From positions 10,878-74,877 of the forward strand of contig CBDUYN010000012.1 of assembly GCA_965371445.1 (NCBI GenBank): 64,000 nucleotides of DNA. The letters are read 5' to 3'. This document shows, one piece after another, positions 1 through 64,000 of this stretch. Within the stretch, counting starts at the first letter, position 1. Each line of letters starts with the position of its first letter. The notes beneath the pieces are model-generated. The model searched no databases and was not told the origin of the DNA. It saw only the letters and a list, made by a program, of their open reading frames with translations. The position numbers and the translations under genes are program-made. The DNA comes from an uncultured bacterium (GTDB taxonomy: Bacteria; Acidobacteriota; Thermoanaerobaculia; Multivoradales; J023).

Positions 1-123
1 CTGACCCTACCGGTCATCCAGGGGCGCATCGTCAAGGCGAAGCCGATCCTTCCGGACGTCTGTGTCGCCGAGGGTGAGCCCGAGGTCCGCGGCGACGCCC
101 TGAAGGCGATCAGGACGTGGACC

Positions 124-2049
124 ATGGCCTGCGATCCGGCGCAGCTGGTGGGCGCGCCGGTCGGCGTCCACGGCCTCCTCGGCACGACGCTGGGTGTGCT
201 CCTGACCGTCGAGACGTTGGATGGCCGGCGGCACGTTCAGCAACTCCGGGCGACCCAGGCGTTCTTCGTCATTCCGGCGCCGCCGACCCTCGTCGAGCTC
301 GCCTTGAGCGCCGGCCGTCACGGGGCCGAGCGATTGCTGCGTCGGCCGGAGCTGGCGCTCCTGCTGCTGGTGTCGTTGCTCCTGGGTATTCGTCGGCGGA
401 CGCTCCTGGCCGCGCTGGTCGCCTTCGCCGCCGCCCAGGGGCTGGGCCAGTGGCTGGCCGGGCAGGGCTGGATGGTGATGTCCGTCTTCCTGCCCCAGGT
501 CGCTGCCGCGGCCACGGCCTGGTTGGTCGGGGTGGAGCTCATGGAGCGCTCCGTGCTGCGGCCGGGCTGGTTGCGGCCAGGTTGGTTGAAGCCGCTGTCG
601 GTGCCGATGCTCGGGCTCGGGGTGCTCTACGGTGCCGCTCAACCGGAGACCGTGCCGACCCTGGGGCTCTCCACCGGAGAGCAGCGCCTGTCGTTGGTGC
701 TCTTTGCGGCCGGCGCGCTGGCGGGTCTGCTGCTGTTGACGCTCTGGGCGCGCCAGCTGCGGATGGTGCTCGTGGGCCTTTCTGACGACGCGCGGGAGCG
801 TTGGACCTTTCGTGTGGCGTACGTGTCCGTGGTGCTGGCGGGTGGTGTGTTTTTCTATCGGATGAGCGCGCCGTACTTCAGCGGCGCCGTCACCCCGGCC
901 GTGCCGATGGTCACTTTGGTCACCGCTGCGGCGCTCGGCCTCTGGTGTCGCCGCGACAGTGACATCCGCGACGGTGGCGCCACGGGTCTCGTCCTGGCGA
1001 TGGTCGCGGGCGCCTTCTGCGCCGCCGGGTTGACCGGGAGCTTTCACGTCGCCCTGCCTCTGGCCTCGCTGGCCGTTTACGGTCTGCTGGCGCTGCTCGG
1101 CGCCCGGCTGCTGGTCAAGAAGCGCTGGCCGCTGTGGCTCGCTCTCTTGTTCGTGGTGCTCACCGCGCTCTACCAGGGCTATCACGCCGGACAGATCCTG
1201 CGCCACGACACGACGCTGCCGGTCGCCAACGCCGCCGGCATGGGCGTGCTGCTCCTTGCCGTCTTTTTTGTCTGCTACCGGGCCATCCCGGCCAGCGACC
1301 TTGCCGGGCGGCCTTCGCTCAGGGTGCCCGGGCTTCTGGCGATGGCTCTCGCCGGGCTCTGGCAGCTGGCGGAGTATCGAGAGTGGGCGAGCGGGCCGGT
1401 GTCCGCGGACCTGGCGATGGGCCTGGCCCGCCTGCCGGTGCTAGCCATGATCCTGCTGCTCGGTGCCTGGCTGGCCTGGCCTCGTCGGCGGCGCTTCGTC
1501 GCGCCAGAGGCGCAGGCCGGGGCCGGCGCACCTGGAACCCACTGGGCCCTGCTCGGGCTGGCCTTTTTCGTGCTCCCCTTGGGCACCCTGCGCCTGGACA
1601 TCCCCTTCCATGCGCCGGGCGCGCCGAGCGCCGCCGAGGCCGGCCGGGTGATGGACACCCTGCTGACCGATACCTACCTGGCGTTCAACCTGGACGACGA
1701 GGACGCCGCCTTCGACCGCCTCGCCCAGAACCTCTCCCAGGACCTGGTGGCCGACGTCTACCTCGACAGCCGGCGGCGGCTGAGAGCGGGCACCCGGGAG
1801 GGAGCCGAGGTGACAGTCCGCGACGTCCGCGTCCTGGAGGTCGACGCCGCCGTCGCCACGGCCGACAATGCCTTCACCTACCCCTGTCAGTGGGTCGTCA
1901 CGGCACGGGTCAGGCACTTGCAGCACATCCACAACCGTCAGAACGTGTATGTCGGTGAGTTGACCATCCAGGTCGAGGACGACCGCTGGAAGATCGCCGG
2001 CCTCGACCTGTTGAGCGAAGAGCGCGTCGTGTTGTCGTGGAGGAGCTGA
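124..2049 (+). CDS. Polytopic inner-membrane protein of unknown function with a C-terminal soluble domain; the reading frame is open to the window start, so the true 5' end may lie upstream
   Basis: 641-aa ORF with at least 12 hydrophobic helical segments, followed by a ~150-aa hydrophilic C-terminal domain (DTLLTDTYLAFNLDDEDAAFDRLAQNL...). No stop codon in frame between nt 1 and 124. Its stop overlaps the start of the downstream ABC ATPase (ATGA at 2047-2051). Confidence 0.55.
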   Translation: MACDPAQLVGAPVGVHGLLGTTLGVLLTVETLDGRRHVQQLRATQAFFVIPAPPTLVELALSAGRHGAERLLRRPELALLLLVSLLLGIRRRTLLAALVAFAAAQGLGQWLAGQGWMVMSVFLPQVAAAATAWLVGVELMERSVLRPGWLRPGWLKPLSVPMLGLGVLYGAAQPETVPTLGLSTGEQRLSLVLFAAGALAGLLLLTLWARQLRMVLVGLSDDARERWTFRVAYVSVVLAGGVFFYRMSAPYFSGAVTPAVPMVTLVTAAALGLWCRRDSDIRDGGATGLVLAMVAGAFCAAGLTGSFHVALPLASLAVYGLLALLGARLLVKKRWPLWLALLFVVLTALYQGYHAGQILRHDTTLPVANAAGMGVLLLAVFFVCYRAIPASDLAGRPSLRVPGLLAMALAGLWQLAEYREWASGPVSADLAMGLARLPVLAMILLLGAWLAWPRRRRFVAPEAQAGAGAPGTHWALLGLAFFVLPLGTLRLDIPFHAPGAPSAAEAGRVMDTLLTDTYLAFNLDDEDAAFDRLAQNLSQDLVADVYLDSRRRLRAGTREGAEVTVRDVRVLEVDAAVATADNAFTYPCQWVVTARVRHLQHIHNRQNVYVGELTIQVEDDRWKIAGLDLLSEERVVLSWRS

Positions 2050-2760
2050 TGATCGCGGTTCGTGAGCTCGTCTTCGGCTATCCCTTCTCTTGTCCCCCTT
2101 CGAGGCTATTCCTCTCTTGTCCCCCTTCGGGGGAACCTGCACGACGGCTTCGCGCTGTCCGTAGGTGAGCTCAGGGTGTCCCGGGACGAGAGCGTCGCCG
2201 TGGTCGGTCCGAGTGGTTGCGGCAAGACCACGCTGTTGCACCTGCTGGCCGGCATCCTGTCTCCGGCGTCGGGCTCCGTGGTGGTCGACGGCGTCGAAGT
2301 TTCCAAGCTTGGGCGCGAGGACCGCCAGGACTTTCGAGCGCTCACCGTGGGCCTGGTCTTCCAGGAATTCGAGCTGCTCGACTACCTCGACGTCAACGAC
2401 AACGTTCTGCTGCCCTATCGAGTCAGCCCCGCGCTCCATCTGAACGGGGAAGCCCGGCAGCGCGCCGTGGAGCTGGTCGAGCAGGTGGGTCTCGCCGACA
2501 AGAAGAGCTCGTTTCCCCGGCAGCTGTCGCAGGGAGAGCGCCAGCGCGTGGCCGTGTGCCGTTCGCTGGTGACTCAGCCCAAGGTGCTGTTGGGCGACGA
2601 GCCGACCGCCAACCTCGACGCGGACAACCGCGACCTCGTCATGGACACCCTGCTGCGGTATTCCGAAGAGCAGCAGGCGCCGCTCTTGGTCGTCACCCAC
2701 GATCACGAGCTTCGTCGTCGTTTCGACACCGTGGTCGACGTGCGGGAGCTGGCGCCGTGA
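2049..2760 (+). pseudogene. ABC transporter ATP-binding protein (MacB/LolD-like), reading frame disrupted near its 5' end
   Basis: ATG at 2049 gives MIAVRELVFGYP, a typical ABC ATPase N-terminus. The frame then shifts, and the Walker A (VVGPSGCGKTT), ABC signature (LSQGERQRVAV) and Walker B (LLGDEPTANLD) motifs continue in the 2062..2760 frame. The shift coincides with a tandem duplication of ~21 bp with a 28-bp period (ctcttgtcccccttcg[a/g]gg twice) at about 2085-2136. Confidence 0.75.
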
Positions 2761-3444
2761 AGCACGTGATCTTCATGGCCTGGCGCTACCTGGCTTTCTA
2801 CTGGGGCAAGACCGCGGTGCTGGTGGCCTCCATCAGCCTGATCCTCTTCGTGCCGGCCGGGCTGCACGTGCTGGTCGAGCAGGGCGCCGACGTGCTGACG
2901 GCACGGGCCGAAGCGACCCCGCTTTTAATCGGCGCCAAGGGGAGCGCGGTCGACCTGACCTTGAGCGCTCTTTACTTTCGCCCGCCCACGTCGAGCCCAT
3001 GCCCTATCGCGAGGTGGCGCGGGTCGACGGCAGCTCCCTGGCGCGCGGCATCCCGCTCCACCTGCGCTTCGCGGTCGGCCGGCGGCGCATCGTCGGCACG
3101 ACGCTCGACTACGCCGAATTCCGCGCCCTTACGGTGGAGCGCGGCCGGTGGCTGGCCATGCTCGGTGAGTGCGTGCTGGGGAGCGAGGCATGTGCTGTCG
3201 TCGGCGGGCAGCGCCTTCGACGTCGCCGGCCATGACCACGGCGCTGGTCTTTGCCCTCTCCATCCGGGTGCGGCACCGCGAGATCGAGACGATCCAGAAG
3301 ATCGGTGGCGGTCGGCAGCGCCTGGCCACGATCCTCGGCGCCGAGATCCTTGTCGTGATTGTGGCCGCGGTCACGATCGCGGGAGTGCTCACCGCGATCG
3401 TGAGCCGGTTCGGAGAGCTGGCGGTGCGCCTTGTCGGCGGCTGA
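2757..3444 (+). pseudogene. FtsX-like ABC transporter permease, split over three reading frames and apparently truncated
   Basis: GTG or ATG start at 2757/2775 overlaps the ATPase stop. TM1 is MAWRYLAFYWGKTAVLVASISLILFVPAGL. The FtsX-domain segment (REIETIQKIGGGRQRLATILGAEILVVIVAAVTIAGVL) is found in the third frame (3169..3444). Frame changes occur near 2990 and 3230, and there is no fourth TM helix. Confidence 0.5.
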
Positions 3445-3453
3445 GGTGGAGGC

Positions 3454-4391
3454 ATGGAAATGAAGAAGCTGTTGGCACTTACCGCGATGTTGATGACGGC
3501 CGCAGGCTGCGCTGACGGGAAGAACGAAGCGACGGGGCCGGCGTCAGACGGCACCGAGAGACCTCTGGTCGTCACGACGAGCTACCCACTCAAGTACTTC
3601 GTCGAGCGCATCGCGGCCCCCATGGTCGATGTACGGTTCCTCGTGCCCGCGGACGAAGATCCTGCCTACTGGAGACCGGGCCCCGAAGACGTGCTGGCGA
3701 TGCAGAAGGCGGACCTCATCGTGACGAACGGCGCCTCCTACGAAGGATGGCTCAAGAACGTCTCCCTACCGCCGTCGCGGCTGGTGGACACCACCGACGG
3801 TCTTCGGGACTGGCTGATACCCCTGGAGAAGGAAACCACCCACAGTCACGGCCTGGAGGGTGAGCACGAGCACTCGGGGACGGCGTTCACCACCTGGCTC
3901 GACCTGACGCTGGCCGCCACCCAGGCCGGCGCCGTCAAGGATGCGCTGGCGGCGCGCTGGCCCCAGCACTCGAATCAGTTCCAGGCGCGTCTCTTCGAGC
4001 TCGCCCAGGAGCTGACGGCGCTGGATGCCGCGGCGCAGGAGGCTGTGGTCGGCCGTCTGAGCTGCCGCTGCTTTTCTCGCACCCGGTCTACCAGTACCTC
4101 GTCCACCGCTATCGCCTCAACGCCCGCAGCGTTCACTGGGAGCCTGACCGGATGCCGGATGAAGCAGAGTGGCAGGAGTTGCTCACGATCCTCGAAGATT
4201 TCCCGGCCGCGTGGATGATCTGGGAGAACACGCCGCTGCCGCAGGTCAGCGAGCGTCTCGAGTCCGTCGGCATCCGCTCCGTGGTCTTCGATCCCTGCGC
4301 CAACACCCCTGCGAGCGGAGACTTTCTGTCGATGATGGAAAAGAACGTGCAGGCGCTGCGCCAGGTCTTCGCGGCGGAGCCACCGCAATGA
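3454..4391 (+). pseudogene. Metal (Zn/Mn) ABC transporter substrate-binding lipoprotein, ZnuA/TroA family, single frameshift near nt 4050
   Basis: Lipoprotein signal (LALTAMLMTAAGC), the LIVTNGASYEGWL motif, and a His-rich metal loop (HSHGLEGEHEHSG). The native continuation (PLLFSHPVYQYLVHRYRLNARSVHWEPDRMPDEAEW...) is in the +1 frame and ends at 4391. Confidence 0.7.
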
Positions 4392-4447
4392 AAACCGATC
4401 GCCCCGTTTCAACTCAACCCCAAAATGAGTCACAAGGAGTCCCTACC

Positions 4448-5214
4448 ATGACGACACGCACTCTGTATCGATCCATCGTTTTTGCCTTCGCCCTGCTGGC
4501 GGTTCCGGCGTCGGTGACCGCGAGCGACTGGAGCTGGACGTTCACGCTCTATGGCTGGGCGAGCGACATCACCGTCGACGCCGAGGTCAACGACCAGGAG
4601 GTCATCGGCGGCGAGATCGACTTCTCGGACCTGATCGACGACCTCGACTTCGCCGCCATGATCCACCTCGAGGGCAAGCGGGACAAAATCGGCCTGTTCG
4701 CCGATCTCATCGTGACCGACTTCGGGGACGAGCCCCGCATCTTCGACCGCGACGGGCTGACGATCCAGGCCCAGTCGGACCTCGAGATGACGATCCTCGA
4801 GCTCGGTGGCGTCTGGTACCCGGGGGGCGGCGGCACCGGGTTCGGCGTGCACTACGGCGCGAGGCTGCTCGACGTCGACCAGGAGATCGACATCGTGGAG
4901 ATCGGCCCGTTCTCGCCCGATCGCCGGGTCGTCGACGTCAGCACGACCCTGGTCGACGGCCTCGTGGGCTTGCGCTACCTCTCGTCGTTCTCGGGCAACT
5001 GGTCGTTCGCGATCTGGGGCGACGTGGCGGCACCGAGCTCGGCTGGAGCTCGGCGGCCGTATTCGGCTACCACTTCGGCGCCCGGGACCAATTCGCCCTT
5101 CGCTTCGGTTACCGGCACCTGGCGATCGAGCTCGACGAGGAGGACGACCTTGCCGAGGTCGAGACCGAGGTCGCGATGACCGGCCCGGTGGTCGGCTTCT
5201 CCATCGGTTTCTGA
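4448..5214 (+). pseudogene. Outer-membrane beta-barrel protein, frameshift near nt 5035
   Basis: Signal peptide (MTTRTLYRSIVFAFALLAVPASVTA) and alternating amphipathic strands. The authentic C-terminus (YHFGARDQFALRFGYRHLAIELDEEDDLAEVETEVAMTGPVVGFSIGF-stop, terminal aromatic) is only read after a one-base frame change at about 5030-5040. Confidence 0.55.
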
Positions 5215-5230
5215 ACTTGAGGAGGTTGTC

Positions 5231-5569
5231 ATGAGTGGACTCGACATCTTTACCTGGATCGTGGTGCTGATCCTGGTGGCGACCGTGGGCATCGTCTTCG
5301 CCGTCCTGGGGATGATGCCTGGAAAGGTCGCCCGCCAGCGCCGGCACCCGCAGGTCGAGGCGATCCAAATCGCTTCCTGGCTTGCCCTGATCTTCGGATT
5401 CGCCCTTTGGCCGGTGGTCATGGTTTGGGCCTACGTGAAGCCGCTCGCCCGTCCGGTGGCGGCCGAAGTCAACGGCTCCGATGCGTCGGCCGCCGACGCA
5501 CGGATTACAGAGCTCGAAGCGCGAATCGCCGAGCTCGAGGCGGCGGCGGAAGGAGGGGCGGCATCATGA
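5231..5569 (+). CDS. DUF3302-like small membrane protein (YibI-like); this family is commonly paired with a HlyD protein
   Basis: 112 aa with two TM helices (IFTWIVVLILVATVGIVFAVL; IASWLALIFGFALWPVVMVWAYV). The stop overlaps the start of the downstream HlyD-like gene (ATGA). Confidence 0.55.
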   Translation: MSGLDIFTWIVVLILVATVGIVFAVLGMMPGKVARQRRHPQVEAIQIASWLALIFGFALWPVVMVWAYVKPLARPVAAEVNGSDASAADARITELEARIAELEAAAEGGAAS

Positions 5570-6125
5570 TCCTCGTCCTCACCCTCCTCTACATCGCCCC
5601 GCTGCTCCTCGCCTTCAAGCTCGGGATCTTGAAGCCGACCCTTTTCTGGAAGCTGTCGCCCTTGATCTGGATGGTGTTTCTGCTGATCACGCTCTTCATC
5701 CCGATGCAGTTCTGGGCGCCGTCGGGGCCGCTGATCGTCAGCCAGTACGGCGTGCAGATCGTGCCCAACGTCGCCGGCCAGGTGACCGAGGTCCCGGTCG
5801 AGCCCAACGTGCCGTTGGATGAAGGGGACGTGCTCTTTCGGATCGACCCCACGCCCTACCAGGCGGCCGTCGATCAGCTGTCGGCGCAGCTCAAGCTCAC
5901 CCGCACCCGGCTCGACCAGGCCCGGAGGCTGGCCGAACGCGGCGCCGGCTCGGGGTACGACGTCGAGCAGTACACCTCCCAGGTCGAGCAGCTCGAGGCG
6001 CAGCTCGATAACGCCGAGTACAACTTGGCGGAGACCACGGTGCGCGCGCCCGCCGCCGGTTTCGTGACCAATGTCGCGCTTCGACCCGGAGCGCGGGCGG
6101 TGAACTTCCCCTTCGCCCCGTCCGG
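5566..6125 (+). pseudogene. HlyD-family membrane-fusion protein, N-terminal ~185 aa only
   Basis: TM anchor (LLYIAPLLLAFKLGILKP), a lipoyl-like motif (QYGVQIVPNVAGQVTEVPVEPNVPLDEGDVLFRIDP) and a coiled coil (QLSAQLKLTRTRLDQARRLAERGAGSGYDVEQY...TTVRAPAAGFVTNV). The frame runs into nonsense after about nt 6110, and the beta-barrel / C-terminal half is absent. Confidence 0.6.
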
Positions 6126-7079
6126 GTGCGGGCCGGAGCACAGGCCGGCGAGGCGGCGCTCGAAGCCAGCGTCGCCGACTACGAGTACGCCCGCCAGTCG
6201 CTGGTGGCGACGATTGCCAAGACCTGGTTCCTGGCCACCGAAGCCCGGCTGCAGCGCGCCCTGATCGAGGAGGCGGTGGAGACCTTCCGCGAGATCCTCG
6301 AGGTCGTTGAGATCAAGCAGGAAGTCGGCCAGGTGACCCTCAAAGACGTCTCCCTGGCGCGCGCCGACCTGGCCTCGGCCGAGGAGGCCCTGCGTCAGGC
6401 GCAGAGCGCCTACGAGCAGGTCCAGCGCGGCCTCGAGGTGCTGCTCGGCCGCTATCCGGGCGCCGACCTCGAGGCGGCCGACGACCTCGCGGCGGTGCCG
6501 CCGCCGGTTCCCGTCGGTCTGCCGTCGGACATCGTCGCCCGGCGCCCCGACCTGCAGGCCGCCGAGCGCCGGGTGGCCGCCGCCTTTCTCCTGCAACAGC
6601 AGGCCGAGCTCGCCCGCCTGCCGAGCTTCAACCTCAACGCCGCCGGCGGCGTCGACTCGGGGCTCGACGACGCCATCGGCTCGCTCGCCGCCGGCGTCGT
6701 CGCCCCGATCTTCACCGGCGGCGCGCTGAAAGCCCAGATCGAGACCGCCACCGCCGACCAGCAAGCGGCCATCGCCGCCTACGGCCAGACCCTGCTCGTC
6801 GCCTTCCAAGAGGTCGAGACCGCACTCTCCAACGAAGGGTCCTTCGAGGAGCGCCAGCGCTTCCTCGAGCGCGTGGTCGCCGAGAACGAGAAGGCGCTCG
6901 AGATGGCGCGAGTGCAGTACGAGGTCGGCCAGATCGATCTCTTGAGCGTGCTCCAGCTCCAGCTCCAGGCCCGGGTGATCGGGGCCAGGACGTCGCTGAT
7001 CCGGGTGCGCAACGAGCGCCTGGCGCAGCGGGTCGATCTCCATCTGGCGCTGGGCGGGAGCTTCGAGGAGGGCGGATGA
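6126..7079 (+). pseudogene. TolC/OprM-family outer-membrane efflux protein, C-terminal half only (second repeat)
   Basis: 317 aa with typical OMF helical repeat motifs (ASVADYEYARQSLVATIAKTWF, DLASAEEALRQAQSAYEQ, LPSFNLNAAGG, YEVGQIDLLSVLQLQ). It begins abruptly where the HlyD fragment ends. No N-terminal signal peptide or first repeat is present. Confidence 0.6.
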
Positions 7080-7112
7080 TCCAACTGGCAAGAGCAACGA
7101 AGGAATCACGAA

Positions 7113-7491
7113 ATGAGATCAGATCACCAGGATGCAGCGCTCCGATCACGGCCAAGAGGCATGAGTCGGGTCCTTGCGGGTTTTTTGCTGCTCGCCCTGG
7201 CCACCGCCCCTGGATCAGGATGTCGACGGTCGGCAGCTCGAGCGACCTGCGCGGCTACACCCAGGGCCGCTTCCGCGACCTCGCGGCCGCGTGGGCCCTG
7301 GTCGAATACCGGCACATGACGGGCAAGAAGCTGTGGAAGCTCGGTCGGCAGGGGGTCGCGGTCTGGGGCGGCCTCGGCTTCATCGGCGAGGATTTCGGCG
7401 ATTTCAGCGGCCCCGGCGCAACCTGCGGTTGGACCTGGGTTGGGGCTACGACGAGATCGGCTTCTATCTCAACTTCACCGAGGCGTTTTGA
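7113..7491 (+). pseudogene. Remnant of an Omp85/ShlB-type outer-membrane transporter (signal peptide plus last beta-strands)
   Basis: ATG 7113 gives a signal peptide (MSRVLAGFLLLALATAPGSG). A second frame gives DLRGYTQGRFRDLAAAWALVEYRH...WGGLGFIGEDFGDFSG. A third frame gives RNLRLDLGWGYDEIGFYLNFTEAF-stop, the canonical terminal-Phe beta-barrel end. Three frames within 380 bp. Confidence 0.4.
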
Positions 7492-7567
7492 GGCCATGGA
7501 CGCGAGCGCCCGCACCCTCCATCACCTTGCCGATCCGCTCGTGGCTGGTGATCACGAACTTCGAACC

Positions 7568-7906
7568 TCACTCGTCGTCGATCATGGCCCGCAGCCGGAC
7601 CAGCAGCTCAGGGAGCTCGTCATTCGCGGTCTTCCAGACGATGTCGTGATTGACGTCGAAGTAGGCGTGAATCAGACGGTTGCGCATCGACACGATGAGC
7701 GGCCACGGAATGTCCGGCGCCTCGTTTCGCGCCCCCTCGGAAAGCTGGCCCGCCGCCTCGCCGATGACCTCGATCGCGCGCACCAGTGCGAAGAGGAGCA
7801 TTCGGTCGGAGTCCAGATCCGCGCGCTGGCGGCCCGAAACGAACTCCAGCGCCGTCTCTGCCGCCTCGATCATGTGCAGCAGCCGGACTCGGTCCTCAGG
7901 CTGCAT
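7568..7906 (-). CDS. hepT: HepT-like toxin (DUF86, HEPN-fold) of a HepT/MntA toxin-antitoxin pair
   Basis: 112 aa with an R-x4-HAY-type HEPN motif ([16 protein letters not shown]). Its ATG overlaps the last codons of the upstream mntA gene. Confidence 0.8.
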
Positions 7907-8195
7907 ACTGCACCTCGGCCGAGCGAACCACCTCGGCTCGGAAGTGGCGGCTCAGATCTTGAGCGGTACGCAGGTCTACCTGGCGGCCGCCCAGCAAAGC
8001 CGTTAGCTCCGCCTCAATGGCCGCCAGTCCCAGCAGCCCGGGCGCCGCGCCAGGCTCAAACTCCACCAGCAGATCGACGTCACTGTCCGGCCGATCCTCG
8101 CCCTTCAGCACCGAGCCGAAGAGTGACAGCCGGCGGATCTGATGGCGCCGGCACAACTCAGCCAGGGCCTTCTGATCCACAGGGATTCTTTTCAT
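7896..8195 (-). CDS. mntA: MntA-like minimal nucleotidyltransferase antitoxin
   Basis: 99 aa with the pol-beta NTase motif [22 protein letters not shown]. Lies immediately upstream of hepT and overlaps it. Confidence 0.8.
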
Positions 8196-8351
8196 ATCGT
8201 CGACCTCTCGTCACAGCAGATCTGATGGCGCCGCCCGCGGCGTCTCGGTACTTTCCCGCGCCAGCCGGGAGACCTCCGGCCAACTCACCAGGCCATTGTA
8301 GGACAGCGTTTCCTGCGCGCAAACTCTCGATCGCTTAGAAGAGAGACGAAG

Positions 8352-9233
8352 ATGAAGACGAAGATGGAGACCGCGGGGAGCGCCCGCACCCTGGAGCTCG
8401 AGAGCGCCGACGGCACGCGGCTCCACGCCTCGCTGTTCGAGGCCGCGGAGCCGGTGGCGGGTCTGGTGATGATGCACGGCATGCAGAGCCATGCCGGCTG
8501 GTTCGAGGCCGCGGGGACGGCGAACTCGCTGGCGGCGGCTGGGATCACCTGCCTGGCCTATGACCGCCGCGGCTCGGGGCGGAGCGGCGGGGCGGCCGGC
8601 CACGCCGCCCGCCCCGACGACATGCTCGCCGACCTCGACGCCGCCCGCTCGGGGCTGCGGCGCGAGCTCGAGCAGGCCGGGGTGGCCGAGGCGCCGATGC
8701 ACGCGCTCGCCAACTGCTTCGGCACCCGCATCGTGCTGCCCTATCTCGATCGCGAGCCGCGCGCCTTCGCCTCTCTGACCCTGACCGCGCCAGCGACCCA
8801 CATGAGCTCGCGGGCGGATTACGGCCTCGGCGAGCGCCTCAAGATCCTGCTCGCCCGCGGCGAGCGCACCTTCGCCACGCCGCTCCAGGACGAGTATTTC
8901 ATCTCCGAGGGACGGTGGCTGGAGTGGATCCGGAGCGACGCCCACTCCCTTCGGCAGGTGACCGCCGCTTTCCTCAAGAGCGCCGCGGTCCTCACCGCCC
9001 GCATGAAGACCGCCGCGCGCCGGCTGGAGGTGCCGCTCCTGGTGGTGCTGGGCACTCGCGACCTGATGGTCAGGAACGACGCCATCCGGCGGCAGCTCGT
9101 CGCCCGCTACCGTGGGACGGTGCGGGTGGTCGAGGTCGACGCCGAGCACTACGTCGACTTCACCGAGCACCAGCCCACCCTGGCGGCGGAGGTGCAGGCA
9201 TGGGTCCTGGCCTACTCCGGAGATCGACGATGA
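8352..9233 (+). CDS. Alpha/beta-hydrolase (lysophospholipase / monoacylglycerol-lipase-like, Hydrolase_4 type)
   Basis: 293 aa with LVMMHGMQSHAGWFE, ITCLAYDRRGSGRSGG, and a catalytic-His region near the C-terminus. The stop overlaps the next gene's ATG. Confidence 0.7.
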   Translation: MKTKMETAGSARTLELESADGTRLHASLFEAAEPVAGLVMMHGMQSHAGWFEAAGTANSLAAAGITCLAYDRRGSGRSGGAAGHAARPDDMLADLDAARSGLRRELEQAGVAEAPMHALANCFGTRIVLPYLDREPRAFASLTLTAPATHMSSRADYGLGERLKILLARGERTFATPLQDEYFISEGRWLEWIRSDAHSLRQVTAAFLKSAAVLTARMKTAARRLEVPLLVVLGTRDLMVRNDAIRRQLVARYRGTVRVVEVDAEHYVDFTEHQPTLAAEVQAWVLAYSGDRR

Positions 9234-11242
9234 CCGCCTCCGTCGAACGCTTCGAGCTGTCGGCGGTCGACCTGCCGTTCCGGGTGTCGTTCAAGCACTC
9301 CGCCGCCGAGCGACGGCGCTCGGAGAGTCTTTTCCTCAAGTGCGTCACCGACGGCGGCCCCTTCGGGGGGACGGGTTTCGGCGAGAGCCTGCCGCGGGAA
9401 TACGTCACCGGCGAGAGCCGCGACGGCGCCTTCGAGCTGCTTGCCGAACGCGTCCTGCCGCGGCTCGCCGGCCGCTCCTTCGCCGGCCTCGCCGAGGTCG
9501 AGACCTTCCTCGGCGAGTGCGACGGCCGCGCGCCGGCGGATTGGGTCGACCCCTCGACCCCCCAGGGCGCCCGCATGAGCGCCGCTCCCTTCGAGAAAGC
9601 GACCCGCGACCCGACGGCCGCCCAGGAGGCCCTGCTGCGGCGGATGATGGCGAACAACCGCGACACCGAGTACGGCCGCGAGCACGGCTTCGCCGCGGTC
9701 CGCTCCCTCGACGACTACCGGTCGCGGGTGCCGGTGGTCGACTACGAGGACATCCGCGGGCACATCGACAGGATGACCCGGGGCGAGAAGGGGGTGCTGA
9801 CCGACGAGGACCCTGTGCTCTTTGCCCAGACCTCGGGCACCACCGGGACGCCGAAGTACATCCCGGTCACCCCCACTTGCCAGCTAGGCGGCGGCATGAC
9901 CACCTGGCTGCACTACGCCCGCCGCGATCATCCGGGCATGTTCCGCGACAAGATCGTCACCATCGTCTCGCCGGCGATCGAGGGCCATACCGAGGGCGGG
10001 CTGCCCTTCGGCTCGACCAGCGGCATGGTGGTCAAGGAGATGCCGAAGATCGTGCAGTCGGCCTACGCCGTGCCCTACGACGTCTACGAGATCCACGACT
10101 ACGAGGCCAAGTACTATGCCCTGCTGCGGCTCGGCCTCGGTCGCAGCGTCAGCTTCATCGGCACCGCCAACCCGTCCTCGATCCTCAAGCTGGCGGAGAT
10201 GGCCGACGCGAATGGCGAGCGCTTGATCCGCGACCTGCGCGACGGCACCCTGAGCGACGAGGTCGAGATCCAGTCCGAGGTGCGGCGGGTGATCGAGGGA
10301 ATGATCCGCCCCGATCCTGGGCGCGCTGGCGAGCTTGAGGCGATGCGCGGGCGCCGCGACGGCAAGCTGCTGCCCGCCGACTACTGGCCGCACATGGCGC
10401 TGCTCGGCTGCTGGAAGGGCGGCACGGTCGGCGCCTACGTCGACAAGCTGGGCGCCTGGTACGACCCGAACCAGCAGGGCATGGTGCCGGTGCGCGACAT
10501 GGGCTACCTGGCGTCCGAGGCGCGGATGTCGATTCCGGTGTCGGACGACGGCGCCGGCGGGGTGCTGACCATCCACCTCAACGTCTTCGAGTTCGTGCCG
10601 GTGGAAGAGGTCGACGACCGGCCCGACGAGCCCGGGAGCTGGAGCTTCCTGGGCGCCACCGAGCTCGAGATCGGCCGCGACTATTACGTTTTCGTCACCA
10701 CCACCGGCGGTCTCTACCGCTACGACATGAACGACGTCGTCGAGAGGGTCGACACCTACAACGCCACCCCGGTGATCGTCTTCCGCCGCAAGGGCCGGGG
10801 AATGACCAACCTCACCGGCGAGAAGCTGTCGGTCAACCAGGTGATCGCGGCGATGGGAAAGGCCGGCGAGGCAGTGGGTGTGGGCGTCGGCCACTTCCGC
10901 GCCGAGCCCGATGTTTCCCGCTCGCTCTACGTCTTCAAGGTGGAATTCGAGAGCGCGCTACCGGCGGAGAAGCGCTTCGACTTCCTGGGCCGGCTCGACG
11001 AGTCCCTTGGCGAGCTCAACATCGAGTACCAGGCCAAGCGCGCCAGCGGCCGGCTCGGACCGCCGGTCCTGCAGGTGATGCGGAGCGGCTGGTACGAGCG
11101 CGGCAAGCAGAGCCTGGTCGCCGAGGGCAAGCGCCTGTTCCAGGCCAAGACCGTGCTCCTCGACGCCAAGAGCGGCTACCGCCCGGAGCCGGACGAGCTC
11201 GAGGCGGAGGTAGGCCTGGTGAAAGGTCGTGGAGTACAATGA
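9230..11242 (+). CDS. GH3-family acyl-acid amido synthetase / adenylating enzyme with an N-terminal ~110-aa enolase-superfamily (MR/MLE N-terminal capping domain)-like extension
   Basis: GH3 core starts around residue 115 (NNRDTEYGREHGF...VPVVDYEDIRGHIDRMTRGE...FAQTSGTTGTPKYIPVT...). The N-terminal 110 aa (FELSAVDLPFRVSFKHSAAERRRSESLFLKCVTDGGPFGGTGFGESLPREYVTGES...LPRLAGRSF) matches the MR_MLE_N pattern (PL..PF, tDgG..G.GE, tGEs, P.L.G). No stop separates the two parts. Confidence 0.7.
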   Translation: MTASVERFELSAVDLPFRVSFKHSAAERRRSESLFLKCVTDGGPFGGTGFGESLPREYVTGESRDGAFELLAERVLPRLAGRSFAGLAEVETFLGECDGRAPADWVDPSTPQGARMSAAPFEKATRDPTAAQEALLRRMMANNRDTEYGREHGFAAVRSLDDYRSRVPVVDYEDIRGHIDRMTRGEKGVLTDEDPVLFAQTSGTTGTPKYIPVTPTCQLGGGMTTWLHYARRDHPGMFRDKIVTIVSPAIEGHTEGGLPFGSTSGMVVKEMPKIVQSAYAVPYDVYEIHDYEAKYYALLRLGLGRSVSFIGTANPSSILKLAEMADANGERLIRDLRDGTLSDEVEIQSEVRRVIEGMIRPDPGRAGELEAMRGRRDGKLLPADYWPHMALLGCWKGGTVGAYVDKLGAWYDPNQQGMVPVRDMGYLASEARMSIPVSDDGAGGVLTIHLNVFEFVPVEEVDDRPDEPGSWSFLGATELEIGRDYYVFVTTTGGLYRYDMNDVVERVDTYNATPVIVFRRKGRGMTNLTGEKLSVNQVIAAMGKAGEAVGVGVGHFRAEPDVSRSLYVFKVEFESALPAEKRFDFLGRLDESLGELNIEYQAKRASGRLGPPVLQVMRSGWYERGKQSLVAEGKRLFQAKTVLLDAKSGYRPEPDELEAEVGLVKGRGVQ

Positions 11243-11346
11243 CGAACGTCACGCCTTGCCAGGCCCCCTTGACCATCGCTTCCGCACTCCTCTTCGAGCG
11301 CATCGTTGCGCTCGGCACCTCTCAACCTCCAAGAAGGAGAAAAGAA

Positions 11347-11874
11347 ATGAAGAAAACGACATGCTTGTTCCTCCTCCTCGCCCTGCTGTGTGTGGCGAGC
11401 TCGTTTGCCGGGATCTCAGTGGATCACGACAAGAACGCCGACTTCTCGAAGTACAAGACCTTCACCATCAGGGAAGCGACGCCGGCGATCAATCCGCTGA
11501 TGCGCGAGCGGCTCGTCAAGGCGATCGAGGAGGGCCTCACGGCGGAGGGTCTCACGAAGGCCGACGACGGAGCGCACCTCGAGGTCGTCATCCACACCTC
11601 GCTCGAAAAGGAGATGCACATCACGGCCGACGACTGGGGCTACGGCGGCTATCGCGGCTGGCGCGGTTGGGGCGGCTGGGGTACGACGACCGTCGACGTC
11701 CAGAACGTCGCCGTGGGCACCCTGATGCTCGACATGGTCGAAACCGCTTCGGACAAGCTGGTGTGGCGCGGCATCGCGACCGACTCGATCCCCAAGAAGA
11801 GCGAGAAGCTCGAGAAGAAGGTCTACAAGGCCGTCGACAAGCTCTTCCGGCATTTTCCGCCGGAGGCGGAATGA
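11347..11874 (+). CDS. DUF4136-family secreted lipoprotein, copy 1 of 3
   Basis: Signal/lipobox (MKKTTCLFLLLALLCVASSFAG), family N-terminal signature (VDHDKNADFSKYKTFTI), RBS aaggag upstream. Paralogues at 53743..54222 (-) and 56107..56670 (+). Confidence 0.6.
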   Translation: MKKTTCLFLLLALLCVASSFAGISVDHDKNADFSKYKTFTIREATPAINPLMRERLVKAIEEGLTAEGLTKADDGAHLEVVIHTSLEKEMHITADDWGYGGYRGWRGWGGWGTTTVDVQNVAVGTLMLDMVETASDKLVWRGIATDSIPKKSEKLEKKVYKAVDKLFRHFPPEAE

Positions 11875-11950
11875 AGAGACACTGCCGCCGGAGGCGGAAT
11901 GAAGAGACACTGCCGCCGGAGGCGGAATGAAGAGACACTGCCGCCGGAGG
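11857..11950. repeat. Tandem direct repeat, 28-bp unit, 3 perfect copies plus one degenerate copy
   Basis: ccgccggaggcggaatgaagagacactg at 11857-11884, 11885-11912 and 11913-11940. A truncated fourth copy (ccgccggagg-aatgacgag) follows. Copy 1 contains the stop codon of the DUF4136 gene (PPEAE-stop), so the repeat reiterates the gene's 3' end into the intergenic region before the RBS of the next gene. Confidence 0.9.
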
Positions 11951-11980
11951 AATGACGAGAAATCCGGAAAGGAGAAAGTG

Positions 11981-12403
11981 ATGAAGAAGAAAGCAGCCTT
12001 CGTGGCCATCCTGGCCTCCCTGGCGCTCGGCGCGGCCGGCGTCTCGGCCCAGGAAGACGTGATCGACAAAACGATCGACGCTTGTAAAGTCGAGATCGAG
12101 AAGTACTGCAGCCAGGTCACGCCGGGCGAAGGACGCCTGCTGGCCTGCTTCTATGCCCACGGCGACAAGCTCTCGGGGCGCTGTGAGTACGCCCTCTACA
12201 CCGCGGCGGCCGAGCTCGAGCAGTTCGTGGCGGCCGTGACCCACCTGGCGACACAGTGCCTGGACGACCTGGAGAAGCACTGCGCCGAGGTCGAGATGGG
12301 TGAGGGGCGCGTGGCGTCCTGCCTCCTGGAGCACAAGAAGGAGGTCACCGAGGGCTGCAGGAAGGCCATCGACGACACGGGGCTCGAAGTCGCCGACGAC
12401 TAG
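11981..12403 (+). CDS. Small secreted cysteine-rich protein with two ~55-aa Cys-rich repeats
   Basis: Signal peptide (MKKKAAFVAILASLALGAAGVSA), RBS ggagaaag. Repeat 1: C-KVEIEKYC-SQVTPGEGRLLACFYAHGDKLSGRC. Repeat 2: C-LDDLEKHC-AEVEMGEGRVASCLLEHKKEVTEGC. Confidence 0.55.
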   Translation: MKKKAAFVAILASLALGAAGVSAQEDVIDKTIDACKVEIEKYCSQVTPGEGRLLACFYAHGDKLSGRCEYALYTAAAELEQFVAAVTHLATQCLDDLEKHCAEVEMGEGRVASCLLEHKKEVTEGCRKAIDDTGLEVADD

Positions 12404-12455
12404 CTCGAGACCGGCAATCGATACGAAAAAACCCTGAGAACACGGAGGTGTGAAC

Positions 12456-13025
12456 ATGAAAAGGACGCTCCTGATCACCGTCTCGCTCTCTCTCGCCTGG
12501 GCGTCGCTCGCCTCGGCCCAGGCCCCTCCCGTCGCCGCACCGACGCAGCAAAAGACCCTGGCGGCGACGATGAACGTCTACGTCTTCCCGGCCGACGGGC
12601 AGACCCCCGAGCAGCAGAACCGGCACGAAGCCGAGTGCTACGCCTGGTCGGTGAACAACACCAAGACCGATCCGTTCGACCTCGCCAAACAGGCGGAGCA
12701 GGCGGCGATGACGGCGGAGCAGCAGAAGGCGAAAGTCGAGCAAAAGACCGAGGGCGCGGGCGCCAAGGGCGCGCTGGCCGGCGCCGCCGCCGGCGCTCTG
12801 ATCGGGGAGATCGCCAGCAACGACGCCGGCGGGGGAGCGGCGTGGGGCGCCGCCGCCGGCGCGATCGCCGGGCGCCGCAGGGCGCGCCAGGCCAAGCAGG
12901 AGGCAGACCAGCAGATCGACCAGCAGACTCGGCAGGTGCAGCAGGCGTCGGCGGAGCAGATCGAGGGCTTCAAGAAAGCCTTCAGCATTTGCATGGAAGC
13001 CAAGGAGTATCTCGTGAAGTTCTGA
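12456..13025 (+). CDS. Module gene A: secreted glycine-zipper protein
   Basis: Signal peptide, RBS ggagg. Gly-zipper (GAGAKGALAGAAAGALIGEIASNDAGGGAAWGAAAGAIAG), then a Q-rich helix (QQIDQQTRQVQQASAEQIEGFKKAF). Close paralogue at 54787..55356 with ~80% nucleotide identity in places. Confidence 0.65.
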   Translation: MKRTLLITVSLSLAWASLASAQAPPVAAPTQQKTLAATMNVYVFPADGQTPEQQNRHEAECYAWSVNNTKTDPFDLAKQAEQAAMTAEQQKAKVEQKTEGAGAKGALAGAAAGALIGEIASNDAGGGAAWGAAAGAIAGRRRARQAKQEADQQIDQQTRQVQQASAEQIEGFKKAFSICMEAKEYLVKF

Positions 13026-13083
13026 ACATTCGAATCCATCGGCTACCCATGGCCGGCACCCATTTGCTCAAGGAGTCAAAGCC

Positions 13084-13527
13084 ATGACCCAAGTCATGAA
13101 ACGAGTCAACGTCATCGTCATTTCACTCACGCTTCTACTGGCGGCGAAATCGCTTTGGGCCGACGACGTCCGCGGAGCGGACCACCTGCTCTGCTCGGCG
13201 GCGCAGGTCACCGTGTGTTACGCCGACGGTGAGTGCCTCATCTCACCGCCGTGGGAGCTCAACGTGCCTCTGTTCATCGTGGTGGACCTCGAGAACAAGA
13301 GGCTCAGAACCACCGAGGCCAGTGGCGAGAACCGGACCACACCGATCAAGAATCTCGAACGCGACGGCGGCCTGATCTTCCTGCAGGGCGTCGAAAACGG
13401 CCGCGCTTTCAGCTTCGTGATCGCCGAGGAGACCGGTATGGCGTCGATCGCCGTGGCCAGGGACGGCCTGGCGGTGACGGTCTTCGGCGCCTGCACGCCG
13501 AGGCCGTCAACCAGCGGCGAGGAGTGA
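13084..13527 (+). CDS. Module gene B: small secreted 4-Cys protein of unknown function
   Basis: Signal peptide (MKRVNVIVISLTLLLAAKSLWA). Conserved block LLCSAAQVTVCYADGEC...PPWELNVP...GRAFSFVIAEETGMASIAVARDGLAVTVFGACTP. Paralogue at 54350..54766 (...AFSFVITEKSGMATIAVARDGLTVTVFGPCTP). Confidence 0.6.
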   Translation: MTQVMKRVNVIVISLTLLLAAKSLWADDVRGADHLLCSAAQVTVCYADGECLISPPWELNVPLFIVVDLENKRLRTTEASGENRTTPIKNLERDGGLIFLQGVENGRAFSFVIAEETGMASIAVARDGLAVTVFGACTPRPSTSGEE

Positions 13528-13532
13528 CCGTC

Positions 13533-16010
13533 ATGAAGCTCCTACCTTTCCTGCTCCTGCTTCCGGCGCTCGTAGCCTGCTCCCCGGCAGAAAGGGCCGG
13601 CGCTCCCGACGAGCTGCCGACCACTCTCACCGCTCAAGACGCCGGCTGGCCACGCTATTTCGCGGCCGACGGCGAGGCGGTGACGATCTACCAGCCCCAG
13701 GTCGAGAGCTGGCACCGCTACAGCCGGATCACCTTCCGGGCGGCGGTGAGCTTCACGCCCGAGGGCGCTGAAAAGCCCGTCTTCGGAGCGCTTCGCGTGG
13801 AGGCGGACACCGACACCGATCTCGAGAACCGCGGCGTGCTGCTGGGCAACATGGAGATCACGGGGTCGAAGTTCGTCGGCCTCGGCGAGGCGGAGTCCGC
13901 CGAGTGGACGCGGCGCATCGGCGGCATCCTGCCGGCGGCGCCGGTGCCGGTCGACCTCGACCGGATCCTGGCCTATTTCGAGCACACCGAGGCCGAGGTG
14001 GTGGCCGACGATCTCGCCGGCAAGGCGCCCGCCACGCCCGGCGACGAGATCGCCCACGACGCTCCCCGGATCTTCGTCAGCCAGCGGCCGGCGATCCTCG
14101 TGGTGCTCGACGGCGAGCCGGTGCTCTTTCCCGTAGAGGGCACCGCTCTCATGTTCGCGGTCAACACCAACTGGGACCTCTTCTTCCACTCCAAGGAGGG
14201 GCGCTACTACCTGCTCGACCGCGGTCCGTCCGACGAGGAGGCGGCCGGCGGTGGGGGTCAAGGCTCCTGGCTCACGGCGGCGCGGCTCGACGGGCCGTGG
14301 ACCGTGGCCGGCGAGATGCCGGGCGACTTCCTGAAGCTCGGCGACGACTGGCAGGACGTCAAGGAGAACCTGCCGGGCGCTGCGATGGCTGAGGTGCCGA
14401 CGGTCTACGCCGTGACCCGGCCGGCGGAGCTCATCGTGATCGACGGCGCGGCGGCGTCGACGCCGATCGAGGGTACGCGGCTCTTGTGGGTGCAGAACAC
14501 CGATGCCGACCTCTTCCTCTACGGCGGCGACGGCCGCTACTACTACCTGGTCTCCGGCCGCTGGTACCGCACCCAGACCCTCGACGGTCCCTGGGAGCTT
14601 GCCAGCGCCGACCTGCCGGGGGATTTCGCGGCCATCCCGGCCGACCATCCCACCGCCGGCGTGCTGGCGTCGGTGCCGGGCACCGCCCAGGCCGAGGAGG
14701 CGGTGCGCCTCGCCAAGGTGCCGACCAAGGCCACGGTGAAGCGCAGCGAGGCGACGGCCGAGGTCGCCTACCAGGGCGATCCCGAGCTCGCGGCGATCGA
14801 GGGCACGTCATCGTCCCCTGGGGGGGACCGAGGGGGGGCACCGCTGGAGTACGCCACCAACACGGCGTCGGACGTGATCAAGGTCGGCGACGTCTACTAC
14901 CTGTGCCTGCAGGGCGTGTGGTTCGTCTCCACGAGCGCCACCGGCCCCTGGCAGGTGGCCGACTCGGTGGCCCAGGAGATCTACACCATCCCGCCCTCGA
15001 GCCCGGTACACCACACCACCTACGTCCAGGTCTACGACTCGGGTCCCGACTGGGTCACGGTGGGGTACACGGCGGCCTACCTCGGACTGATGATCGCCAT
15101 CTTCGACGACGCCGCAGTGGTGGTCTACGGCACCGGCTGGTACTACCCGCCCTACGTCTACTACGGGCCGCACCCGGTCTACTACCCGTACCACCACAGC
15201 TACGGCGTGTCGGCCTGGTACAACCCGACGACCGGCACCTACGGCCGCGGTGCTTCGGTCTACGGGCCCTACGGCGGTGCCGGCCGCGCCGCGGCCTACA
15301 ACCCCCGCACCGGCACCTACGCCCGCGGTGCCGCGGCCTACGGGCCGTACGGCGGCTCGGCGACGTTCCAGGCCTACAACCCGCGCACCTCCACCTACCG
15401 CGCCGGCTACCGCTCCTACAACACGTATGCGAGCTGGGGCGAGGGCGTGGTCGAGCGTGGCGACAAATGGGCCAAGGGCGGCTACTACAGCGACTCGCGA
15501 GGCACTGTCGCCGGGGTGCGGACCTCCGAGGGCACGGGCCGCGTGGCGGTGCGCACCGACGACGGCCGGACGTTCATCGGCGGCAGCGGCAACGATGTCT
15601 TCGTCGGCAAGGACGGCGACGTCTACCGGCGTGGCAACGACGGCTGGTCGAAATACGACCAAGGCGATTGGCAGAAGGCGGAGAGCAGCGGCCAGGCTCG
15701 CCTGAGCGAGAGCCAGCGCGCCGCGGCCCAAGATCGGGCGTCGGCGGCGCAGTCGCGCGGCGGCACGACGGCGGCGGGGGTGAGCGAGAGCCAGCGCGCC
15801 GCGGCGCGCGACCGGGCTTCGCAGACGGCGCGTCCGTCCTGGGATAGAGGGGCGAGCCAAAACGACGTCCTGAACCAACTCAATCGCGATTCCCAGGCGC
15901 GATCCGCGGGCGCCCAGCGCAGCCGGGACTTCAAGTCGTCGCGATCGTCAGGCGGCACCCGCAGCCGCACGCAGAGCGGTCGCAGCCGCGGCGGGAGGCG
16001 GGGCGGCTGA
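13533..16010 (+). CDS. Module gene C: ~825-aa secreted protein with three internal ~100-aa repeats, a Tyr/Pro/Gly-rich low-complexity region and an Arg/Gly/Ser-rich (RGG) C-terminal tail
   Basis: Signal peptide (MKLLPFLLLLPALVACSPA). Repeats contain NT..DLF....DGRYYYL..GRWY....L.GPW.......P.DF..IP. Low-complexity part: GWYYPPYVYYGPHPVYYPYHHSYGVSAWYNPTTGTYGRGASVYGPYGG...YNPRTGTYARG. Tail: ...SRSSGGTRSRTQSGRSRGGRRGG. Full-length paralogue at 37990..40353 (-). Confidence 0.7.
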   Translation: MKLLPFLLLLPALVACSPAERAGAPDELPTTLTAQDAGWPRYFAADGEAVTIYQPQVESWHRYSRITFRAAVSFTPEGAEKPVFGALRVEADTDTDLENRGVLLGNMEITGSKFVGLGEAESAEWTRRIGGILPAAPVPVDLDRILAYFEHTEAEVVADDLAGKAPATPGDEIAHDAPRIFVSQRPAILVVLDGEPVLFPVEGTALMFAVNTNWDLFFHSKEGRYYLLDRGPSDEEAAGGGGQGSWLTAARLDGPWTVAGEMPGDFLKLGDDWQDVKENLPGAAMAEVPTVYAVTRPAELIVIDGAAASTPIEGTRLLWVQNTDADLFLYGGDGRYYYLVSGRWYRTQTLDGPWELASADLPGDFAAIPADHPTAGVLASVPGTAQAEEAVRLAKVPTKATVKRSEATAEVAYQGDPELAAIEGTSSSPGGDRGGAPLEYATNTASDVIKVGDVYYLCLQGVWFVSTSATGPWQVADSVAQEIYTIPPSSPVHHTTYVQVYDSGPDWVTVGYTAAYLGLMIAIFDDAAVVVYGTGWYYPPYVYYGPHPVYYPYHHSYGVSAWYNPTTGTYGRGASVYGPYGGAGRAAAYNPRTGTYARGAAAYGPYGGSATFQAYNPRTSTYRAGYRSYNTYASWGEGVVERGDKWAKGGYYSDSRGTVAGVRTSEGTGRVAVRTDDGRTFIGGSGNDVFVGKDGDVYRRGNDGWSKYDQGDWQKAESSGQARLSESQRAAAQDRASAAQSRGGTTAAGVSESQRAAARDRASQTARPSWDRGASQNDVLNQLNRDSQARSAGAQRSRDFKSSRSSGGTRSRTQSGRSRGGRRGG

Positions 16011-16060
16011 GCCGAACGAAGGAGAAGAAGGAGCCCCTCGAGAAGTACCGCGCCCGGGCC

Positions 16061-16546
16061 ATGAGCCTGGACCGCGGGGCGTCGAGCAACCTCGACATCG
16101 TGATCTACGAATGGACCACTCCGGAGGAGCGCCAGGCGCTGCTCCAGACTTTCGTCGACGGCGGTAGCGACAAGCTCTACGACGCCCTCCAAGATCAGGA
16201 CGAAAAGGGCTACGTCAAGGCGCCGAGGACGCTGGCCTACGACATGAAGTACGCCTTCCAGTTCGAGGTCGAGGGCAAGCGCCGGATCGTGCTGGCCACC
16301 GATCGGCCACTGGGCTTCATCGAGCTCACCAGGGCGTCGCGCAGCCTCGACTACAACGTGAGTCTCATAGTCTTCGAGGTCGACGCGGAGACCGGTGAGG
16401 GCGAAGGCTTCGCGATGGGCGGCGTCGAGCTCTCGGTCGACAAGGAGACCGGCCGCATCACCATCGAGCATACCGGTACCCAGCCGACGAGGCTGACGTT
16501 GGTGAAGAGGACTTTTCCCAAGGGCAAACAAGGGAAGGAGAAGTGA
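16061..16546 (+). CDS. Module gene D: small protein with a Lys-rich C-terminal tail, unknown function
   Basis: 161 aa with no obvious signal peptide. Conserved with 55388..55978 (RIVLATDRPLGFIELTRASRSLDYNVSLIVFEV...GEGEG vs RVIRAVTDRPIQIYEVMRSLRTEDYPFGVIEIRLPADGKGEG). Tails are KGKQGKEK and KEKKKKKKD. Ends 7 bp from the convergent STAND gene. Confidence 0.5.
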   Translation: MSLDRGASSNLDIVIYEWTTPEERQALLQTFVDGGSDKLYDALQDQDEKGYVKAPRTLAYDMKYAFQFEVEGKRRIVLATDRPLGFIELTRASRSLDYNVSLIVFEVDAETGEGEGFAMGGVELSVDKETGRITIEHTGTQPTRLTLVKRTFPKGKQGKEK

Positions 16547-16553
16547 GGCGTTG

Positions 16554-19500
16554 CTACGGACGTCCTTCAGCCTGGATCATGCCATCGTGCTCAATGCGTC
16601 GTCGCCTCTGCTCCGCTCTGCGGATCTCGATCTGGGCACGTTCACGGCCGTGGCGAATCATTTCCTGCCAGCCAGGATCGGCGTCAGCCGGACAGTCGAG
16701 CGATGCGAAGGCTTCGTCCCATTGTCGCCAGTAATCCTCCCCGGTGCCTCTCCAGACATGGCCCTCGGAGTACGCAGCTCCCGCTACCTCCTGGGGTCTG
16801 AAGTCTCCACGAAGAGCGAGCTTCGCCAAGCCCGCCCAACTCGCTTCAGGGAGCCCCTGTAGCGGCGAGAGATGAAACTCTTTCAAATCCACTCGACGTA
16901 AGAGCCGGCGGTAAAGCTCCGCCTCGCGGCCGATCAATTGTGGCAAATAGCGGGTGAGCCTCGAGTTGGCCGCGAGGTCCGCAAGCAAGGTTTTCCTTCG
17001 CTCAGATCCGAGGAGTCCGATCACCAACTTAGCCGCCTGCCCGAGCTCTGGCGCCATCTGCGAGGTCTTGAGACCGAGTTGCGCAAGCCATTCGCAGGAG
17101 AGCTCCGGATCGGCACCCAGGAGCTCCATGAGCTGGTAAGAAGCTACGCGATTCGGTGACTCGATTTCCGTACTACGCAAAACGGCTTGCCGCCAAAGCT
17201 CTCCAAGCTCGGGACGGACCTCACCTTTGGGATCCGTCATCCATTCACCAAATGCCATGGCCAGAGCAAGCGCTGGGTCGGGATGAGCGAGAACCGCCTT
17301 CGCCACGGACATCGAGAGCTCACCACGAAGCCCCATTCCCTTGATGACGGAGGGATCGTCGGCGGCTCTCTTGAGAGCTGCTTTCAGCAGGTCTGGCGAG
17401 GGCTCTGGAAGGCGAAGAGCCGAACGTATCCCTACTTCAGCGTACGCTTCGTCGCGCAGGCAAAAGCGTACGCGATCGGCAAAGCTCGGCGACGTGCTGA
17501 GCCGGTCAAGGAACGGTGCAAGCCATAGGCTCGGTACGTTCTTTTCGGTCAGCACCTCGAACCAGAGATCCGGCTCCCGCGCTCTGACCGCCAGCATTCG
17601 ACAAACGTCAGAAACGTTGCTGAAATACCCGTCGGTGATACTCTTCGCCTCTTGGGTAAGATGGAGAAGAGTCTCGACGACCTCAGCAGGGCTCGCGTCA
17701 GCCCATTCGCCAGCCAGCGCCTCAAGCGCCGACGATTCACTCGTCAAGCACTCCGAAATTGGCGGAAAGAGGATCTCGAATCGTGGATCGGGATCCAGAG
17801 GGAGCTCGACGTCCAGTCGATCCGCCAGGCGTGCCAGAGCGGCCGAAAGGCCGATTCGGCCAGCGGCCAGCGGCGTCAGATCTCGCAACATCTCGATGAC
17901 GACCTGTTGAACGAATCGTCCCTCGTCTTCCGAGACTTTTCCCCGTGAATCGGAAAATTCGAGCCAATCCCAGAGCTCGTCACACAGTTCGGGAAATGAG
18001 ACGACTCCGGTGATTCTGAAGAGCTCGAGGGCGTCTTTCCAGACTCCACCCATTTGCTCCAGTTGAGCCTGTGGCAAGGGGCCGCGCCGGGTGGTCAGGC
18101 CGGTTCGCGTTGGATCGACGTAATCACCGTATACGCTCGGTGCCAGAGTGAGACACCCGAGGCGAAAAGCGATGGCGAAAGCTTCGGTGGATTCCGCAGC
18201 CTCCGCATGTCTGCGAGCCGCCCGAATCGCCGTATGTCGACGCTCGAGCGTCTCGCCCACAGGCTCGCAGATCCACCTCCGGAGGATATCCAGTTGAGGA
18301 CAAGCTTGGGTGGACTCCTGGCTTCGGGACGATTCAGCCTGTTCGAGCAACCTCTGAATCGTAGCTCCCGGTGTCGCGTGCAGACCCGATCGGGCGATGT
18401 CGACGAGCTCGCCCGGATAGTGCTTGAATGCCCAAAGAGCTTCCCGCTCCCCCAATCCCGCGAAGGTCCCCCAGGCCGCGCTCGCTTCCTTGCGGAGGGG
18501 GTACTTCGCCGGATCGAGCCGTCCGAGGAGCCGACACAACTCTTCGAACGGGATCCGAGCACCTCGCGCGGCGGCGGCGGCGATTTCACGGACAGCACAA
18601 TCGTAGCCGGGCGCCAAGTCCAGGTAATCGCGGTAACCCAAGCCGGTCCCCTTGTGACCGAAGAAAACCGAGGAGAGCAGGACCGAACGCAAGGCCCGAG
18701 GTTGGACCGCCAGGCAATCTCCGCCGGCTTCGGACAAGACGCCTGCCGCGGTCAGCGAAACGACGCGTTTCCGCGTCTCGAGCGGGCGGAGGTCGAGCTT
18801 CTTCCCGACTTCCTTCATCGGCATCCCACGTCGGCCACCGAGGCTGAAAACGGCGAGGAGCCCCTCTTCGTCGCGTCCTACCAGCCGACGGACGCTCCGC
18901 AAGGAGTCTCTTGTGAGAGCCTCGCCACGGAGCACCGAGAACCAGTCGCCCTCAAGCCACAACGCGGCCAGGGTCGCCGCCAGGCCCGGCTTGTTGGACG
19001 CCTGATCCACGAGCTCCAGGAGGTACTCGTCCGGTGCTTCGACACCGAGCTCCTCAAGGATCTGCTGAATCTTCCGACGAGGCAAAAGCTCAAGCGTACG
19101 AATCCTCGCTGTTGGCACGTTCAGAGCGCTGGCTACGTGGTCCCGGTGGCCTCTCCAGGTGGTTGCCACAATGGAGAACGTAGCGCCGATTCGCTGACGC
19201 AGCCCCGCCAGTCTCTCCAGCCGGGCCGGGTCGGCGTGGGCGTCATCGACAATGATCACCTCGGGCTTCTGGTCTCGGATCGCATTGGCGATCTCCTCCT
19301 CTTCCTCAGAGGCCAGGAAGAGCCCCCAACCGTCTAAAGCTAGCCGATAGAGGAGATAAGACTTGCCCGCGCCGGGCTCGCCGACCAGAATTCGGTCCTT
19401 CGAGGTGGAACGTAACCACTCGGCGTCCGCCTCCCGGCCCAGAAGCTCCGTCTCGACGAGCGGACGGCTCAGGCTTGGTGGCAAGACGGAAAGGGCCGCG

Positions 19501-19949
19501 GGTTTACCGGAAAGGTCGAGAAGATCCTGGCACCACCGGGAATTTCGATAGAGCAAAGCGGCCATCATCCGCTGCTCATAGATCTGAACGAGCGTGACCT
19601 CCAGCTCTCTGGCCCGTTCTCGGAGCTTTCGACGTTGCGGCGGTGTCAGAACGCGGCTGGTGGCTACGATGACCTTGCGGCACTCTCCTCCTGTTCGGCG
19701 GTGGCTTTCGAGGCTACGCGTCAGGTTGGCTTTGACTTGCTTCTGGGTGGTGCAGACCAAGAGTGTACCGTCGGCGACAACACCGTCCATGCCGCCGTCG
19801 TTTCCACCTGGCATCGAAACCAGGGTTGGGTAGAATTTCCGAAGAAGGTCGCCCGCACAGGCCTCAAAGAGATCGCCGTCGAGCTGGTCGCCGTCGAGCC
19901 TGGGGCTCAGCGCTTCGCGGATCTGACGGTAGAAGGGGTCTTTCACCAA
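16554..19949 (-). CDS. 1131-aa three-part protein: N-terminal Mrr-like PD-(D/E)xK nuclease domain, STAND/NB-ARC-like P-loop NTPase, and a long alpha-helical C-terminal region (Avs/NLR-like architecture)
   Basis: N-terminus SMPGGNDGGMDGVVADGTLLVCTTQKQVK fits the Mrr_cat D..D...Q.K pattern. Walker A ILVGEPGAGKSYLL, Walker B PEVIIVDDAHAD, sensor-1-like FSIVATTWRG (NB-ARC hhhTTR). About 750 aa of helical repeats follow. The region looks lower in GC than its flanks. Confidence 0.7.
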   Translation of the reverse strand: MVKDPFYRQIREALSPRLDGDQLDGDLFEACAGDLLRKFYPTLVSMPGGNDGGMDGVVADGTLLVCTTQKQVKANLTRSLESHRRTGGECRKVIVATSRVLTPPQRRKLRERARELEVTLVQIYEQRMMAALLYRNSRWCQDLLDLSGKPAALSVLPPSLSRPLVETELLGREADAEWLRSTSKDRILVGEPGAGKSYLLYRLALDGWGLFLASEEEEEIANAIRDQKPEVIIVDDAHADPARLERLAGLRQRIGATFSIVATTWRGHRDHVASALNVPTARIRTLELLPRRKIQQILEELGVEAPDEYLLELVDQASNKPGLAATLAALWLEGDWFSVLRGEALTRDSLRSVRRLVGRDEEGLLAVFSLGGRRGMPMKEVGKKLDLRPLETRKRVVSLTAAGVLSEAGGDCLAVQPRALRSVLLSSVFFGHKGTGLGYRDYLDLAPGYDCAVREIAAAAARGARIPFEELCRLLGRLDPAKYPLRKEASAAWGTFAGLGEREALWAFKHYPGELVDIARSGLHATPGATIQRLLEQAESSRSQESTQACPQLDILRRWICEPVGETLERRHTAIRAARRHAEAAESTEAFAIAFRLGCLTLAPSVYGDYVDPTRTGLTTRRGPLPQAQLEQMGGVWKDALELFRITGVVSFPELCDELWDWLEFSDSRGKVSEDEGRFVQQVVIEMLRDLTPLAAGRIGLSAALARLADRLDVELPLDPDPRFEILFPPISECLTSESSALEALAGEWADASPAEVVETLLHLTQEAKSITDGYFSNVSDVCRMLAVRAREPDLWFEVLTEKNVPSLWLAPFLDRLSTSPSFADRVRFCLRDEAYAEVGIRSALRLPEPSPDLLKAALKRAADDPSVIKGMGLRGELSMSVAKAVLAHPDPALALAMAFGEWMTDPKGEVRPELGELWRQAVLRSTEIESPNRVASYQLMELLGADPELSCEWLAQLGLKTSQMAPELGQAAKLVIGLLGSERRKTLLADLAANSRLTRYLPQLIGREAELYRRLLRRVDLKEFHLSPLQGLPEASWAGLAKLALRGDFRPQEVAGAAYSEGHVWRGTGEDYWRQWDEAFASLDCPADADPGWQEMIRHGRERAQIEIRRAEQRRRRIEHDGMIQAEGRP

Positions 19950-19970
19950 GGTAAGGGCGCTCCGTGTGGC

Positions 19971-20576
19971 TCAGAAATCCTCGTCGGCCAAGGCCAGGAG
20001 CCTGGCAAGCTCCCCTTGGAGGTCTTTGTCTCGGTCGAAGCCTCGCTGCGCGATCAGCTCCAGGGACTCTCGCGCGAGTTGAAGGTCTTCCGTCGGAGCG
20101 ACTCTCAGAAGCTGCCGAGCGTCTTCGAAGTCTCGCGGCCGGGTCTCCTTGGCCGCCAGGACCTTCAGCGCCAACAGGTGACCGACCCTCGCCACCGGGA
20201 CCACGAGTCCCGACACGAGCTCGAGCGGCTCGGCCAAGGCCGCGATTTCCGTCTCGATTCCCGAGGAGGAGAACAGGAGGTCGACGAGGATTCCCGGTCT
20301 CCCGGTCCCGGGAGCGAGCAGACGCACCGTCGAAATCCTACCGGCGGTGTGCTCCAGGACAGAGTGGATCTGGTAGCCCCTCGCCTGGAGGTCCAGAGTC
20401 GCTCTCTCGGCCTCCTGGTCCTCCGCGACGGAGAGCACGACATCGACGTCGCCGGTGGTCCTCGGCTCTGCGAGGGCCGAGACGGCCAGGCCGCCGATCA
20501 AGGCCCAGCGCAGCTTGAGCGCTTCCAGATGGGACGCCAACTGGATCAGCGCGCCTTCGACAGGGCCGATCTCCAT
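19971..20576 (-). CDS. Pol-beta-superfamily nucleotidyltransferase (~200 aa, NTase core plus C-terminal helical domain), 22 bp upstream of the STAND gene
   Basis: NTase motif WALIGGLAVSALAEPRTTGDVDVVL (G[GS]...DxD), followed by a second acidic strand, then a helical C-terminal half. A start at MEIGPVEGAL was chosen because the longer ORF start (20648) overlaps the upstream small gene. Confidence 0.6.
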   Translation of the reverse strand: MEIGPVEGALIQLASHLEALKLRWALIGGLAVSALAEPRTTGDVDVVLSVAEDQEAERATLDLQARGYQIHSVLEHTAGRISTVRLLAPGTGRPGILVDLLFSSSGIETEIAALAEPLELVSGLVVPVARVGHLLALKVLAAKETRPRDFEDARQLLRVAPTEDLQLARESLELIAQRGFDRDKDLQGELARLLALADEDF

Positions 20577-20797
20577 TGCTCCACTCTCCAGGGTGCCGGA
20601 CGGCCGGGTCCGTCCCCATGCTCCGCGCCGGGCCGTCTCAGCCGCCATTCGTGCATCAGCTTCTCGATCTCCTCGGCTCCGAGATCGGGATGGCGGCGAC
20701 GGAGGCTCTGGCGTTTCATGGCCTCGGCGGTCTGACAGAGGTCAAAGGTGAGACGCATTCGCTCGAGCACCTGGATATCTCGGTTCTTCGGTCGCAT
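20546..20797 (-). CDS. Small (83-aa) protein of unknown function; its 3' end overlaps the NTase start by ~31 nt
   Basis: ORF MRPKNRDIQVLERMRLTFDLCQTAEAMKRQSLRRRHPDLGAEEIEKLMHEWRL... Position and overlap are typical of an antitoxin / regulator partner. No recognisable domain, and the start codon is uncertain. Confidence 0.35.
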   Translation of the reverse strand: MRPKNRDIQVLERMRLTFDLCQTAEAMKRQSLRRRHPDLGAEEIEKLMHEWRLRRPGAEHGDGPGRPAPWRVEQWRSALSKAR

Positions 20798-20874
20798 GAC
20801 CCGATTCTATCGCGCTTGGGGCGATCTCTCCAGCGCCTCAAGCTTCCAGGTCGACTCAGTAGGACCCAGGTCGC

Positions 20875-23289
20875 ATGGCTCCCTTCTCCGCGACTGGGAT
20901 AGAGTCGCAGCGTCTGCTCACGAATGAACGCCCTCAGAACCCACGACCCGTGAAGGATCCTGCTTTGGACAGACCGATCTATGCCAGGACCGGAAGCCGC
21001 GCCGTCCTGTTCTTCCTCTGCGTCGTGCTGCTCGCCGGCGCCGCGGCGGCCCGGACCGTGACCGTCGCCGTCGTCCGCGACGGCCCAGCCCCCGGCCAGG
21101 ACCTTGTCGCCCGAATCCAGGAGGAGCTGCCACGGCACGTCCCGGCCGGGACCACCGTCGCCTGGAAGGAAGACCCGGCCTTCGACGCCGGCTGGGACGC
21201 GGACCGCGTCCGCGACGCCCTCAATGCCGCTCTCGCCGACCCGGACGTCGAGATTGTCCTCGCCGCCGGGGCGCTCGTCACCCTCGAAGCGGCGGGCGGC
21301 GGCGTCGAGCTGACCAAGCCCGTCGTCTCCGCCTTCGTGCAGCGCTCGAACGTCTTCCCGCTGCCCTATGCGGAAGGGGAGACACTACCCGAGAACCTGA
21401 GCTTCACCGTCCTCCCGCAGCGCTTCCGGCGCGAGGTCCGGACGTTTCAGTCCCTCGTCCCCTTCCGGAAGCTCCACGTCGTCGTCGATGCCGGCCGGCT
21501 CGCGGCTTTCGGCACGACCGAGACGGTCGCCGACTGGCTGCGCAGCGAGCTGGGGACCGAGCTCGTGACCGTCCCGGTCGCCACCGAGGGCGACCCCGAC
21601 GCCTTGGCCGGTGCCGAGGCGGTGGTGCTCGCCGCGACGCCCCGGCTGTCGCACGACGCGCGGCGCGCGCTGATCGCCGAGCTCACCCGACAAAAGGTCC
21701 CGACCTGGAGCATCGTCGGTCACGGCGACGTCGAAGACGGCGCCCTCGCGGCTTTGACCCCCGACACCACGGACCAGGTCGTCCGCCGGGTGGCCTTGAA
21801 CCTCAGCCGCCTGTTGCGCGGCGCCGCCACGACCGAGCTCCCCGTCGTCCTGACGGCCGAGTCCAAGCTGCTTTTGAACGCCCGCACCGCCCGGAAGGTG
21901 GGCTATCTGCCCGATCCGGAAACCCGCCTCTTCGCGTCGTACCTCCATCCCGAGGCCCTCGCCGAGCCGACCGAACCCCTCGAGCTGGCAACGGTCTTCG
22001 ACCTCGCCGAGAGCGGCAACAAGACCCTCCGGGTCGACGACGCGGCCTTGGAGAGCGTCCGCCAGGACGCCAAGATCGCCCGCAGCGTCCTCCTGCCGCA
22101 GCTCCGGGCCAACCTGGCGCACCTCGAGAGCGACGCCGCGATCGCCATCCCGCCCGACGGGACCCGTGGCGTCCTCTCGTTGCAGCAGCTGATCTACGAC
22201 GACCGGGCCCTCGGCAACCGCCGCGCCGCGGAACACCTGGTGAGCGGCGCCGAGCAGGACCGGGAGACGACGCGCCTAGACATCCTCGCTCAGGCCGGCC
22301 GCGCGTTCTTCCTCTTCGCCCAGGCCCAGGCGCTCTACCGGGTCGAGGCCGAGAACCTTCGCCTGACCGAGGACTTCCTGGAGCTGGCTCGGATGCGCGA
22401 GGAGGTGGGCTACTCCGGCCGCGCCGAGATCGTCCGCTGGGAAGCGACGCTCGCCCAGCAGCGCTCCGCCCTCTTTCTCGCCGTCGAGCAGGCCGAGGCG
22501 GCACGCATCGCCTTGAACCAGGTGCTCGGCATCGAGCTCGACCGGCGCTGGGAAACGCGGGACACCGACGTCGACACGGAGTCCTTCGGCTGGCTCGACG
22601 GCCGGCTGGCGGACATGGCGGAAGATTCCGCCAAGCACGCCGGTCTGCGCGAGTCCCTGGTACGCCGCGCCAAGGAACAGACGCCCGAGGCCACGGCCCT
22701 GCGCGAGGCGATCGCGGCCCAGGAGATCCGGCTCGGCGTCGCCAAGCGGCGCTTCTACGTGCCGAGCTTCCTCGCCGACGTCTCCTACACGGCGGACCTC
22801 GGCGGCGGCGACAGCGGCTTCATCGAGAGCGAGGACACCACCTCGATCTCGATCGTCGCTTCCTATCCCCTCTTCGAAGGCGGACGACGCAGCCACGACG
22901 TGACCAAGGCCGAAGCCGACCGCGACACCCTGGAGCGTCAGCTCGACCTCGTCCTTGAGCTCGTCGAAGGGCGCGCCCGCACGGCGCTCCGCCGAGTCGA
23001 GTCCTCGTTTCCACGCCTGAAGCTCAGCCGCCAGGCGGCGGCGAGCGCGGCGGAGAACCTGCGCCTCGTCCAGGACCAGTACGCCGAAGGACTGGTCAAC
23101 GTCACCGACCTCCTGTCGGCCCAGAACCAGAAGTTCGTCGCGGATCAGCTCACCACCCTGGCGCTCTACGAGTACCGCCTGAGCCTCGTCGACCTCGAAC
23201 GCGCCATCGCTTTCTTTTCCACCACCCGGACCGACGACGAACGCCGGGAGCTCGCTGAGTGGATTCACTCGGCGGCCACGAGCGAGTAA
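20875..23289 (+). CDS. TolC-family outer-membrane efflux factor with an N-terminal ~300-aa periplasmic-binding (ABC_sub_bind / PF04392-like) domain
   Basis: C-terminal half has OMF repeats (QAGRAFFLFAQAQALYRVEAENLRLTEDFLELAR..., NVTDLLSAQNQKFVADQLTTLALYEYRLSLVDLERA). N-terminal domain matches the ABC_sub_bind pattern (VTVAVVRDGP..., DVEIVLAAGALVTLEAA, KPVVSAFV, NLSFTVLP, KVPTWSIVGHGDVEDGALAALTPD, ARKVGYLPDPE). The start may be the internal GTG/TTG at 20950/20965, just before the signal-like segment RAVLFFLCVVLLAGAAAA. Confidence 0.7.
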   Translation: MAPFSATGIESQRLLTNERPQNPRPVKDPALDRPIYARTGSRAVLFFLCVVLLAGAAAARTVTVAVVRDGPAPGQDLVARIQEELPRHVPAGTTVAWKEDPAFDAGWDADRVRDALNAALADPDVEIVLAAGALVTLEAAGGGVELTKPVVSAFVQRSNVFPLPYAEGETLPENLSFTVLPQRFRREVRTFQSLVPFRKLHVVVDAGRLAAFGTTETVADWLRSELGTELVTVPVATEGDPDALAGAEAVVLAATPRLSHDARRALIAELTRQKVPTWSIVGHGDVEDGALAALTPDTTDQVVRRVALNLSRLLRGAATTELPVVLTAESKLLLNARTARKVGYLPDPETRLFASYLHPEALAEPTEPLELATVFDLAESGNKTLRVDDAALESVRQDAKIARSVLLPQLRANLAHLESDAAIAIPPDGTRGVLSLQQLIYDDRALGNRRAAEHLVSGAEQDRETTRLDILAQAGRAFFLFAQAQALYRVEAENLRLTEDFLELARMREEVGYSGRAEIVRWEATLAQQRSALFLAVEQAEAARIALNQVLGIELDRRWETRDTDVDTESFGWLDGRLADMAEDSAKHAGLRESLVRRAKEQTPEATALREAIAAQEIRLGVAKRRFYVPSFLADVSYTADLGGGDSGFIESEDTTSISIVASYPLFEGGRRSHDVTKAEADRDTLERQLDLVLELVEGRARTALRRVESSFPRLKLSRQAAASAAENLRLVQDQYAEGLVNVTDLLSAQNQKFVADQLTTLALYEYRLSLVDLERAIAFFSTTRTDDERRELAEWIHSAATSE

Positions 23290-23295
23290 GCAACC

Positions 23296-24390
23296 ATGAG
23301 AAAACGTACCCAAGACACCCACCACCTCCTCCGTCTCGCTCTCCTCGCCGCGGTGGGGCTCGTCCTCTTCGGCTGCGCCGAGGCCGAGGTCCCGACCGGA
23401 CCGGATCCCGTACGGCCGGTCAAGCTGATGACCGCCGGCGGCGGCAATAGCGCGGAGATCGCCCGCAGCTTCCCCGGCCGGGTCGAAGCGGCGAACCAGG
23501 TCGACCTTTCCTTTCGCGTCGGCGGACCTTTAGTCGAGCTGCCGGTCAAGGAGGGGCAGACGGTTGCGAAGGGCGAGCTTCTAGCCCGCATCGACCCGCG
23601 CGATTTCGAGATCCGGCTGCGCAGCGCCCGCGCCCAGGCCGAACGCGCTGACGCTGACCTCACCCGTTTCTCGGCCCTGTATGAAAAGGACGCGGTCTCC
23701 GGAGCCCAGCTCGACCAGGCCCAGGCGGCCCGAGACGTGGCCGGCGCCGCGCTCGAGGATGCCGAGGCCGACCTCGCCGACTCGCAGCTCAAAGCTCCGT
23801 TTGGCGGCAGCATCGGCAAGGTCATGGTCGAGAACTTCCAGGACGTACGTTCCAAGGAACCGATCCTGAGCCTGGTCGACTTCGGCCAGGTCGAAATCGT
23901 CGTCGACGTCCCGGAGGGCTTGATCGCCCGCCGCGACGACGAGGCGCCGCCCGGCGAGCTCGTGGCGCGCTTCGAAGCGGCGCCGGACCGCGAGTTCCCG
24001 CTGACGGTGGGCGAGGTCTCGGCCCAGGCCGACCCGCGCACCCAGACCTATCGGGCGACCCTCGTCATGGATCAGCCCCGGGGCTTGAACGTCCTGCCGG
24101 GGATGACGGCGACGGTCGTCTACAAGCCGACCGGCACGGAGCAGCAGGCGGCGGAGGTGCTGGTGCCGGCGTCGGCCGTCTTTGCCGACGAGTCGGGCGC
24201 CGCGCACGTCTGGGTGGTCGACACCGCGGCGATGACGGTGAGCCGCCGCGCCGTGGTGACCGGGGGGCTCGCCGGCAGCGACCAGGTCGAGATCCGCGAG
24301 GGCCTGGCGGCGGGCGAGACGATCGCCGCGAGCGCCACGAGCCGCCTGCGCGACGGCATGCAGATCCGACCGCTAGAGCCACAAGGATAG
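23296..24390 (+). CDS. RND efflux membrane-fusion protein (periplasmic adaptor subunit)
   Basis: 364 aa with lipoprotein-like signal (LALLAAVGLVLFGC), lipoyl motifs (GRVEAANQVDLSFRVGGPLVELPVKEGQTVAKGELLARID; LKAPFGGSIGKV) and a coiled coil. Sits between the OMF and RND genes. Confidence 0.85.
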   Translation: MRKRTQDTHHLLRLALLAAVGLVLFGCAEAEVPTGPDPVRPVKLMTAGGGNSAEIARSFPGRVEAANQVDLSFRVGGPLVELPVKEGQTVAKGELLARIDPRDFEIRLRSARAQAERADADLTRFSALYEKDAVSGAQLDQAQAARDVAGAALEDAEADLADSQLKAPFGGSIGKVMVENFQDVRSKEPILSLVDFGQVEIVVDVPEGLIARRDDEAPPGELVARFEAAPDREFPLTVGEVSAQADPRTQTYRATLVMDQPRGLNVLPGMTATVVYKPTGTEQQAAEVLVPASAVFADESGAAHVWVVDTAAMTVSRRAVVTGGLAGSDQVEIREGLAAGETIAASATSRLRDGMQIRPLEPQG

Positions 24391-24399
24391 GACGCGACG

Positions 24400-27300
24400 A
24401 TGAACATCGCCGAGCTTGCTATTCGAAAAAGCGTCATCACCTGGGTGATGACGATTCTCATGGTGGTTGTCGGCTGGATGTCGTTCAACAACCTGTCGCG
24501 ACTGGAGGACCCGGAGTTCACCATCAAGGAGGCGATCGTCCTGACTCCCTACCCCGGCGCCTCGGGGGCCGAGATCGAGGAAGAGGTCACGAACGTCCTT
24601 GAGAAAGCCGTCCAGCAGATGGGACAGCTCCTCTACGTCGAGTCGCGCTCCTCGCGCGGTTTCTCGCAGATCAAGGTCCGCATCAAGGACCAGTACACCA
24701 AGGCCCGGCTGCCGCAGGTCTGGGACGAGCTGCGCCGCAAGATCGGCGACGCCCAGCGCCAGCTGCCGCCGGGCGCCGGGCCGTCGCTCGTCAATGACGA
24801 CTTCGGCGACGTCTACGGCGTTTACTACGCCCTGACCGGCGAAGGCTACACATACCGGGAGCTCTACGACGTCGCGAAGCTCCTCCAGCGGGAGCTCCTC
24901 CAGGCCCAGGACGTCAAGCGGATCACCTTCTACGGCGTGCAGCCCGAGGTGATCTACGTCGAGATGCGGCGCGAGAAGATGGCCGAGCTCGGCGTCTCGC
25001 AGCAGGAAATCTACGGCGCCCTGGCTGCCAAGAACCTTCCCGTCACCGCCGGCAACATCAACCTGGGGCCCGAGTACCTGGCGGTGAATCCGACCGGCGA
25101 GTTCGAATCGGAGCAGGAGTTCGGCGAGCTCCTGATCGCCGGTCGGGGGACGGACTCTCTAGTCTATCTACGTGACGTCGCCGACGTCCGGCGGGGCTAT
25201 CGCGAGCCGGCACGCGGTTACCTACGCTACGACAGGTCGCCGGCGATCGGTCTCGCCATCTCGACCATCGACGGCGGTAACGTCGTGACGATGGGCGATT
25301 CCATCAACGACAAGCTCGACGAGATCCGCGGCGAGATCCCCCTCGGCATGGAGCTACGTCCGATCTCGCTCCAGAACGAGGCGGTGAAGGTGGCGATCAG
25401 CGGCTTCATCGTCAACCTCGGCGAGGCGGTGTTGATCGTCGTGGTCGTCCTACTCCTTTTCATGGGCCTTAGAAGCGGTGTGATCATCGGCTTCATCCTT
25501 CTCCTCACCATCATGGGGACGTTCATCTTCATGGACATGAAGGGCGTCGTCCTGGAACGTATCTCCCTCGGTGCTCTGGTGATCGCCCTCGGCATGCTGG
25601 TCGACAACGCCATCGTCGTCGTCGACGGCATGCGGATGAAGATGGAGCAGGGAATCGACGCCGTGAAAGCGGCCCGCGACGTCGTCGGCCAGACCTCGAT
25701 TCCGCTCTTGGGGGCGACTTTTGTCGCGGTCGCCGCGTTCGCCTCGATCGGTACGTCGCAGGACTCGACTGGAGAATACTGCCGATCGCTTTTTATCGTG
25801 ATCTTAATCTCGCTGACGCTGTCGTGGCTCACCGCGGTGACGGCGACGCCTCTTTTGTGCAAGACCTTCCTCAAGGTGAAAAGCGGCGACGGCGAGGCAA
25901 AAGATCCCTACGGTGCCATACACTTCCGGATCTACAAGCGCTTCTTGAGCGCCTCGATCCGCATGCGCTGGGTGACGGTGACGGTGGTCGTCCTCCTCTT
26001 CGCGCTGTCGATCGTCGGTTTCGGCGGCGTCAAGAAGAGCTTTTTTCCCGACTCGACGCGGCCGCAGTTCTTTGTCGACTTCTGGTTCCCGGAGGGAACG
26101 CACATCGACGAGACGTCGCGTCTTCTCGAGCGCGCCGAGGGCTTCCTGGCCGAGCAGGACGGCGTGATGCACGCGACCACCATGGTCGGCGGTGGACAGA
26201 TCCGTTTCCTCCTGACCTATTCCCCCGAAAGCGCCTACCCGAGCTTTGGCCAGATCTTAATCGACGTCGAGGATTACAAGACGATTCCCGCGATGACGAA
26301 AAGCCTGCAGACCGACCTGGAGGAGCTCTTTCCGGAGGCGAACGTCAACGTCCGCATGTTCGTCAACGGTCCTTCGACGGGCGGCAAGATCCAGCTGCGG
26401 CTCTACGGTCCCGACGGCAGCGAGCTGCGTCGTATGGCAACGGTAGTCGAGGAGATCTTCGCGGCCGATCCGGTGACCAAGGCGTTTCGTAACGAGTGGC
26501 GGGACATGGTGAAGGTGCTGCGTCCGCAGATGGCGGAGACGCAGGCGCGCCAGGCGGGGATCACCCGTCCGATGCTGGGCCAGGCGGTGCAAGCGGCGGT
26601 CGAGGGTACACCGGCCGGCGTCTACCGGGAAGGCGACGAGCTCCTACCGATCATCGCCCGCTCGCCGGAATACGAACGCGTCGACTTCACAAATCTCGCG
26701 AGTATCCAGATCTGGAGCCCGGGGGCGCAGCGCATGATTCCCCTCGGCCAGGTAGTGACGGGCTTCGAGGTCGAGTACGAAGATCCCCACGTCTGGCGCC
26801 GCGACCGGATGAAGATGCTCAAACTCCACGCCGATCCACGCTACGGGCTGCCCAGCGACTTGCTCGCCCGGGTCAAGCCCAAGATCGAGCAGGCGTTGGG
26901 GGTCGACGCCCGGCAGAAAATCGGCCGTGACGTCGCGCCCGAGGACTGGACCGTGGCGACGATTCCGGTCAGCGACAGCGACCGAATTCCGCTGACGAAG
27001 CCGGGTTATTCGATGGCCTGGGGCGGCGAGATCGAGGATTCGGCCCGTTCGCAAGGCGGCCTCGCGAAGTCGCTGCCGATCTTTTTCGGCCTGATGGTCC
27101 TGATCGTCATCTGGCTCTTCAACAGCTTGAAGCGGACGGCGATCATCTGGCTCTGCGTGCCGCTGGCGTTGATCGGCGTCACCGCGGGGCTCCTGATGTT
27201 TCGTCAGCCGTTCGGCTTCATGTCGCTTCTCGGCTTGATGAGCCTGGCGGGTATGTTGATCAAGAACGCCATCGTCCTGATCGATCAGATCGACCTGGAG

Positions 27301-27540
27301 ATGGGGAGCGGCAAGGTGCCGTTCGACGCGGTGGTCGACTCGGGCGTCAGCCGTCTGATCCCGGTGGCGATGGCGGCGGCGACGACGATCCTCGGCATGA
27401 TTCCGCTTCTAAAAGACGCGTTTTTCGTCGCCATGGCGGTGACGATCATGTTCGGCCTCGGCTTCGCCACGGTCCTGACCTTGATCGTCGTGCCGGTGCT
27501 CTACGCGATTTTCTTCAAGGTTCCCAACGTAGCGAGATGA
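24400..27540 (+). CDS. RND-family multidrug efflux permease (AcrB/AcrD/AcrF family)
   Basis: 1046 aa with the AcrB-like N-terminus (MNIAELAIRKSVITWVMTILMVVVGWMSFNNLSRLEDPEFTIKEA), 12-TM topology with two large periplasmic loops, and a conserved C-terminus (VLTLIVVPVLYAIFFKV). Confidence 0.9.
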   Translation: MNIAELAIRKSVITWVMTILMVVVGWMSFNNLSRLEDPEFTIKEAIVLTPYPGASGAEIEEEVTNVLEKAVQQMGQLLYVESRSSRGFSQIKVRIKDQYTKARLPQVWDELRRKIGDAQRQLPPGAGPSLVNDDFGDVYGVYYALTGEGYTYRELYDVAKLLQRELLQAQDVKRITFYGVQPEVIYVEMRREKMAELGVSQQEIYGALAAKNLPVTAGNINLGPEYLAVNPTGEFESEQEFGELLIAGRGTDSLVYLRDVADVRRGYREPARGYLRYDRSPAIGLAISTIDGGNVVTMGDSINDKLDEIRGEIPLGMELRPISLQNEAVKVAISGFIVNLGEAVLIVVVVLLLFMGLRSGVIIGFILLLTIMGTFIFMDMKGVVLERISLGALVIALGMLVDNAIVVVDGMRMKMEQGIDAVKAARDVVGQTSIPLLGATFVAVAAFASIGTSQDSTGEYCRSLFIVILISLTLSWLTAVTATPLLCKTFLKVKSGDGEAKDPYGAIHFRIYKRFLSASIRMRWVTVTVVVLLFALSIVGFGGVKKSFFPDSTRPQFFVDFWFPEGTHIDETSRLLERAEGFLAEQDGVMHATTMVGGGQIRFLLTYSPESAYPSFGQILIDVEDYKTIPAMTKSLQTDLEELFPEANVNVRMFVNGPSTGGKIQLRLYGPDGSELRRMATVVEEIFAADPVTKAFRNEWRDMVKVLRPQMAETQARQAGITRPMLGQAVQAAVEGTPAGVYREGDELLPIIARSPEYERVDFTNLASIQIWSPGAQRMIPLGQVVTGFEVEYEDPHVWRRDRMKMLKLHADPRYGLPSDLLARVKPKIEQALGVDARQKIGRDVAPEDWTVATIPVSDSDRIPLTKPGYSMAWGGEIEDSARSQGGLAKSLPIFFGLMVLIVIWLFNSLKRTAIIWLCVPLALIGVTAGLLMFRQPFGFMSLLGLMSLAGMLIKNAIVLIDQIDLEMGSGKVPFDAVVDSGVSRLIPVAMAAATTILGMIPLLKDAFFVAMAVTIMFGLGFATVLTLIVVPVLYAIFFKVPNVAR

Positions 27541-28247
27541 AGATGAAAACAAAGGCAACTATCCTCCTCTCCATAGTCCTCCTACTCCCGCTGGCGGCGA
27601 CGGCTCAACCGCCGAACGACCTCACGGCCGAGTCGCAAGAGCTCGCGGAGAAGATCGAGCAGTACTTCAACGCCCGCGAGCGTGAGAACGACGCGCTCGC
27701 CGAGTTCTCGCGGCTGAGCCGGCTCCTCGACGAGACCCTGGGCGACCCCCACAGCGGCCGCTCGGAGCTGATCAACCTCGACACCCAGGTGAAGGTGGCA
27801 CGTGAGAGGGCCTGCGCCTACACCGAGGAGACGGCCGAGCGGCGCCGGAGCATGTTCGAGAGCATGAAACGAGTCGCCGCCATGGTCCAAGAGCTCGAGC
27901 GGTTGGGGCTCGCGACCGACGGCTCTACCGTCGACGTCGGCGGGTGGTGGCAGGTGGAGGCCCAGCCGAGCGACGTCTGGGGCTTCCTCGAGCTGGCGCA
28001 GGACGGGATGCTCGTGACCGGCTCCTACCGTCTTTCAAACGGTTCCGAAGGCTCGATGAAGGGCACCTTCAGCGGCGGCCACCTGAAGCTGGAGATGGTC
28101 GACTCCGAACGCGGGACGGTGGGCGACGTCGAAGGCGAGATCGACGCGGAGTCCGGCGAGATCCACGGCACCTGGAGCACCCGCGAGGTCGGTTCCGGCC
28201 GTCCCGCGGCCGGCGAGTGGACGGCCCGCCGGGTGTCGATGGGTTAG
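27537..28247 (+). CDS. Secreted hypothetical protein; its start overlaps the RND stop
   Basis: Signal peptide (MKTKATILLSIVLLLPLAATAQ), then a ~210-aa soluble domain with no recognisable motifs. Confidence 0.45.
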   Translation: MKMKTKATILLSIVLLLPLAATAQPPNDLTAESQELAEKIEQYFNARERENDALAEFSRLSRLLDETLGDPHSGRSELINLDTQVKVARERACAYTEETAERRRSMFESMKRVAAMVQELERLGLATDGSTVDVGGWWQVEAQPSDVWGFLELAQDGMLVTGSYRLSNGSEGSMKGTFSGGHLKLEMVDSERGTVGDVEGEIDAESGEIHGTWSTREVGSGRPAAGEWTARRVSMG

Positions 28248-28431
28248 ACGGAGAAACAGTCACCCACCACCACGGAGCAAGAGCCATGAGCAGCACGAAC
28301 GGCGCATGCAGGCGACCCGCATGCAGAACGCTTTGGAGCTCGTCGAGAAGATGACCGAGCAAAGCGTCCCCGAGGAGCTCGTGGTAGACTAGACGAACCG
28401 TATCGTCAGACGGCATCCTCCAGGAGAAGTC

Positions 28432-28776
28432 ATGATCGAGTCACCGACACCCAAAACAGCCCCCGAAGGTGTCCCTCTGTCGTCGGATCTCGACGATCCC
28501 GAAGCCTTTCCGTGCTTCCTTTGTGACGATCCGATGACCAACCGCGGGCTTCGAGAGCGGCTGCGGACAGCCTCGCCTCCCGAGAGGACCCGCCTCCTGG
28601 CCAAGATCCTGCGCGAGGCGCGCGACACCGACGTCTGGAAGTACACCACTCCTGATGCGGTCGCAGAGGCCTGGTTGGCTCTCTCGCTCCATCTGGGCCG
28701 CCGGCGTGCGTTCTGGGAGTTCCTGCTGAGCTCCTGGGCCAGTCAAGGACGGATCCACTTTGAACCGGCTCGATAG
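28432..28776 (+). CDS. Hypothetical 114-aa protein upstream of, and overlapping, the AbiEii-like NTase fragment (possible antitoxin-like partner)
   Basis: ORF only. Stop at 28774-28776 overlaps the TTG/ATG of the next ORF. No motif recognised. Confidence 0.3.
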   Translation: MIESPTPKTAPEGVPLSSDLDDPEAFPCFLCDDPMTNRGLRERLRTASPPERTRLLAKILREARDTDVWKYTTPDAVAEAWLALSLHLGRRRAFWEFLLSSWASQGRIHFEPAR

Positions 28777-29182
28777 CCTCCAACAGGAGGTGCTCCGCGC
28801 TTTTTTCGAGTACGAAAGCCGCTTCTTCCTGACCGGTGGCGCCGCTCTGGCCGGTTTCCACCTTCAGCACCGGACGACCAAAGACCTGGAGCTCTTCACG
28901 GTCGAAGACCGGATCGATGAGGGCGCTGCCGCGTTAGCCGCCATCGCGCAGGATCTCGGCGGGTCCCTTGAGAGCCTGGTCGTCTACGTGGATTTTCGCC
29001 GCTATCTCTTACGGCGAGGCTCAAGCTCGGTGGTCGTTGAGCGCGCTTCATCGCCCTTCCTGGCTTACCCTGAGGGCGGACCCGCCTGGGGAGCCGGCGC
29101 GCCGCGCTCGCCTGTGCGCCCCCCGCGCTGGTGGGGATCTCGACCAGCGGGTACACTGGATCCGTATACTCCGTCGAAGTAG
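28760..29182 (+). pseudogene. AbiEii/AbiGii-family (DUF1814-like) nucleotidyltransferase, N-terminal fragment only
   Basis: N-terminus SLQQEVLRAFFEYESRFFLTGGAALAGFHLQHRTTKDLELF matches the family hallmark (F.LkGGTAL....R.S.DlDf). After ~90 aa the sequence degenerates, and the next gene (ankyrin protein) begins at 29217. The expected full length would be ~250-300 aa. Confidence 0.45.
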
Positions 29183-29216
29183 CCGAAACTGGGAAAAACC
29201 GCAGACTCCGAAGACT

Positions 29217-29834
29217 ATGACACGACTCTTTCACTCGTTCGCCCTCCTGGCCCTCCTGGCCGGCTGCTCGGCCGAGACCGAAGGAACCGCAACCGCCGTC
29301 GAGGAACCGGCCGCGAAGGCGCCTCCGGCGGTCGCTTTGTCCGCCGCCGAGGCCCTGTGGGCCGCCACCCTCGACGGCCCCACCGACGTGGTCCGAAAAG
29401 CGCTCGACGGCGGCGCCGATGTCAACGCGGCCGACCCGGACGAACGCACAGCCCTGATGCTGGCGGCCTTCAACGGCCGCACCGAGGTCGTCCGCCTGCT
29501 GCTCCAGCGCGGAGCACGGGTGGGCGACCGCGACCTCATGGGGCGCACGGCGCTGATGTACTCCTCGACCGGCGCCTTCGTCGACACCGTCGAGCTGCTC
29601 CTTCAAAACGGCTCCGACCCGAACGTGGCGGACAAGAGCGAAGTGTGGACAGCGCTGATGTTCGCCGCCGGCGAAGGTCAGATGGAGGTGGTCCGTATGC
29701 TATTGAGCTACGGCGCCGAACCCGGCGTGGTCGACAGCGACGGTGACACCGCCGCCGACCACGCGGTGACCAAGGGCCACAAGGAGGTGGCGCGGGCTCT
29801 GCGGCAGGCGGCCGGTGTGGACTCCGGAGCATGA
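29217..29834 (+). CDS. Ankyrin-repeat lipoprotein (4 ANK repeats)
   Basis: Lipobox (FALLALLAGCSA). Repeats: TALMLAAFNGRTEVVRLLLQRGA, TALMYSSTGAFVDTVELLLQNGSDPN, TALMFAAGEGQMEVVRMLLSYGA, TAADHAVTKGHKEVARAL. Confidence 0.75.
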   Translation: MTRLFHSFALLALLAGCSAETEGTATAVEEPAAKAPPAVALSAAEALWAATLDGPTDVVRKALDGGADVNAADPDERTALMLAAFNGRTEVVRLLLQRGARVGDRDLMGRTALMYSSTGAFVDTVELLLQNGSDPNVADKSEVWTALMFAAGEGQMEVVRMLLSYGAEPGVVDSDGDTAADHAVTKGHKEVARALRQAAGVDSGA

Positions 29835-29936
29835 ACAGACAAACCATGAGGGAGATCGCCTACACCCTGATCGGCTGGACGGTCCTGGCTCTCGCCGCCT
29901 GCGGGGCGCCCCGTCCCGAGGAGGAGACCCCGTGAG
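29832..29936 (+). CDS. Possible small lipoprotein (34 aa), not in the ORF track (below length cut-off)
   Basis: MNRQTMREIAYTLIGWTVLALAACGAPRPEEETP-stop. Lipobox-like LAAC. Start overlaps the ankyrin stop. Speculative. Confidence 0.15.
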
Positions 29937-30025
29937 TGTTTTGCGGGCGACTCTACCGGCGATGCCGAAGACCCAGGCGAGAAAGACCGAGAAGAAACCA
30001 TGAGAGGTCCCCGCAGGGACGCCTG

Positions 30026-30070
30026 GATGAACTACGCGAAACCGAATTGATGAACTGGATCAAACCGAAT
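30026..30070. promoter_or_regulatory. Two adjacent 22-bp direct repeats located 24-68 bp upstream of the first sulfatase gene (possible regulator binding site)
   Basis: GATGAACTACGCGAAACCGAAT (30026-30047), then T, then GATGAACTGGATCAAACCGAAT (30049-30070). 17 of 22 positions are identical. Confidence 0.3.
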
Positions 30071-30093
30071 CCCAACCAGACAGGAGAGCCCGA

Positions 30094-31539
30094 ATGATCA
30101 GAGGCGGAGTCTTGAAGATTGTCCTTGCATTGCTGCTATTCAGCTTCGGCGTGTTGCCGGGATCATCATTCGCCCAAGTTGAGAAGCCCAATGTCGTTGT
30201 GATGGTCATGGATAATCTCGGCTGGGGTGAAATTGGGGTTTATGGCGGTGGAATCCTCCGTGGGGCGGAGACCCCCCGGCTCGACAAACTTGCCGCCGAG
30301 GGCATGCGGTTTCTCAACTTCAACGTCGAGACTCAGTGCACTCCCAGTCGTTCTGCGCTGATGACGGGCCGTCACCCCATCCGATCGGGGACGACCAAAG
30401 TGGTCTGGGGTCAGCTCTACGGCATGACTCAGTGGGAAGTCACCATCGCCGAGCTGCTTTCTGAACAAGGGTACGCAACGGGTATGTTCGGCAAGTGGCA
30501 CCTCGGTGATACCAAGGGCCGCTTTCCGACAGATCAAGGGTTTGACCAGTGGTACGGGATCCCCAACACGACCGACGAGTCGCTCTATGTGGATGGCTTT
30601 CAGTTCGACCCCGAGACTCTCGAGGCGCCACACATCATGCAGAGCGTGAGGGGGAAGGCGCCCGATGAAGTGAAGGTCTACGACCGCGAGGCGCGGCGCA
30701 GAATCGACGCTGAACTAGCGCGACGCGCGATCGACTTCATGGAACGTAGCGTCGAGGCTGGTAAACCGTTCTTCGCATACGTCCCGTTCACGCTGGTGCA
30801 CGTGCCCGCAGTACCGCATCCAGACTTCGAGGGATCTACCGGGAACGGCCGCTGGGCCGATGTACTTGCCGAGTTGGATCACCGCGCTGGACAGATTCTG
30901 GACGCGATTGACGATCTCAAGGTTCGGGACAACACGGTCGTCATCTGGATGAGCGACAACGGTCCTGAGGAAATCTATCCTCACCACGGGACAGCAGGGC
31001 CCTGGCGAGGTACCTATTTCACCGCCCTCGAGGGTTCCTTGCGGGCGCCGTTCTTGATTCGTTGGCCGGGCCGGATCCCGGCAGGGTCGGTCCACAATGA
31101 GATCATGCACGTCACCGATCTCTATCCCACCATGGCGCGTATCTCAGGCGCGAAGGTTCCGACGGATCGGGTCATCGACGGTGTTGACCAATTCGAATTT
31201 CTGACAGGGCAGGCGGAGCACTCAGCTCGTGAGGGCTTCCCGGTCTACAACGGCGACAACCTGCAGGCATACAAGTGGCGGAACTGGAAATTGCACTTTT
31301 ACACACAAGAGACCATGCGCTCCGTCATCGAGCGGCCCGGTATGCCGAGGATGTACAACCTGCTGACCGACCCAAAGGAGCAATACGACTTGATCGAGAT
31401 GGGCGGAAGGGCCAGCGAGGACAACTTCTGGGTGATGCCGGTCATCAGTAAGCTCTTGGTCGATCATCAGCGCAGCCTCGCTCAGTCGCCACCGATTCCG
31501 CTCGGCACACCGGATCCGTATCTACCAGGGAAACGCTGA
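30094..31539 (+). CDS. Arylsulfatase-family (formylglycine-dependent) sulfatase
   Basis: Signal peptide, canonical CTPSRSALMTGR sulfatase signature, GKWHLG motif, RBS caggagag. Confidence 0.85.
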   Translation: MIRGGVLKIVLALLLFSFGVLPGSSFAQVEKPNVVVMVMDNLGWGEIGVYGGGILRGAETPRLDKLAAEGMRFLNFNVETQCTPSRSALMTGRHPIRSGTTKVVWGQLYGMTQWEVTIAELLSEQGYATGMFGKWHLGDTKGRFPTDQGFDQWYGIPNTTDESLYVDGFQFDPETLEAPHIMQSVRGKAPDEVKVYDREARRRIDAELARRAIDFMERSVEAGKPFFAYVPFTLVHVPAVPHPDFEGSTGNGRWADVLAELDHRAGQILDAIDDLKVRDNTVVIWMSDNGPEEIYPHHGTAGPWRGTYFTALEGSLRAPFLIRWPGRIPAGSVHNEIMHVTDLYPTMARISGAKVPTDRVIDGVDQFEFLTGQAEHSAREGFPVYNGDNLQAYKWRNWKLHFYTQETMRSVIERPGMPRMYNLLTDPKEQYDLIEMGGRASEDNFWVMPVISKLLVDHQRSLAQSPPIPLGTPDPYLPGKR

Positions 31540-31593
31540 CCGGGCATCCTGAACAGCTGTGAACCATCATCAACCAACCAACCGGAAAGAACC

Positions 31594-33105
31594 ATGAAAA
31601 GACTCACGATTCTCCTACTCCTCGTTCTTCTGACGGCCCTGCCGGCTGCGGCGCAAGACAAGCCCAACATTCTCGTCATCTTCGGCGATGATATCGGTAT
31701 GTACAACATCAGTGCTTACCACCGCGGCATGATGGGGGGCAGGACGCCCAACATCGATCGCATCGCCAACGAAGGGGCGCTTTTTACCGACTACTACGCT
31801 CAACAGAGCTGCACCGCTGGACGGGCGGCGTTCATCACCGGGCAGCATCCGTTCCGCACGGGCCTCTTGACCATCGGCATGCCGGGAGCCGACCAGGGGC
31901 TCCAGGACCAGGATCCGACCCTCGCCGAGCTGCTCAAGGAGCACGGCTACACCTCCGGCCAGTTCGGCAAGAACCACCTCGGCGACCGCGACAAGTTTCT
32001 GCCCACCAACCACGGCTTCGATGAATTCTACGGCAACCTCTACCACCTGAACGCCGAGGAGGAGCCGGAGACCTACCACTACCCGAAGGACCCCGAGTTC
32101 CACAAGAAGTTCGGCCCCCGGGGCGTGATCCACAGCTATGCCGACGGCCGCGTCGAGGACACCGGGCCGCTGACCCGTAAGCGAATGGAGAGCGCCGACG
32201 GGGAGTTTCTCGATGCTTCTCTCGACTTCATGGAGCGCGCGGTCAACGACCGCAAGCCCTTTTTCATCTGGCACAACGCGACTCGCATGCACGTCTGGAC
32301 CCGCCTCAGCCCGGAGTGGGACGGCAAGACCGGCCACGGCCTCTACGCCGACGGCATGGCCCAGCACGACCACGACATCGGCAAGCTCCTCGACAAGCTC
32401 GACGAGCTCGGCATCGCCGACAACACGATCGTGATCTACTCCACCGACAACGGTGCCCAGAAGTTCACCTGGCCCGACGGCGGTACGATCCCGTTCCGCG
32501 GCGAGAAGGGCACCACCTGGGAAGGCGGCTTCCGGGTGCCGGCGGCGGTACGCTGGCCCGGCCTGGTCAAGCCCGGCACGATCGTCAACGACATCTTCTC
32601 CCACGAAGACTGGGTGCCGACCCTGATGGCGGCGGCCGGCGATCCGGACATCAAGGAGAAGCTCAAGAAAGGCCACTCCGCCGCCGGCAAGACCTTCAAG
32701 ACCCACCTCGACGGCTACGACCAGCGGGCCGTGCTCTCCGGAGAGGGGCCCGGCGCACGCAACGAGATCTTTTATTTCGACGCGGGCGGTAACTTGAACG
32801 CCGTGCGCTATCGGGACTGGAAGGTGCACTTCACGATCATGGAGGGCGCGATCAACGAGGCGTACCGCAAGAGCCCGAGTTGGCCGCTGGTCGTCAACCT
32901 GCGTCAGGACCCGTTCGAGGTCACGCCCGACGCGGCGCTCTACACCCGCTGGCTCGGCGACCAGATGTGGCTCTTCGTGCCGGCTCAGGCCTTCGTCGGC
33001 CAGTTCCTGGCGACGTTCCAGGAGTTTCCGCCCAGCCAGGCGGTGGGTTCGCTGAGCGTCGAGAAGGTGCTCCAGCAACTGCAGACGCAGATCTCACGGC
33101 AATAG
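31594..33105 (+). CDS. Sulfatase-family protein with a non-canonical active-site signature (C-T-A-G-R instead of C-x-P-x-R)
   Basis: Signal peptide. QQSCTAGRAAFITGQHPFRTG at nt ~31810-31824. GKNHLGD, DNTIVIYSTDNG. Otherwise typical sulfatase length and motifs. Confidence 0.8.
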   Translation: MKRLTILLLLVLLTALPAAAQDKPNILVIFGDDIGMYNISAYHRGMMGGRTPNIDRIANEGALFTDYYAQQSCTAGRAAFITGQHPFRTGLLTIGMPGADQGLQDQDPTLAELLKEHGYTSGQFGKNHLGDRDKFLPTNHGFDEFYGNLYHLNAEEEPETYHYPKDPEFHKKFGPRGVIHSYADGRVEDTGPLTRKRMESADGEFLDASLDFMERAVNDRKPFFIWHNATRMHVWTRLSPEWDGKTGHGLYADGMAQHDHDIGKLLDKLDELGIADNTIVIYSTDNGAQKFTWPDGGTIPFRGEKGTTWEGGFRVPAAVRWPGLVKPGTIVNDIFSHEDWVPTLMAAAGDPDIKEKLKKGHSAAGKTFKTHLDGYDQRAVLSGEGPGARNEIFYFDAGGNLNAVRYRDWKVHFTIMEGAINEAYRKSPSWPLVVNLRQDPFEVTPDAALYTRWLGDQMWLFVPAQAFVGQFLATFQEFPPSQAVGSLSVEKVLQQLQTQISRQ

Positions 33106-33148
33106 GACGTCAAGGCAGCGATTGAACCTTGTTCAAAAAAAGGAAGAC

Positions 33149-34861
33149 ATGAGCCAAATCGATGACGACAAGCGGTGCGGCGTACGCCGCGCCGCGCTGC
33201 CACGACACCTCCGCACGTGGACCGCCCTGACGGCTTTCTTCGTCCTCGTGGGCCCCGCGGCCGCGGACGACGGCGTTGGCCGGCCGCGGCTGGTCCTTCA
33301 GATCACCGTCGACCAGTTGCGCGGCGACCTGCCGCGGCGCTTCGAGGAACGCCTCGGTCCCGGCGGTTTCCGCTATTTGCTCGAGCGCGGCCTCCATTAC
33401 GACAACGCGCATTACCAGCACGCCAACACCGAGACGGCGGTGGGACACGCCACCCTCTTCACCGGAGCGGACCCGTCGCGTCATGGTCTGGTGGCCAACG
33501 AGTGGTTCGACCAGGTGACCGGCGAGCAGGTCTACAACACCGAGGACGATCGTCATCATTTGATCGGCAAGGAACCGAAACCGCACACCGGCACCTCGCC
33601 GCGCCAGATTCTCTCCTCGACGATCGGCGACGAGCTCGTGGTGCACGGCGGAGGACGGTCGCGCGTTTACAGCGTCTCGGTCAAAGACCGCGGCGCGATC
33701 ATCCCGGGCGGCCACGCGGGGAAAGCGTTCTGGTTCTCCAAGAGCTCGGGCGAGTTCGTCACCAGCACCTACTACTACGACGCCTACCCCGAGTGGGTGA
33801 AGGCGTGGAACGCCGCCCGGCCGGCGGACGAGTATCGCGGCAAGTCCTGGACGCTGCTCCACGACCGTTCGACCTACGTCTTCGCCGATTCCGACGACCG
33901 GCCCTTCGAGGCGAGCGTCGACGCCCTCGGTCGGACCTTCCCGCACTCCCTGGGCGACGGCAGCTCGAAATACTTCTACGGCGTCCTGACCTTCACGCCG
34001 GTGGGCGACGAGCTCACCCTGAGCTTCGCCAAGGCGCTGATCGAAAACGAAAAGGTCGGCCAGGGCAAAGCCACCGACTTTCTGGCGATCAGCTTCTCGT
34101 CGACCGACTACGTCGGCCACGTCTTCGGGCCGTCGAGCCTGGAGAGCGAGGACAACGTCCTGCGCCTCGACCGGACCCTCGCCGAGCTCTTTGCCTACGT
34201 CGACGAGTGGGTGGGACTCGATAAGACCCTGATCGTCCTCTCGGCCGACCACGGGGCGCCGGAGGCACCCGAGCACATGGCCCGACTGGGGATGGAGACC
34301 GGCAGGTTTCCTCTTGACTGGTTCCAGTCCGTACCTCTGACCCAGGCGCTGGAGAAGCGCTTCGGACGCGGCGACCTGATCGCCGCCCACAGCCACCCTT
34401 ACCTCTACTTGAACCTCGAAGCGATTCGCCAGGACGCCCTCGACGTGGCGGAGGTGGAACGCTTCGTCGCCGACGAGGTCCAGAAGCTCCCTGGCATGGC
34501 CTACGCCCTGACGCGTTCGGACCTGCTCGCCGGCCGGATCGCCGACGCGCCCTTGCAGCACCAGATCCGGCGCAGCTTTCATCCCACGCGGTCCGGCAAC
34601 GTCCACCTGGTGCCGCGTCACTACTGGTACCTGCACTCGGCCAAGGAGGCCGCCACGATGGGGATCGCGGCGATCCACGGCTCGCCCTGGGCCTACGACA
34701 CTTACGTCCCGATCTTCTTTGCCGGGCCGGGCGTGCCGACAGGAACCGTCAGCCGGCGGGTCGGCCCGCACGACATCGCGGCGACGCTCGCCGCCTATCT
34801 CGGTGTCAAGCCGCCCTCGGGATCTGTCGGGACGCCTCTCGTGGAGGTTCTGAATCGCTGA
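33149..34861 (+). CDS. Alkaline-phosphatase-superfamily protein (type I phosphodiesterase / nucleotide pyrophosphatase-like)
   Basis: Signal peptide. LVLQITVDQLRGDLP (metal-binding Asp), HATLFTGADPSRHGLVAN (nucleophile region), LSADHG. RBS aaaggaag before ATG 33149. Confidence 0.75.
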   Translation: MSQIDDDKRCGVRRAALPRHLRTWTALTAFFVLVGPAAADDGVGRPRLVLQITVDQLRGDLPRRFEERLGPGGFRYLLERGLHYDNAHYQHANTETAVGHATLFTGADPSRHGLVANEWFDQVTGEQVYNTEDDRHHLIGKEPKPHTGTSPRQILSSTIGDELVVHGGGRSRVYSVSVKDRGAIIPGGHAGKAFWFSKSSGEFVTSTYYYDAYPEWVKAWNAARPADEYRGKSWTLLHDRSTYVFADSDDRPFEASVDALGRTFPHSLGDGSSKYFYGVLTFTPVGDELTLSFAKALIENEKVGQGKATDFLAISFSSTDYVGHVFGPSSLESEDNVLRLDRTLAELFAYVDEWVGLDKTLIVLSADHGAPEAPEHMARLGMETGRFPLDWFQSVPLTQALEKRFGRGDLIAAHSHPYLYLNLEAIRQDALDVAEVERFVADEVQKLPGMAYALTRSDLLAGRIADAPLQHQIRRSFHPTRSGNVHLVPRHYWYLHSAKEAATMGIAAIHGSPWAYDTYVPIFFAGPGVPTGTVSRRVGPHDIAATLAAYLGVKPPSGSVGTPLVEVLNR

Positions 34862-34934
34862 CTTCCCCGAATAGAGACCTCACCGCTCTGGTACGCTCGC
34901 TCAGAGCTTCTAACGGACCGCTACCTGGTGAGCT

Positions 34935-35333
34935 ATGAGTGACCCTCCTTCCCGCCTGCGCCGTGTGGCCCGCGGATTCTTGTGGACCGTCGCGCTCCTG
35001 GCGCTCGCCGCCGCCGGCTTGCTCCTCGCAAGCCGTCATCCCGCCGTCGGACGGCACCTCCTCCAGCGGGTCGCCAGGTTGCTTGAGGAGACGGCGGGGC
35101 TGCGGCTCACCGCCGAACGGCTCGACCTCCGTCTCGTCTCGCTGCGCGTGGAGCTCACCGGAGCCGCCCTCGCCGCCGACGAGGCGGCGCCGCCCTTCCT
35201 CACCGTGGATCGCTTGGCGGTCCGCGCCGACATGCGGCTGCTGCGCGGTCAAAGCGCCCTGCGCCGACTGGAGTCCTCTGCGGCTCGACTTCGCGGTACC
35301 TCTGGATCGGCGCGAGGGGGATCCGTCGAATAA
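34935..35333 (+). pseudogene. Possible N-terminal fragment of an AsmA/TamB-like protein
   Basis: 132 aa with a TM anchor (FLWTVALLALAAAGLLLA), then ...LRLTAERLDLRLVSLRVELTGAAL..., and then it ends. Followed immediately by a decayed sulfatase 3' remnant. Weak call. Confidence 0.3.
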
Positions 35334-35368
35334 GGTGTACTTCGGCTTCGGCAACGCTTTCTAGGCTT

Positions 35369-35450
35369 AGATCTTTTATTCCGACGCGGGCGGTCGTCGA
35401 GAAGGTGCTCCAGCAACTGCAGACGCAGATCTCACGGCAATAGGACGTCA
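35369..35450. repeat. Dispersed duplicate of the sulfatase 31594..33105 3' end carrying an internal deletion (gene remnant)
   Basis: 35369-35394 matches 32766-32791 (agatcttttatt[t/c]cgacgcgggcggt). 35395-35450 matches 33057-33112 exactly (cgtcgagaaggtgctccagcaactgcagacgcagatctcacggcaataggacgtca), and this includes the sulfatase stop codon. Confidence 0.8.
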
Positions 35451-35553
35451 GGGAAGCGGGAGCCATGATTTTCTTTCCCGTCACCGAGGAGCAGCAGGTG
35501 CGTTTCGAGTGGCCGCGGAGCGGGATAGAGGAGATGCCGCCGCGGTGCCGGCC

Positions 35554-37743
35554 TCAAAAACTGCGCCCGACGATCAGATAGAATTTGTCGCGGAAATCGC
35601 CGGCCGTCCCATAGGCCAGGTAGACGGGTCCGAGCCGTGTCCTGGCCCCCGCGAAGATCGTCGTCGAGTGGCGCAGGTCGCTCAGGTCGGCCTGCGAGAC
35701 GTCGTCCCACATGTTGCCGGCCTCGAGCCAGCCGCCGAAAAGCTTGTCGTGCCAGACCTCGCGGTAAAAGCCGAGCCGCGCCACCCCGTAGAAACGGCCG
35801 CGTAGAGAATCGTCGGGAAAGCCGCTCAAAGAGGTCAGGCCGCCGATCGCGAGCTCGGCCCAGAAGGGAGTGTCGTCCGACGCCCAGCCACCGCTTAAAC
35901 TGGCCATGATCGTGTTGCGTCCCCAGCTCCAGAACTCGAGCCAACGGGTTTCGACGGTTTCGTACTCGAAGTCCGCGCCCAAATCGTCGAGCGACGCGAA
36001 GGCTTCGAGGAACGCCGTCGCTCCGACCCGGGGAAATTCGACGTCGTCGAGCCGGTCGACCCGCGCCAGAAGCCGAATCCCCGCGAACTCGACGTCGGAA
36101 AGGTCCTCGAAGGGAAGGGACCCCGAAGTGACGTGGATCGATCCCCGTCCGCGTACGAGACCGAGCCGGACCTCCGCCGTACGACGGGCTTGCACGCCCA
36201 GCTCGAGCCGGAGCTGGCCCCGCTGGAGGTCGGTCTCCGCGATGGTCTGGTCGTCTTTGTAGAAGGTCGTGGGCGTTGTTCCGGCTTCCGCGGTCACCGA
36301 GGCGAACCACTTGCCGTCGAAGTCGAGCGGCTGGTAGTACTCGGAAGTGAGCTCTCGGGGCCGGCCGAGGAGGAGGTCGGTGCGGATTTCTCCCCCCCGG
36401 GAGTTGAGGCCGGTCGTGAGCAGGTTGATGAGAAACGAAGTTCGGAAGTCTCCGTCGAGATCCGAGGAGAGGTTCAAGCCGAAGCGGAGGTAGTTGGGCC
36501 CCCAGGGCTTCTCCTGGGTGTGGATGACCAGGGCGGTCTTGCCCTCGTGTCTCTCGAGGGCGAAGGAAACCTGTTCGAAGTGTCCGAGGCCGTAGATCCG
36601 GGCGAGGTCCTCGGAGAGCGCGTCGAAGTCGAGGACTTCGCCGGCTTGCATCCGGATCTGGTCTTCGATGATCCTGTCGTCGACTCGCTCGTTGCCTTCG
36701 AATCGAATCTCGTCGATGGTCGGCGGGGTCCTGCGGTGACGCCGGTGACGCGCTTGATACTCCCGGTACTCCTCTACCGAGACTCCGAGAGGACGCAGCA
36801 GCTCCGCTTTCGCCCGCGCCTCGACGATTCCGGCTTCGAAGATCTCCGGCAGGCCGCCGAATGCGAGCGTCCCGAACTGGCTGACTCTCGGGTGCAGCAC
36901 GATGTCCGCGGCCGCCAGCTGCGGCTCCATGTTCTTGCGGATCAGCATGCGGTTCGTCTGGTTCTGGATCTGCACCAGCGAGCTCACCTTGCGCGACGAG
37001 AGAGGTGCCCCGAGGTCGATGGCGATGACGATGTCGGCGCCCATGGCGCGCACCACGTCGACGGGGACGTTGTTGGTCACTCCGCCGTCGACCAAGAGGC
37101 GGCCGTCGAGCTCGACCGGAGAAAAGACGGTAGGGATGGCCATCGAGGCCCGCATCGCGGTGGCGAGGTTGCCTTTCGCCAGCACCGCGGGCTCGCCCAC
37201 CTGGATGTCGGTGGCCACCGCCCGGTAGGGGATCGGAAGCTGGTCGAAATCGCTGACGTCGGCCACCGGCAGGGTCAGGGACTGGAGGAGGAAGAAGAGC
37301 TTCTGACCCTCCAGGAGGCCGCTCGGCCATTGGAGCTTCCACTTCTTGACGCCCGCCTCGAAGTCGAGGAGGTAGCGCTGGGAGTCTTCCTTGCGCCGGA
37401 AGGAGAGGTCCTGCCGGGAGGTCTGGTCCTGCATGGCGTCGCTCCAGTCGACGGCGAAGAGGACCTCTTTCAGCTCCTCGGCGCTCATGCCCGAGGCGTA
37501 GAGCCCGCCCATGATGGAGCCCATGCTGGTCCCCGCGACGTAGTCGACCGGGATGCGCAGCTCCTCCAAGACCAGGAGCACCCCGATGTGGGCGCCGCCC
37601 TTGGCGCCGCCGCCGCCGAAAGCGATGCCGATCTTCGGGCGCTCACCGTCGTCTCCCGCGGCCGGATTCGGCACGAGGAGCAGCAAGAGCAGCAGCGGTA
37701 GGGTTCGCCTCCGGGAGGACGCCGTTCGTCGTCTTAAGGACAT
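35554..37743 (-). CDS. PlpD-like patatin phospholipase fused to POTRA / Omp85 beta-barrel (type Vd secretion architecture)
   Basis: 729 aa. Signal peptide. Patatin motifs GIAFGGGGAKGGAHIGVL and GTSMGSIMGG (GxSxG). A catalytic Asp region later. C-terminal beta-barrel ending ...FYLIVGRSF. Confidence 0.75.
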   Translation of the reverse strand: MSLRRRTASSRRRTLPLLLLLLLVPNPAAGDDGERPKIGIAFGGGGAKGGAHIGVLLVLEELRIPVDYVAGTSMGSIMGGLYASGMSAEELKEVLFAVDWSDAMQDQTSRQDLSFRRKEDSQRYLLDFEAGVKKWKLQWPSGLLEGQKLFFLLQSLTLPVADVSDFDQLPIPYRAVATDIQVGEPAVLAKGNLATAMRASMAIPTVFSPVELDGRLLVDGGVTNNVPVDVVRAMGADIVIAIDLGAPLSSRKVSSLVQIQNQTNRMLIRKNMEPQLAAADIVLHPRVSQFGTLAFGGLPEIFEAGIVEARAKAELLRPLGVSVEEYREYQARHRRHRRTPPTIDEIRFEGNERVDDRIIEDQIRMQAGEVLDFDALSEDLARIYGLGHFEQVSFALERHEGKTALVIHTQEKPWGPNYLRFGLNLSSDLDGDFRTSFLINLLTTGLNSRGGEIRTDLLLGRPRELTSEYYQPLDFDGKWFASVTAEAGTTPTTFYKDDQTIAETDLQRGQLRLELGVQARRTAEVRLGLVRGRGSIHVTSGSLPFEDLSDVEFAGIRLLARVDRLDDVEFPRVGATAFLEAFASLDDLGADFEYETVETRWLEFWSWGRNTIMASLSGGWASDDTPFWAELAIGGLTSLSGFPDDSLRGRFYGVARLGFYREVWHDKLFGGWLEAGNMWDDVSQADLSDLRHSTTIFAGARTRLGPVYLAYGTAGDFRDKFYLIVGRSF

Positions 37744-37989
37744 TGAGCTTCTCCGTGAGTGACCAGACGGCGGAAGTTGCTTGGCGCTCAGAGCTCCAGA
37801 CGTCCGGACATTACAGGACGGGACACCCGATGACCAGGGTTTCGGGGGTCTTCGAGCGTGTCGCCACCACAGCCGAGAAACGCGGAGACCTCGGCTCGAC
37901 GGTGGTCTTCGACGTCGAGGAGAAGCCGCGCTACCTGGTGGCCTACGGCGTCCGCAGGGAGGAGGCCGAAGGCCTGTTGCTGGGAGCGC

Positions 37990-40353
37990 TCAGCCGCCCC
38001 GGCGTCCGCCGAGGCGTCCGCCGCCCATGCGGCCACCGCCCATCGAGCGTCCGCGTGAGCCGCTCGAGTAGCCGCCCTGCGAGCGCCAGTTGTCGTAGCG
38101 TCCGCTGTTGACGTTGCCACGCTGGCGACCCGACTGGCTCCGGTTGAGGTCGCGGATGACATCGCTCGAGCCGCGCGAGCCGGCACGGTCGCGTACCGCG
38201 TCGCGCTGAGCGTCGCTGAGCCCCGAGCCGGCACGGTCCCGCACGGCGTCGCGTTGCTCCGGCGACAGCCCGTCGCTGACCTTGTCCCAGCCGCCACCCT
38301 TGCCGCCGTGCTTGTACCAGCCGTCGTCGCCGCGGCGATAGACGTCACCGTCACGGCCGACGTAGAGGTCGTCCTTGCCGCGCACGAATCCGGCCCGCCC
38401 GTCGCCCGTGTCGACGACCCCGCCGGCGCGTCCGCTCGAGTCGCGAAAGCCGCGGACGCTGCCCCGGGCGTCGCTGTAGTAGCCCGACTTGAGCCACTGG
38501 TCGCCGCGCGAGACGACACCCTGGCCCCAGCTCCCGTAGGCGTCGTAGGAACGGTAGCCCGCCGCTCCCACGCCGGTGCGCGGGTTGAAGGCGGCACCGT
38601 AGGCGGAACCGCCGCCCGCGCCGTAGGCGTAGCCGCCGCGGGCGTAGGTCCCGGTCGTCGGGTTGTAGGATGCGCCGAAGCCGGCGCCCCCGTAAGGACC
38701 GTAGTAGGCGTAGCCGCGGCCGTAGAACCCGGTCGACGGGTTGTACCAAGCACCGGCACCGTAGGTGTAGGGGTAGGAGTAGTAGATCGGATAGGGGTAG
38801 TAGAACGGATCGTAGTAGTAGTAGGGCGAGTAGTAATAACCCGTCCCCCAGACCACGCAGCCCCAGGAAACGTAGACGCCCATGTAGCCCGGCGTGTAGC
38901 CGTAGACCACCGTCTCAGGCGTCGAGTCGTAGGCGTAGACGTAGGTCGTGTGGTGGACCGGCGACTCCGACGGGATCGAGTAGATCTCCTTGGGGACTTC
39001 CGGGGCGACCGTCCACGGTCCCGTCGGGGCCGCGGCGAGGAACCACACACCCTTTTGACAGAGGTAGTAGGAGTCGTCGCCGACGCGGATGACGTCGGAG
39101 GCGGTGTTGATGGCGTAGGCGAGCTCCGTGCCCTCGATGTCCCGGAACTCGGGGTCGCCGACGTACTCGACCTTCACCTCCTTGGGCGCGTCCTCGCGGC
39201 TGACCACGGCGACGGTCGGGATCTGCGCCTGGAGGATCGCCTCCTCGGCCTGCGGCGTCCCCGGCACCGACGCCAGGACCGCTCCCTTGGCGTGGTCCTC
39301 GGGGATGTCGGCGAAGCCGTCGGGGAGCTTGCCGGTAGCCGCCGACCAGTCCCCTTCGAGGTCGTCGTTCTTGAACCAGCGGCCCGCCACCAGGTAGTAG
39401 TAGTGGCCGTCGTCGATGTGGCGGAAGAGATCCACCTCGGTGTTCTCGACGAAGAGGACCGGCGTGTCGGGGACCGGCACCAGCTTGGGCTCGCCTTCGA
39501 TCACGATGAGCTCGGCGGGCGCGGTGGAGACGAAGACCGCGGGGACGTTCTTCGGCGAGATCTTGGTGCCGGGGACGTGGATCCTCACCTGGCGGAAGTT
39601 GTCGTTCATAGGAAGCTTCTTGAACGCCTTGGGGAGCTTCTTGGCGGCGCTCCAGGGACCCTGGAGCGCCGGGGCGGTGAGCCAGCCCGTCTCCTTGCGG
39701 AGATAGAGGGTGGTCTTGCCCTTCTCGTACTGGAAGAGGTCCCAGTTGGTATTCGCGGCGTAGCTTAAGTCGTCGACGCCCGAGGGGATCCAGGCCGGGT
39801 CGCCGTTGACGTTGACCAAAACCGCCGGCTTCGTGCTCACGAAGATGGCCGGCGGCTTGTCGTTGAGCTCGACCTTGCGGCCCTGGACCTCCGACTTCGA
39901 GATCCCGGCGAGGACCCTGTCGAGCGACACGGCGATCGGTTTCTCAGGGAACGTCGAGCGGACAATTTCCCGGACTCGTTCCGGGGAGGTGCCGTCGATC
40001 TCCGGGATGCGGATCTCGGCGAGCTCGAGGTCGTGGATGAAGACGGTCCGGGTATCCATGTGGGTGTCGGTCTTCGCCACCAGCTTGACCGCTCCGGCGA
40101 CGCCCTCCTCGGCACCCGGCGCGGTGAGCATCACGGCCGCGTAGGCCTCCATCCTGAGGTAGTCGTCCCAGCTCCGGATCTGGGGCTGGTAGACGACGAG
40201 GCGGTAGTCCTCGCCGGTGAATTCCCGGGGCCAGCCGAGGTTGGGCCGGGCCTCGGCAGCGTCGGCCGGCGCGGTTTCTTCCTCGGAGAGGAGGGGAAAA
40301 GCTCCTGCCACGAGCAGGGCGAAGAGAAGAAGGGTGAGAGCTCTGCGGATCAT
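37990..40353 (-). CDS. Orphan paralogue of module gene C (787 aa, secreted, Tyr/Pro/Gly-rich region and RGG tail)
   Basis: Signal peptide (MIRRALTLLLFALLVAGAFPLLS). Collinear similarity to 13533..16010 throughout (NTNWDLFQYEKGKTTLYL; DLFRHIDDGHYYYLVAGRWF; YNPSTGFYGRGYAYYGPYGGAG...). Tail ...GGGRMGGGRLGGRRGG. Confidence 0.7.
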   Translation of the reverse strand: MIRRALTLLLFALLVAGAFPLLSEEETAPADAAEARPNLGWPREFTGEDYRLVVYQPQIRSWDDYLRMEAYAAVMLTAPGAEEGVAGAVKLVAKTDTHMDTRTVFIHDLELAEIRIPEIDGTSPERVREIVRSTFPEKPIAVSLDRVLAGISKSEVQGRKVELNDKPPAIFVSTKPAVLVNVNGDPAWIPSGVDDLSYAANTNWDLFQYEKGKTTLYLRKETGWLTAPALQGPWSAAKKLPKAFKKLPMNDNFRQVRIHVPGTKISPKNVPAVFVSTAPAELIVIEGEPKLVPVPDTPVLFVENTEVDLFRHIDDGHYYYLVAGRWFKNDDLEGDWSAATGKLPDGFADIPEDHAKGAVLASVPGTPQAEEAILQAQIPTVAVVSREDAPKEVKVEYVGDPEFRDIEGTELAYAINTASDVIRVGDDSYYLCQKGVWFLAAAPTGPWTVAPEVPKEIYSIPSESPVHHTTYVYAYDSTPETVVYGYTPGYMGVYVSWGCVVWGTGYYYSPYYYYDPFYYPYPIYYSYPYTYGAGAWYNPSTGFYGRGYAYYGPYGGAGFGASYNPTTGTYARGGYAYGAGGGSAYGAAFNPRTGVGAAGYRSYDAYGSWGQGVVSRGDQWLKSGYYSDARGSVRGFRDSSGRAGGVVDTGDGRAGFVRGKDDLYVGRDGDVYRRGDDGWYKHGGKGGGWDKVSDGLSPEQRDAVRDRAGSGLSDAQRDAVRDRAGSRGSSDVIRDLNRSQSGRQRGNVNSGRYDNWRSQGGYSSGSRGRSMGGGRMGGGRLGGRRGG

Positions 40354-40440
40354 TGCTGGTCTCCTGGGTGTAGGTCTTGAAGCTGGCCGGAGGGTCGAAG
40401 GGCCAGGGAAGAGAGTATTGCGGAATCACTGTAACGGAAA

Positions 40441-40463
40441 AATGAGACCTTGGTCCTATGGCG
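40441..40463. promoter_or_regulatory. Conserved 19-bp motif AATGAGACCTTGGTCCTAT with palindromic arms (GGACC/GGTCC-like), upstream of the orphan module gene C''
   Basis: Near-identical copy (AATGGGACCTTGGTCCTAC) at 51362-51380, upstream of the single-domain response-regulator gene. A degenerate relative (GACCAAAGTCCTATGG) at 54242-54257 in the divergent DUF4136 / module-2 promoter region. Confidence 0.3.
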
Positions 40464-43400
40464 GGCCCAATTCCTCGAACGACGCCTCGACAAGCGTCAG
40501 CCGTAGCCGCACGGGCATCCCGGCCGCCGCTTCGAGCCGCTGGCGGGCGGTTTCGAACCTCTCCGGATCGAGCTCTTCGTCAGTGTAGATCGTCCCCTCG
40601 ACCACCAGCTCGTCGCCCCAGCTTTGCACCGAGAGATTCTCGACTCGCAGCTCCTGGTCGGCACGTCGCAACTGCGAGAGGATCAACGCCTCCAGACGGT
40701 GGGTCTGGATCGAGGTTCGTGTCTGAAAGCCCAGGGGGATGGCGACGAGGACGATCGCCACGGCCGCCCACAGGATGGCGCGCCGCGCCGCCCGGTCGCG
40801 CCCCGTACGGGACGGACGGAAGCCGAGCAGCAAGAAGATGAGAGCGCCGACCAGGACGATGCCGGCGAAGTTGGTGAGGAAGAGCAGCAAGGCGCCGCCG
40901 CCCAGGCGGAAGTTGGACGAGCCCAGGCCCCAGCCGGCGACGCAGAGCGGCGGCACCAGGGCGACGCTGATCGCCACCCCGGGCAAGGCCGCCGCCACCG
41001 ACTTGCGGCTGACTCCGTAGGCCGCCGCCGCCCCGGCCATCACCGCCACCAGGAGGTCGAGGAGGCTCGGCTCGCCGCGCGCCAGCATCTCGTGCGTCGG
41101 TGGACGCGGCGGTAAGAGCAGCGCCGAGGCCGTCCCCACGGCGAGGGCCACCGCGACCCCCTTGAAGGCGGAGGAGGCACCGCGGCGGATCAGCCGTACG
41201 TTGCCCTGGACGATGCCTTGTCCCACGGCGAGGATCGGGCTCATGAGCGGCGCCACCAGCATCGCGCCGATGATGACCGCGCCGCTGTCCAAGATGAGCC
41301 CCAACGAGGCGATGGCCGAGGCCAGGAAGATCAGGACGTAGTAGTCGACGCCGGCCCGCGCCGACTGGCGCATCTGCGCGAAGACCTCGGAGCGCTCGCG
41401 GACCGAGAGCGTCGGCAGTGGGCTCGAGACGAGCTCCCAGAGCCGACGCAACCAGTATCCCGAGACCCGCTCCGCCCTCTTGACGACGACGGTCGCCGCT
41501 TCCCGTCCCGCGGCGACTTCGGCCGGCAATCCGCCGAGGACCGTGCGCTGGAGGAGCCGGTCGACCGAAGCGCCGAGGAGCAGGACGTCGGTCCCCGCGG
41601 CCGAGTGAAGGATGCCCTGGGCGGCGTCGACGGCATCGACGACGAGGGGTTCCGCGGGCCCCGGCCGTGCCGTGCGGGTCTTCGCCACCGCCTCCCGGGC
41701 TTCTCGCTCCGCGCCCCGGGCGTCGACTCCGAGCACCGTGAGCCGGGCGTCGTAGACGGCGGCGAGGGCCTCGCCGAGCTCGAGGGCGACCGGGGCGTGA
41801 GGTCCGCCGGCCGTCGCCACCATCACCTCTTCGGCGGTGTCCGGCAGCAGGGAGTGGAGCACTGCCACGCTACGATGCGTCGCCGGGAAGACCTCCTCGA
41901 CCACGGCCTCGTGCTCGCCCTCGACTCCCGCGGCCGGCCAGCCCAGGAGGAGGAAGTCGACCCGGTTCTCGGCCGCGGTGGCGAGAATGCCCGCGTTCGG
42001 CGACGGCGCGATGCGCACCAGCGGACGGACCGGCGTTTCGTCTTTCCGCGCGCTCCCGATCAGCTTCTCGAGGTCTTGCCACACCTCGGCGGCCGTTTCG
42101 CGGATCTCGTCGAGCGGTACTTTCTCGTCGAGCGGTACGACCTGCAGCACCAGGAGCTCACCGCCGCGCGAACGCGCCAGGGCCGTCCCGAGCCGGATCA
42201 GCGACGCGGTCGCCGCCGGCTCGCCGCCGACGCTCGCCAGGACCCGATAGACCTCCGGCTCGTCCGGGTCGACCTCGCCACGGCCGCCGCGGTCGACCAG
42301 GTACGTCCGCTGATGGAGCGCCACCACGCGATGGCGTGCGTAGGTCCAGAAGACGAGGCCGCCCAGAAGCCCCCAGCCGAGTCCCAGCGCGAGGCTCGTC
42401 CGGGGCAGGATGAGCGCGAAGAAAACGGCGCTCGCCGCCGCCAGCCCCGGCACTAGCGGATGGAGCGGCAACCGAGGACGCCGGCCGGACGACAGCTCCC
42501 CGGCCGGACGACGGAGATGGGGCCAGAGAACCAGGAAGCCTGTCAACAGGGCGAGGAAGCTGGCGACGCCGGCGAGGTCCAGCCGGGGCAAGGCCGTGCA
42601 AAGGGCCGCGAACAGAAAGAAGAAGAAGAGCGGTCGCCGCAACGCGCCAAGCCCCTCGAGCGAGACCAGCCACCGCGGCAGGAGGCCGTCGCGGGCCATG
42701 GCCCGCACGACCCGTACGCCGCGTTCCAGGGCGCGCTGGAGGCCGAGCCCGCAGAGCAGGACCGTGGTGACGTTCAGCAAGAGCACCAGGCGGTTTTCGT
42801 CCCACGAGACCTGGGAGAGGAAGCTTTCCCGGTCGGTCAGGATCTCCGAGTGGCGCAGGACGAGGAAAGCCGCCGGCGCTCCCAGCAGAGCGACCGGAAG
42901 CCAGGCCACCAGCAACGCCCGAGGGAGTGTCTTCGAGGGCTGCCGGAGCTGTCCGCGCAGATCGAGGATCAGCTCAAGACCCCAGAGCCCGGCCCCCAGG
43001 AGCGCGACGCTCGCCAGCCAGTGGCGTTGGGAGTCGACGTCGATCTCCATGCCGAGGTTCGACGCCGGGCGGGTGAACCCCCATGCCGTCATCGCGGCCA
43101 GCGCGACGAGCGCTCCCCAGAGGAGGATCGCCTGCCGGCGCCAGCTGCGGCGGAAGCTGAGGAGATTGTGGAGCGTGAAACCCCCCAGGACCGCGAGCGC
43201 CAGCACTCCGGTTTCGTACCGTGCCCCGAAGAGCAGCTGGAAACCGACTTCGAGACGGTAAGCGACGCCCCAGGCGAGAAGCGCCGTCACCGTCGAGTAG
43301 CCGCCGAGGAGCAACCAGCCGGCGAAGAAGAGCCCTTTCGCCGAGCCGCTGGCGCGAGCGACCTTGTAGACGCTGGCGCTGCCGTGTAGCTCGCAAGAGC

Positions 43401-43593
43401 GCTCGGCGTAGCCCAGGAGAAGCGGCAGGTAGAGGAGCCCGGCGAGGAGAAAGGCGAACGGCGCCTCGTCGCCGGAGAGGCGCAAGACCTCGCCGCTCAC
43501 CACCAGGACGCCCAGCGGGACGCTGACCGACAGGCCGGCCGCCGTCGCGGCCGGCAGGCCGAGAACCCGGCTGAAGTCGACAGCGGGTCTCAT
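40456..43593 (-). CDS. Multidomain membrane protein: APC-family amino-acid-permease-like N-terminal domain, tandem universal-stress-protein (UspA) domains, and a C-terminal DUF389 membrane domain
   Basis: Start taken at MRPAVDF (ATG at 43593). 12-TM permease-like N-terminal part. Two Usp-like alpha/beta segments (ATASLIRLGTALARSRGGELLVLQVV...; EVMVATAGGPHAPVALELGEALAAVYDARLTVLGV...). DUF389-like C-terminal part (VDYYVLIFLASAIASLGLILDSGAVIIGAMLVAPLMSPILAVGQGIVQG...). Confidence 0.6.
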   Translation of the reverse strand: MRPAVDFSRVLGLPAATAAGLSVSVPLGVLVVSGEVLRLSGDEAPFAFLLAGLLYLPLLLGYAERSCELHGSASVYKVARASGSAKGLFFAGWLLLGGYSTVTALLAWGVAYRLEVGFQLLFGARYETGVLALAVLGGFTLHNLLSFRRSWRRQAILLWGALVALAAMTAWGFTRPASNLGMEIDVDSQRHWLASVALLGAGLWGLELILDLRGQLRQPSKTLPRALLVAWLPVALLGAPAAFLVLRHSEILTDRESFLSQVSWDENRLVLLLNVTTVLLCGLGLQRALERGVRVVRAMARDGLLPRWLVSLEGLGALRRPLFFFFLFAALCTALPRLDLAGVASFLALLTGFLVLWPHLRRPAGELSSGRRPRLPLHPLVPGLAAASAVFFALILPRTSLALGLGWGLLGGLVFWTYARHRVVALHQRTYLVDRGGRGEVDPDEPEVYRVLASVGGEPAATASLIRLGTALARSRGGELLVLQVVPLDEKVPLDEIRETAAEVWQDLEKLIGSARKDETPVRPLVRIAPSPNAGILATAAENRVDFLLLGWPAAGVEGEHEAVVEEVFPATHRSVAVLHSLLPDTAEEVMVATAGGPHAPVALELGEALAAVYDARLTVLGVDARGAEREAREAVAKTRTARPGPAEPLVVDAVDAAQGILHSAAGTDVLLLGASVDRLLQRTVLGGLPAEVAAGREAATVVVKRAERVSGYWLRRLWELVSSPLPTLSVRERSEVFAQMRQSARAGVDYYVLIFLASAIASLGLILDSGAVIIGAMLVAPLMSPILAVGQGIVQGNVRLIRRGASSAFKGVAVALAVGTASALLLPPRPPTHEMLARGEPSLLDLLVAVMAGAAAAYGVSRKSVAAALPGVAISVALVPPLCVAGWGLGSSNFRLGGGALLLFLTNFAGIVLVGALIFLLLGFRPSRTGRDRAARRAILWAAVAIVLVAIPLGFQTRTSIQTHRLEALILSQLRRADQELRVENLSVQSWGDELVVEGTIYTDEELDPERFETARQRLEAAAGMPVRLRLTLVEASFEELGPP

Positions 43594-43612
43594 CCCGTCG
43601 GCCGCTTTCTCC

Positions 43613-44470
43613 CTAGAACGCGAGGCGGGCGTAGAGCTGGAAGCCGCTGATACCGTACTCGACGCTGCCCCGGAACCGCTTCTTGTCGGTGTCGACGTCG
43701 TACTGCAGCGAGCTAAAGGAGAAGCCAAACCCGAAATGCTCGGTCGTCCGGTGCTCCAGGGCCGCGTTCAAGTCGATGGTCTCGCCGGAGATGTCGTCGA
43801 CGGTCACCGCGGTGATGATCCGGGCTCCGGCTTTGAAGACGAACTTGTGCGGCATGGCGTAGCGCAACGCGATGCCCACGAGCGGCACCGGAGCGTCGAC
43901 GCTGGCGCCTTGCTCGATCAAGCCGATGTCGGTGTTGGCGGCTCTCAGCCTGGCGTCTATGGTCAGGAACGAGACCCCGCCGGCCGAGACCCCGAAGGCC
44001 AGCTTCTCTTTCAAGACCACCCACCAGATCCAGGAAAACTCGAAGACCTCGCTCTTGAACTCGCCTTCGACGTCGACGTTGATCGGGAAGGTCCGGTCGC
44101 CGAATTGGATCTCGCGCGTCAGGGTCGTTGACGCGGAGCGCGACAGCGAGAAATAGCCGAAGTTGAGCTGGTGACGGGGCCGGATGCGCCATTCGAGGCC
44201 CAGGCGGAAGAGGGTGTCGGAGTCCTTGAGGCCGATCTCGTTCTCGAAGTCGAAGCGGTCGCCGAGGCCGAGGTCGATCTTCGAGTCGACGCGGGCCTTG
44301 GTGTTGAGCGTCGTGTAGAAGCCCCCCAGGGTGATCGCGAAGCGGTCGAGGGTCGGGTGGTCGAGGTGCTCGTCACCGGCGAGGACCGGCTGGGCGCAGA
44401 GGCCGGCGAGCAAAGCGACGGCTGCCAGCCCGGCGAGACGTGGGAAGCGGTGTGCAGGCGTTCGGGACAT
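43613..44470 (-). CDS. Outer-membrane beta-barrel protein of unknown function
   Basis: Signal peptide (AGLAAVALLAGLCAQPVLA), alternating beta-strand pattern, C-terminal ...GISGFQLYARLAF. Confidence 0.55.
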   Translation of the reverse strand: MSRTPAHRFPRLAGLAAVALLAGLCAQPVLAGDEHLDHPTLDRFAITLGGFYTTLNTKARVDSKIDLGLGDRFDFENEIGLKDSDTLFRLGLEWRIRPRHQLNFGYFSLSRSASTTLTREIQFGDRTFPINVDVEGEFKSEVFEFSWIWWVVLKEKLAFGVSAGGVSFLTIDARLRAANTDIGLIEQGASVDAPVPLVGIALRYAMPHKFVFKAGARIITAVTVDDISGETIDLNAALEHRTTEHFGFGFSFSSLQYDVDTDKKRFRGSVEYGISGFQLYARLAF

Positions 44471-44550
44471 CGTCGTTCCTTTCTGGACGGACGGCGGCGA
44501 CCACTGGAGGATGAGCGGTCCCCGGGTAAGTCGGAGTAGCGGCTATCCTA

Positions 44551-46482
44551 TCAGCGCGGAGTCGGGATGTGATCCGGTGTGTACCAGATCGGTGACGTAT
44601 AGGCCCTTTCCTGGGTCGTCATCGGCACCTCCCGGCCCGTCTCGACACCGAAGCGCACCGCCTCGTAGGCCGTCCACCGCGGGGTCGGGATCTCGAGGAC
44701 CCGGGCGTAGTAGAAAGCCCGCCGGCCCGCGTCGAAGTCCGGATCCTGCCAGACCGTGATGAGCTCGGGATCGCCGATGGTGTTGGTCCAGGTGGCGTTC
44801 GCGACGTCGACCGTGTTGCCGACCGGCTCGCGGCAACGGCCGTCACTCCCGACGGTGCGGCCGTCCGAGACCGCGACGTCGTAGATTTTCTCCTGGAGCT
44901 TGCCGGCATCGTCGAGCCAGCCCTTGACGACCTGGATGCGGTCGAGGTTGGCTCCGAAGGGATCTTTCAACGCGGCGACGAGAAAGCTCGGTGCCGCCCC
45001 GTCGGGCGCCTTGGACAGGTCGCCGCCCATGGGGACGCCCCTCGTATAGCCGATCGCGCCCGGGTTCCTGGTCTTGGCGTCGGCGGCCTCGAACTCCCAG
45101 CCGCCGAAGAAGCGAACCATCATCCGCGAGCCGGTCGTGGCATAGGTTTCCCGGCGGGCCATGGCGTCGAAGAGGGCTTCGCGGGTGTTCTCGCGCGCCC
45201 AGACGGCGGCGTAGCCCGAAGCGGCCTGTTGCCAGCCCATGAGCTGCATCCCGTTGCTCGCCATGACCGGATGCTCCATTCGCTCGGGGCTCGGCTCCGA
45301 GCCCGAGTGCTTGCCGAAGAAGTTCTCTTCCTCGGCGCTCGCCAGACTGGTATGACTGTCGGTCGAACCGATCAACCCGAACTTGAAGGGGTTCGTGCCG
45401 AGCTCGTCTTCGAGCCGTAGGCCGAGCTTCAAGGCGGACCGGACGTACTCGTACTGCAACATGTCGTCCTCTTTCGGCTCGCTGAAGTTGAGGTTGGAGA
45501 CATCCCAGGTTTCGTAGTCGGCGAACTCGTCGTTCGGCGACAGGAAGGGATGGGCCTCGCCGTCGCCCTTGATCTGAGTCGCTTCGACCAGCGGCTCCCA
45601 GCGCTGACGGCGCTCGGCATAATCCTGGTCGAGCGGCTCTCCACCCAGGGTCTCGACGGAAAACATCATGCCGTTCGAGAGGTTGCCGTTGTGGGGAATG
45701 GCGAGGACCTGGCCGCCGGTCTTCTCTTCGTATTCAGCAAGGGCTGTCCATAGGTCTTCCGGATCGATGCTGTCCGTGGCGGTGTAGGGGATGATACGGG
45801 AGGCCTTGTCGCCGTCGTCGCGGAAGATGACGACGCGATGCATGTTGTTTCCCGGCGGCGCCAGCGACGTCCATTCGTAGCCGATGAACGCCGTGAACCG
45901 ACCGGGCTCGTTGTAGCGTTCGGCGGCATCGACGACGTTGTCCCAGACCGGCCGCATGATCTTCGGATCGTTCGGTGCCCAGGGGAACTCGCCGCGGGAG
46001 AAAAGATCGATCATCTCCAGAGCCGCCTTGACCGCGGACTGCCCACCTTCGTTGATCATCTTATTCCAGCGCCGTCCCTCCTCGGAGCCCAGGAGCAGGG
46101 GGTCGGCTCCCAGGAGCATAGGAAAAAACCCCATCGCGTCGGAGTGATCCGCGACCACGAGGAAATCCAGAGGTCGCGAAAGCTTGGCCCGTACTCCGGT
46201 TGAGGAGACGACTTCCTCACCGCGAGCGAAACGGTAAGCCTCGTTGAGACCGAGACGGTTCCCGAAGGCACCGGCGTCCATCGACAGCGCGGTGTGGAGA
46301 TGCGTGTCACCCCAGAAGACCTGTGTCGGGAACGATCGGCCGGCATAGGGCGAGAAGTTCTTCGAACCGAACGCGGCCTCGACGTCCTTGGGATCGGTGG
46401 GGAAGTCTTGAGCCCAGGCACTCAGGCTTATCGCGATTGTCAAGAGGCAGGTCAACGTAGCTTGGAAAGCGGTGCTTCTCAT
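44551..46482 (-). CDS. DUF3604-family secreted protein (putative metal-dependent hydrolase), paralogue 1
   Basis: 643 aa with signal peptide. The family-typical N-terminal motif (FWGDTHLHTALSMDAGAFG...RPLDFLVVADHSD) is recalled from memory, not checked. 60-65% identical to the adjacent paralogue. Confidence 0.55.
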   Translation of the reverse strand: MRSTAFQATLTCLLTIAISLSAWAQDFPTDPKDVEAAFGSKNFSPYAGRSFPTQVFWGDTHLHTALSMDAGAFGNRLGLNEAYRFARGEEVVSSTGVRAKLSRPLDFLVVADHSDAMGFFPMLLGADPLLLGSEEGRRWNKMINEGGQSAVKAALEMIDLFSRGEFPWAPNDPKIMRPVWDNVVDAAERYNEPGRFTAFIGYEWTSLAPPGNNMHRVVIFRDDGDKASRIIPYTATDSIDPEDLWTALAEYEEKTGGQVLAIPHNGNLSNGMMFSVETLGGEPLDQDYAERRQRWEPLVEATQIKGDGEAHPFLSPNDEFADYETWDVSNLNFSEPKEDDMLQYEYVRSALKLGLRLEDELGTNPFKFGLIGSTDSHTSLASAEEENFFGKHSGSEPSPERMEHPVMASNGMQLMGWQQAASGYAAVWARENTREALFDAMARRETYATTGSRMMVRFFGGWEFEAADAKTRNPGAIGYTRGVPMGGDLSKAPDGAAPSFLVAALKDPFGANLDRIQVVKGWLDDAGKLQEKIYDVAVSDGRTVGSDGRCREPVGNTVDVANATWTNTIGDPELITVWQDPDFDAGRRAFYYARVLEIPTPRWTAYEAVRFGVETGREVPMTTQERAYTSPIWYTPDHIPTPR

Positions 46483-46511
46483 GTGGAATTCTCCTTACGT
46501 TTACAGGCTCT

Positions 46512-48422
46512 TCAGTCGCCGGGGGAGTACCAGATCGGCGACGTATAAGCTCGCTCCTGGAGGCTCTTCTCGACTTTGGCATCGAGCTCCAGGCCGAAGT
46601 ACTTGGCGTCGTAGGCCGACCAATGCGGCGTCGGGATCTCGATCACCCGGGCGTAGTAGAAGGCGCGCTCGTCCGGGTCGAAGTCCGGATCGGCCCAGGC
46701 GGCGGCCAAGAGCACGTCGCCGATCGTGTTGGTGTAGGTCGCGTTGGCGACGTCGACGGTGTTGCCGACCGGTGGCAGCTTGCCGTCGCTGCCGGCCTTG
46801 CGCTCGTCCGACCAGGCGACGTCGTAGACTTTTTCCTTCAGGTTGCCGTCGCCGTCGCGCCAGCCCTTGACGATTTGGATGCGGTCGAGGTTGGCTCCTT
46901 CAGGATCCCGCAGGGCCCAGACCAGGAAGGTCGCGGCTTTGCCGTCCGGCGCGCCCCGGAGGTCGCCGCCCATGGGGACGCCCTTGTCGTATCCGACCTT
47001 GGCCGGGCTAGGCCGCTCGATGTCGCTCTGGCTGAAGTCCCAGCCGCCGAAGAAACGCACGCTGATCCGCGAGCCGGTGGTGGCATAGGTCTCCTTGCGC
47101 TCCATCGCCTCGAAGATCCCGGCGCGCGTGTTCTCTCTCGCCCACACCGCCGCCAACCCACCGGCCACCTGCTCCCAGCCCCAGGTCGTGAGCTCGGGGT
47201 CGTCGGCCGACTCGATGACCATGTGGTCCGTCGCCCGATGCGTGTCGGGCTCGAGGCCGGAGTGCTTGCCAAAGAAGTTGTCCTCCTTGGCGGTGGCGAG
47301 ACCGGTGTGGCTGTCGGTCGAGCCGATCATGCCGAACTTGAACGGGTTCGCTCCGAGCTTCTCCTCCATCTCAAGTCCGAGCTTCAGTGCCGAGCGTCCA
47401 TACTCGTGCTGGAGCATCGAGTGCTCTTTGGCCTGGGTGCCGGGGAGATTGCCTTTGTCCCAGGTTCCGAAGTCGGCGAATTCGTCGTTGGGCGAGAGGG
47501 CTGGATGGGCCTCGCCGTCGCCCTTGATCTGGGTGACCTCGTAGAGAGGCTCCCACTTCATCCGGGCTTCGGCGTACTCGCGGGTGAGCGGCTCCCCGCC
47601 CATGGTCTCGACCGCGAACATGATGCCGTTCGAGAGGTTGCCGTTGTGGGGAATCGCCAGGACGTTGCCACCGGTCTTCTCTTCGTAGCCGGCCATGTAG
47701 GTCCAGAGGTCTTCGGGGTCCTCACTGTCGAAGAGCGAGAAGGGGACGACCTGGGTGGCGCGTTCGGCGTCGTCTTTGAAGATCACCACCCGGTGGAGGT
47801 TGTTGCCGGACGGCATCGACGTCCACTCGTAGCCGATGAAGGCCGTGAACAGACCCGGACGGTTGAGGCGATCGGCGATCTCGGCGGTGCCCTCCCACAT
47901 CGACCGCTTGAAGTCCTCGTTCTTGATCACCTCGTCAGCGGCGGCGACGGCCCGTATCGCTTGCATCGCCGCCTGGTAGATCACCTCGAACTCGCCTGTC
48001 TTCATCATGTCGTGCCAACGCCGGCCGGCGTCGGTCTGGAGCAAGAGGGGGTCCGAGGCACGAAGCGCCGGGGTCAGGCCGAGGAACTCGGCATGATCGG
48101 AGACGACGAGGAAATCCAGTGGACGCACGAGCTTCACCGCCATGCCGTTGTTGGCCGTCACCTCCTCGCCGCGGGCGAAGCGAAAGGCTTCCTCCGGGCC
48201 TACTCGGTAATTGATGAAGCCGGCGTCGAAGGAGTTCGAGGTGTGCAGATGCGTGTCGCCCCAGTAGACGTTCTTCGGGTACGTCTCGCCGGCGAAGGGC
48301 GAGTAGGACTTGGGCGGCGGCTTGACGTCGTCCGGCTGTGGAACCGCGTCCTGAGCGCTGACGGCGCCGGCGAGGAGCGTCGTCGTCAGGGTCAGGGCGA
48401 GCAGTAGGTGTCGGGTCTTCAT
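46512..48422 (-). CDS. DUF3604-family secreted protein, paralogue 2
   Basis: 636 aa with signal peptide, YWGDTHLHTSNSFDAGFINYR, and a collinear match to 44551..46482. Confidence 0.55.
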   Translation of the reverse strand: MKTRHLLLALTLTTTLLAGAVSAQDAVPQPDDVKPPPKSYSPFAGETYPKNVYWGDTHLHTSNSFDAGFINYRVGPEEAFRFARGEEVTANNGMAVKLVRPLDFLVVSDHAEFLGLTPALRASDPLLLQTDAGRRWHDMMKTGEFEVIYQAAMQAIRAVAAADEVIKNEDFKRSMWEGTAEIADRLNRPGLFTAFIGYEWTSMPSGNNLHRVVIFKDDAERATQVVPFSLFDSEDPEDLWTYMAGYEEKTGGNVLAIPHNGNLSNGIMFAVETMGGEPLTREYAEARMKWEPLYEVTQIKGDGEAHPALSPNDEFADFGTWDKGNLPGTQAKEHSMLQHEYGRSALKLGLEMEEKLGANPFKFGMIGSTDSHTGLATAKEDNFFGKHSGLEPDTHRATDHMVIESADDPELTTWGWEQVAGGLAAVWARENTRAGIFEAMERKETYATTGSRISVRFFGGWDFSQSDIERPSPAKVGYDKGVPMGGDLRGAPDGKAATFLVWALRDPEGANLDRIQIVKGWRDGDGNLKEKVYDVAWSDERKAGSDGKLPPVGNTVDVANATYTNTIGDVLLAAAWADPDFDPDERAFYYARVIEIPTPHWSAYDAKYFGLELDAKVEKSLQERAYTSPIWYSPGD

Positions 48423-48504
48423 GGGGATTCTCCGTTCGGATCGTTGAAGGTATGCGGTGCTCTTGCTGTGAGGCGATGGTACTCGCGGTAGAAGGTAGGC
48501 GGCG

Positions 48505-49965
48505 TCATTCTCGGAAGTCTGTGATATTGGCGGGTCGAGGATTCGGGTGATCCTTGAGTGAAGCGTAGTATTGCACGATCAGCGGCATGTACTTGCCGAC
48601 GACCCAGCTCGCCTCCGGACCGATGTCGGCCTCCTCACGTGGGTCTTGTTCGATATTGTAGACGTTCGGGTAGCCGTTCTTGCGGATCCGGCTTGCCTGG
48701 GTCCCGCCCACCGTCGTGAAGCCGTTGCCCGACGCAACGACGTCCTGCAAGTAGACGCGGAAGTGCCGCCAACGCACGGCAATCAGCTCGCCGTTGATGA
48801 AGGTGAGCAGGTGCTCGCGGTTGGAGTGGTCCTGCTTGCCAAGCAGCCAGTCGGACTGGTCGATGCCGTCGAAGGGACGGTCGGTCGGGACCGTGGCGCC
48901 GGCGAAGCTCGCCAGGGTCGGCAGGAAGTCCATGGTGGAGAACATGCCGTTGGTTACACCCGGCTTGATGTGACCGGGCCACTTGATCATGCCCGCAGTG
49001 CGGATCGAGCCTTCCCAGGCGCTGCCGAGCTCGCCCCGGAACGGCCCGCTGCTGCCGCCGTCGGGCCAGACCATGGTCTTCCAGGGTCCGTTGTCGCTCA
49101 TCCACACGACGATGGTGTTCTCCTCCACTCCGGCAGCGTTCAGTGCGGCCAGTACCCGGCCGGTGTTGTGGTCGAGCTCCATGACGCTGTCGCCGTAGTC
49201 GCCGATGTGGGAACGGCCGGCGAAGTCCTTGCTGGGGAGATTGGGCCAGTGGGGCCGGGTCCAGGAGACGAAGAGGAAGAAGGGATCCTCGGCCTTCGCC
49301 TGATCTTCGATGTAGGCGACGGCCCGATCGGCGATCTCGACGTCGATCGTCCGCCGCACGTCGAGCGTGTACTCGCGCACTGCTTCGATGGGTTTTCCCA
49401 CCTCGCCGCTCCAGATGTAGGAACGTTCGCTCTCCGTCGGTTCGTAGCCCGCGCGCCTCATGCTGCTGTTGAAGACGGCTTCGTCGGTCGAGTTGAGGAT
49501 ACCGAAGTAACTGTCAAAGCCCTGGCTGTGGGGATGGCTTTGCGCCTCGGTGCCCAGATGCCACTTCCCGAGGTAGGCCGTCGAATAGCCGACGTCCTTC
49601 AACACCTCCGCCATCGTCACTTCCTCGGCGGCCAGGGTGTTCGACGTCCCGCGCAGCACGACGAGAGACAGGCCGCTCCGGGTCGAGTACCGGCCCGTCA
49701 TGGTGGCGGCACGAGACGGCGTGCAACCGGGCTCGACGAGGAATTGCGTGAAGCGCAAGCCTTCGGTAGCGAGCTCATCGATGCGCGGAGTGGGCATGCC
49801 GCGCACTTCGCCGCCGCCGTAGGCACCGAGATCCCCGTAGCCGAGGTTGTCGGCCATCATGAAGACGATGTTGGGTCGGTCCGTGTCCGACTTCTCCTGG
49901 GCGGGCACAGACGTCGAAAGTGCGAGTAGGACGACCGAGATCGCCCAGATTCTTGCGCAGCTCAT
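48505..49965 (-). CDS. Arylsulfatase-family sulfatase
   Basis: Start at MSCARIWAISVVLLALS (ATG complement at 49965). CTPSRAATMTGR signature. GKWHLG. Confidence 0.8.
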   Translation of the reverse strand: MSCARIWAISVVLLALSTSVPAQEKSDTDRPNIVFMMADNLGYGDLGAYGGGEVRGMPTPRIDELATEGLRFTQFLVEPGCTPSRAATMTGRYSTRSGLSLVVLRGTSNTLAAEEVTMAEVLKDVGYSTAYLGKWHLGTEAQSHPHSQGFDSYFGILNSTDEAVFNSSMRRAGYEPTESERSYIWSGEVGKPIEAVREYTLDVRRTIDVEIADRAVAYIEDQAKAEDPFFLFVSWTRPHWPNLPSKDFAGRSHIGDYGDSVMELDHNTGRVLAALNAAGVEENTIVVWMSDNGPWKTMVWPDGGSSGPFRGELGSAWEGSIRTAGMIKWPGHIKPGVTNGMFSTMDFLPTLASFAGATVPTDRPFDGIDQSDWLLGKQDHSNREHLLTFINGELIAVRWRHFRVYLQDVVASGNGFTTVGGTQASRIRKNGYPNVYNIEQDPREEADIGPEASWVVGKYMPLIVQYYASLKDHPNPRPANITDFRE

Positions 49966-50008
49966 TGCTGAATCCTCTGGTTGGTTAGAGACGTTCCACC
50001 AGCTCTGG

Positions 50009-50920
50009 CTACCGGTTGGAAGGTTCGTAGGGGTCCGGCGTGCCTGGACGGATCGGTGGCTCCTTCTTGAAAGAAGCAACGTGCCGGACCAAATGCTCCC
50101 CTGCCGGCCAGCGGATCCACCCGCTGTAGTACCACCTCGAGTTGAGCGGATACTCCTCTCTCGGGTCGGTGTGCAGGTCGTAGATGAGCGGCACACCGTA
50201 GGACCTCGTCGGATCGGCGAACGCCCGGTCGGCCTCGACCTGCCGCTTCATGAAGTCGATCGAGCGTGAGGTGAACTCGCCGTCGATCAGGGCGCGCTCC
50301 TCCGTGTTGTAGACGCGGAGCTTCTTCGGCTGCTCCCCTTTTCGTCCCTCCATGATGTGCTCGGGCTGCGCGAAGGGGTGAGAGTCGGGCCGGTAGCGGG
50401 TGTCGTCGGGCCAGGCGCTCTCGTCGGAGGAGTTGGGGATGCCGTACCACTCGTCGAAACCCTGGTCGGTGGGATAGCGTCCCTCGGTGTGCCCCAGGTG
50501 CCATTTACCGAACATGCCGGTGGCGTAGCCGACGTCGGAGAACATCTCGGCCAGCGTGTATTCCCACTGGGTGAGCCCGTAGACCGGCGTCTCGATGGGG
50601 ATCGGCGCGTTGCCGGTCCGGATGGCGTAGCGGCCGGTCAGGATGGCGGCGCGGCTGGGCGTGCACTGCGCCTCGACGTTGAAGTTGAGCAGCCGCATGC
50701 CTTCGGCGGCGAGGGTGTCGATACGCGGCGTCGGCGCGCCGCGCAGGACGCCGCCACCGTAGACGCCGAGCTCGCCCCAGCCGAAGTTGTCCATGAAGAC
50801 GAGGACGACGTTGGGCTTCTCCTGTGCCGCGGCCGGGCTGTGCTTGTCTTGTGCCGCCGCCGGCAACGCGAGCGTCGCCAGCAAGGCAAGGAGGAGCAGA
50901 GGTGTGAAGGCTCTTCTCAT
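50009..50920 (-). pseudogene. Sulfatase with an in-frame internal deletion of roughly 180 aa
   Basis: N-terminal 230 aa are intact (CTPSRAAILTGR; GKWHLGHTEG). The sequence then jumps directly to the extreme C-terminal block (IYDLHTDPREEYPL...PIRPGTPDPYEPSNR). Compared with the 481-aa paralogue at 30094..31539, the central catalytic / metal-binding part is missing. Confidence 0.55.
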
Positions 50921-50930
50921 GATGGGGCTC

Positions 50931-51308
50931 CTAAATGGACCGGCGGACGGACGCGGGTAGCGCTTCCAGCAGGTCGGTTTCTTCGAAGGGCTTGGCGAGG
51001 AGAGCCAGCGCTCCCAGAGCCTTCGCCCGTTGCCGCGTCGTTTCTTCCAGGTGGGCGGTGATGAAGACGACGGGCGCCTTCGTCCCCTCCGCCGCCAGCC
51101 GCTCCGCGAGCTCGAAGCCGCTGGTCCGCGGGAGCTGGACGTCGAGCAGGAAGCACGAGGCGCCGTGCCGTCGATCGTCCTTCATCAGCTCTCCCGCCGA
51201 TCCGAAGGCCAGCGAGCTCACGCCGTGGGAACGCAGCAGCCGGCCGAGGGCGCGGCAGACGGAAGAGTCGTCGTCGACGATGCAGACGATGGATGCGGTG
51301 GAGGTCAT
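50931..51308 (-). CDS. Single-domain response regulator (CheY-like receiver)
   Basis: 125 aa with IVCIVDDDSSVCRALGRLL, phospho-acceptor D in CFLLDVQLP, and T/K motifs (VVFITAH; LAKPF). Confidence 0.75.
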   Translation of the reverse strand: MTSTASIVCIVDDDSSVCRALGRLLRSHGVSSLAFGSAGELMKDDRRHGASCFLLDVQLPRTSGFELAERLAAEGTKAPVVFITAHLEETTRQRAKALGALALLAKPFEETDLLEALPASVRRSI

Positions 51309-51361
51309 GGGGTTCGTGCTCTGCCAGGTACGCCCGGCAGTATTGAGCCCTCTTGGGAGGA

Positions 51362-51385
51362 GGGCAATGGGACCTTGGTCCTACT
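51362..51385. promoter_or_regulatory. Second copy of the AATGrGACCTTGGTCCTA motif
   Basis: aatgggaccttggtcctacttttgg. Lies in the 200-bp gap between the PAS kinase (ends 51508) and the receiver gene (starts 51308). Confidence 0.3.
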
Positions 51386-51507
51386 TTTGGAGAGCTTTAC
51401 GTCTCTACGCGATGGCATAGCCCTCCGGAAACCACGGGTTGACACCCGAGGTCCGACGACGCGAAGCGTCGTCACGAGACGTCCACTGGGGTTGTTCCTT
51501 CGAAGAG

Positions 51508-53082
51508 CTACCGTCCGACGGACGAATCTGCCGGCAACGTGAAGTGGAACGTGGCGCCTCGGTCGTCGTTCTCGTAGGCCCGGATCCGGCCCTGGTGCAC
51601 CTCGAGGATCGAGCGGACGATCGCGAGCCCCATCCCCATGCCGTCCGCCTTCGTGGTGTGGAACGGTTCAAAGAGCCGCTCCGGCTCCTGGCCGCCGAAG
51701 CCGGCCCCGAAGTCACGCACCGAGACACCGACTCCCTCCCCGGGCTCGTTCTCCGTGCGGAGGACGAGCCTCCGTTCCTCGGCCGGCAGGTCGGCCATGG
51801 CGTCGAAGCCATTCAAGATCAGGTTGAGAAGCACTTGCTGGAGCTGGACCCGGTCGCCGCATACCGGCGGCAGTCCCTCGTCGAGCTCGAGCTCCAAGTC
51901 GACCCCCTTCAAGAGGGCGTCACTGCGCAGCAAAGGCAGTACCTGACGGATCACCTCGTTCATTTCCAGAGGCTCCAGCTGCGGCTCGTGTTTCTGGAGC
52001 AAAGCGCGCAGCCGGCGAATGACCTCGGCCGCCCGCCGGTTGTCGGCGACGATGTCTCCGAGGATCTCGCCGATCTCCCCGAGGTCCGTTTCGCCGCTTT
52101 CCAGGAAGCGCTGGGCGGCGCGGGCGTTCGATCCGATGGCGGCGAGGGGCTGGTTGAGCTCGTGGGCGATGGCCGCGGTGAGCTCGCCCAGTGTGGCCTG
52201 GCGTCCGACGTGCGTCAGCTCGTCCCGGAGATGGCGCAGCTCCTCGTTCTTGCGCTTTCGCTCCGTGACGTCGGTTTGGATCCCGACGTAGTGGGTGACG
52301 GTGCCGTCGGCACTTCGTATCGGCGAGATCCGCAGCAGGTTCCAGAAGGGGGTCCCGTCTTTGCGGTAGTTGAGGATCTCGTCCTGAAACGTCTCGCCGT
52401 GGGCTATGGTGGCGCGGATCGCGGCCAGGGTCTCCGGATCGGTGTCGGGGCCCTGCAAGAACCGGCTGTTCTGTCCCAGGACCTCCGATGCCTCATAGCC
52501 GGTCAACCGGGTGAAGCTTTCGTTGACATAGCTGATGTACATGCCCTCGACTCGCGCGTCCGTGATGACGCAACCGGAATAGAGCGCCTCGATCGCCGCC
52601 GACTTCAGACGGATCTGCTCCTGCGTCCGCCGCAGGTCGGTCACGTCGCGTGCGGTTCCCCAGACTCGCAGAACCTTGCCGTCCTGGATCGTGCCTACGA
52701 AGTTGTTCAGAAAGATCCTTTCCGTTCCGTCCGCGGCCCGCTCGACGGTCTCCTCATCAGTCATCCGGTAACCCGAGCGAATGGTCTCGAGCAGGAAGGG
52801 AACGCTGGTGGGCAGGGACCGGGGGAAGAAGGTCTCCAGCCGCCATCCGAGGACGTCCTCGCGGGTCGTGGCGTAGGCGACGGCAAAGGTCTCGTTGGCC
52901 TCGACGATCCGGGCATGCTGGTAGAGGAGATCGACCTGCTCCATCTCCGGCAAGTCGATCGGGACGCCCTCCTCCATCTCGATGCACCAGATGGCCTCGG
53001 TGCTGTTGGCGACGAAGCTGCGGTAGCGCTCGTGGTTGATCGCGAGCAGCTCTTCGGCGGCGTCTGTGGATTCTCGACCCAT
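51508..53082 (-). CDS. Cytoplasmic multi-PAS sensor histidine kinase
   Basis: 524 aa with at least two PAS/PAC segments. HisKA H-box (HELNQPLAAIGSNARAAQRFL). HATPase N, G1 and G2 boxes (NLILNGFDAM...; VRDFGAGFG). Confidence 0.8.
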   Translation of the reverse strand: MGRESTDAAEELLAINHERYRSFVANSTEAIWCIEMEEGVPIDLPEMEQVDLLYQHARIVEANETFAVAYATTREDVLGWRLETFFPRSLPTSVPFLLETIRSGYRMTDEETVERAADGTERIFLNNFVGTIQDGKVLRVWGTARDVTDLRRTQEQIRLKSAAIEALYSGCVITDARVEGMYISYVNESFTRLTGYEASEVLGQNSRFLQGPDTDPETLAAIRATIAHGETFQDEILNYRKDGTPFWNLLRISPIRSADGTVTHYVGIQTDVTERKRKNEELRHLRDELTHVGRQATLGELTAAIAHELNQPLAAIGSNARAAQRFLESGETDLGEIGEILGDIVADNRRAAEVIRRLRALLQKHEPQLEPLEMNEVIRQVLPLLRSDALLKGVDLELELDEGLPPVCGDRVQLQQVLLNLILNGFDAMADLPAEERRLVLRTENEPGEGVGVSVRDFGAGFGGQEPERLFEPFHTTKADGMGMGLAIVRSILEVHQGRIRAYENDDRGATFHFTLPADSSVGR

Positions 53083-53089
53083 GATCCGG

Positions 53090-53737
53090 TCATTCGGAGT
53101 CGAGCCCGAGCTTCCCGGCCATGCGGACGAGCTCGGCCAGCGAGCCGGCCTGCATCTTCTCCATGAGCCGTCCGCGGTGGACTTTGACGGTTTTCTCGCT
53201 CACCCCCAGCCGGGCGCCGACCTGCTTGTTCAGGAGGCCGGTGACGACGAGCTCGAAGACCTGCCGCTCGCGGGTGGTCAGGGTGTCGAGGCGCTCGTCG
53301 AGAGCTTCGCGCTCGACGCGTTCGGCCCGGGTCCTGCGGCCGCGTTCGAGCGCCTCGCCGACGGCGGCGAGGAAGCGTTCGTCATCGACGGGCTTCTCCA
53401 GGAACTCGGTGGCGCCGGCCTTCATCGCGGCGACCGTCGAGGGCACGTCGCCGTAGCCGGTAAGGAAGATGACGGGGAGGTCGCGACCTCTCCGGCGAAG
53501 CTCATGCTGGAGCTCCAGGCCGTTCGTCGACGGCATCCGAAGGTCGAGCACCAGGCACCCGGAGCGTCCGGCCGCCGGTGTGTCTAGGAAGGCCTCGGCC
53601 GACGGGTAGGTCTCGACGGCGAGCCCGGCGGAACGGACGAGCCGTGACAGGGCGCGCCTCACCGAGGCGTCGTCGTCGACGACGACGACGACGTCGTCAG
53701 CGGCCAGGGGCTCTCTCTCCGGTACGGCTTCCATCAA
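53090..53737 (-). CDS. NarL/FixJ-family response regulator (receiver plus LuxR-type HTH)
   Basis: VVVVDDDASVRRAL..., phospho-acceptor D in CLVLDLRMP, and HTH LTTRERQVFELVVTGLLNKQVGARLGVSEKTVKVHR. Confidence 0.85.
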   Translation of the reverse strand: MMEAVPEREPLAADDVVVVVDDDASVRRALSRLVRSAGLAVETYPSAEAFLDTPAAGRSGCLVLDLRMPSTNGLELQHELRRRGRDLPVIFLTGYGDVPSTVAAMKAGATEFLEKPVDDERFLAAVGEALERGRRTRAERVEREALDERLDTLTTRERQVFELVVTGLLNKQVGARLGVSEKTVKVHRGRLMEKMQAGSLAELVRMAGKLGLDSE

Positions 53738-53742
53738 GGTCC

Positions 53743-54222
53743 TTACGGCGCTTTCACCTCGGGGAAGCTCTTGAACATCTTCTTGACGACCTTGCGGACG
53801 ATGCTCTTGGCTTTGCGCGCCTTCTCGGGCTGCACGTCAGTCGCCTGGCCGCGCCAGACGAGCTGGCCCATCGACGCTTCGTAGACCTCGACGACCAGGG
53901 CGACGTAGAGGAAGGTCGGGTTCTTGCCGGCATGGGTGCGGACGTAGAGGTCGGCGGCGCCGTCGGAGCGCTGCCAGCCGCCCGCGGCGAAGTGGGCGTC
54001 GACCGTCGCGCGGATCTCCTTCTCGATCTCGTGGTTGGCGGCCGGCGTGCCCTTCTGCCAGGCGTAGGTGCGAAGGGGCGAGAAGTCGAGGCTGCCGTAG
54101 TATTTGACCTCGACGGTGAGCGCGGCGGCGGAGCCGGCCGCGAGGAGAGCGAGGGTGAGGAGGAGAAGCGTCTTCGTCTTCATGGCGTCGTAGAGTCTGG
54201 CTGGAATCGGCGCCCGGGTCAA
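53743..54222 (-). CDS. DUF4136-family lipoprotein, copy 2. Lies 5 bp upstream of the FixJ-type regulator gene on the same strand.
   Basis: Signal peptide (MKTKTLLLLTLALLAAGSAAA), YYGSLDFSPLRTYAW motif, C-terminal VRKVVKKMFKSFP. Confidence 0.6.
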   Translation of the reverse strand: MTRAPIPARLYDAMKTKTLLLLTLALLAAGSAAALTVEVKYYGSLDFSPLRTYAWQKGTPAANHEIEKEIRATVDAHFAAGGWQRSDGAADLYVRTHAGKNPTFLYVALVVEVYEASMGQLVWRGQATDVQPEKARKAKSIVRKVVKKMFKSFPEVKAP

Positions 54223-54349
54223 ATGGGGGGGAAGGCTACGACCAAAGTCCTATGGCACCGTCTCTTGCCGCACGGCATGATCGCCTTGCGATGTCTGCGA
54301 AGAAGGCGCAGAATGGACCGAACGAACTCAGACCTCGGAGGACGAGACC

Positions 54350-54766
54350 ATGAGACAACTACGCGGCCTTCTTGCCGTGCTGCTGATTCTGGCCCCCGGG
54401 CCGCTCCTGGCCGACGACCTGACCGGCGCGGAGAAGATCCTCTGCACGTCGGCGCAGGCGACGCTCTGCACCGCGGACGGGGAGTGCACCAGCGCGCCGC
54501 CCTGGGAGCTGAACATCCCCAACTTCATCTTGATCGACTTCGCCGCGAAAGAGCTCGGCACCACCGAAGCGAGCGGCGAGGCGCGCAAGACCGAGATCCG
54601 GAACGTGACCCGGGAGCACGGCCTGATCGTGCTCCAGGGCTACCAGGACGGCCGCGCCTTCAGCTTCGTCATCACCGAGAAGTCCGGCATGGCGACGATC
54701 GCCGTGGCCCGCGACGGGCTCACCGTCACGGTCTTCGGTCCCTGCACGCCGTCCCCCTCGAAGTAA
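54350..54766 (+). CDS. Module gene B', paralogue of 13084..13527
   Basis: See 13084..13527. Signal peptide, ILCTSAQATLCTADGECTSAPPWELNIP...GRAFSFVITEKSGMATIAVARDGLTVTVFGPCTP. Confidence 0.6.
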   Translation: MRQLRGLLAVLLILAPGPLLADDLTGAEKILCTSAQATLCTADGECTSAPPWELNIPNFILIDFAAKELGTTEASGEARKTEIRNVTREHGLIVLQGYQDGRAFSFVITEKSGMATIAVARDGLTVTVFGPCTPSPSK

Positions 54767-54786
54767 CGACAACCGGAGAGAACGCC

Positions 54787-55356
54787 ATGAAGAAGAACCT
54801 TTGGATCGCCTTGACGATCGCCGCCCTCTGCGTCTTCCCCAGCCTGGCGCAAGGCCAGGCCGTCGAGGAGCCTACGGGCCAGAAGACGCTTGCCGCCACG
54901 ATGAACGTCTACGTCTTCCCGACGGAAGGCCAGGGCACCGAGCAGCAGTCGAAAGACGAGGCCGAGTGCTACAGCTGGGCGGTGAAGAACACCGGCTCCG
55001 ATCCCTTCGAGCTCGGCAAGCGGGCCGAGCAGGCGCAGCAAGCCGCTGCGCAGCAAAAAGAGCAGGTCGCTGCGGCCGGACAAGGCGCGGGTGCCCAAGG
55101 CGCGGTGAAAGGCGCCGTGGTCGGCGCCCTGATCGGCGAGATCGCCAGCAACGACGCCGGCGAAGGCGCCGCCTGGGGCGCCGCCGCGGGGATGGTCGGG
55201 GCGCGGCGTAGGACCCGCAGGGCCAAGAGCCAGGCCAACCAGCAGATCGACCAGCAGGCCCAGCAGGTCCAGCAGGCGACGGCCGAGGACCTCGAGAACT
55301 TCAAGAAGGCCTTCAGCGTCTGCCTCGAAGCCAAGAAGTTCCTCGTCAAATTCTGA
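54787..55356 (+). CDS. Module gene A', glycine-zipper protein, paralogue of 12456..13025
   Basis: Signal peptide. KTLAATMNVYVFP...EAECYSWAV. GAVVGALIGEIASNDAGEGAAWGAAAGMVGARRR. QQIDQQAQQVQQATAEDLENFKKAFSVCLEAKKFLVKF. Confidence 0.65.
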   Translation: MKKNLWIALTIAALCVFPSLAQGQAVEEPTGQKTLAATMNVYVFPTEGQGTEQQSKDEAECYSWAVKNTGSDPFELGKRAEQAQQAAAQQKEQVAAAGQGAGAQGAVKGAVVGALIGEIASNDAGEGAAWGAAAGMVGARRRTRRAKSQANQQIDQQAQQVQQATAEDLENFKKAFSVCLEAKKFLVKF

Positions 55357-55387
55357 GCCCTGAACAAGTGAGAGGAAGGAGAAGCCC

Positions 55388-55978
55388 ATGAGGCTGAAAC
55401 CGGCTCTTTTTGCCGTCGTTTGTGTCCTGGTGGCCCTGGCGCCGCCGCTCGCCGCCCAAGCCCCGGAGAGGATCAAAGGGCGTGTGATCGACGCCGGTTC
55501 CTCGGTGCCGGGTCCGAACAGCGCCTTCTTCACCCTACACGTCGACGAGTACTCGACGGCCGCCGACGTCCAGGAGCTTGCCGCGCTCCTGGCCAAGGAA
55601 GGATCCAACGCGCTGCTCAAGAAGCTGCGCAAGATGGACCACGGGTACATCCGCATCGGCCGGAGCCTCGGCTATCCCGTCGCCGTCATCCGTTCGATCG
55701 AGACGCCGGAAGGACGCGTAATCCGCGCCGTCACCGACCGTCCGATCCAGATCTACGAGGTGATGCGGAGCCTGCGCACGGAGGATTACCCCTTCGGCGT
55801 GATCGAGATCCGGCTGCCCGCCGACGGCAAAGGCGAGGGGACGCTCATCGCCGCCGCACAGGTCGAGTACAACAAGGACGGAGTCATCGAGATCGAAAGC
55901 TTCGGGATCCAGCCTTTCCGGCTGATGAACGTCGAGGCGGAGAAGGTCAAGGAGAAGAAGAAGAAAAAGAAGGACTAG
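55388..55978 (+). CDS. Module gene D', paralogue of 16061..16546. This copy has a signal peptide and a poly-Lys tail.
   Basis: MRLKPALFAVVCVLVALAPPLAAQA. Conserved core with D. Ends KVKEKKKKKKD. Confidence 0.55.
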   Translation: MRLKPALFAVVCVLVALAPPLAAQAPERIKGRVIDAGSSVPGPNSAFFTLHVDEYSTAADVQELAALLAKEGSNALLKKLRKMDHGYIRIGRSLGYPVAVIRSIETPEGRVIRAVTDRPIQIYEVMRSLRTEDYPFGVIEIRLPADGKGEGTLIAAAQVEYNKDGVIEIESFGIQPFRLMNVEAEKVKEKKKKKKD

Positions 55979-56106
55979 CGACGCGGACGCCTCCGACCGA
56001 CGATGCCGGATCTGCTCCCGCCGACGCACCATCCACTCATAGCCGCGCAAGCTTGCTATGGGCTTCCATGTTTCCACACGCGAAAACCCAAGGAGCCCCC
56101 TCGACC

Positions 56107-56670
56107 ATGCACTTCTTCACCGACCGCCGTCCCTTTCCCGTCCTTGCCCTCGTCCTTACGACGCTCCTCCTGGCGACTCCGGCCGTGGCCAAAGATCTGG
56201 GGACGAAGTACGACAAGAACGCCGATTTTTCGACCTACAAGACGTTCAAGTGGGACCAGGAGTCACAGAAGCCCCGCGGGCCTCGCGTCTCGCCGGGAGG
56301 CGACGTCGATCTCATGATCCGCGAGCACGCGACGGCGGCGCTTCAAGCGAGCGGCTTGACGGCGTCCGAGGAGGAGGCGGATCTCCTCGTCGGCTACGAC
56401 GCCGCGGCCATCGAGGTCATGAACGTCGAGTCGGTCACCAACTACGAGGCGCGCCGCCAGCAACCCATGGGAGGGATCGACTGGGTGATGGACGGCACGA
56501 TGAGCTCCTACGTCGACGGGACCCTGGTGATCACCTTGACCGACGCCAAGACCGGCAAAACGGTGTGGACCGGCTGGACCACCGAGAAAATCAAGAACGT
56601 CAGCAATCCTCACAAGCAGGTGCGCAAGATGGTCCGCAAGCTGCTGGGAAGGTTTCCGCCGAAGAAGTAG
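56107..56670 (+). CDS. DUF4136-family lipoprotein, copy 3
   Basis: Signal peptide (VLALVLTTLLLATPAVA). KYDKNADFSTYKTFKW. C-terminal VRKMVRKLLGRFPPKK. Confidence 0.6.
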   Translation: MHFFTDRRPFPVLALVLTTLLLATPAVAKDLGTKYDKNADFSTYKTFKWDQESQKPRGPRVSPGGDVDLMIREHATAALQASGLTASEEEADLLVGYDAAAIEVMNVESVTNYEARRQQPMGGIDWVMDGTMSSYVDGTLVITLTDAKTGKTVWTGWTTEKIKNVSNPHKQVRKMVRKLLGRFPPKK

Positions 56671-56984
56671 TCCGAAGCTGCCGAAAGGGCACGCAGGGCG
56701 AGCTCGAAAAGGTCGCGTCCCGTCACCTAGCGCTCCTGGAGGAGGCACGTCCGGAGGCAGGCAACTTTGAGGCAACGGTGGCGACAACCTGGTCGTTGAG
56801 CTTTCGGGAGATTGAGGAGACCTCACCAGCGTCGGCCAACGTCCGTCGGGAGACAGGTCGTAGATGCGTCTTCGTCTCGTCCCAACTCGTCTACGCAGAG
56901 GCGGCTGCACGGGTAGAATCCAGCCGAGGAAGGGCCGTCCGGGTTCCTCCCGGAGGCCCACCCCCTGGAAGGAGAGGAGTCCCC

Positions 56985-58637
56985 ATGCAGAAAAAGACCA
57001 AGCGGCCTCGTCCCGTCGTCCTCGTCGTCCGCGACGGCTGGGGCCGCAATCCCCACCGCGAGCACGACTCCTGGAACGCGATCCACCTCGCCTCGACCCC
57101 GTGCTGCGACGCGCTGCTGCGCGACTACCCCTGGACGCTCGTCAAGACGAGCGGCGAGGACGTGGGCCTGCCCGAGGGCACCATGGGCAACAGCGAGGTG
57201 GGCCATCAGAACCTCGGCGCCGGACGCATCGTCAACCAGGACTCGGTGCGCGTCACCAAGGCGATCCGTGACGGCTCGTTTTACGACAACGAGGCGCTGG
57301 GCCGCGGTGTCGACCGCTCCCTGAAGCGCGGCGGCGCCGTTCATCTCCTGGGCCTCGCGTCCGACGCCGGGGTCCATGGGCTTTTGACCCACCTCTACGC
57401 CTGCCTGGAGCTTTGCCGGCGGAAGGGACAGGAGAAAGTCTACCTCCACCTCTTCACCGACGGACGCGACACGGGTCCCTTCACCGGCAAGGGCTTTGTG
57501 GCCCAGGTCGAGGAGAAGTGCACCGAGATCGGCGTCGGCCGGGTGGCCTCGCTCTCGGGCCGTTACTACGCCATGGACCGCGACAATCGCTGGGAACGGG
57601 TCGCGCGGGCCTACGACTGCCTGAGCGGCCGCGGCGCGGACGTCCCCAACTTCGCGGCGGCGGCGGAGGCCATGGACGACTATTACGAGAATCCGACGAC
57701 CGGAAGCCAGGAGGGCGACGAGTTCCTCACGCCCCGCACCCTCGGCGAAGATTGGCGGGAGACACGGATCCGAGCCGGCGACACGGTCGTTTTTTACAAC
57801 TACCGCGGCGACCGTCCGCGGGAGATCACACGCGCCTTTGTTTTCGAAGACTTCTACGGCCACGTCGCGCCGTCGCCCGACAGCGGCGAAAAAGGTTTCG
57901 ACCGGGGAGAGAAGCTCGACCTGGCCTACGTCACCATGACAGCCTACGAGAAGAAATTGAACGCCTGGGTCGACGTCGCCTTTCCCAAGCCGCCGCGAAT
58001 GGAAAACATCGGCGCGGCTTGTCTTTCGTCCCTGGGCCTGACGCAATTCCGCTGCGCCGAGACGGAGAAGTTTCCGCATGTGACGTTTTTCTTCAACGAC
58101 TACCGCGACGAGCCGTTCCCCGGCGAGACGCGCCACATGCCGCAGTCGCCAAGAGTGGCGACCTACGACCTGAAGCCCGAAATGAGCGCCCACGAGGTCT
58201 GCGCGGCGGTCCTCGCGAGAGTCCGTGCCGAGGAGAGTCCCGACTTCATCCTCGTCAACCTTGCGAACACCGACATGGTGGGTCACACGGGCAAGCTCGA
58301 CGCGGCGATCCGCGCCGCCGAGACGGTCGACGGCCTGGTGGGCCGGATCGTCGAGGCGGTCCTCGGACGCGGCGGCAAGCTCGTCGTCACGGCCGACCAC
58401 GGCAACTCGGAGCAGATGTACGATCCGGAGACCGATGCGCCGCACACGGCGCACACGACCTACGACGTCGAGCTGATCGTCGTCGACCCGGAGCGGCGCG
58501 AAGCGGCGACGGGCAACGCCGAGGAACCGTCTCCGGCCCTGGCGAGCGGCGGCCGGTTGGCCGACGTCTTTCCGACGTTGCTCGAGCTGATGGGGCTACC
58601 TGTGCCCGTCGAGATGAGCGGCCGTTCGTTGCTCTAA
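56985..58637 (+). CDS. gpmI: 2,3-bisphosphoglycerate-independent phosphoglycerate mutase
   Basis: VVLVVRDGWG, MGNSEVGHQNLGAGR, ADHGN, and typical iPGM length (~550 aa). Confidence 0.85.
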   Translation: MQKKTKRPRPVVLVVRDGWGRNPHREHDSWNAIHLASTPCCDALLRDYPWTLVKTSGEDVGLPEGTMGNSEVGHQNLGAGRIVNQDSVRVTKAIRDGSFYDNEALGRGVDRSLKRGGAVHLLGLASDAGVHGLLTHLYACLELCRRKGQEKVYLHLFTDGRDTGPFTGKGFVAQVEEKCTEIGVGRVASLSGRYYAMDRDNRWERVARAYDCLSGRGADVPNFAAAAEAMDDYYENPTTGSQEGDEFLTPRTLGEDWRETRIRAGDTVVFYNYRGDRPREITRAFVFEDFYGHVAPSPDSGEKGFDRGEKLDLAYVTMTAYEKKLNAWVDVAFPKPPRMENIGAACLSSLGLTQFRCAETEKFPHVTFFFNDYRDEPFPGETRHMPQSPRVATYDLKPEMSAHEVCAAVLARVRAEESPDFILVNLANTDMVGHTGKLDAAIRAAETVDGLVGRIVEAVLGRGGKLVVTADHGNSEQMYDPETDAPHTAHTTYDVELIVVDPERREAATGNAEEPSPALASGGRLADVFPTLLELMGLPVPVEMSGRSLL

Positions 58638-58674
58638 CCGTCCCCTTGGGGGGAACGAGGGGGGAGATGACTGG

Positions 58675-59859
58675 CTAGAGCTCCCGCGCCGCCGCCTCGG
58701 CCGCGGCGACGGCAAGCTCCAGGGCCTCCGCCATCGTGGCCAGGTCGAGGTACTCGGCCCGGTCGTGCGCCGAATGGATGGCCAACGTGGCGCGGCCGAG
58801 CGATCCGGAGGAGATCGACAGGCACTCCACGCCGCGGTGGGCGAAGGGGATCGAGTCGATCCCCATGCCCGGCGGCATCGTGACGTTGCGGATCCGGATG
58901 CCGGCCGCCACCGCCGCGCGGCGTACCACCGCCGCGAGCCGCGGCGCGAAGGCCTTGCCGAAGCCGTAACGGTGGAGCAGCACCATACGGCCCGGCGAGC
59001 CGGCGCCGTCGAAGTTCAAAGCGTAGAGCGGACGTCCCCGCAGCTCCTCCAGGTGAGCGTCGAGCCAGCGCATGGCGCCCACCATGTGGTCCTCTTCGGC
59101 ACCCGGAGAGAGGAAGATCAGCTCGACGTCGTCGCCGAGGCGTTCGGGGAGGAGATGGGCGAGCTCCAGGACGATCCCCACCGAGCCCGCGTTGTCGACG
59201 CCGCCCGGCGAGAGGTTGCCGCTGCGCAGGGTCGAGAGGGTGACGAGCGCCAGGGTGGCGACGGCGCCGCTTGCGAGCACCAGGCCGGCCGGCGCGGCCG
59301 CTCCCCGCCAGGCCGCCACGGCCAGGGTGGCGGCGAGGCCAAGGGCGCCGAAGATGGCGGCGAGCGTCGCGCCCATGCGCATCGGAAAGGTCAGGTTCTG
59401 CGACTTCGAGTCGTGGTGGGCGAGCAAGACGAGCCTCAGGCGCGGCTCGCCGCGGCTCGGCCGGCGACCGCTGACGTTGGCGGTCCGGGTGGGCCCTTCG
59501 CGTTCGTAGAGCCGTTCGGCGCCCGGAGCCCAGACGAGCAGCACCGTGCCGACGAGGGCGCCGGCGGCAAGGAGCGCCAGGGCCAGGAGCGTCTCCCGCG
59601 GCCCTGCCGCGCGCCACCCCACGAGCGTCGCCGCCGCGACACCGGCCGCGGCGGCGAGGAGCACCGTCGTCAAGGCGCGAAACGCCGGCCGGACGTCGTA
59701 GGTGAATCCCTCGAGGGCGACCTCGAGGTCCGCCTCGCGCATCCAGCCGGCGACGAGGTCGATCGCCCGTCGGTCGCCCTCCGTCCCCGGATAGCGCGGG
59801 AAGGCAAGCTGGGTGGCGCGGTCGAGGGCACGTTCGGCGTGTCGAGCTTCGAGAGTCAT
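58675..59859 (-). CDS. M28-family metallopeptidase with membrane-spanning insert
   Basis: Metal-ligand motifs in order (HHDS, DNAGSVG, EEDHMVG, H near the C-terminus). Several hydrophobic helices between the first and second motif. Confidence 0.55.
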   Translation of the reverse strand: MTLEARHAERALDRATQLAFPRYPGTEGDRRAIDLVAGWMREADLEVALEGFTYDVRPAFRALTTVLLAAAAGVAAATLVGWRAAGPRETLLALALLAAGALVGTVLLVWAPGAERLYEREGPTRTANVSGRRPSRGEPRLRLVLLAHHDSKSQNLTFPMRMGATLAAIFGALGLAATLAVAAWRGAAAPAGLVLASGAVATLALVTLSTLRSGNLSPGGVDNAGSVGIVLELAHLLPERLGDDVELIFLSPGAEEDHMVGAMRWLDAHLEELRGRPLYALNFDGAGSPGRMVLLHRYGFGKAFAPRLAAVVRRAAVAAGIRIRNVTMPPGMGIDSIPFAHRGVECLSISSGSLGRATLAIHSAHDRAEYLDLATMAEALELAVAAAEAAAREL

Positions 59860-59877
59860 CCGCGGATCCTCAACGGC

Positions 59878-61707
59878 TCAGGCGCGAAATTCCTTCGGAC
59901 CGTTGCCTCCGTCTTCCCCCGGCAGCGTGAAGCAAAAAGTGGCGCCTTCGCCGGGGCCGGGAGACTCGGCCCAGATCCGGCCGCCGTGGATCTCGACGAT
60001 CCGCCGGACGAGCGCGAGGCCAATCCCCGTGCCTTCGCCGCTCGCGCTCAGCTTCTGGAAGAGGCCGAAGATCTGCTTGAGATACTTCTCCTCGAGCCCG
60101 ACGCCGTTGTCACGGACGAAAAAGACCGTTTCGCCGCCCTCGTAGCGCAGGGAGACTTCGATCCGCGGCTTCTCCTGATCGCCCATGAACTTGATGGAGT
60201 TCTCCAGCAGGTTTTGGAGGAGTTGGACGAGACGGACGCGGTCGACCCGGATGACCGGGAGGTCCTCGGCGACTTCGACCTTGACGCCGCGCTTCGAGAG
60301 CCGGCCTTCGACCAGCTCCACGGCCTCCTGAGCCATCTCGCCGAGGGCGGCGTTCTGCGGTGGATTGACGAAGCGGCCGATGCGTGAGAGCTCCAGGAGC
60401 TCGTCGAGGAGTTGCTTCATCTTGTCGGCAGCGGCGTGGATCCGGTCGAGGTCGGAGCGCGAGCGCTCCTCGTCTCCGGCCGCGAGGTCTTTTTCGAGGA
60501 AACCGAGGAAGCCCTTGATGGTGATGAGGGGGGCTTTCAGGTCGTGCGACACGGTGTAGGTGAAGCTTTCGAGCTCCTTGTTCTTGTCCTCCAGCTGGCG
60601 GATCACCGCCTCGCGCTCGGCCTCGGCGCGTTTCACGTCGGTCACGTCGACGAGTGTCGCCTGGGCTTTCAGGACATTGCCGGCCTTGTCGCGCTCCAGG
60701 GTGGCCGAGAGGAGGACCTTCAAGACCCTGCCGTCCCGGGTGACGAAATCGTATGGGACCTCGTGGCAGTGTCCCTGCTTGAAAAAGCGCGGCATGCCCA
60801 CCTTCTCGGACCAGTGCCGGGATTCGGGGGTCAGGAAATCGGTCGGCATGCGGCCCAGGACCTTGTCGCGGCGGTAGCCGAGGGTCTTCAACCAGTGGTT
60901 GTTGACCTTGACGATACGGCCCTCACCGTCGACGGAGTGCATCATGACCGGGGTCTTGTTGTAGAGGTCGCGGTAACGGACCTCGCTCTGGCGGCGGACG
61001 GTGGAAGCGGCGAGCGACGCCTGCTGGGCCACCCGGTAGCCGCGGTAGAGGGAATGGAGCGCGAGAGGCACCAGGAGGCCCGCGATCACGAGCACCCCCA
61101 GCCCCCAGGGCAAGGCCGTCGTCACGAGGTTGCGCTCGATCTGGCGCACTTCGGCCTGGACGGCCACGTAGGCGTCGAGGCCCTCCATGTAGACGCCGCT
61201 CATCAAGAGCGGCGTGCCCTCGACGCGGAGCTGACCGATCCAGTCCTCCCGCAGGTCGAAAAGCTCCTCCCACGTCGACGCTGCAGCGAATGCGCTCGGC
61301 CGAAGCCGAACGTCCGTCAAGTCGCGGCCCACGAGCTCCGGTTGCCGTGAGTGGTAGATCACCGTACCCGGAGCCTTGACGAGCAGGAGCCCTCCACTGG
61401 GCTCGAAGCCCTGCCAGAGCTGCTCGGCGCTTTGGTAGAGCCCATCGCTCGACGTGAAGCGGCCGGCGAGGGTCCGTTCGAGGTGGTTGCGAACCGTCCC
61501 CGCCAGCGCGCGGTTGAGCTCGCCGACGTTCGTGAGGACGTTGTGACGGCTCGCCCGGTAGGCCAGGTAGGCGATGGCGCAGCTGCCGAGGACGGTCACC
61601 ATGCCGATCATGACGGCCGTGCGGATCAGGCGCCGGGTGGCGACGGCGGTCAGCGCCTCGAAAGTCCCCGCGCCGAGCTCGGTCGTGGTGGCGTCGGTCG
61701 ACGTCAT
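59878..61707 (-). CDS. Membrane-anchored PAS-domain sensor histidine kinase
   Basis: Two TM helices flanking a periplasmic domain. PAS. H-box (FTYTVSHDLKAPLITIKGFLGFL). N box (LLQNLLENSIKF). G boxes (VRDNGVGLE; GTGIGLALV). Confidence 0.8.
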   Translation of the reverse strand: MTSTDATTTELGAGTFEALTAVATRRLIRTAVMIGMVTVLGSCAIAYLAYRASRHNVLTNVGELNRALAGTVRNHLERTLAGRFTSSDGLYQSAEQLWQGFEPSGGLLLVKAPGTVIYHSRQPELVGRDLTDVRLRPSAFAAASTWEELFDLREDWIGQLRVEGTPLLMSGVYMEGLDAYVAVQAEVRQIERNLVTTALPWGLGVLVIAGLLVPLALHSLYRGYRVAQQASLAASTVRRQSEVRYRDLYNKTPVMMHSVDGEGRIVKVNNHWLKTLGYRRDKVLGRMPTDFLTPESRHWSEKVGMPRFFKQGHCHEVPYDFVTRDGRVLKVLLSATLERDKAGNVLKAQATLVDVTDVKRAEAEREAVIRQLEDKNKELESFTYTVSHDLKAPLITIKGFLGFLEKDLAAGDEERSRSDLDRIHAAADKMKQLLDELLELSRIGRFVNPPQNAALGEMAQEAVELVEGRLSKRGVKVEVAEDLPVIRVDRVRLVQLLQNLLENSIKFMGDQEKPRIEVSLRYEGGETVFFVRDNGVGLEEKYLKQIFGLFQKLSASGEGTGIGLALVRRIVEIHGGRIWAESPGPGEGATFCFTLPGEDGGNGPKEFRA

Positions 61708-61785
61708 CGGTCGTCCTTCATAGCCCGTCGATCATAGTGCAGTCGGGCGCGGATCCCAGGGTCTTGGACGACGCAGCCCCCCGGC

Positions 61786-62439
61786 TCACCGGCAAGCGTT
61801 GACCAGGGGACGCAGCTTGGTGAGGGACCGATCGAGGTCCAGGAGCTCGACGCCGGCACCGGCGAGGAGGTTGCTTCCCGTGCCGTGGGGCATTGAGGGA
61901 TCCAGGCGGTGGACCACCCTGGCCTGGACGGCCACCGGGGCACACTCGAGGCCGGTAACCAACAGCTCGACGCAGATCACCTCGCCCAACTGCGGCGGAT
62001 CGGCGAGCGGAATGAACAGCCCGCCGGTCGAGAGGTCGCGCTCATAGGCTTCCAGGAAACGCTTCGGGTCGGGGAACTCCAGGCGGTAGGCCACCTGGGG
62101 CGCGTACTCGCCGCTCTCGTCGCCCGGCGAATCGATGTCCGGAAGGAGCTCCGCGACGAGCTCCGAGACGTTCAGGAAACGCACCGCCATGCCCGAGGGC
62201 TTCATGCTGTGCATCGTCCGGGTGACCCGCACGACCACTCCCTCGAGCATGACGCTGTCGCCGTTCGAGGAGAGCTGCGTGCGCACCCGCGTCCCCTTGG
62301 ACATCAGGTGCCCGGTGACGATGAAGACCCCCGTGGCCGAGATGTTGACGGTGTAGCCCAGGTGAGATTTCGTGGCGCCGCGTTCCTGGAATTGAATCTT
62401 CAGACGGCGCGGATGACGCTCCGTGTCTCGACGTTCCAT
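61786..62439 (-). CDS. PilZ-domain (c-di-GMP-binding) protein
   Basis: MERRDTERHPRRLKIQF (RxxxR) plus TVNISATGVFI (D/NxSxxG), followed by a second beta-barrel-like half. Confidence 0.65.
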   Translation of the reverse strand: MERRDTERHPRRLKIQFQERGATKSHLGYTVNISATGVFIVTGHLMSKGTRVRTQLSSNGDSVMLEGVVVRVTRTMHSMKPSGMAVRFLNVSELVAELLPDIDSPGDESGEYAPQVAYRLEFPDPKRFLEAYERDLSTGGLFIPLADPPQLGEVICVELLVTGLECAPVAVQARVVHRLDPSMPHGTGSNLLAGAGVELLDLDRSLTKLRPLVNACR

Positions 62440-62522
62440 AACCTTGATTCTCCCTTTCTGTTTGACGTCCCCATGAGCCCGCGTCCGGGGCGGTGCTCCC
62501 CCTCTCTCGCCGGCACCGGTCC

Positions 62523-64000
62523 TCAAGGACAGGTGGCGAAGGCGTCCGCGTCGGTGATCGCCGCCGCCGAGACGCCCAGCGGATTGAAGTATTGCTTCAC
62601 CTCGTTGTTGTCGGTGTCGGTCACCGTCAAGGTGTATTCCACGTTGGTGGTGGCGGCGGCGAAGACCCAGTAGCGGTTGTTGACGCCGCAACCGCGCAAA
62701 ACCTTGACCACCATCTCCCAGTTGTCCTCGTCGAAAAAGTAGAAAAGCCCCGAGTCGTCGACCTCGAAAGGTATCGGCACCATGTTCCCGGAGCCTTGAT
62801 TCCCCTTGAAGTCCTTCCAGGCCACTTCGACCTGGAAGCGACGCTTGTTGAGGCAGAGCTGGGTGTCGGTCTCGGTGCAGCCGCCGGCCTTGGTCTCGGC
62901 CTCGGTCCAGCCGACCGCGCTCCAGGACGGCTCCTCCTCTTCCCAGACGGTTTCGCCACCTACCGCCTGGAAGTCGCAAACCGCCAGGGCGTCGGTGTCG
63001 GTGATCGCCGGAGACGGGTTGCCGAGCGGGTTGAAATAGCTCTTTGCGGCGCCCGAGACGGTGTCGACGACGACCACGTCGTACTCGACGTTGGTGGTGG
63101 CGGCGGCGAAGACCCAGTAGCGGTCGTTGAGGCCGCAGCCCCGGAGGCTCTTGACCAGCATCTCCCAGTTGTCCTCGGCGAAGAAGTAGAAGAGCCCTGA
63201 GTCTTTTGAGCCGAAGGGGACCGCCAGAGCGTCGCCGTTCTGGTCCTTGAAATCACGCCAGGTGGCGGTGACGAGGAAGCGTCCGTCGTCGAGGCACAGC
63301 GCCGAGTCGGGGCAGCCGTCCACCTCGCCGATCGAGTCCGAGCCGACGGTCTGGGAGCAGGCCACCAGATTGCGCGGACCGCGGCTCGTCACCTCGAGGA
63401 CTCCGCCGCTCGCCAGCAGCGTCGTCGCTCCGATCCGGGCGGTCGAGGCCCCGGCGAAGGCATAGCCGAGGTAGGCCGGCGATCCGCCGTCCTGGCCCAC
63501 CGAACCGCTCGTCACCAGGGCGGCCGGGGCCGCGACGAGCCGTCCGAGGCAGGGCGCGGAAGTGCGGCGCGTGTTCCCGCCGTCGCTCTTGTCGGTCGAC
63601 GAGCCGTCGTTGCGCTGGATGACGAGCGAATTCAGCGTCGACGCGCTCATTCCGGAAAAGCCCACCGCCCGGTTCTTGTAGACCGTGTTGCCGAAGTGCA
63701 CGTTGTGGATCTCGTTGCGCGAATACTTGACCTCGTTGAACGGAGCCGTGAGGCTGTCGACGTCGACGATCGCCAGCCCCGTGTTGCCGGTGAACGTCGA
63801 GTCGACGACGAAGCCCGTGATGTCGCGTCCGCCCGCGGGGCGCAAGGTCAGCGCCGAGCCCGGCGAATTCGCCACCGTCTCCGTGGGGGGATTCGTGCCC
63901 GGGGAGACGTCGTTGGCGATGAATTCGACCTTGGAGATCTCGACGCGGCCGCTGTCGATCAGGAGCGCGCCGCCGCTTTCTTCAGCGCTGTTGGCGACAA
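62523..64000 (-). CDS. Secreted protein, partial (N-terminus lies beyond the window): beta-helix-like region followed by two tandem ~110-aa Cys-containing C-terminal domains of unknown family
   Basis: ORF is open to the window end. Two repeats of C-L..[GR]RF.V...W+DFK...G......PF...DSGLFYFF.EDNWEM.VK.LRGCG.N.RYWVFAAATTNVEY....DT.......YFNPLG.....ITD.DA.A.C. The DNA-level repeat is ~460 bp apart (62621-62750 vs 63081-63210). Confidence 0.5.
   Translation of the reverse strand, partial: VANSAEESGGALLIDSGRVEISKVEFIANDVSPGTNPPTETVANSPGSALTLRPAGGRDITGFVVDSTFTGNTGLAIVDVDSLTAPFNEVKYSRNEIHNVHFGNTVYKNRAVGFSGMSASTLNSLVIQRNDGSSTDKSDGGNTRRTSAPCLGRLVAAPAALVTSGSVGQDGGSPAYLGYAFAGASTARIGATTLLASGGVLEVTSRGPRNLVACSQTVGSDSIGEVDGCPDSALCLDDGRFLVTATWRDFKDQNGDALAVPFGSKDSGLFYFFAEDNWEMLVKSLRGCGLNDRYWVFAAATTNVEYDVVVVDTVSGAAKSYFNPLGNPSPAITDTDALAVCDFQAVGGETVWEEEEPSWSAVGWTEAETKAGGCTETDTQLCLNKRRFQVEVAWKDFKGNQGSGNMVPIPFEVDDSGLFYFFDEDNWEMVVKVLRGCGVNNRYWVFAAATTNVEYTLTVTDTDNNEVKQYFNPLGVSAAAITDADAFATCP

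Follow-up and report, generated by a model that had tools for sequence, protein, structure and literature searches.

The window, by which we mean the whole 64-kb stretch of DNA that was analysed, contains two neighbouring gene clusters within its first 7.5 kb, both on the plus strand. The first is a putative metal-transport set, consisting of a large membrane protein, a LolD-like ATPase, a MacB/FtsX-type permease, a ZnuA-family lipoprotein, and a small outer-membrane β-barrel. The second consists of DUF3302, an HlyD adaptor, a NodT-TolC channel, and a small Omp85 gene. Intact orthologues lie at the same genomic position in the loci L005, L006, and L087–L091 (ABC/ZnuA/barrel cluster) and L007–L032 (DUF3302-HlyD-OMF, where OMF is the outer-membrane factor), including L030, in which an Omp85 gene follows HlyD, and the gene order is conserved across several of these related contigs.

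By alignment to these intact orthologous loci on related metagenomic contigs, we mapped nine lesions in seven genes between positions 2049 and 7491 (hereafter called the “tract”). The reference contigs for the ABC part are ~88% identical to the window in nucleotide sequence, and the base-level calls were made against L005 and L006 for the ABC genes and against L017 and L013 for the HlyD/OMF gap. Eight of the lesions are deletions of 1–850 bp, against one insertion of 55 bp. Six are at least 32 bp long, all within unique sequence, and the remaining three are single-base deletions, each located at a short run of C or G. In all seven affected genes, the frameshift or truncation takes away a substantial part of the protein. 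An earlier sequence-only reading of this DNA had named the same seven genes as disrupted, and the alignments bear out the breaks where it placed them. The comparison with orthologous loci that it had proposed as a check finds the genes intact in relatives. Its description of the seven genes as strictly consecutive does not hold, as the DUF3302 gene (5231–5569) lies intact between them.

The first cluster is headed by a large polytopic membrane protein (1–2049), whose gene is cut off in its 5′ part by the window edge and is otherwise intact. A single frame matches residues 42–712 of the L005 protein with 80% identity, and the relatives of this protein (~712 residues) match HupE_UreJ. This gene served as our internal control. 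Its closest relative is found in L001, a locus that lacks the ABC genes downstream and was thus unusable as a reference. The stop codon of the membrane protein gene overlaps the start of the LolD-like ABC ATPase pseudogene (2049–2760; Pfam ABC_tran), with the ATG at 2049. The ATPase loses its frame after codon 12, through a 55-bp insertion (2081–2135) that consists of a 27/28-bp unit in imperfect tandem duplicate, both units opening with a copy of the local GGCTAYCC. This insertion is absent from both L005 and L006, and TRF reports the repeat at 2076–2129 (period 27, 2.0 copies, 92% matching), confirming the tandem duplication proposed earlier. When the 55 bp are taken out, a 216-residue ORF is regained, and from 2131 onward the ATPase has 87% amino-acid identity to that of L006. 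The insertion motif has no other copy in the window or in 86 related loci, and its DNA fold does not beat that of shuffled sequence (z = −0.5).

The MacB_PCD/FtsX-type permease pseudogene (2757–3444) corresponds to a protein of 393 residues in the relatives, and the MacB_PCD match was found on the permease orthologue of L006. DNA alignment to L005/L006 and tblastn place three deletions in the gene: 1 bp after 2986, 32 bp after 3188, and 461 bp after 3228. The pieces of the permease accordingly fall in frames 0, 2, 0, and 1. The frame changes described by the sequence-only reading are thus present, but the 493 missing bases, with which a membrane segment and a large part of the periplasmic domain are lost, had been overlooked. 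At the junction of the 461-bp deletion, CGGC is the sole shared sequence.

In the ZnuA-family lipoprotein pseudogene (3460–4391), the Pfam ZnuA match is split over two frames. The DNA alignment to L005/L006 assigns this to the single frameshift that had been suspected, a 1-bp deletion after 4056; relative to the L006 protein, residues 1–203 are read in frame 1 and residues 198–309 in frame 0. The small outer-membrane β-barrel pseudogene (4448–5214) follows, and it likewise carries the one frameshift expected from the sequence (−1 mod 3, near 5028). The homologues of the barrel (256–260 residues) span 99–100% of the frame-corrected 255-residue protein, whereas the uncorrected product, P0121, spans 76%. 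A barrel gene comes after ZnuA in L087–L089. A 280-residue gene behind ZnuA in L006, tried as a further barrel homologue, was rejected as not homologous.

The second cluster begins with the intact gene for the small membrane protein DUF3302 (Pfam DUF3302, positions 1–73 of 77), which adjoins HlyD in 13 related loci. Next, the HlyD/RND-type periplasmic adaptor (5566–6122) is an N-terminal fragment that keeps residues 1 to ~186 of ~313, as judged by NCBIfam RND_mfp (positions 23–154 of 322) and the L017 alignment. It directly abuts the C-terminal two thirds of a NodT/TolC-type OMF (6123–7079; TIGR01845, positions 143–459 of 460), which is 77% identical to the L017 protein, starting at L017 residue 173. 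As compared with L017 and L013, the join near 6122 is one deletion of ~845–860 bp that fuses the two halves, and this explains the abutment noted in the sequence-only reading. The deletion takes the C-terminal 40% of the adaptor together with the N-terminal third of the OMF, including its signal sequence. The HlyD part is read in frame 1 and the OMF part in frame 0; the ORF in the HlyD frame ends 47 codons past the junction.

The last gene of the tract is the remnant of an Omp85-family barrel (7161–7491), originally of ~400 residues, identified by alignments to P0168 (408 residues, E 2e-19) and to an ORF of L030. The L030 ORF sits after HlyD and matches Pfam Omp85 (E 5e-13), so that an Omp85 barrel accompanies DUF3302, the adaptor, and the OMF in one of the related loci. 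In the window, the gene is reduced to a signal peptide and its last part, as had been proposed: the signal peptide is in frame 0, residues 297–367 are in frame 2 (7199–7410), and residues ~383–408 are in frame 1 (to 7488). Two deletions, one of ~750 bp near 7200 and one of ~46 bp near 7408, separate these pieces, and ~250 residues of the barrel are lost. The fragments were identified by homologue and PDB sequence searches; Pfam and NCBIfam searches with the isolated pieces of the permease, the barrel, the Omp85 remnant, and the MR/MLE fragment described below gave nothing significant, and the PDB search with the Omp85 remnant gave chance matches only.

Downstream of the tract, the minus strand carries an intact HepT toxin (7568–7906; Pfam HepT-like, E 1e-23) and an intact MntA-type nucleotidyltransferase antitoxin (7896–8195; Pfam NTP_transf_2, E 1e-11). 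Further genes in the window are truncated, at 9230–9574, 28742–28990, 34935–35333, and 50009–50920. The first of these, on the plus strand, is an enolase-superfamily (MR/MLE) N-terminal capping domain (PDB 2p88 residues 6–86 of 369, E 2e-4; 1jpm, E 5e-4). It lacks the barrel domain and continues in frame into a GH3 gene (to 11242), the GH3 domains of which start at residue 226 of the joint ORF. Over the whole 64 kb, our count of indel lesions comes to at least 13, almost all of them deletions, in ~11 of ~60 genes. Frame switches at 11–13 kb, 54–56 kb, and 62 kb were considered as lesions and rejected, as they are normal borders between small genes. Tandem repeats occur twice in the window, once with a 27-bp and once with a 28-bp period. 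The 28-bp repeat (11857–11950) was rejected as a gene-breaker, since it starts 18 bp before a stop codon and runs into the intergenic spacer.

The tract is nevertheless the densest patch, with nine lesions in 5.4 kb versus four detected in the remaining 58.6 kb, where the survey was less sensitive. At the outside rate, ~0.37 lesions would be expected in 5.4 kb (Poisson P ~1e-10 by our own arithmetic, with the same lower sensitivity outside). The earlier view of a localised decay therefore holds for the density, but not for the damage as such, given the four truncated genes elsewhere in the window.

How do the two clusters compare with known transport systems? The first resembles the MacB/LolCDE-type (type VII) ABC systems, as its ATPase is LolD-like (TIGR02211, E 7e-52, below the curated cutoff) and the ancestral permease combines the periplasmic core domain of MacB with a C-terminal FtsX region. 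By sequence match, the intact orthologues (393 residues with MacB_PCD) belong to the MacB/Lol type VII class, and the window copy consists of fragments. Unlike these systems, the partners in the relatives are a ZnuA-family lipoprotein, the ~712-residue membrane protein, and a small outer-membrane barrel, rather than a MacA adaptor or a Lol chaperone, and the window copy is inactivated. The binding protein recalls ZnuABC and cluster A-I, matching Pfam ZnuA (E 1e-28) and, below their cutoffs, the AdcA/MntC/AztC models of NCBIfam. However, a ZnuB-type (ABC-3) permease was not seen in the cluster; next to the binding protein lies a MacB/FtsX-type permease. We rejected an assignment as a ZnuABC-type importer, given a MacB_PCD/FtsX permease and an ATPase nearest to the LolD/FtsE models. 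The second cluster resembles DUF3302-HlyD pairs with a NodT-family OMF, the 13 related loci all having, in this order, DUF3302, an adaptor of ~313 residues, and an OMF of ~490 residues. Such DUF3302-HlyD pairs are of the E. coli YiaW/YiaV kind. In contrast to the intact loci, the ~850-bp deletion spans both the adaptor and the OMF here.

We further investigated whether substitutions in the affected genes reflect a loss of constraint. For the ABC genes, we ran a four-taxon test (the window, L006, and L005, with L088 as the outgroup) that counts lineage-private amino-acid changes; the window has 42 against 17 in its sister L006 (binomial p = 0.0015), while the intact upstream gene, as a control, has 27 against 29 (Fisher p = 0.014). 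The ratio of non-synonymous to synonymous changes in the window (42/30) is not significantly above those of L006 (17/22) or L005 (44/40) (p = 0.17–0.30). Moreover, ZnuA has one deviation at 72 near-invariant columns, which is the median of 106 homologues, and with many outgroups its private changes are not in excess. We do not claim strong relaxed selection, because these two ZnuA tests gave no excess; relaxed selection on the affected genes is suggestive only. The searches yielded no conspecific genome in which an allele is intact, the best non-self matches being 75–80% identical.

The best reading of the two clusters, as far as the sequence goes, is a known phenomenon, bacterial pseudogenisation: the clusters are conserved and intact in relatives and are probably pseudogenes in this genome. 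We propose that selection on both clusters was lost, and that mutations would then have built up neutrally, with the usual bacterial deletion bias, until the lesions were fixed in a living population. Each of the seven genes would thereby be left without a working protein product. The decay would be recent, because GC3 (0.84–0.96) and amino-acid conservation have not yet deteriorated and ~1.5% of extra divergence has accumulated. Deletion bias is the pattern documented in bacterial pseudogenes (PMC6054270). No lesion was found in DUF3302, HepT, MntA, the neighbouring hydrolase, or the upstream membrane gene.

The tract has much in common with the deletion-biased pseudogene tracts of Salmonella, Sodalis, Mycobacterium leprae, and plant-symbiotic Burkholderia: operons hit by several independent, inactivating lesions, deletions far outnumbering insertions, short frameshifts that fall on nucleotide runs, larger deletions with microhomology that is slight or absent, a still recognisable codon signature, and a toxin-antitoxin pair that is kept. 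It differs from them in belonging to an uncultured Acidobacteriota-like (Thermoanaerobaculia-related) lineage with no sign of host restriction, and in its weak substitution-level signal of relaxed selection.

Between a pseudogenised island and an error-prone stretch, the two options that the sequence-only reading had left standing, we favour genuine pseudogenes as the best reading, because six of the nine lesions exceed the size of consensus errors and because the broken products recur in Logan. That the lesions are errors from poor coverage or from an error-prone part of a metagenome-assembled genome, the true genes being intact, is decidedly improbable. The source is indeed a metagenome-derived contig (100,166 bp) of an uncultured genome, and the excess of private changes in the ABC genes is ~3:1 non-synonymous to synonymous, as random errors would yield; the undegraded conserved columns of ZnuA also fit intact genes. 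The three single-base lesions, all −1 at short C/G runs, are what such errors would produce, but the homopolymer check suggested earlier does not discriminate, because real slippage and sequencing error both favour such runs. Errors of this kind do not account for six indels of 32–850 bp in unique sequence. A misjoin in a de Bruijn graph requires a repeat of k-mer length, and the junctions readable at the base level against close relatives show no repeat long enough. In addition, the genes lying between the broken ones are clean, and outside the tract, over 58 kb, the GC3 frame analysis turned up no candidate for a single-base frameshift. Exact lesion-spanning products are listed under NCBI, ENA, and Logan (by the label in the “sources” field, with one contig reported per product), namely the 78-residue ORF at 2999–3235, ZnuA (252 residues), the barrel (243 residues), the HlyD fusion (232 residues), and the OMF (291 residues); the ATPase product on record (194 residues) begins downstream of the 55-bp insertion. 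In Logan, the raw reads of every SRA run are assembled on their own, and 31-mers that occur a single time are dropped (PMC12424806). The products across lesions 3–7 thus recur in a collection in which each 31-mer needs at least two sightings, and the Logan label is not a blanket one, as two other truncated products—the sulfatase and DUF748 fragments—do not carry it.

The molecules may instead be real without representing a viable genome, as in a minority defective subpopulation or in library-preparation chimeras, with an intact dominant allele; we consider this improbable. One example of such a chimera is template switching in whole-genome amplification. The unusually large number of co-linear deletions for 64 kb, the little or no microhomology at the junctions (e.g., CGGC), the pair of tandem repeats, and the absence of the sulfatase and DUF748 fragments from Logan would all fit this explanation. 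However, amplification chimeras are mostly inverted, whereas every join here is same-strand and co-linear, and the Logan filter implies that the junction k-mers were seen repeatedly. Furthermore, a 5.8-billion-protein collection including Logan yielded no intact, near-identical allele of ZnuA or the barrel, and chimeras leave the extra substitutions in the same genes unexplained. That the rearrangements are functional, through programmed frameshifting or as new fusion proteins (an HlyD-OMF chimera or an MR/MLE-GH3 fusion), is barely conceivable. The MR/MLE fragment is in frame with GH3, and the gap in the sulfatase gene is also in frame, but the frame change at the HlyD/OMF junction soon leads to a stop, the permease has lost a membrane segment and a large part of its periplasmic domain, the Omp85 gene is without ~250 residues of its barrel, and the logic of slippery sites is inapplicable to such large deletions.

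The damage looks like ordinary gene decay, and not like a sequencing error; it is no new kind of biology. Whether the lesion load extends over the genome is a separate matter: a free-living, sediment-type Acidobacteriota lineage in early, deletion-driven genome erosion, with the 2–7.5 kb tract as its densest patch, seems unlikely, and a population bottleneck, a lifestyle shift, or a defect in double-strand-break repair would be possible causes. The window-wide lesion load suggests either unusually many pseudogenes or a genome quality that calls for a read-level check before comparative use. For annotation, the seven ORF sets should be treated as pseudogenes, and not as zinc/ABC uptake or efflux systems in metabolic reconstruction. 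The intact orthologous cluster of a ZnuA-type lipoprotein and a MacB-type permease, to our knowledge uncharacterised, may be worth a study of its own. The locus itself would provide a clean, base-resolved case of deletion-biased decay in a little-studied phylum.

The window has a G+C content of about 68%, and its very strong third-position GC makes the coding frames readable from composition. The closest public relatives of its first gene are Thermoanaerobaculia/Acidobacteriota metagenome-assembled genomes. As references for the ABC part, we used intact orthologous loci on the JGI contigs L006 (~88% nucleotide identity) and L005, and then on L087–L091. Their common gene order is Rotamase_2, a ~712-aa membrane protein (matching HupE_UreJ in L090 and L091), an ABC ATPase (216–222 aa), a MacB_PCD/FtsX permease (393 aa), and a ZnuA-family lipoprotein (307–321 aa), and in L087–L089 a gene for a 239-aa outer-membrane β-barrel comes after the ZnuA gene. 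For the efflux part, DUF3302, an adaptor of ~313 aa, and a NodT/TolC-type outer-membrane factor (OMF) of ~490 aa are common to 13 metagenomic loci, and the related locus L030 has a 374-aa Omp85-domain protein after the adaptor.

Scoring against these intact relatives maps nine lesions, and the disruption of seven genes within 2049–7491, as claimed in the sequence-only reading, is thereby borne out. The ATPase gene starts with the ATG at 2049, which overlaps the upstream stop, and carries a 55-bp insertion at about 2081–2135. The relatives read FGYPHGGF, whereas the window reads FGYP, the 55 bp, and then HDGF. The insertion consists of two imperfect 27/28-bp tandem units, and its removal regains the 216-aa ORF. 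The permease gene lacks 1 bp after 2986, 32 bp after 3188, and 461 bp after 3228, and these three lesions combined produce the frame order 0, 2, 0, 1; the sole shared sequence flanking the 461-bp gap in L006 is CGGC. The ZnuA-like gene misses one base after 4056, at a site that is a run of CCC or CCCC in the relatives. The barrel gene (4448–5214) has lost 1 bp (mod 3) near 5028, and the corrected protein is 99–100% covered by 256–260-aa homologues. A barrel homologue from another metagenome, P0153 (JGI, 249 aa, on a 19,345-bp contig), matches the first half only and then diverges; it looks like a second, independently frameshifted copy.

In the efflux part, a deletion of about 850 bp (gap of 845–860 bp) after 6122 joins the adaptor HlyD, which stops at about residue 186, to the OMF, which picks up in a different frame at NodT-profile position 143 of 460. 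The Omp85-like gene has lost about 750 bp near 7200 and about 46 bp near 7408, and the remnant retains the signal peptide, residues 297–367 (frame 2), and about 383–408 (frame 1) of the 408-aa Omp85-family homologue P0168. The neighbouring DUF3302, HepT, MntA-type nucleotidyltransferase, and alpha/beta hydrolase genes are unbroken, and so is the upstream membrane gene as far as it lies in the window.

Are these lesions real? A genuine pseudogenised island and a low-coverage or error-prone stretch had both been proposed, and the lesion type and the recurrence in Logan favour the former. Six of the nine lesions are at least 32 bp long, co-linear, and on the same strand, and no repeat that could cause an assembler misjoin was found at the junctions readable at base level. 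The three single-base lesions all lie at short C or G runs, a position that does not discriminate between pseudogene and sequence error. The frameshifted ZnuA product of the window (P0001, 252 aa, 100% identical, on a 100,166-bp contig) is recorded in NCBI, ENA, and Logan, and the lesions thus belong to the public record. In Logan, each SRA run is assembled alone from raw reads, singleton 31-mers are discarded, and contigs are built by Minia3 (PMC12424806). Besides this ZnuA product, the exact lesion-spanning barrel (243 aa), HlyD-frame fusion (232 aa), and OMF (291 aa) products carry the Logan label in addition to NCBI/ENA, as does the 78-aa ORF at 2999–3235, which runs across the −32 and −461 junctions. 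The ATPase record is a 194-aa form beginning downstream of the 55-bp insertion. The label is not a blanket one, since the sulfatase and DUF748 fragments described below do not carry it. With one contig listed per product, this recurrence is good but indirect support for real lesions, and we consider it probable that they exist in the sampled population.

The decay had also been described as localised, which holds in part: the long genes named as intact are open, but truncated genes also occur elsewhere in the window. By composition, the window contains no other single-base frameshift candidates. At 9230–11242, an MR/MLE (enolase-superfamily) N-terminal capping domain (9230–9574; PDB 2p88, E 2e-4) continues without a change of frame into a complete GH3-family gene, which indicates that a deletion of ~800 bp took out the barrel domain; the 670-aa product is labelled Logan and NCBI/ENA. 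At 28393–29182, an antitoxin-like ORF comes before a fragment of an AbiEii toxin (28742–28990, profile positions 4–72 of 238 only), and the coding signal ends near 28990. A 132-aa ORF at 34935–35333 is the N-terminal fragment (positions 8–98 of 1037) of a DUF748/YhdP-type protein; such proteins have ~1000–1200 aa, the remainder of the gene is missing, and the product is recorded in NCBI/ENA without Logan. Finally, a sulfatase paralogue at 50009–50920 (− strand), adjoining three full-length sulfatase genes, lacks ~190 internal residues, as it matches residues 21–224 and 421–482 of an intact relative in a single frame. Since its 303-aa product lacks the Logan label, this gap may reflect paralogue-driven misassembly.

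Two other features of the window are a repeat and a compositional outlier. At 11857–11950, 3.4 copies of a 28-bp unit (CCGCCGGAGGCGGAATGAAGAGACACTG) form a perfect tandem repeat that begins 18 bp before the stop of a DUF4136-like lipoprotein gene (11348–11874) and extends into the spacer, breaking no gene; its period is near the 27/28 bp of the tandem units inserted in the ATPase gene. The 1131-aa STAND-type gene (16554–19949, − strand) has a third-position GC of ~0.71–0.76, as compared to ~0.87–0.93 in its neighbours, which hints at a foreign origin.

We compared substitutions across 747 aligned codons of the three ABC genes in a four-taxon test, taking L088 as the outgroup to an ingroup of the window, L006, and L005. 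The private amino-acid/synonymous changes numbered 42/30 in the window, 17/22 in L006, and 44/40 in L005, against 27/20, 29/22, and 32/30, respectively, in the intact upstream gene used as a control. The window significantly exceeds L006 in amino-acid changes (p = 0.0015; p = 0.014 relative to the control gene), while the nonsynonymous/synonymous contrast among lineages in the ABC genes is not significant (p = 0.17–0.30). ZnuA alone showed no excess at 72 near-invariant columns, nor with 56 outgroups. We read these data as roughly neutral extra divergence of ~1–1.5%; this is consistent with, but does not prove, a recent decay in which roughly one indel arose for every six or seven substitutions.

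What was the ancestral ABC cluster? ZnuABC was ruled out, because the permease is of the MacB/FtsX type; the cluster conserved in L005, L006, and L087–L091 (orthologues of window 1–5214) thereby differs from the ZnuB-type architecture. It unites a ZnuA-family lipoprotein, a MacB_PCD/FtsX (type VII) permease, a LolD-like ATPase, and often a small outer-membrane barrel, and it persists down to 58% ZnuA identity. To our knowledge, this cluster, with its ZnuA lipoprotein and MacB-type permease, is uncharacterised. In L005, a ~160-bp insertion of G/C-rich palindromic repeats (CCCTCTCC...GGGGAGAGGG) lies between the ATPase and permease genes (6545–6710); small repeat elements evidently invade the ABC operon in this lineage.

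The nine-lesion tract matches bacterial pseudogene decay with deletion bias, a pattern described in PMC6054270. We file the decay of 2049–7491 as another instance of this known phenomenon.

Follow-up and report, generated by a model that had tools for sequence, protein, structure and literature searches.

Ornithine lipid is produced in Singulisphaera acidiphila by OlsH, a GH3-like lyso-ornithine lipid synthetase, together with OlsI, an alpha/beta-hydrolase O-acyltransferase (PMC12493201), and it was only recently, with this OlsH/OlsI pair (2025), that a member of the bacterial GH3 class was shown to make aminolipids. The locus described here lies on the forward strand of a 64-kb stretch of DNA, the whole of which is referred to as the window, and likewise comprises a GH3 body with three putative nucleotide-binding motifs adjoining a Hydrolase_4 gene. 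Its GH3 protein is, however, a distant relative of OlsH, scoring 115.3 bits against an equivalog cut-off of 620 (NCBIfam NF052613), and the adjacent, translationally coupled hydrolase matched no OlsI-type model in NCBIfam. The ancestral form of the cluster differs further from the OlsH/OlsI pathway in that it adds an enolase-superfamily (ENO) enzyme and a Ser/Thr kinase and is without the OlsG methyltransferase. A link between the window locus and aminolipid synthesis can be drawn by analogy only.

Plant GH3 enzymes (JAR1, 4epl; GH3.5, 5kod; GH3.6, 9fwd; GH3.12, 4epm) have the same fold, a large N-domain with a small C-domain, as judged from a model of the orthologue P0006, and the same Pfam GH3 N, M, and C domains, but sequence identity to them is only ~20%, the host of the window is bacterial, and the first 12 residues of the window protein have been swapped for a stub of 113 residues. 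This stub is homologous to the N-terminal capping domain of MLE-subgroup enzymes whose substrates are N-acyl amino acids and dipeptides, solved examples of which include an L-Ala-D/L-Glu epimerase (1jpm/1tkk), an N-acylamino-acid racemase (1sja), and 2p88, which is the closest structure, is deposited only as "MR/MLE family protein" and is an N-succinyl-Arg/Lys racemase. Unlike these enzymes, the window protein has lost the whole barrel. Finally, chimeric genes created by in-frame deletion are a general feature of bacterial microevolution, and the window gene likewise combines a single deletion, very short microhomology, and upstream start signals that would drive a downstream body; nothing essential sets it apart, and it is best regarded as an example of the phenomenon.

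Layout of the chimeric reading frame

The chimeric ORF (positions 9230-11242, + strand) consists of 670 codons and a stop, its frame being open from the ATG at 9230 through the stop at 11240-11242. Residues 1-113 of the 670-aa product correspond to the N-terminal part of an MLE-subgroup ENO protein and residues 114-670 to the GH3 body, confirming an earlier reading made from the DNA letters alone (the sequence-only reading), in which the frame was said to run from an enolase-like part into a full GH3. Immediately upstream lies the first gene of the cluster, an intact alpha/beta-hydrolase gene of 293 aa (8352-9233, + strand; Pfam Hydrolase_4, 99.6 bits, with Abhydrolase_1/6), the product of which is 81% identical in amino acid sequence to the hydrolase of the related locus L001 over residues 4-281, with a dN/dS of 0.35. 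The ATG of the chimera (9230-9232) and the TGA of the hydrolase (9231-9233) overlap as ATGA, and these coordinates bear out the translational coupling proposed earlier. A GGAG Shine-Dalgarno sequence at 9219-9222 (+ strand), 7 nt 5' of the ATG, belonged originally to the ENO gene as its ribosome-binding site and is now that of the chimera, which retains both this site and the coupling to the hydrolase; the duplex energy of the site with the anti-Shine-Dalgarno sequence is -6.6 kcal/mol, the value also obtained where the ENO genes of L001 and L084 start. A 100,166-bp contig encodes an identical protein (P0001), for which NCBI, ENA, and Logan all have entries, possibly not as independent assemblies. 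The fused allele has been seen on a single contig.

The ENO remnant (codons 1-113; 9230-9568, + strand), delimited by blastn to L001 and L084 and by PDB matches, represents most of an N-terminal capping domain, without barrel or catalytic residues. It is 79-83% identical to the N termini of ENO orthologues (P0121, E = 3.8e-55; the ENO protein of L001) and matches the N-terminal ~85 residues of the solved MLE-subgroup enzymes 2p88 (E = 2.2e-4) and 1jpm (E = 4.7e-4). On these sequence comparisons its enolase likeness is clearly not due to chance, and the earlier assignment of the first ~110 residues to the MR/MLE capping-domain pattern stands. As to the profile check that had been proposed for residues 1-115, Pfam and NCBIfam searches with the stub alone (residues 1-113 or 1-115) returned nothing at E<=1, and MR_MLE_N, which gave no score on the stub, reached 20.6 bits on a full-length orthologue (cut-off 22). 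The profile libraries being silent on the stub, homology was established through the orthologues and the PDB sequences. No MR_MLE_C barrel was found by Pfam in the window protein, no barrel domain following the stub, as the sequence-only reading had it; the region encoding the barrel is deleted. The stub terminates within the capping domain, ahead of the helix 'AAWCAVDLALLD', whereas intact relatives continue past its end as '...PQGAAWCAVDLALLD'. Three additional codons (GPF; 9356-9364, + strand), placed by protein alignment in the turn preceding a conserved GxGE, are missing in L001 and L084. The dN/dS of the remnant is 0.16-0.26, its conserved residues are kept, and no accelerated amino acid change was seen relative to the intact relatives, a pattern that fits a very recent deletion and equally some retained constraint.

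The GH3-like acyl-acid amido synthetase body begins at ancestral codon 13 and ends with the stop (9569-11242, + strand), as defined by nucleotide identity and by the Pfam GH3 N, M, and C domains (PF03321, PF23571, PF23572), which score 237.7, 59.8, and 50.0 bits on residues 121-642 against gathering scores of 23.6 each and so uphold the earlier identification of a GH3 acyl-acid amido synthetase. The motif SGTTGTPKYIP occupies residues 202-212, and the alignment columns of TSGTTGTPK (201-209), GYLASE (425-430), and YRYDMND (496-502) are invariant or nearly so across orthologues. We take these three strings to be the GH3 nucleotide-binding motifs by comparison with plant GH3 proteins and with PMC12493201. 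Nucleotide identity to L001, L082, and L085 is 86-89% from their codon 13 on, none of 112 conserved sites deviates, and dN/dS is unchanged at 0.22-0.29 (about 0.25), so that by sequence the GH3 body looks intact, with no signs of decay. Its native N terminus is incomplete, the first 12 residues being replaced by the foreign 113-residue stub. In an AF2 model of P0006 (81% identical; pLDDT 90.8) an N-terminal helix spans residues 2-25, and comparison of this model with plant GH3 structures gave TM scores of 0.78-0.81 (0.81 for JAR1, 4epl). The AF2 model of the chimera has a pLDDT of 62, with residues 1-106 below 50, from a 15-row alignment in which the stub region is without depth. With half of helix 1 gone, the GH3 protein may be inactive or less stable.

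Ancestral gene order and the deletion junction

In the close relatives (L001 and L082-L085) a hydrolase gene is followed by a full-length ENO gene (~386 aa), a gene for a Ser/Thr kinase of ~488 aa, and a GH3 gene (~563 aa), and the same four-gene order is found in eight further genomes from several phyla; Verrucomicrobia, Acidobacteriota, and other MAGs have it. At the orthologous locus L001 the products are a hydrolase of 283 aa, an MR_MLE protein of 386 aa, a Pkinase protein of 488 aa, and a GH3 protein of 563 aa; in L082 and L083, the nearest relatives (89% nucleotide identity), and in L085, the kinase gene lies immediately 5' of GH3. An ENO gene is present in 65 of the 81 loci compared, at full length in 62 and cut by contig ends in 3.

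The breakpoints were located by blastn. Window positions 8390-9571 align with L001 6494-7666 at 84% identity and positions 9569-11211 with L001 10037-11679 at 86%; homology to L084 (9201-9571, 86%) stops at 9571, and that to L082, L083, and L085 begins at 9569. A three-way nucleotide comparison places the junction at 9569-9571 (+ strand), where GCC, a 3-bp microhomology, is common to both parents and ENO codon 113 is joined to GH3 codon 13; the peptide spanning it would read '...STPQGARMSAAPFEK'. Relative to L001, the window lacks 2,373 bp, or 791 codons, in frame. Most of the ENO gene is gone, including the barrel and every catalytic residue in it, as are the whole of the kinase gene and GH3 codons 1-12 together with the GH3 start codon, its AGGAG site (-7.3 kcal/mol), and the first half of the N-terminal helix. 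We are confident that the 670-codon ORF is a chimera produced by a single 2,373-bp in-frame deletion within a conserved four-gene cluster. The sequence-only reading had offered, as one of two possibilities, a scar left by in-frame deletion of an upstream ENO gene, which the breakpoints and gene order support; the deletion also took out the kinase gene and 12 codons of GH3.

As the deletion preserves the reading frame, translation of GH3 most likely now begins at the start of the ENO gene, with its GGAG site and its ATGA coupling to the hydrolase stop, and the product would be a GH3 enzyme bearing a catalytically dead N-terminal stub of 113 residues. Of the ancestral pathway, the ENO-type step and the kinase step are lost from the window locus, and no second ENO or kinase copy is found elsewhere within the 64-kb window. 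The fusion itself is of minor significance, but an annotation or a domain-architecture survey could take the scar for a new enolase-GH3 enzyme, and the 670-aa gene model therefore calls for a warning that it is a chimera, the enolase part of which cannot be catalytic since the whole barrel is deleted.

Alternative readings of the fusion

The same fusion, which the sequence-only reading had suggested seeking in other genomes, was not found among the other 119 GH3 homologues listed, which are 502-571 aa long and do not carry the stub extension, nor as an ENO gene truncated by deletion at any of the 81 loci mapped by tblastn. No match spanning the junction occurred among the best 150 of 1.84 billion representatives, JGI metagenome contigs contained no copy of the exact junction 24-mer, and a degenerate form of the junction, which matched the window once as a control, gave 0 hits in JGI metagenomes. 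As it is seen only in the window genome, the chimera represents a one-off scar of an ordinary kind, left by gene fusion, rather than a new design of enzyme. Loci such as L023, L028, L030, and L031, in which query residues ~3-663 were covered within 2.0-2.4 kb, were considered as extra fusions and rejected when tblastn resolved them into separate genes, some on opposite strands. P0163, an 807-aa entry with an ENO N terminus and a GH3 motif, was likewise discarded as a frameshifted high-GC read-through product with no Pfam domains. It was also observed that the ENO N terminus 'M.RIASFEL' resembles the GH3 N terminus 'MAGIASFLI', and MAFFT twice set ENO fragments on the GH3 N terminus.

That the stub was selected as a functional fusion, with the capping fragment serving as a substrate-recognition or docking module for GH3, would be consistent with the in-frame junction, with the retained conserved residues and low dN/dS of the remnant (0.16-0.26), and with a functional link between GH3 and ENO, the genes of which are immediate neighbours in 38 of 81 loci and are even fused in nature in an FA_hydroxylase-GH3-ENO protein (P0173). 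P0173, however, has the reversed domain order and a complete enolase domain, whereas the window stub breaks off inside the capping domain, before 'AAWCAVDLALLD'. The event that created the junction also destroyed the kinase gene and GH3's own N terminus, about one deletion in three would be expected beforehand to stay in frame, and the ENO-stub::GH3 architecture is limited to one contig in the searches above. We consider such a selected module highly improbable, the least probable of the alternatives; the substrate-recognition add-on suggested by the sequence-only reading is not borne out, every orthologue being without the extension. Less improbable, but still unlikely, is that GH3 is made alone, in N-terminally shortened form, from the internal in-frame ATG at codon 116 (9575-9577, + strand), with the upstream 115 codons irrelevant or serving as a translated leader. 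This ATG lies 2 codons past the junction, where the residue differs between orthologues (I/S/K/L), and could be a compensatory new start, with a weak AGGG 7 nt 5' of it. Its Shine-Dalgarno energy of -3.1 kcal/mol is, however, at background level, being equalled or exceeded in strength at 49% of the in-frame positions of the ORF, so that the internal start with its own ribosome-binding site envisaged near 9577 fails on this point. There is no stop between 9230 and 9575, and ribosomes from the strong, coupled start at 9230 would read through. Nor is the internal ATG the ancestral start, as the aligned GH3 orthologues do not begin at this Met but with 'MAGIASFLIxLKAR', 12 codons ahead of the junction.

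It was judged very unlikely that the junction arose as an artefact of assembly or sequencing and that the real genome carries an intact four-gene cluster. The source contig looks to be of metagenome type, the chimeric protein is on record from that single contig, a contig look-up for the exact chimera P0001 returned no record, and the exact junction 24-mer is missing from JGI metagenome contigs. On the other hand, the breakpoints share merely 3 bp, far too short for collapse by a k-mer assembler, and both flanks are collinear with the relatives and about equally diverged from them (84% and 86%), which argues against a chimera of two organisms. The listing of the identical 670-aa product by NCBI, ENA, and Logan also speaks for a real junction, insofar as these are independent assemblies, which they possibly are not. 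The physical reality of the junction, like the fixation of the fused allele in its population, is supported by indirect arguments.

The ancestral cluster and its possible pathway

By analogy with the OlsH/OlsI pathway of ornithine lipid, the GH3 part of the chimera, partnered by the hydrolase, probably still adenylates a carboxylic acid, likely a fatty acid, for coupling to an amino acid. The earlier idea of a small operon for an acyl or amide metabolite holds. Hydrolase, ENO, kinase, and GH3 co-occur in several bacterial phyla, among them Verrucomicrobia, Acidobacteriota, Planctomycetota, Desulfobacterota, Gammaproteobacteria, Binatia, and Dehalococcoidia, and a link of the cluster to fatty acids is suggested by the existence of natural FA_hydroxylase-GH3-ENO and FA_hydroxylase-GH3 fusion proteins. 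Tentatively, and with somewhat less than even confidence, we propose that the ancestral cluster encodes a pathway for N-acyl amino acids or aminolipids that has not been described before and is related to OlsH/OlsI, with a one-base ENO-type enzyme modifying the GH3 product, and that the window is a natural knock-out of ENO and kinase. In a weaker variant, the chimeric protein would itself be active and kept by selection. The ancestral cluster is the more interesting by-product of the analysis, being widely conserved, unstudied, and built around a bacterial GH3 with an unusual ENO enzyme. Should culturing or sampling of the source organism prove possible, its comparison with relatives that have the intact cluster would offer a natural loss-of-function contrast for the ENO and kinase steps.

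In the intact ENO orthologue the KxK motif is retained, as are D, E, and D, the three metal ligands. Where the second catalytic Lys would be expected (third metal ligand +24, presumably equivalent to K263 of Amycolatopsis NSAR), all 57 intact ENO orthologues have Arg, and this invariant Arg suggests that the ENO family is probably not a classical two-base racemase.

The chimeric reading frame and its N-terminal stub

One open frame of 670 residues runs from the ATG at 9230 to the stop at 11240–11242, and this ATG overlaps (ATGA) the TGA of an upstream ORF (8352–9233) that encodes an alpha/beta-hydrolase (Pfam Hydrolase_4, 99.6 bits, plus Abhydrolase_1/6). Three Pfam GH3 domains were matched by residues 121–642, far over threshold (237.7, 59.8, and 50.0 bits). 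The closest NCBIfam model was OlsH, with a score of just 115 bits where 620 is the cut-off, and the window GH3 is not an OlsH equivalog.

When residues 1–115 were examined alone, no Pfam or NCBIfam model was matched at E ≤ 1. A database search with the same residues returned 11 short proteins (identity up to 83%), which, contig permitting, run on into the enolase-superfamily helix '...PQGAAWCAVDLALLD...', and one of which has a precomputed MR_MLE_N hit. In a phmmer comparison with PDB sequences, the stub matched MLE-subgroup enzymes over their N-terminal ~85 residues, among them 2p88 (E 2.2e-4) and the L-Ala-D/L-Glu epimerase 1jpm (E 4.7e-4). Because of the short-protein and PDB matches, and despite the null result with Pfam and NCBIfam, the enolase-superfamily likeness is judged not to be due to chance. 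The sequence-only reading described the frame, the ATGA overlap, the GH3 domains, and the enolase-like N-terminus correctly on every point.

The stub shares homology with the capping domain of the enolase superfamily, but the whole protein is not an enolase-superfamily enzyme. The stub stops short of the final capping-domain helix and, because the barrel, KxK, metal ligands, and second base are absent, is incapable of enolase-type chemistry. The stub also carries a 3-codon insertion (GPF, 9356–9364; 'GGPFGGTGFGE' vs 'GASGFGE' or 'AGVMGFGE' in relatives), which may be a small imperfect duplication.

Ancestral gene order and deletion breakpoints

Whole-protein homologues listed other than the window's own protein were 502–571 aa long and covered only 75–84% of the query. 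Each of 14 that were aligned begins 'MAGIASFLIxLKAR...' and shows no collinearity with the window protein before A114-R115. On L001, the contig of the GH3 orthologue P0006 (81% identical), four genes were found: a hydrolase (6486–7337, 283 aa, Hydrolase_4 101.3 bits), an MLE-subgroup enolase-superfamily gene (ENO; 7334–8494, 386 aa, MR_MLE_C 142.8 bits), a Ser/Thr kinase (8523–9989, 488 aa, Pkinase 134.8 bits), and GH3 (10001–11692, 563 aa, Pfam GH3 N/M/C, precomputed). By blastn, window 8390–9571 aligned with L001 6494–7666 (84%) and window 9569–11211 with L001 10037–11679 (86%). Base-by-base comparison places a clean switch of homology at 9569–9571, where three bases (GCC) are common to both parents, and the stretch missing relative to L001 is 2,373 bp, or exactly 791 codons.

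The closest relatives gave the same breakpoints. In L082/L083 (89% nucleotide identity) and L085, the kinase lies immediately 5' of GH3 and homology to the window starts at 9569, their GH3 codon 13, and in the ENO fragment L084 (86% nucleotide identity) it ends at 9571. Because the breakpoints agree in all of these loci, the chimera is ENO codons 1–113 joined to GH3 codons 13 to the end. The extension had been proposed to be either a functional add-on or an in-frame deletion scar; the missing 2,373 bp and the switch of homology bear out the scar. Loss of ENO sequence had been anticipated, but the deletion reached further: along with the barrel of ENO, the entire kinase gene is gone, and GH3 has lost its own ribosome-binding site, its start codon, and codons 1–12.

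To establish polarity, 80 further loci were taken from species-representative genomes and the four L001 proteins were mapped onto them by tblastn, for a total of 81 loci. An ENO gene was found within the flank in 65 of these (62 full length, with the other 3 cut by a contig end). The order hydrolase-ENO-kinase-GH3 is repeated in Verrucomicrobia, Acidobacteriota, and other MAGs, and 38 loci (Planctomycetota, Gammaproteobacteria, Binatia, Dehalococcoidia, and others) have ENO directly 5' of GH3. Since none of the 81 contained an internally truncated ENO or an ENO-GH3 fusion, the four-gene (or three-gene) state is ancestral and that of the window derived.

A HMMER scan of chimera residues 1–250 against 1.84 billion cluster representatives gave no junction-spanning match among the best 150, each of which matched either the ENO or the GH3 portion. 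A degenerate junction pattern (PQGA|RxSAxPFEK) found the window but had no match in JGI metagenome contigs. P0163 (807 aa), a database protein with an ENO N-terminus and a GH3 motif, could be misread as such a fusion, but the gene call is a read-through of frameshifted, high-GC sequence, with an arginine/proline-rich out-of-frame stretch between the two. The fused architecture is a single occurrence with no family, correctly observed but an ordinary deletion scar.

That the chimera is on record from one contig only, and that an exact look-up of the protein gave no gene record, would suit an assembly artefact at the junction. Such an artefact is nonetheless very improbable, as the breakpoints have only 3 bp in common, across which a k-mer assembler is unable to collapse, both flanks are collinear with relatives and diverged about equally, and NCBI, ENA, and Logan all list the same 670-aa product.

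Translation and condition of the deletion product

A GGAG site (9219–9222) lies 7 nt 5' of the ATG at 9230; its duplex energy (-6.6 kcal/mol) is identical to that of the ENO starts of L001 and L084, and the ENO-type ATGA coupling to the hydrolase is kept. Native GH3 starts in relatives have AGGAG (-7.3), a site that falls within the deleted stretch. The alternative start suggested near 9577, with its own ribosome-binding site, found little favour: the ATG at 9575 scores -3.1, a value that 49% of the ORF's in-frame positions equal or surpass, and orthologues have I, S, K, or L in its alignment column. Because the ENO start signals are kept, the 9575 site is weak, and no in-frame stop codon occurs between 9230 and 9575, GH3 would most likely be translated as the 670-aa chimera from 9230.

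The GH3 body looks healthy in sequence, with no deviation at any of the 112 columns that reach 90% conservation or more among 48 orthologues (0–4 such columns deviate in intact orthologues) and pairwise dN/dS of 0.22–0.29 with the window and 0.24–0.31 without it. The dN/dS of the stub (0.16–0.26) is not elevated either, which fits a recent deletion. In the AlphaFold model of P0006 (pLDDT 90.8), which matches plant GH3 structures (JAR1 4epl, TM 0.81), residues 2–25 form one long helix, of which the deletion replaces the first half. The chimera model, with a pLDDT of 62 (stub below 50), was uninformative, as the alignment behind it was without depth over the stub. The GH3 part belongs to the GH3 family, judged by its domains, motifs, and fold, but its N-terminus is damaged. 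The N-termini of ENO (M.RIASFEL...) and of GH3 orthologues (MAGIASFLI...) are similar enough to mislead MAFFT (alignments A2 and A3, tried for modelling), a likeness that is probably coincidental.

The conserved cluster, its Arg-variant enzyme, and neighbouring genes

GH3 enzymes adenylate a carboxylic acid and then join it to an amino acid, and OlsH is, to our knowledge, the only characterised bacterial case. OlsH uses ATP to link ornithine and free fatty acid into N-acyl-ornithine, and its partner in the same operon, OlsI, is an alpha/beta-hydrolase-fold O-acyltransferase (PMC12493201). Exactly such a GH3 and alpha/beta-hydrolase pair is kept in the window. The HMMER scan also yielded natural fusions, FA_hydroxylase-GH3 (P0249 and P0250) and FA_hydroxylase-GH3-complete ENO (P0173, 1,207 aa), the latter in the opposite domain order to the window chimera; these are Rosetta-stone evidence linking the GH3 clade to fatty acids and the ENO family. 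The best PDB matches of intact ENO were 2p88, dipeptide epimerases, and N-acylamino-acid racemases; in NCBIfam, they were a muconate-cycloisomerase subfamily model and the DgcA N-acetyl-D-Glu racemase. These matches place it nearest to enzymes acting on dipeptides and N-acyl amino acids, the latter being the product class of a GH3. At this locus, any contribution that ENO and the kinase made is lost in the window genome.

Across L002–L081, GH3 and ENO co-occur, in varying order, with one or at times two alpha/beta-hydrolase genes and frequently with a Ser/Thr kinase, in Verrucomicrobia, Acidobacteriota, Planctomycetota, Desulfobacterota, Gammaproteobacteria, Binatia, and Dehalococcoidia. No paper on this cluster was found in the literature. 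The fusion itself is of low interest; the conserved cluster and its Arg-variant ENO are more promising leads. All 57 intact full-length ENO orthologues analysed keep KxK and three metal ligands (D/E/D), and all 57 have an invariant Arg (N-x-R-x-S-K-x-G-G; R277 in L001 ENO) at third metal ligand +24, which we take to be the second catalytic Lys position from NSAR K163/K263 and D189/E214/D239. Arg at this position is unusual for the MLE subgroup and, because it replaces the second catalytic Lys, ENO is probably not a classical two-base racemase, which suggests one-base chemistry.

Just 5' of the hydrolase, at 7568–8195 (-), a toxin-antitoxin pair was identified by Pfam (HepT-like RNase and MntA-type nucleotidyltransferase), which looks like an insertion relative to L001 because it sits between L001-syntenic 7410–7492 and the hydrolase start at 8352. 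The next ORF 3' of the chimera, 11239–11874 (+), matches Pfam DUF4136 (125.5 bits), and in L001 the gene 3' of GH3 is a different one. A possible ATG of this ORF overlaps the GH3 stop (ATGA), but the overlap may be incidental because this ATG lies 36 codons ahead of the start of a lipoprotein-like signal sequence, MKKTTCLFLLLALLCVASS. Small secreted-looking proteins encoded at 11927–13025 (+), one carrying a pair of Cys-rich repeats (PF00839, 55.6 bits) and another a glycine-zipper (PF13488), have no relation to the chimera.

Follow-up and report, generated by a model that had tools for sequence, protein, structure and literature searches.

Exported proteins in an Acidobacteriota genome: a possible juxtaposition of independent cell-envelope families around a conserved B-A gene pair

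We analysed a stretch of 64,000 nucleotides, referred to here as the window, from an uncultured bacterium of the Acidobacteriota (Thermoanaerobaculia; Multivoradales; J023; GenBank assembly GCA_965371445.1, contig CBDUYN010000012.1, positions 10,878 to 74,877 of the forward strand). A first-pass annotation had singled out four genes in it, called A, B, C and D here, as a recurring module of exported proteins with no assignable function. The four open reading frames are indeed consecutive on one strand, with gaps of 58 bp between A and B, 5 bp between B and C and 50 bp between C and D. They make up what we call module 1, listed here after the two genes upstream of it (coordinates are those of the window):

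11347..11874, + strand: DUF4136 protein 1, 175 aa, with a signal peptide (Pfam PF13590, E 1.8e-36)
11981..12403, + strand: exported cysteine-rich repeat protein, 140 aa (Pfam PF00839 Cys_rich_FGFR, E 8.9e-16)
12456..13025, + strand: A, exported glycine-zipper protein, 189 aa (Pfam PF13488)
13084..13527, + strand: B, exported protein, 147 aa, with four conserved Cys and a predicted 8-stranded up-and-down beta-barrel
13533..16010, + strand: C, 825-aa lipoprotein with the lipobox LVAC
16061..16546, + strand: D, TDRPI-motif family, 5'-truncated and without a signal peptide (family HMM E 6.2e-48)

A search for terminator-like sites on the + strand across 11000-17000 found none. Relatives of the Cys_rich_FGFR protein were absent from the 81 C loci scanned. 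Signal peptides, read by eye from the N-termini, are present in A, B and C and in the paralogues A', B', C' and D' described below, and the claim of export without an assignable function stands for A, B and C; D of module 1, lacking a signal peptide, is not visibly exported. B, C and D gave no matches to Pfam models, NCBIfam models or PDB sequences, the sole PDB hits for D (E 0.024-0.57) being driven by the signal peptide.

The D gene of module 1 appears to be damaged. Homology to the family extends 5' of its ATG to about position 16031, and the frame, open from 15848, contains no ATG, GTG or TTG and encodes no hydrophobic stretch, whereas a signal peptide is present in all 35 of the 35 aligned D relatives; as its relatives all have a start codon and a signal peptide there, we conclude that D is 5'-truncated. 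D is open in the -1 frame from 15848, and a C-D fusion through frameshifting or readthrough was considered and rejected, because the sequence upstream does not resemble D, C has the Gly/Arg terminus typical of its family and other loci show no fusions. The D family is large, with 3191 representatives at the 50% identity level, and 45% of D relatives carry an Arg- or Lys-rich tail.

Paralogues of all four genes, and several genes that bear on their interpretation, lie elsewhere in the window:

35554..37743, - strand: patatin-POTRA (PlpD-like) outer-membrane protein (Pfam Patatin E 1.7e-33, POTRA E 4.8e-8)
37990..40353, - strand: C', 787 aa, with an ordinary signal peptide (BLASTP 45% identity to C)
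51508..53737, - strand: PAS histidine kinase and LuxR-type response regulator (Pfam)
53743..54222, - strand: DUF4136 protein 2 (Pfam E 2.1e-17)
54350..54766, + strand: B', 138 aa, 61% identical to B
54787..55356, + strand: A', 189 aa, 62% identical to A
55388..55978, + strand: D', 196 aa, with a signal peptide and a Lys-rich tail
56107..56670, + strand: DUF4136 protein 3 (Pfam E 1.7e-26)

The paralogy survives alignment. BLASTP gives E 1e-172 over 787 columns for C and C', E 4e-49 for A and A', E 5e-61 for B and B', and 33% identity with E 5e-17 for D and D', and on these alignments the relationship of A, B, C and D to their counterparts is far beyond chance. At the nucleotide level A and A' are 75.7% identical over 481 nt, against the approximately 80% first estimated, and the values for B/B' and C/C' are 72.4% and 66.9%. 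The notion that the whole gene set recurs in the window is thus correct as to paralogy (33-62% identity) but not as to arrangement: module 2 is ordered B'-A'-D' and has no C, and C' stands without A, B or D. The patatin-POTRA gene lies directly downstream of C', and its relatives adjoin B in two other loci (L139 and L156; L numbers denote loci found outside the window). The PAS kinase and LuxR-type regulator genes are co-directional with the gene for DUF4136 protein 2. The window also holds four sulfatase genes, three of which encode the active-site motif CTPSR.

Protein A belongs to the glycine-zipper family by its match to PF13488 (28.2 bits against a cutoff of 25, residues 107-143), and this segment is kept across 64 family members, whose consensus also has two conserved Cys and a C-terminus that is usually aromatic (...VKF/VKY). 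The cleavage sites of A (...SLASA/QAPP) and A' (...SLAQG/QAV) contain no Cys, and neither protein has a lipobox. For B, whose family comprises more than 500 matches that are 54-79% identical to it, the AlphaFold model is a calycin/avidin-like up-and-down antiparallel barrel of eight strands and about 100 residues.

Protein C has a composite architecture. In order, it contains a YceB/TULIP-like N-domain, three beta repeats, a Tyr/Pro stretch, a Tyr/Gly beta-meander, a small Trp-containing beta module, and a final segment made up of a helical region and an Arg/Gly tail; Tyr and Trp account for 6.2% and 2.7% of its residues. The three internal repeats noticed in the first-pass annotation are real: residues 174-266, 285-372 and 394-486 match one another with hhalign probabilities of 99.8, 99.0 and 98.9%, and the AlphaFold model (pLDDT 78.4, pTM 0.73) shows the same strand pattern three times over. 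Likewise present, and conserved across 113 homologues, are the Tyr/Pro stretch, the reiterated motif YNPxTGTYxRG/YGPYGG, which is also a 78-bp DNA tandem (x2.3), and the Arg/Gly/Ser tail. The number of YNPxTGTY units differs among homologues. The C-terminus is markedly basic, with at least two Arg or Lys among the last four residues in 92% of homologues (n=118), and GGRRR is the commonest ending (42 of 118). Read by eye, a lipobox is found only in C among A-D, their paralogues and the DUF4136 proteins of the window; most C relatives would be soluble.

The N-domain of C is modelled with the TULIP-type fold, a long curved beta-sheet wrapping a helix. Beyond this YceB-like part we found no fold relative for C, Foldseek against the PDB returning nothing at E<=1e-3. 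The beta-meander (residues 581-675) does not look like an integral outer-membrane barrel, as its 74 strand residues include 13 charged ones and only 7 that are aliphatic or Phe/Met, and neither of its faces has the hydrophobic character expected of one turned towards lipid. Two named families were considered for C and rejected. The suggestion of DUF3300 (PF11737) fell away when hmmscan found no Pfam match to C at E<=10, and 28 C homologues had none at E<=0.01. The same search at E<=10 returned no Pfam CBM_5_12 match, and no CBM came up when the PDB was searched with a profile of the Trp module (residues 683-722), whose best matches were designed propeller blades (E 0.15). Two C homologues carry the automatic UniRef name 'Carbohydrate-binding family V/XII', for which we found nothing in the literature. 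A 785-aa protein adjoining a DUF481 gene in L084 was also considered as a C homologue and rejected, as jackhmmer showed it to be unrelated.

The distribution of the four families in other genomes tells against a dedicated four-gene system. C is a family of its own and far more widespread than the pair formed by B and A: 2815 of 8000 scored candidates matched, and at least 584 scanned stretches of species-representative genomes contained confirmed relatives. The best 80 C loci cover at least seven phyla: Acidobacteriota, Myxococcota, Verrucomicrobiota, Bacteroidota, Gemmatimonadota, Rokubacteria and Proteobacteria. Cultured carriers include Edaphobacter modestus DSM 18101, Chitinophaga skermanii DSM 23857 and Terracidiphilus gabretensis S55, among others. 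When 80 genome loci with C were scanned by HMM over 10 kb on either side, 3 had A, 1 had B and 11 had D. Only two sequences went into the A HMM used in these scans, and about 13 further loci have a member of another glycine-zipper family, gz265, at 1.4-3 kb from C, so the link between C and glycine-zipper proteins is perhaps stronger than 3 of 80 implies.

Seen from B, a tighter association emerges. In 71 of 80 metagenome loci A and B are same-strand neighbours (median gap 27 bp), with B before A in 68 and a gap of at most 150 bp in 68; of the nine B loci without an adjacent A, seven have less than 450 bp of sequence past B. The B-A pair is therefore the conserved unit. C and D each occur in only 4 of these 80 loci, and since the contigs are mostly short, their absence near B carries little information. 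D forms the third large family here. All four families meet in just one other locus, L089, in the order D-B-A-DUF481-C, and three of the four occur together in L082, L113, L018 and L073. The orders seen include A-B-C-D, B-A-D, D-B-A-x-C and C-B-A. L093, which reads DUF4136-B-A-D-DUF4136, resembles module 2, and L082 reads B-A-DUF481-C.

Elsewhere no gene family neighbours C more often than DUF4136 (22 of 80 loci have it within 5 kb), and the association noticed in the window thus extends to other genomes. Within the window the claim that every copy has DUF4136 at its side is true of modules 1 and 2, which have three such genes between them (126.3, 64.4 and 93.9 bits against a PF13590 cutoff of 32.8), but not of C', whose nearest lies more than 13 kb away. 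Nor do the three proteins look like the lipoproteins that they had been called: their N-termini, read by eye, have signals of the signal-peptidase-I type and no lipobox. Our search of the literature on DUF4136 found no function for it; in Burkholderia, a DUF4136 gene is the last in a two-component 'biofilm-regulating' operon (PMC5192318). An outer-membrane protein of the Omp85, DUF481, b239 or PlpD type is encoded within 5 kb of C in 18 of 80 loci, whereas no more than 6 of 80 have any barrel gene of the small Omp85, DUF481 or patatin-Omp85 kinds at 400 bp or less. Among these is a small Omp85-superfamily gene (Pfam E 6.9e-9), at most 400 bp from C in five loci and at most 5 kb away in 10 of 80, whose product has an Omp85 domain match and no POTRA match in Pfam. 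Sulfatase genes directly adjoin B-A in L082, L103, L111, L112, L139 and L147, and 7 of 80 C loci have one no more than 5 kb from C. A gene for an exported helical protein of 170 aa, hel170, recurs beside both B-A and C, and a sigma-54-type response-regulator cluster is found in 22 of 81 C loci. A-D and these neighbours can be seen as a loose guild of envelope genes whose products are exported, taking in DUF4136, DUF481 and Omp85 barrels, patatin-Omp85 proteins and sulfatases, although the counts behind it are raw and could be partly inflated, sulfatases perhaps simply being abundant in such genomes.

We give about even weight to the reading that the region is a lineage-specific juxtaposition of independent Sec-exported cell-envelope families, A-D-type families tending to neighbour one another in Acidobacteriota and other diderm phyla, rather than a fixed four-component system. 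The original proposal was of an envelope or extracellular assembly, dedicated and duplicated, whose four components A, B, C and D would be obligate partners. The close spacing on one strand (5-58 bp) without an intervening terminator-like site, the duplication of the gene set in the window and the few loci that hold three or all four families would fit such an assembly, but it is highly improbable given that C mostly has none of A, B and D within 10 kb, that B-A lacks C and D in most loci having adequate flanks, that module 2 has no C and C' no partners, that gene order varies and that the D of module 1 is truncated. It is unlikely, if somewhat less so, that the genes form an envelope-stress or adaptation regulon, in which mechanistically unrelated members are co-located through shared induction by neighbouring two-component systems. 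The response-regulator clusters near C, the PAS kinase and LuxR-type regulator that abut module 2, the Burkholderia operon and the recurrence of hel170 all point this way; module 1, however, has no adjoining regulator, two-component genes are common in these genomes, and shared induction would account for the co-location and not for the roles of the proteins.

Two further readings assign the proteins a task. In one, which we regard as decidedly unlikely, they are an accessory set that handles sulfated, polyanionic glycans. Through the aromatic repeats of C and the basic tails of A, C and D they would bind sulfated polysaccharide at the envelope, feeding or cooperating with secreted sulfatases and outer-membrane barrels whose genes are close by. 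This is consistent with the sulfatases beside B-A and in the window, the Arg/Lys-rich tails of C and of many D relatives, the UniRef name on two C homologues and the Tyr and Trp content of C. The majority of C loci nevertheless have no nearby sulfatase, the adjacency counts are raw, neither the Pfam search nor the insignificant PDB matches of the Trp module reveal a carbohydrate-binding domain, and basic tails are equally suited to LPS, phospholipid or nucleic acid. In the other, an outer-membrane beta-barrel of the small Omp85, DUF481 or patatin-Omp85 kind would have C as its cargo or partner, and C would be an adhesin or matrix protein, displayed on the cell surface or tethered to it in a loosely two-partner-like fashion. 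The small Omp85 genes close to C, the DUF481 gene that separates C from B-A in L082 and L089, the patatin-POTRA gene directly after C' and a variable repeat number such as many surface proteins have argue for it. Yet a barrel gene within 400 bp is rare, the small Omp85 protein has no POTRA match, the meander of C is not membrane-like, and the pairing is not two-partner secretion (TpsA/TpsB), C having no Pfam match, TPS-domain families included; we judge this reading, too, to be very improbable.

If the families are indeed independent, as in the juxtaposition reading that we favour, what might the proteins do? We infer that the products of A-D are envelope ligand-binding or scaffold proteins, and we also infer the ligands, cellular locations and all protein-protein contacts in the following scheme. 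B would be a periplasmic 8-stranded calycin/avidin-like barrel, probably stabilised by disulfides and probably holding a small hydrophobic ligand or a partner peptide. The central glycine-zipper hairpin of A would mediate membrane association or oligomerisation, as in other glycine-zipper envelope proteins, and A and B may act jointly at the outer membrane or in the periplasm. C, lipid-anchored here through LVAC, could be an elongated scaffold, periplasmic or associated with the outer membrane, whose YceB/TULIP-like N-domain offers a predicted lipid-type pocket, whose three aromatic-rich repeats and Tyr/Gly beta-meander would form a binding surface, and whose Arg/Gly tail, often GGRRR, might contact an anionic envelope polymer or partner.

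A bolder proposal, which we consider unlikely, is that the C family and its recurrent partners constitute a previously unrecognised multi-phylum envelope system, with B-A as a new outer-membrane ligand-binding unit and GGRRR-COOH as a new tag. The partners of C may then be DUF4136, A or gz265, D, hel170 and the Omp85/DUF481 barrels, one possible form of the system is a periplasmic tether or carrier handling lipid or glycan, and the near-invariant Gly/Arg C-terminus may serve as a recognition or anchoring tag.

By sequence search, the B, C and D families have no Pfam or NCBIfam model and no solved relative, and they are named only 'hypothetical protein'; since they are exported and C occurs in cultured strains, experiments on them are feasible. 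Should C, which has a TULIP-like domain and a conserved GGRRR end, prove to handle a lipid or polymer of the envelope, the outer-membrane biology of Acidobacteriota and other poorly studied diderms would gain a component. Otherwise the gain is one of annotation, namely the definition of two new domain families and of a conserved gene pair, and the label of an apparent four-gene 'system' should not be propagated.

Lastly, A-D can be set against known systems. DUF4136 (PF13590) is a neighbour of A-D and not a homologue, and DUF3300 is presumably like C only in general type, as a large exported protein with a basic tail. A possible likeness to CBM5/12 lies in the small Trp/Tyr-bearing beta modules of C (for example DxYAGxDGNVYRR..GW.KY..G.W), and we treat it as a lead only. 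The structural match of C to YceB/DUF1439 (TULIP lipid-binding fold, PDB 3l6i) spans about 110 of 825 residues (about 13%), with no DUF1439 match by sequence in Pfam no counterpart in YceB for the other approximately 700, and no function assigned to YceB itself. B compares with calycin/avidin-like barrels (avidins, lipocalins, FABPs, Cap15, the NHBA C-domain, PDB 5hal) at 5-14% identity, a match of topology only since the membrane barrels OmpW, NspA and OmpA score similarly, and B has four conserved Cys of its own. A resembles glycine-zipper envelope proteins (PF13488; SlyB/Pcp, YcfJ and YiaD type) in its central GxxxG-type segment, and its weak NCBIfam matches, to YiaD and PRK11280, score well under the cutoffs (23.5 against 175). 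Unlike SlyB/Pcp-type lipoproteins, A has an ordinary signal peptide and no lipobox Cys, and unlike the known glycine-zipper proteins it has no OmpA-like or beta-sandwich domain, carries a conserved N-domain (VYVFP..GQ...QQ..DE..CY.WA) and C-terminal motif (FKKAFSvCLEAK.Y.VK[FY]) of its own, and is paired with B, its immediate neighbour in 71 of the 80 metagenome loci.

Within the module formed by A to D, it is the pair B-A that forms the conserved unit. C and D belong to other, larger families, and all four are part of a loose envelope-gene neighborhood that varies in composition and order. In the window, the four ORFs lie where the first-pass annotation had placed them, at 12456-16546, all on the + strand and with gaps of 58, 5 and 50 bp (A/B, B/C and C/D), in DNA of ~66% G+C. 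No terminator-like site was found on the + strand between 11000 and 17000, which is compatible with co-transcription of the region but is no proof of it.

Features of the window discussed here
4451-5211, +, homolog of b239, a 239-aa exported family
11347-11874, +, DUF4136 protein upstream of A (Pfam E 1.8e-36)
11981-12403, +, exported cysteine-rich repeat protein upstream of A (PF00839, E 8.9e-16)
12456-13025, +, A, 189 aa
13084-13527, +, B, 147 aa
13533-16010, +, C, 825 aa, N-terminus MKLLPFLLLLPALVAC
16061-16546, +, D, 161 aa
30094-33105 (+) and 48505-50920 (-), four secreted arylsulfatase genes
35554-37743, -, patatin-POTRA (PlpD-like) outer-membrane phospholipase gene, directly downstream of C'
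37990-40353, -, C', orphan paralog of C
53743-54222, -, DUF4136 gene flanking the second set
54350-54766, B' of the second set
54787-55356, A' of the second set
55388-55978, D' of the second set
56107-56670, +, DUF4136 gene flanking the second set

We note that a perfect 28-bp tandem repeat, CCGCCGGAGGCGGAATGAAGAGACACTG (11857-11950; 3.4 copies, 100% matches), takes in the DUF4136 stop codon as well as the spacer preceding the cysteine-rich protein gene, and may reflect recent slippage or an artefact of assembly. The reading frame of the b239 homolog (4451-5211, +) seems to shift close to its 3' end, and a 1090-aa membrane protein at 40456-43728 (-) joins amino-acid-permease-like, universal-stress-protein and DUF389 regions in an unusual fusion.

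The recurrence of the gene set within the window is borne out, the paralogy of module 1 with module 2 and C' being far beyond chance. C and C' share 45% protein identity (BLASTP E 1e-172) and 66.9% nucleotide identity over 1280 nt, A and A' 62% (E 4e-49) and 75.7% over 481 nt, and B and B' 61% (E 5e-61) and 72.4% over 344 nt; D and D' share 33% protein identity (E 5e-17), and blastn found no nucleotide match between them. The genes claimed for the second module are present, but in the order B'-A'-D', as opposed to A-B in module 1. Contrary to the statement that each copy is associated with DUF4136 lipoproteins, C' has no DUF4136 neighbor, and the DUF4136 proteins here, read from their sequences, carry ordinary signal peptides, a lipobox occurring in C only. 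Overall, the first-pass observation is real once corrected, and its interpretation is supported in part only.

We built HMMs for A to D and for recurrent neighbor families and ran them over the six-frame translations of 80 C-centered genome loci (+-10 kb) and 80 B-centered metagenome loci. With an A model built from two sequences, A was detected near B in 71 of the 80 B loci, on the same strand in every case and with a median gap of 27 bp; B precedes A in 68 of them, and A precedes B, the rarer order shown by module 1, in 3. Many of the metagenome contigs are short, and seven of the nine B loci without A have less than 450 bp of sequence past B. Around C, in raw counts not set against background frequency, A lies within 10 kb in 3, B in 1 and D in 11 of 80 loci; within 5 kb are DUF4136 in 22, an Omp85, DUF481, b239 or PlpD-type outer-membrane protein in 18 and a sulfatase in 7; and 31 have no tracked family within 10 kb, gz265 (a second glycine-zipper family, 265 aa) and hel170 (an exported helical family of 170 aa) having been scanned separately. 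These two recur at 1.4-3 kb from C in ~13-15 loci, mainly of Vicinamibacterales type (e.g. L039 6980-8354, L008 7179-8554); in several metagenome loci hel170, which has no Pfam match, also sits right beside B-A.

Arrangements around the pair are diverse: DUF4136-B-A-D-DUF4136 (L093, resembling module 2), D-B-A-DUF481-C (L089), B-A-DUF481-C with Omp85 and AsmA-like genes upstream (L082, whose C is among the closest orthologs at 65% identity), B-A-C (L113) and C-B-A (L018). DUF481, DUF4136 and D are also found close to the pair, b239 follows it in L087, L092, L100 and L164, and a patatin-Omp85 relative of the 35554-37743 product lies directly upstream of B in L139 and L156. The window holds the same mix of families: b239, four sulfatase genes, three DUF4136 genes and, immediately behind C', patatin-POTRA. 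In L082 (90-5070), a TamA/TamB-like pair, made up of an Omp85 gene and one for a 1257-aa AsmA/YhdP-like protein, stands just upstream of sulfatase-B-A-DUF481-C; in L050 (4766-8163), the match to C is divided between two frames (4766-6802, 6770-6964) and followed by two tandem D genes.

With PF13488, the glycine-zipper model of Pfam, A scores 28.2 bits, above the cutoff of 25. The consensus of 64 relatives has a conserved N-domain (KTLAAT..VYVFP..GQ...QQS.DEA.CY.WAV.NTG.DPF), then the zipper, a basic Gln-rich helix and the C-terminus FKKAFSvCLEAK.Y.VK[F/Y], with two conserved cysteines. B, C and D have no match in Pfam or NCBIfam and nothing significant among PDB sequences. Conservation of B is unusually high (>500 matches at 54-79% identity), and four cysteines are invariant across its relatives. 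A search with the D profile yields 3191 representatives (50% identity level); the best 150 matches are all of 150-282 aa, each with a single matched stretch.

A to D are Sec-exported as families, although D of module 1 has no visible export signal. Similarity to its family starts upstream of the ATG, at ~16031, where EPLEKYRARAMSLDRG aligns with PERFxGxxxDxxG; in the frame leading up to it, open from 15848, neither a start codon (ATG, GTG or TTG) nor a hydrophobic segment occurs, and a strong AGGAG at 16029-16033 has no start codon within normal distance after it. With neither the start codon nor the signal peptide of its relatives (35/35 aligned begin with a signal peptide), D reads to us as a 5'-truncated copy, possibly decaying, which points to a deletion. 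Convergent with D is a 1131-aa ORF (16554-19949, -) of lower G+C (0.61-0.63), whose sole Pfam match, to the STAND NTPase family nSTAND3, is weak (E 2.7e-4, under the cutoff).

C is a very large family, with 2815 matches among 8000 scored candidates and a genome scan confirming it in at least 584 stretches of species-representative genomes; the best 80 loci come from Acidobacteriota, Myxococcota, Verrucomicrobiota, Bacteroidota (Chitinophaga, Flavobacterium), Gemmatimonadota, Rokubacteria and Alpha-/Gammaproteobacteria. Homologs are named 'hypothetical protein' in their sources, two being automatically labeled 'Carbohydrate-binding family V/XII' in UniRef. The three internal repeats already noticed (residues 174-266, 285-372 and 394-486) are recovered by profile-profile alignment (probabilities 99.8, 99.0 and 98.9%) and by the predicted structure, and the YNPxTGTYxRG...YGPYGG unit is also a 78-bp tandem in the DNA. 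In the predicted model (113-sequence alignment, pLDDT 78.4, pTM 0.73), a confident N-domain (~residues 40-150) is followed by three repeats rich in beta structure, a Tyr/Pro stretch modeled with low confidence, ~eight long antiparallel strands (581-675), a very confident small beta module (689-715), helices and a disordered Arg/Gly terminus. That Gly/Arg end (e.g. residues 815-825 of sequence P0001) is near-invariant: at least two of the last four residues are Arg or Lys in 92% of 118 homologs, 42 of which end exactly in GGRRR. It has no hydrophobic segment ahead of it in these homologs and resembles no sorting signal known to us. A lipobox-like motif occurs in only 10 of the 118.

The co-occurrence counts contradict a dedicated four-part system of A to D, which we regard as very improbable. 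We give equally little credence to a reading in which an outer-membrane barrel would have C as its cargo or partner: in 5 loci a small Omp85-superfamily gene (Pfam E 6.9e-9) lies at most 400 bp from C, but the two are neighbors too seldom, and C hits none of the families in Pfam, those of TPS domains among them. Sulfatases directly adjoin B-A in L082, L103, L111, L112, L139 and L147, which together with the basic tails speaks for an accessory set for sulfated glycans; CBM evidence is nil, however, and we hold this to be improbable. Regulators often lie close by, as a co-regulated stress regulon would have it, but we think this reading unlikely. Three of the window's arylsulfatases have the active-site motif CTPSR and one CTAGR. 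We note that the copy at 50009-50920, of just 303 aa, has the appearance of an internal deletion, and that the minus-strand pair is co-directional with a kinase, a regulator and the DUF4136 gene beside module 2.

To the reading of a conserved B-A pair in a loose neighborhood we would add a tentative mechanism. B, a predicted periplasmic barrel, would bind a small ligand or peptide together with A, whose glycine zipper would serve membrane association or oligomerization. C may be an elongated scaffold, periplasmic or outer-membrane-associated and probably lipid-anchored in this organism, that would have a pocket of TULIP type, present an aromatic-rich surface for binding and contact an anionic partner through its basic tail. 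We put the chance of this whole account at about even, the gene organization being well supported and the mechanistic part weak. Rather than giving evidence for a new machine, these families are uncharacterized envelope proteins, and they merit family definitions and a first experiment.
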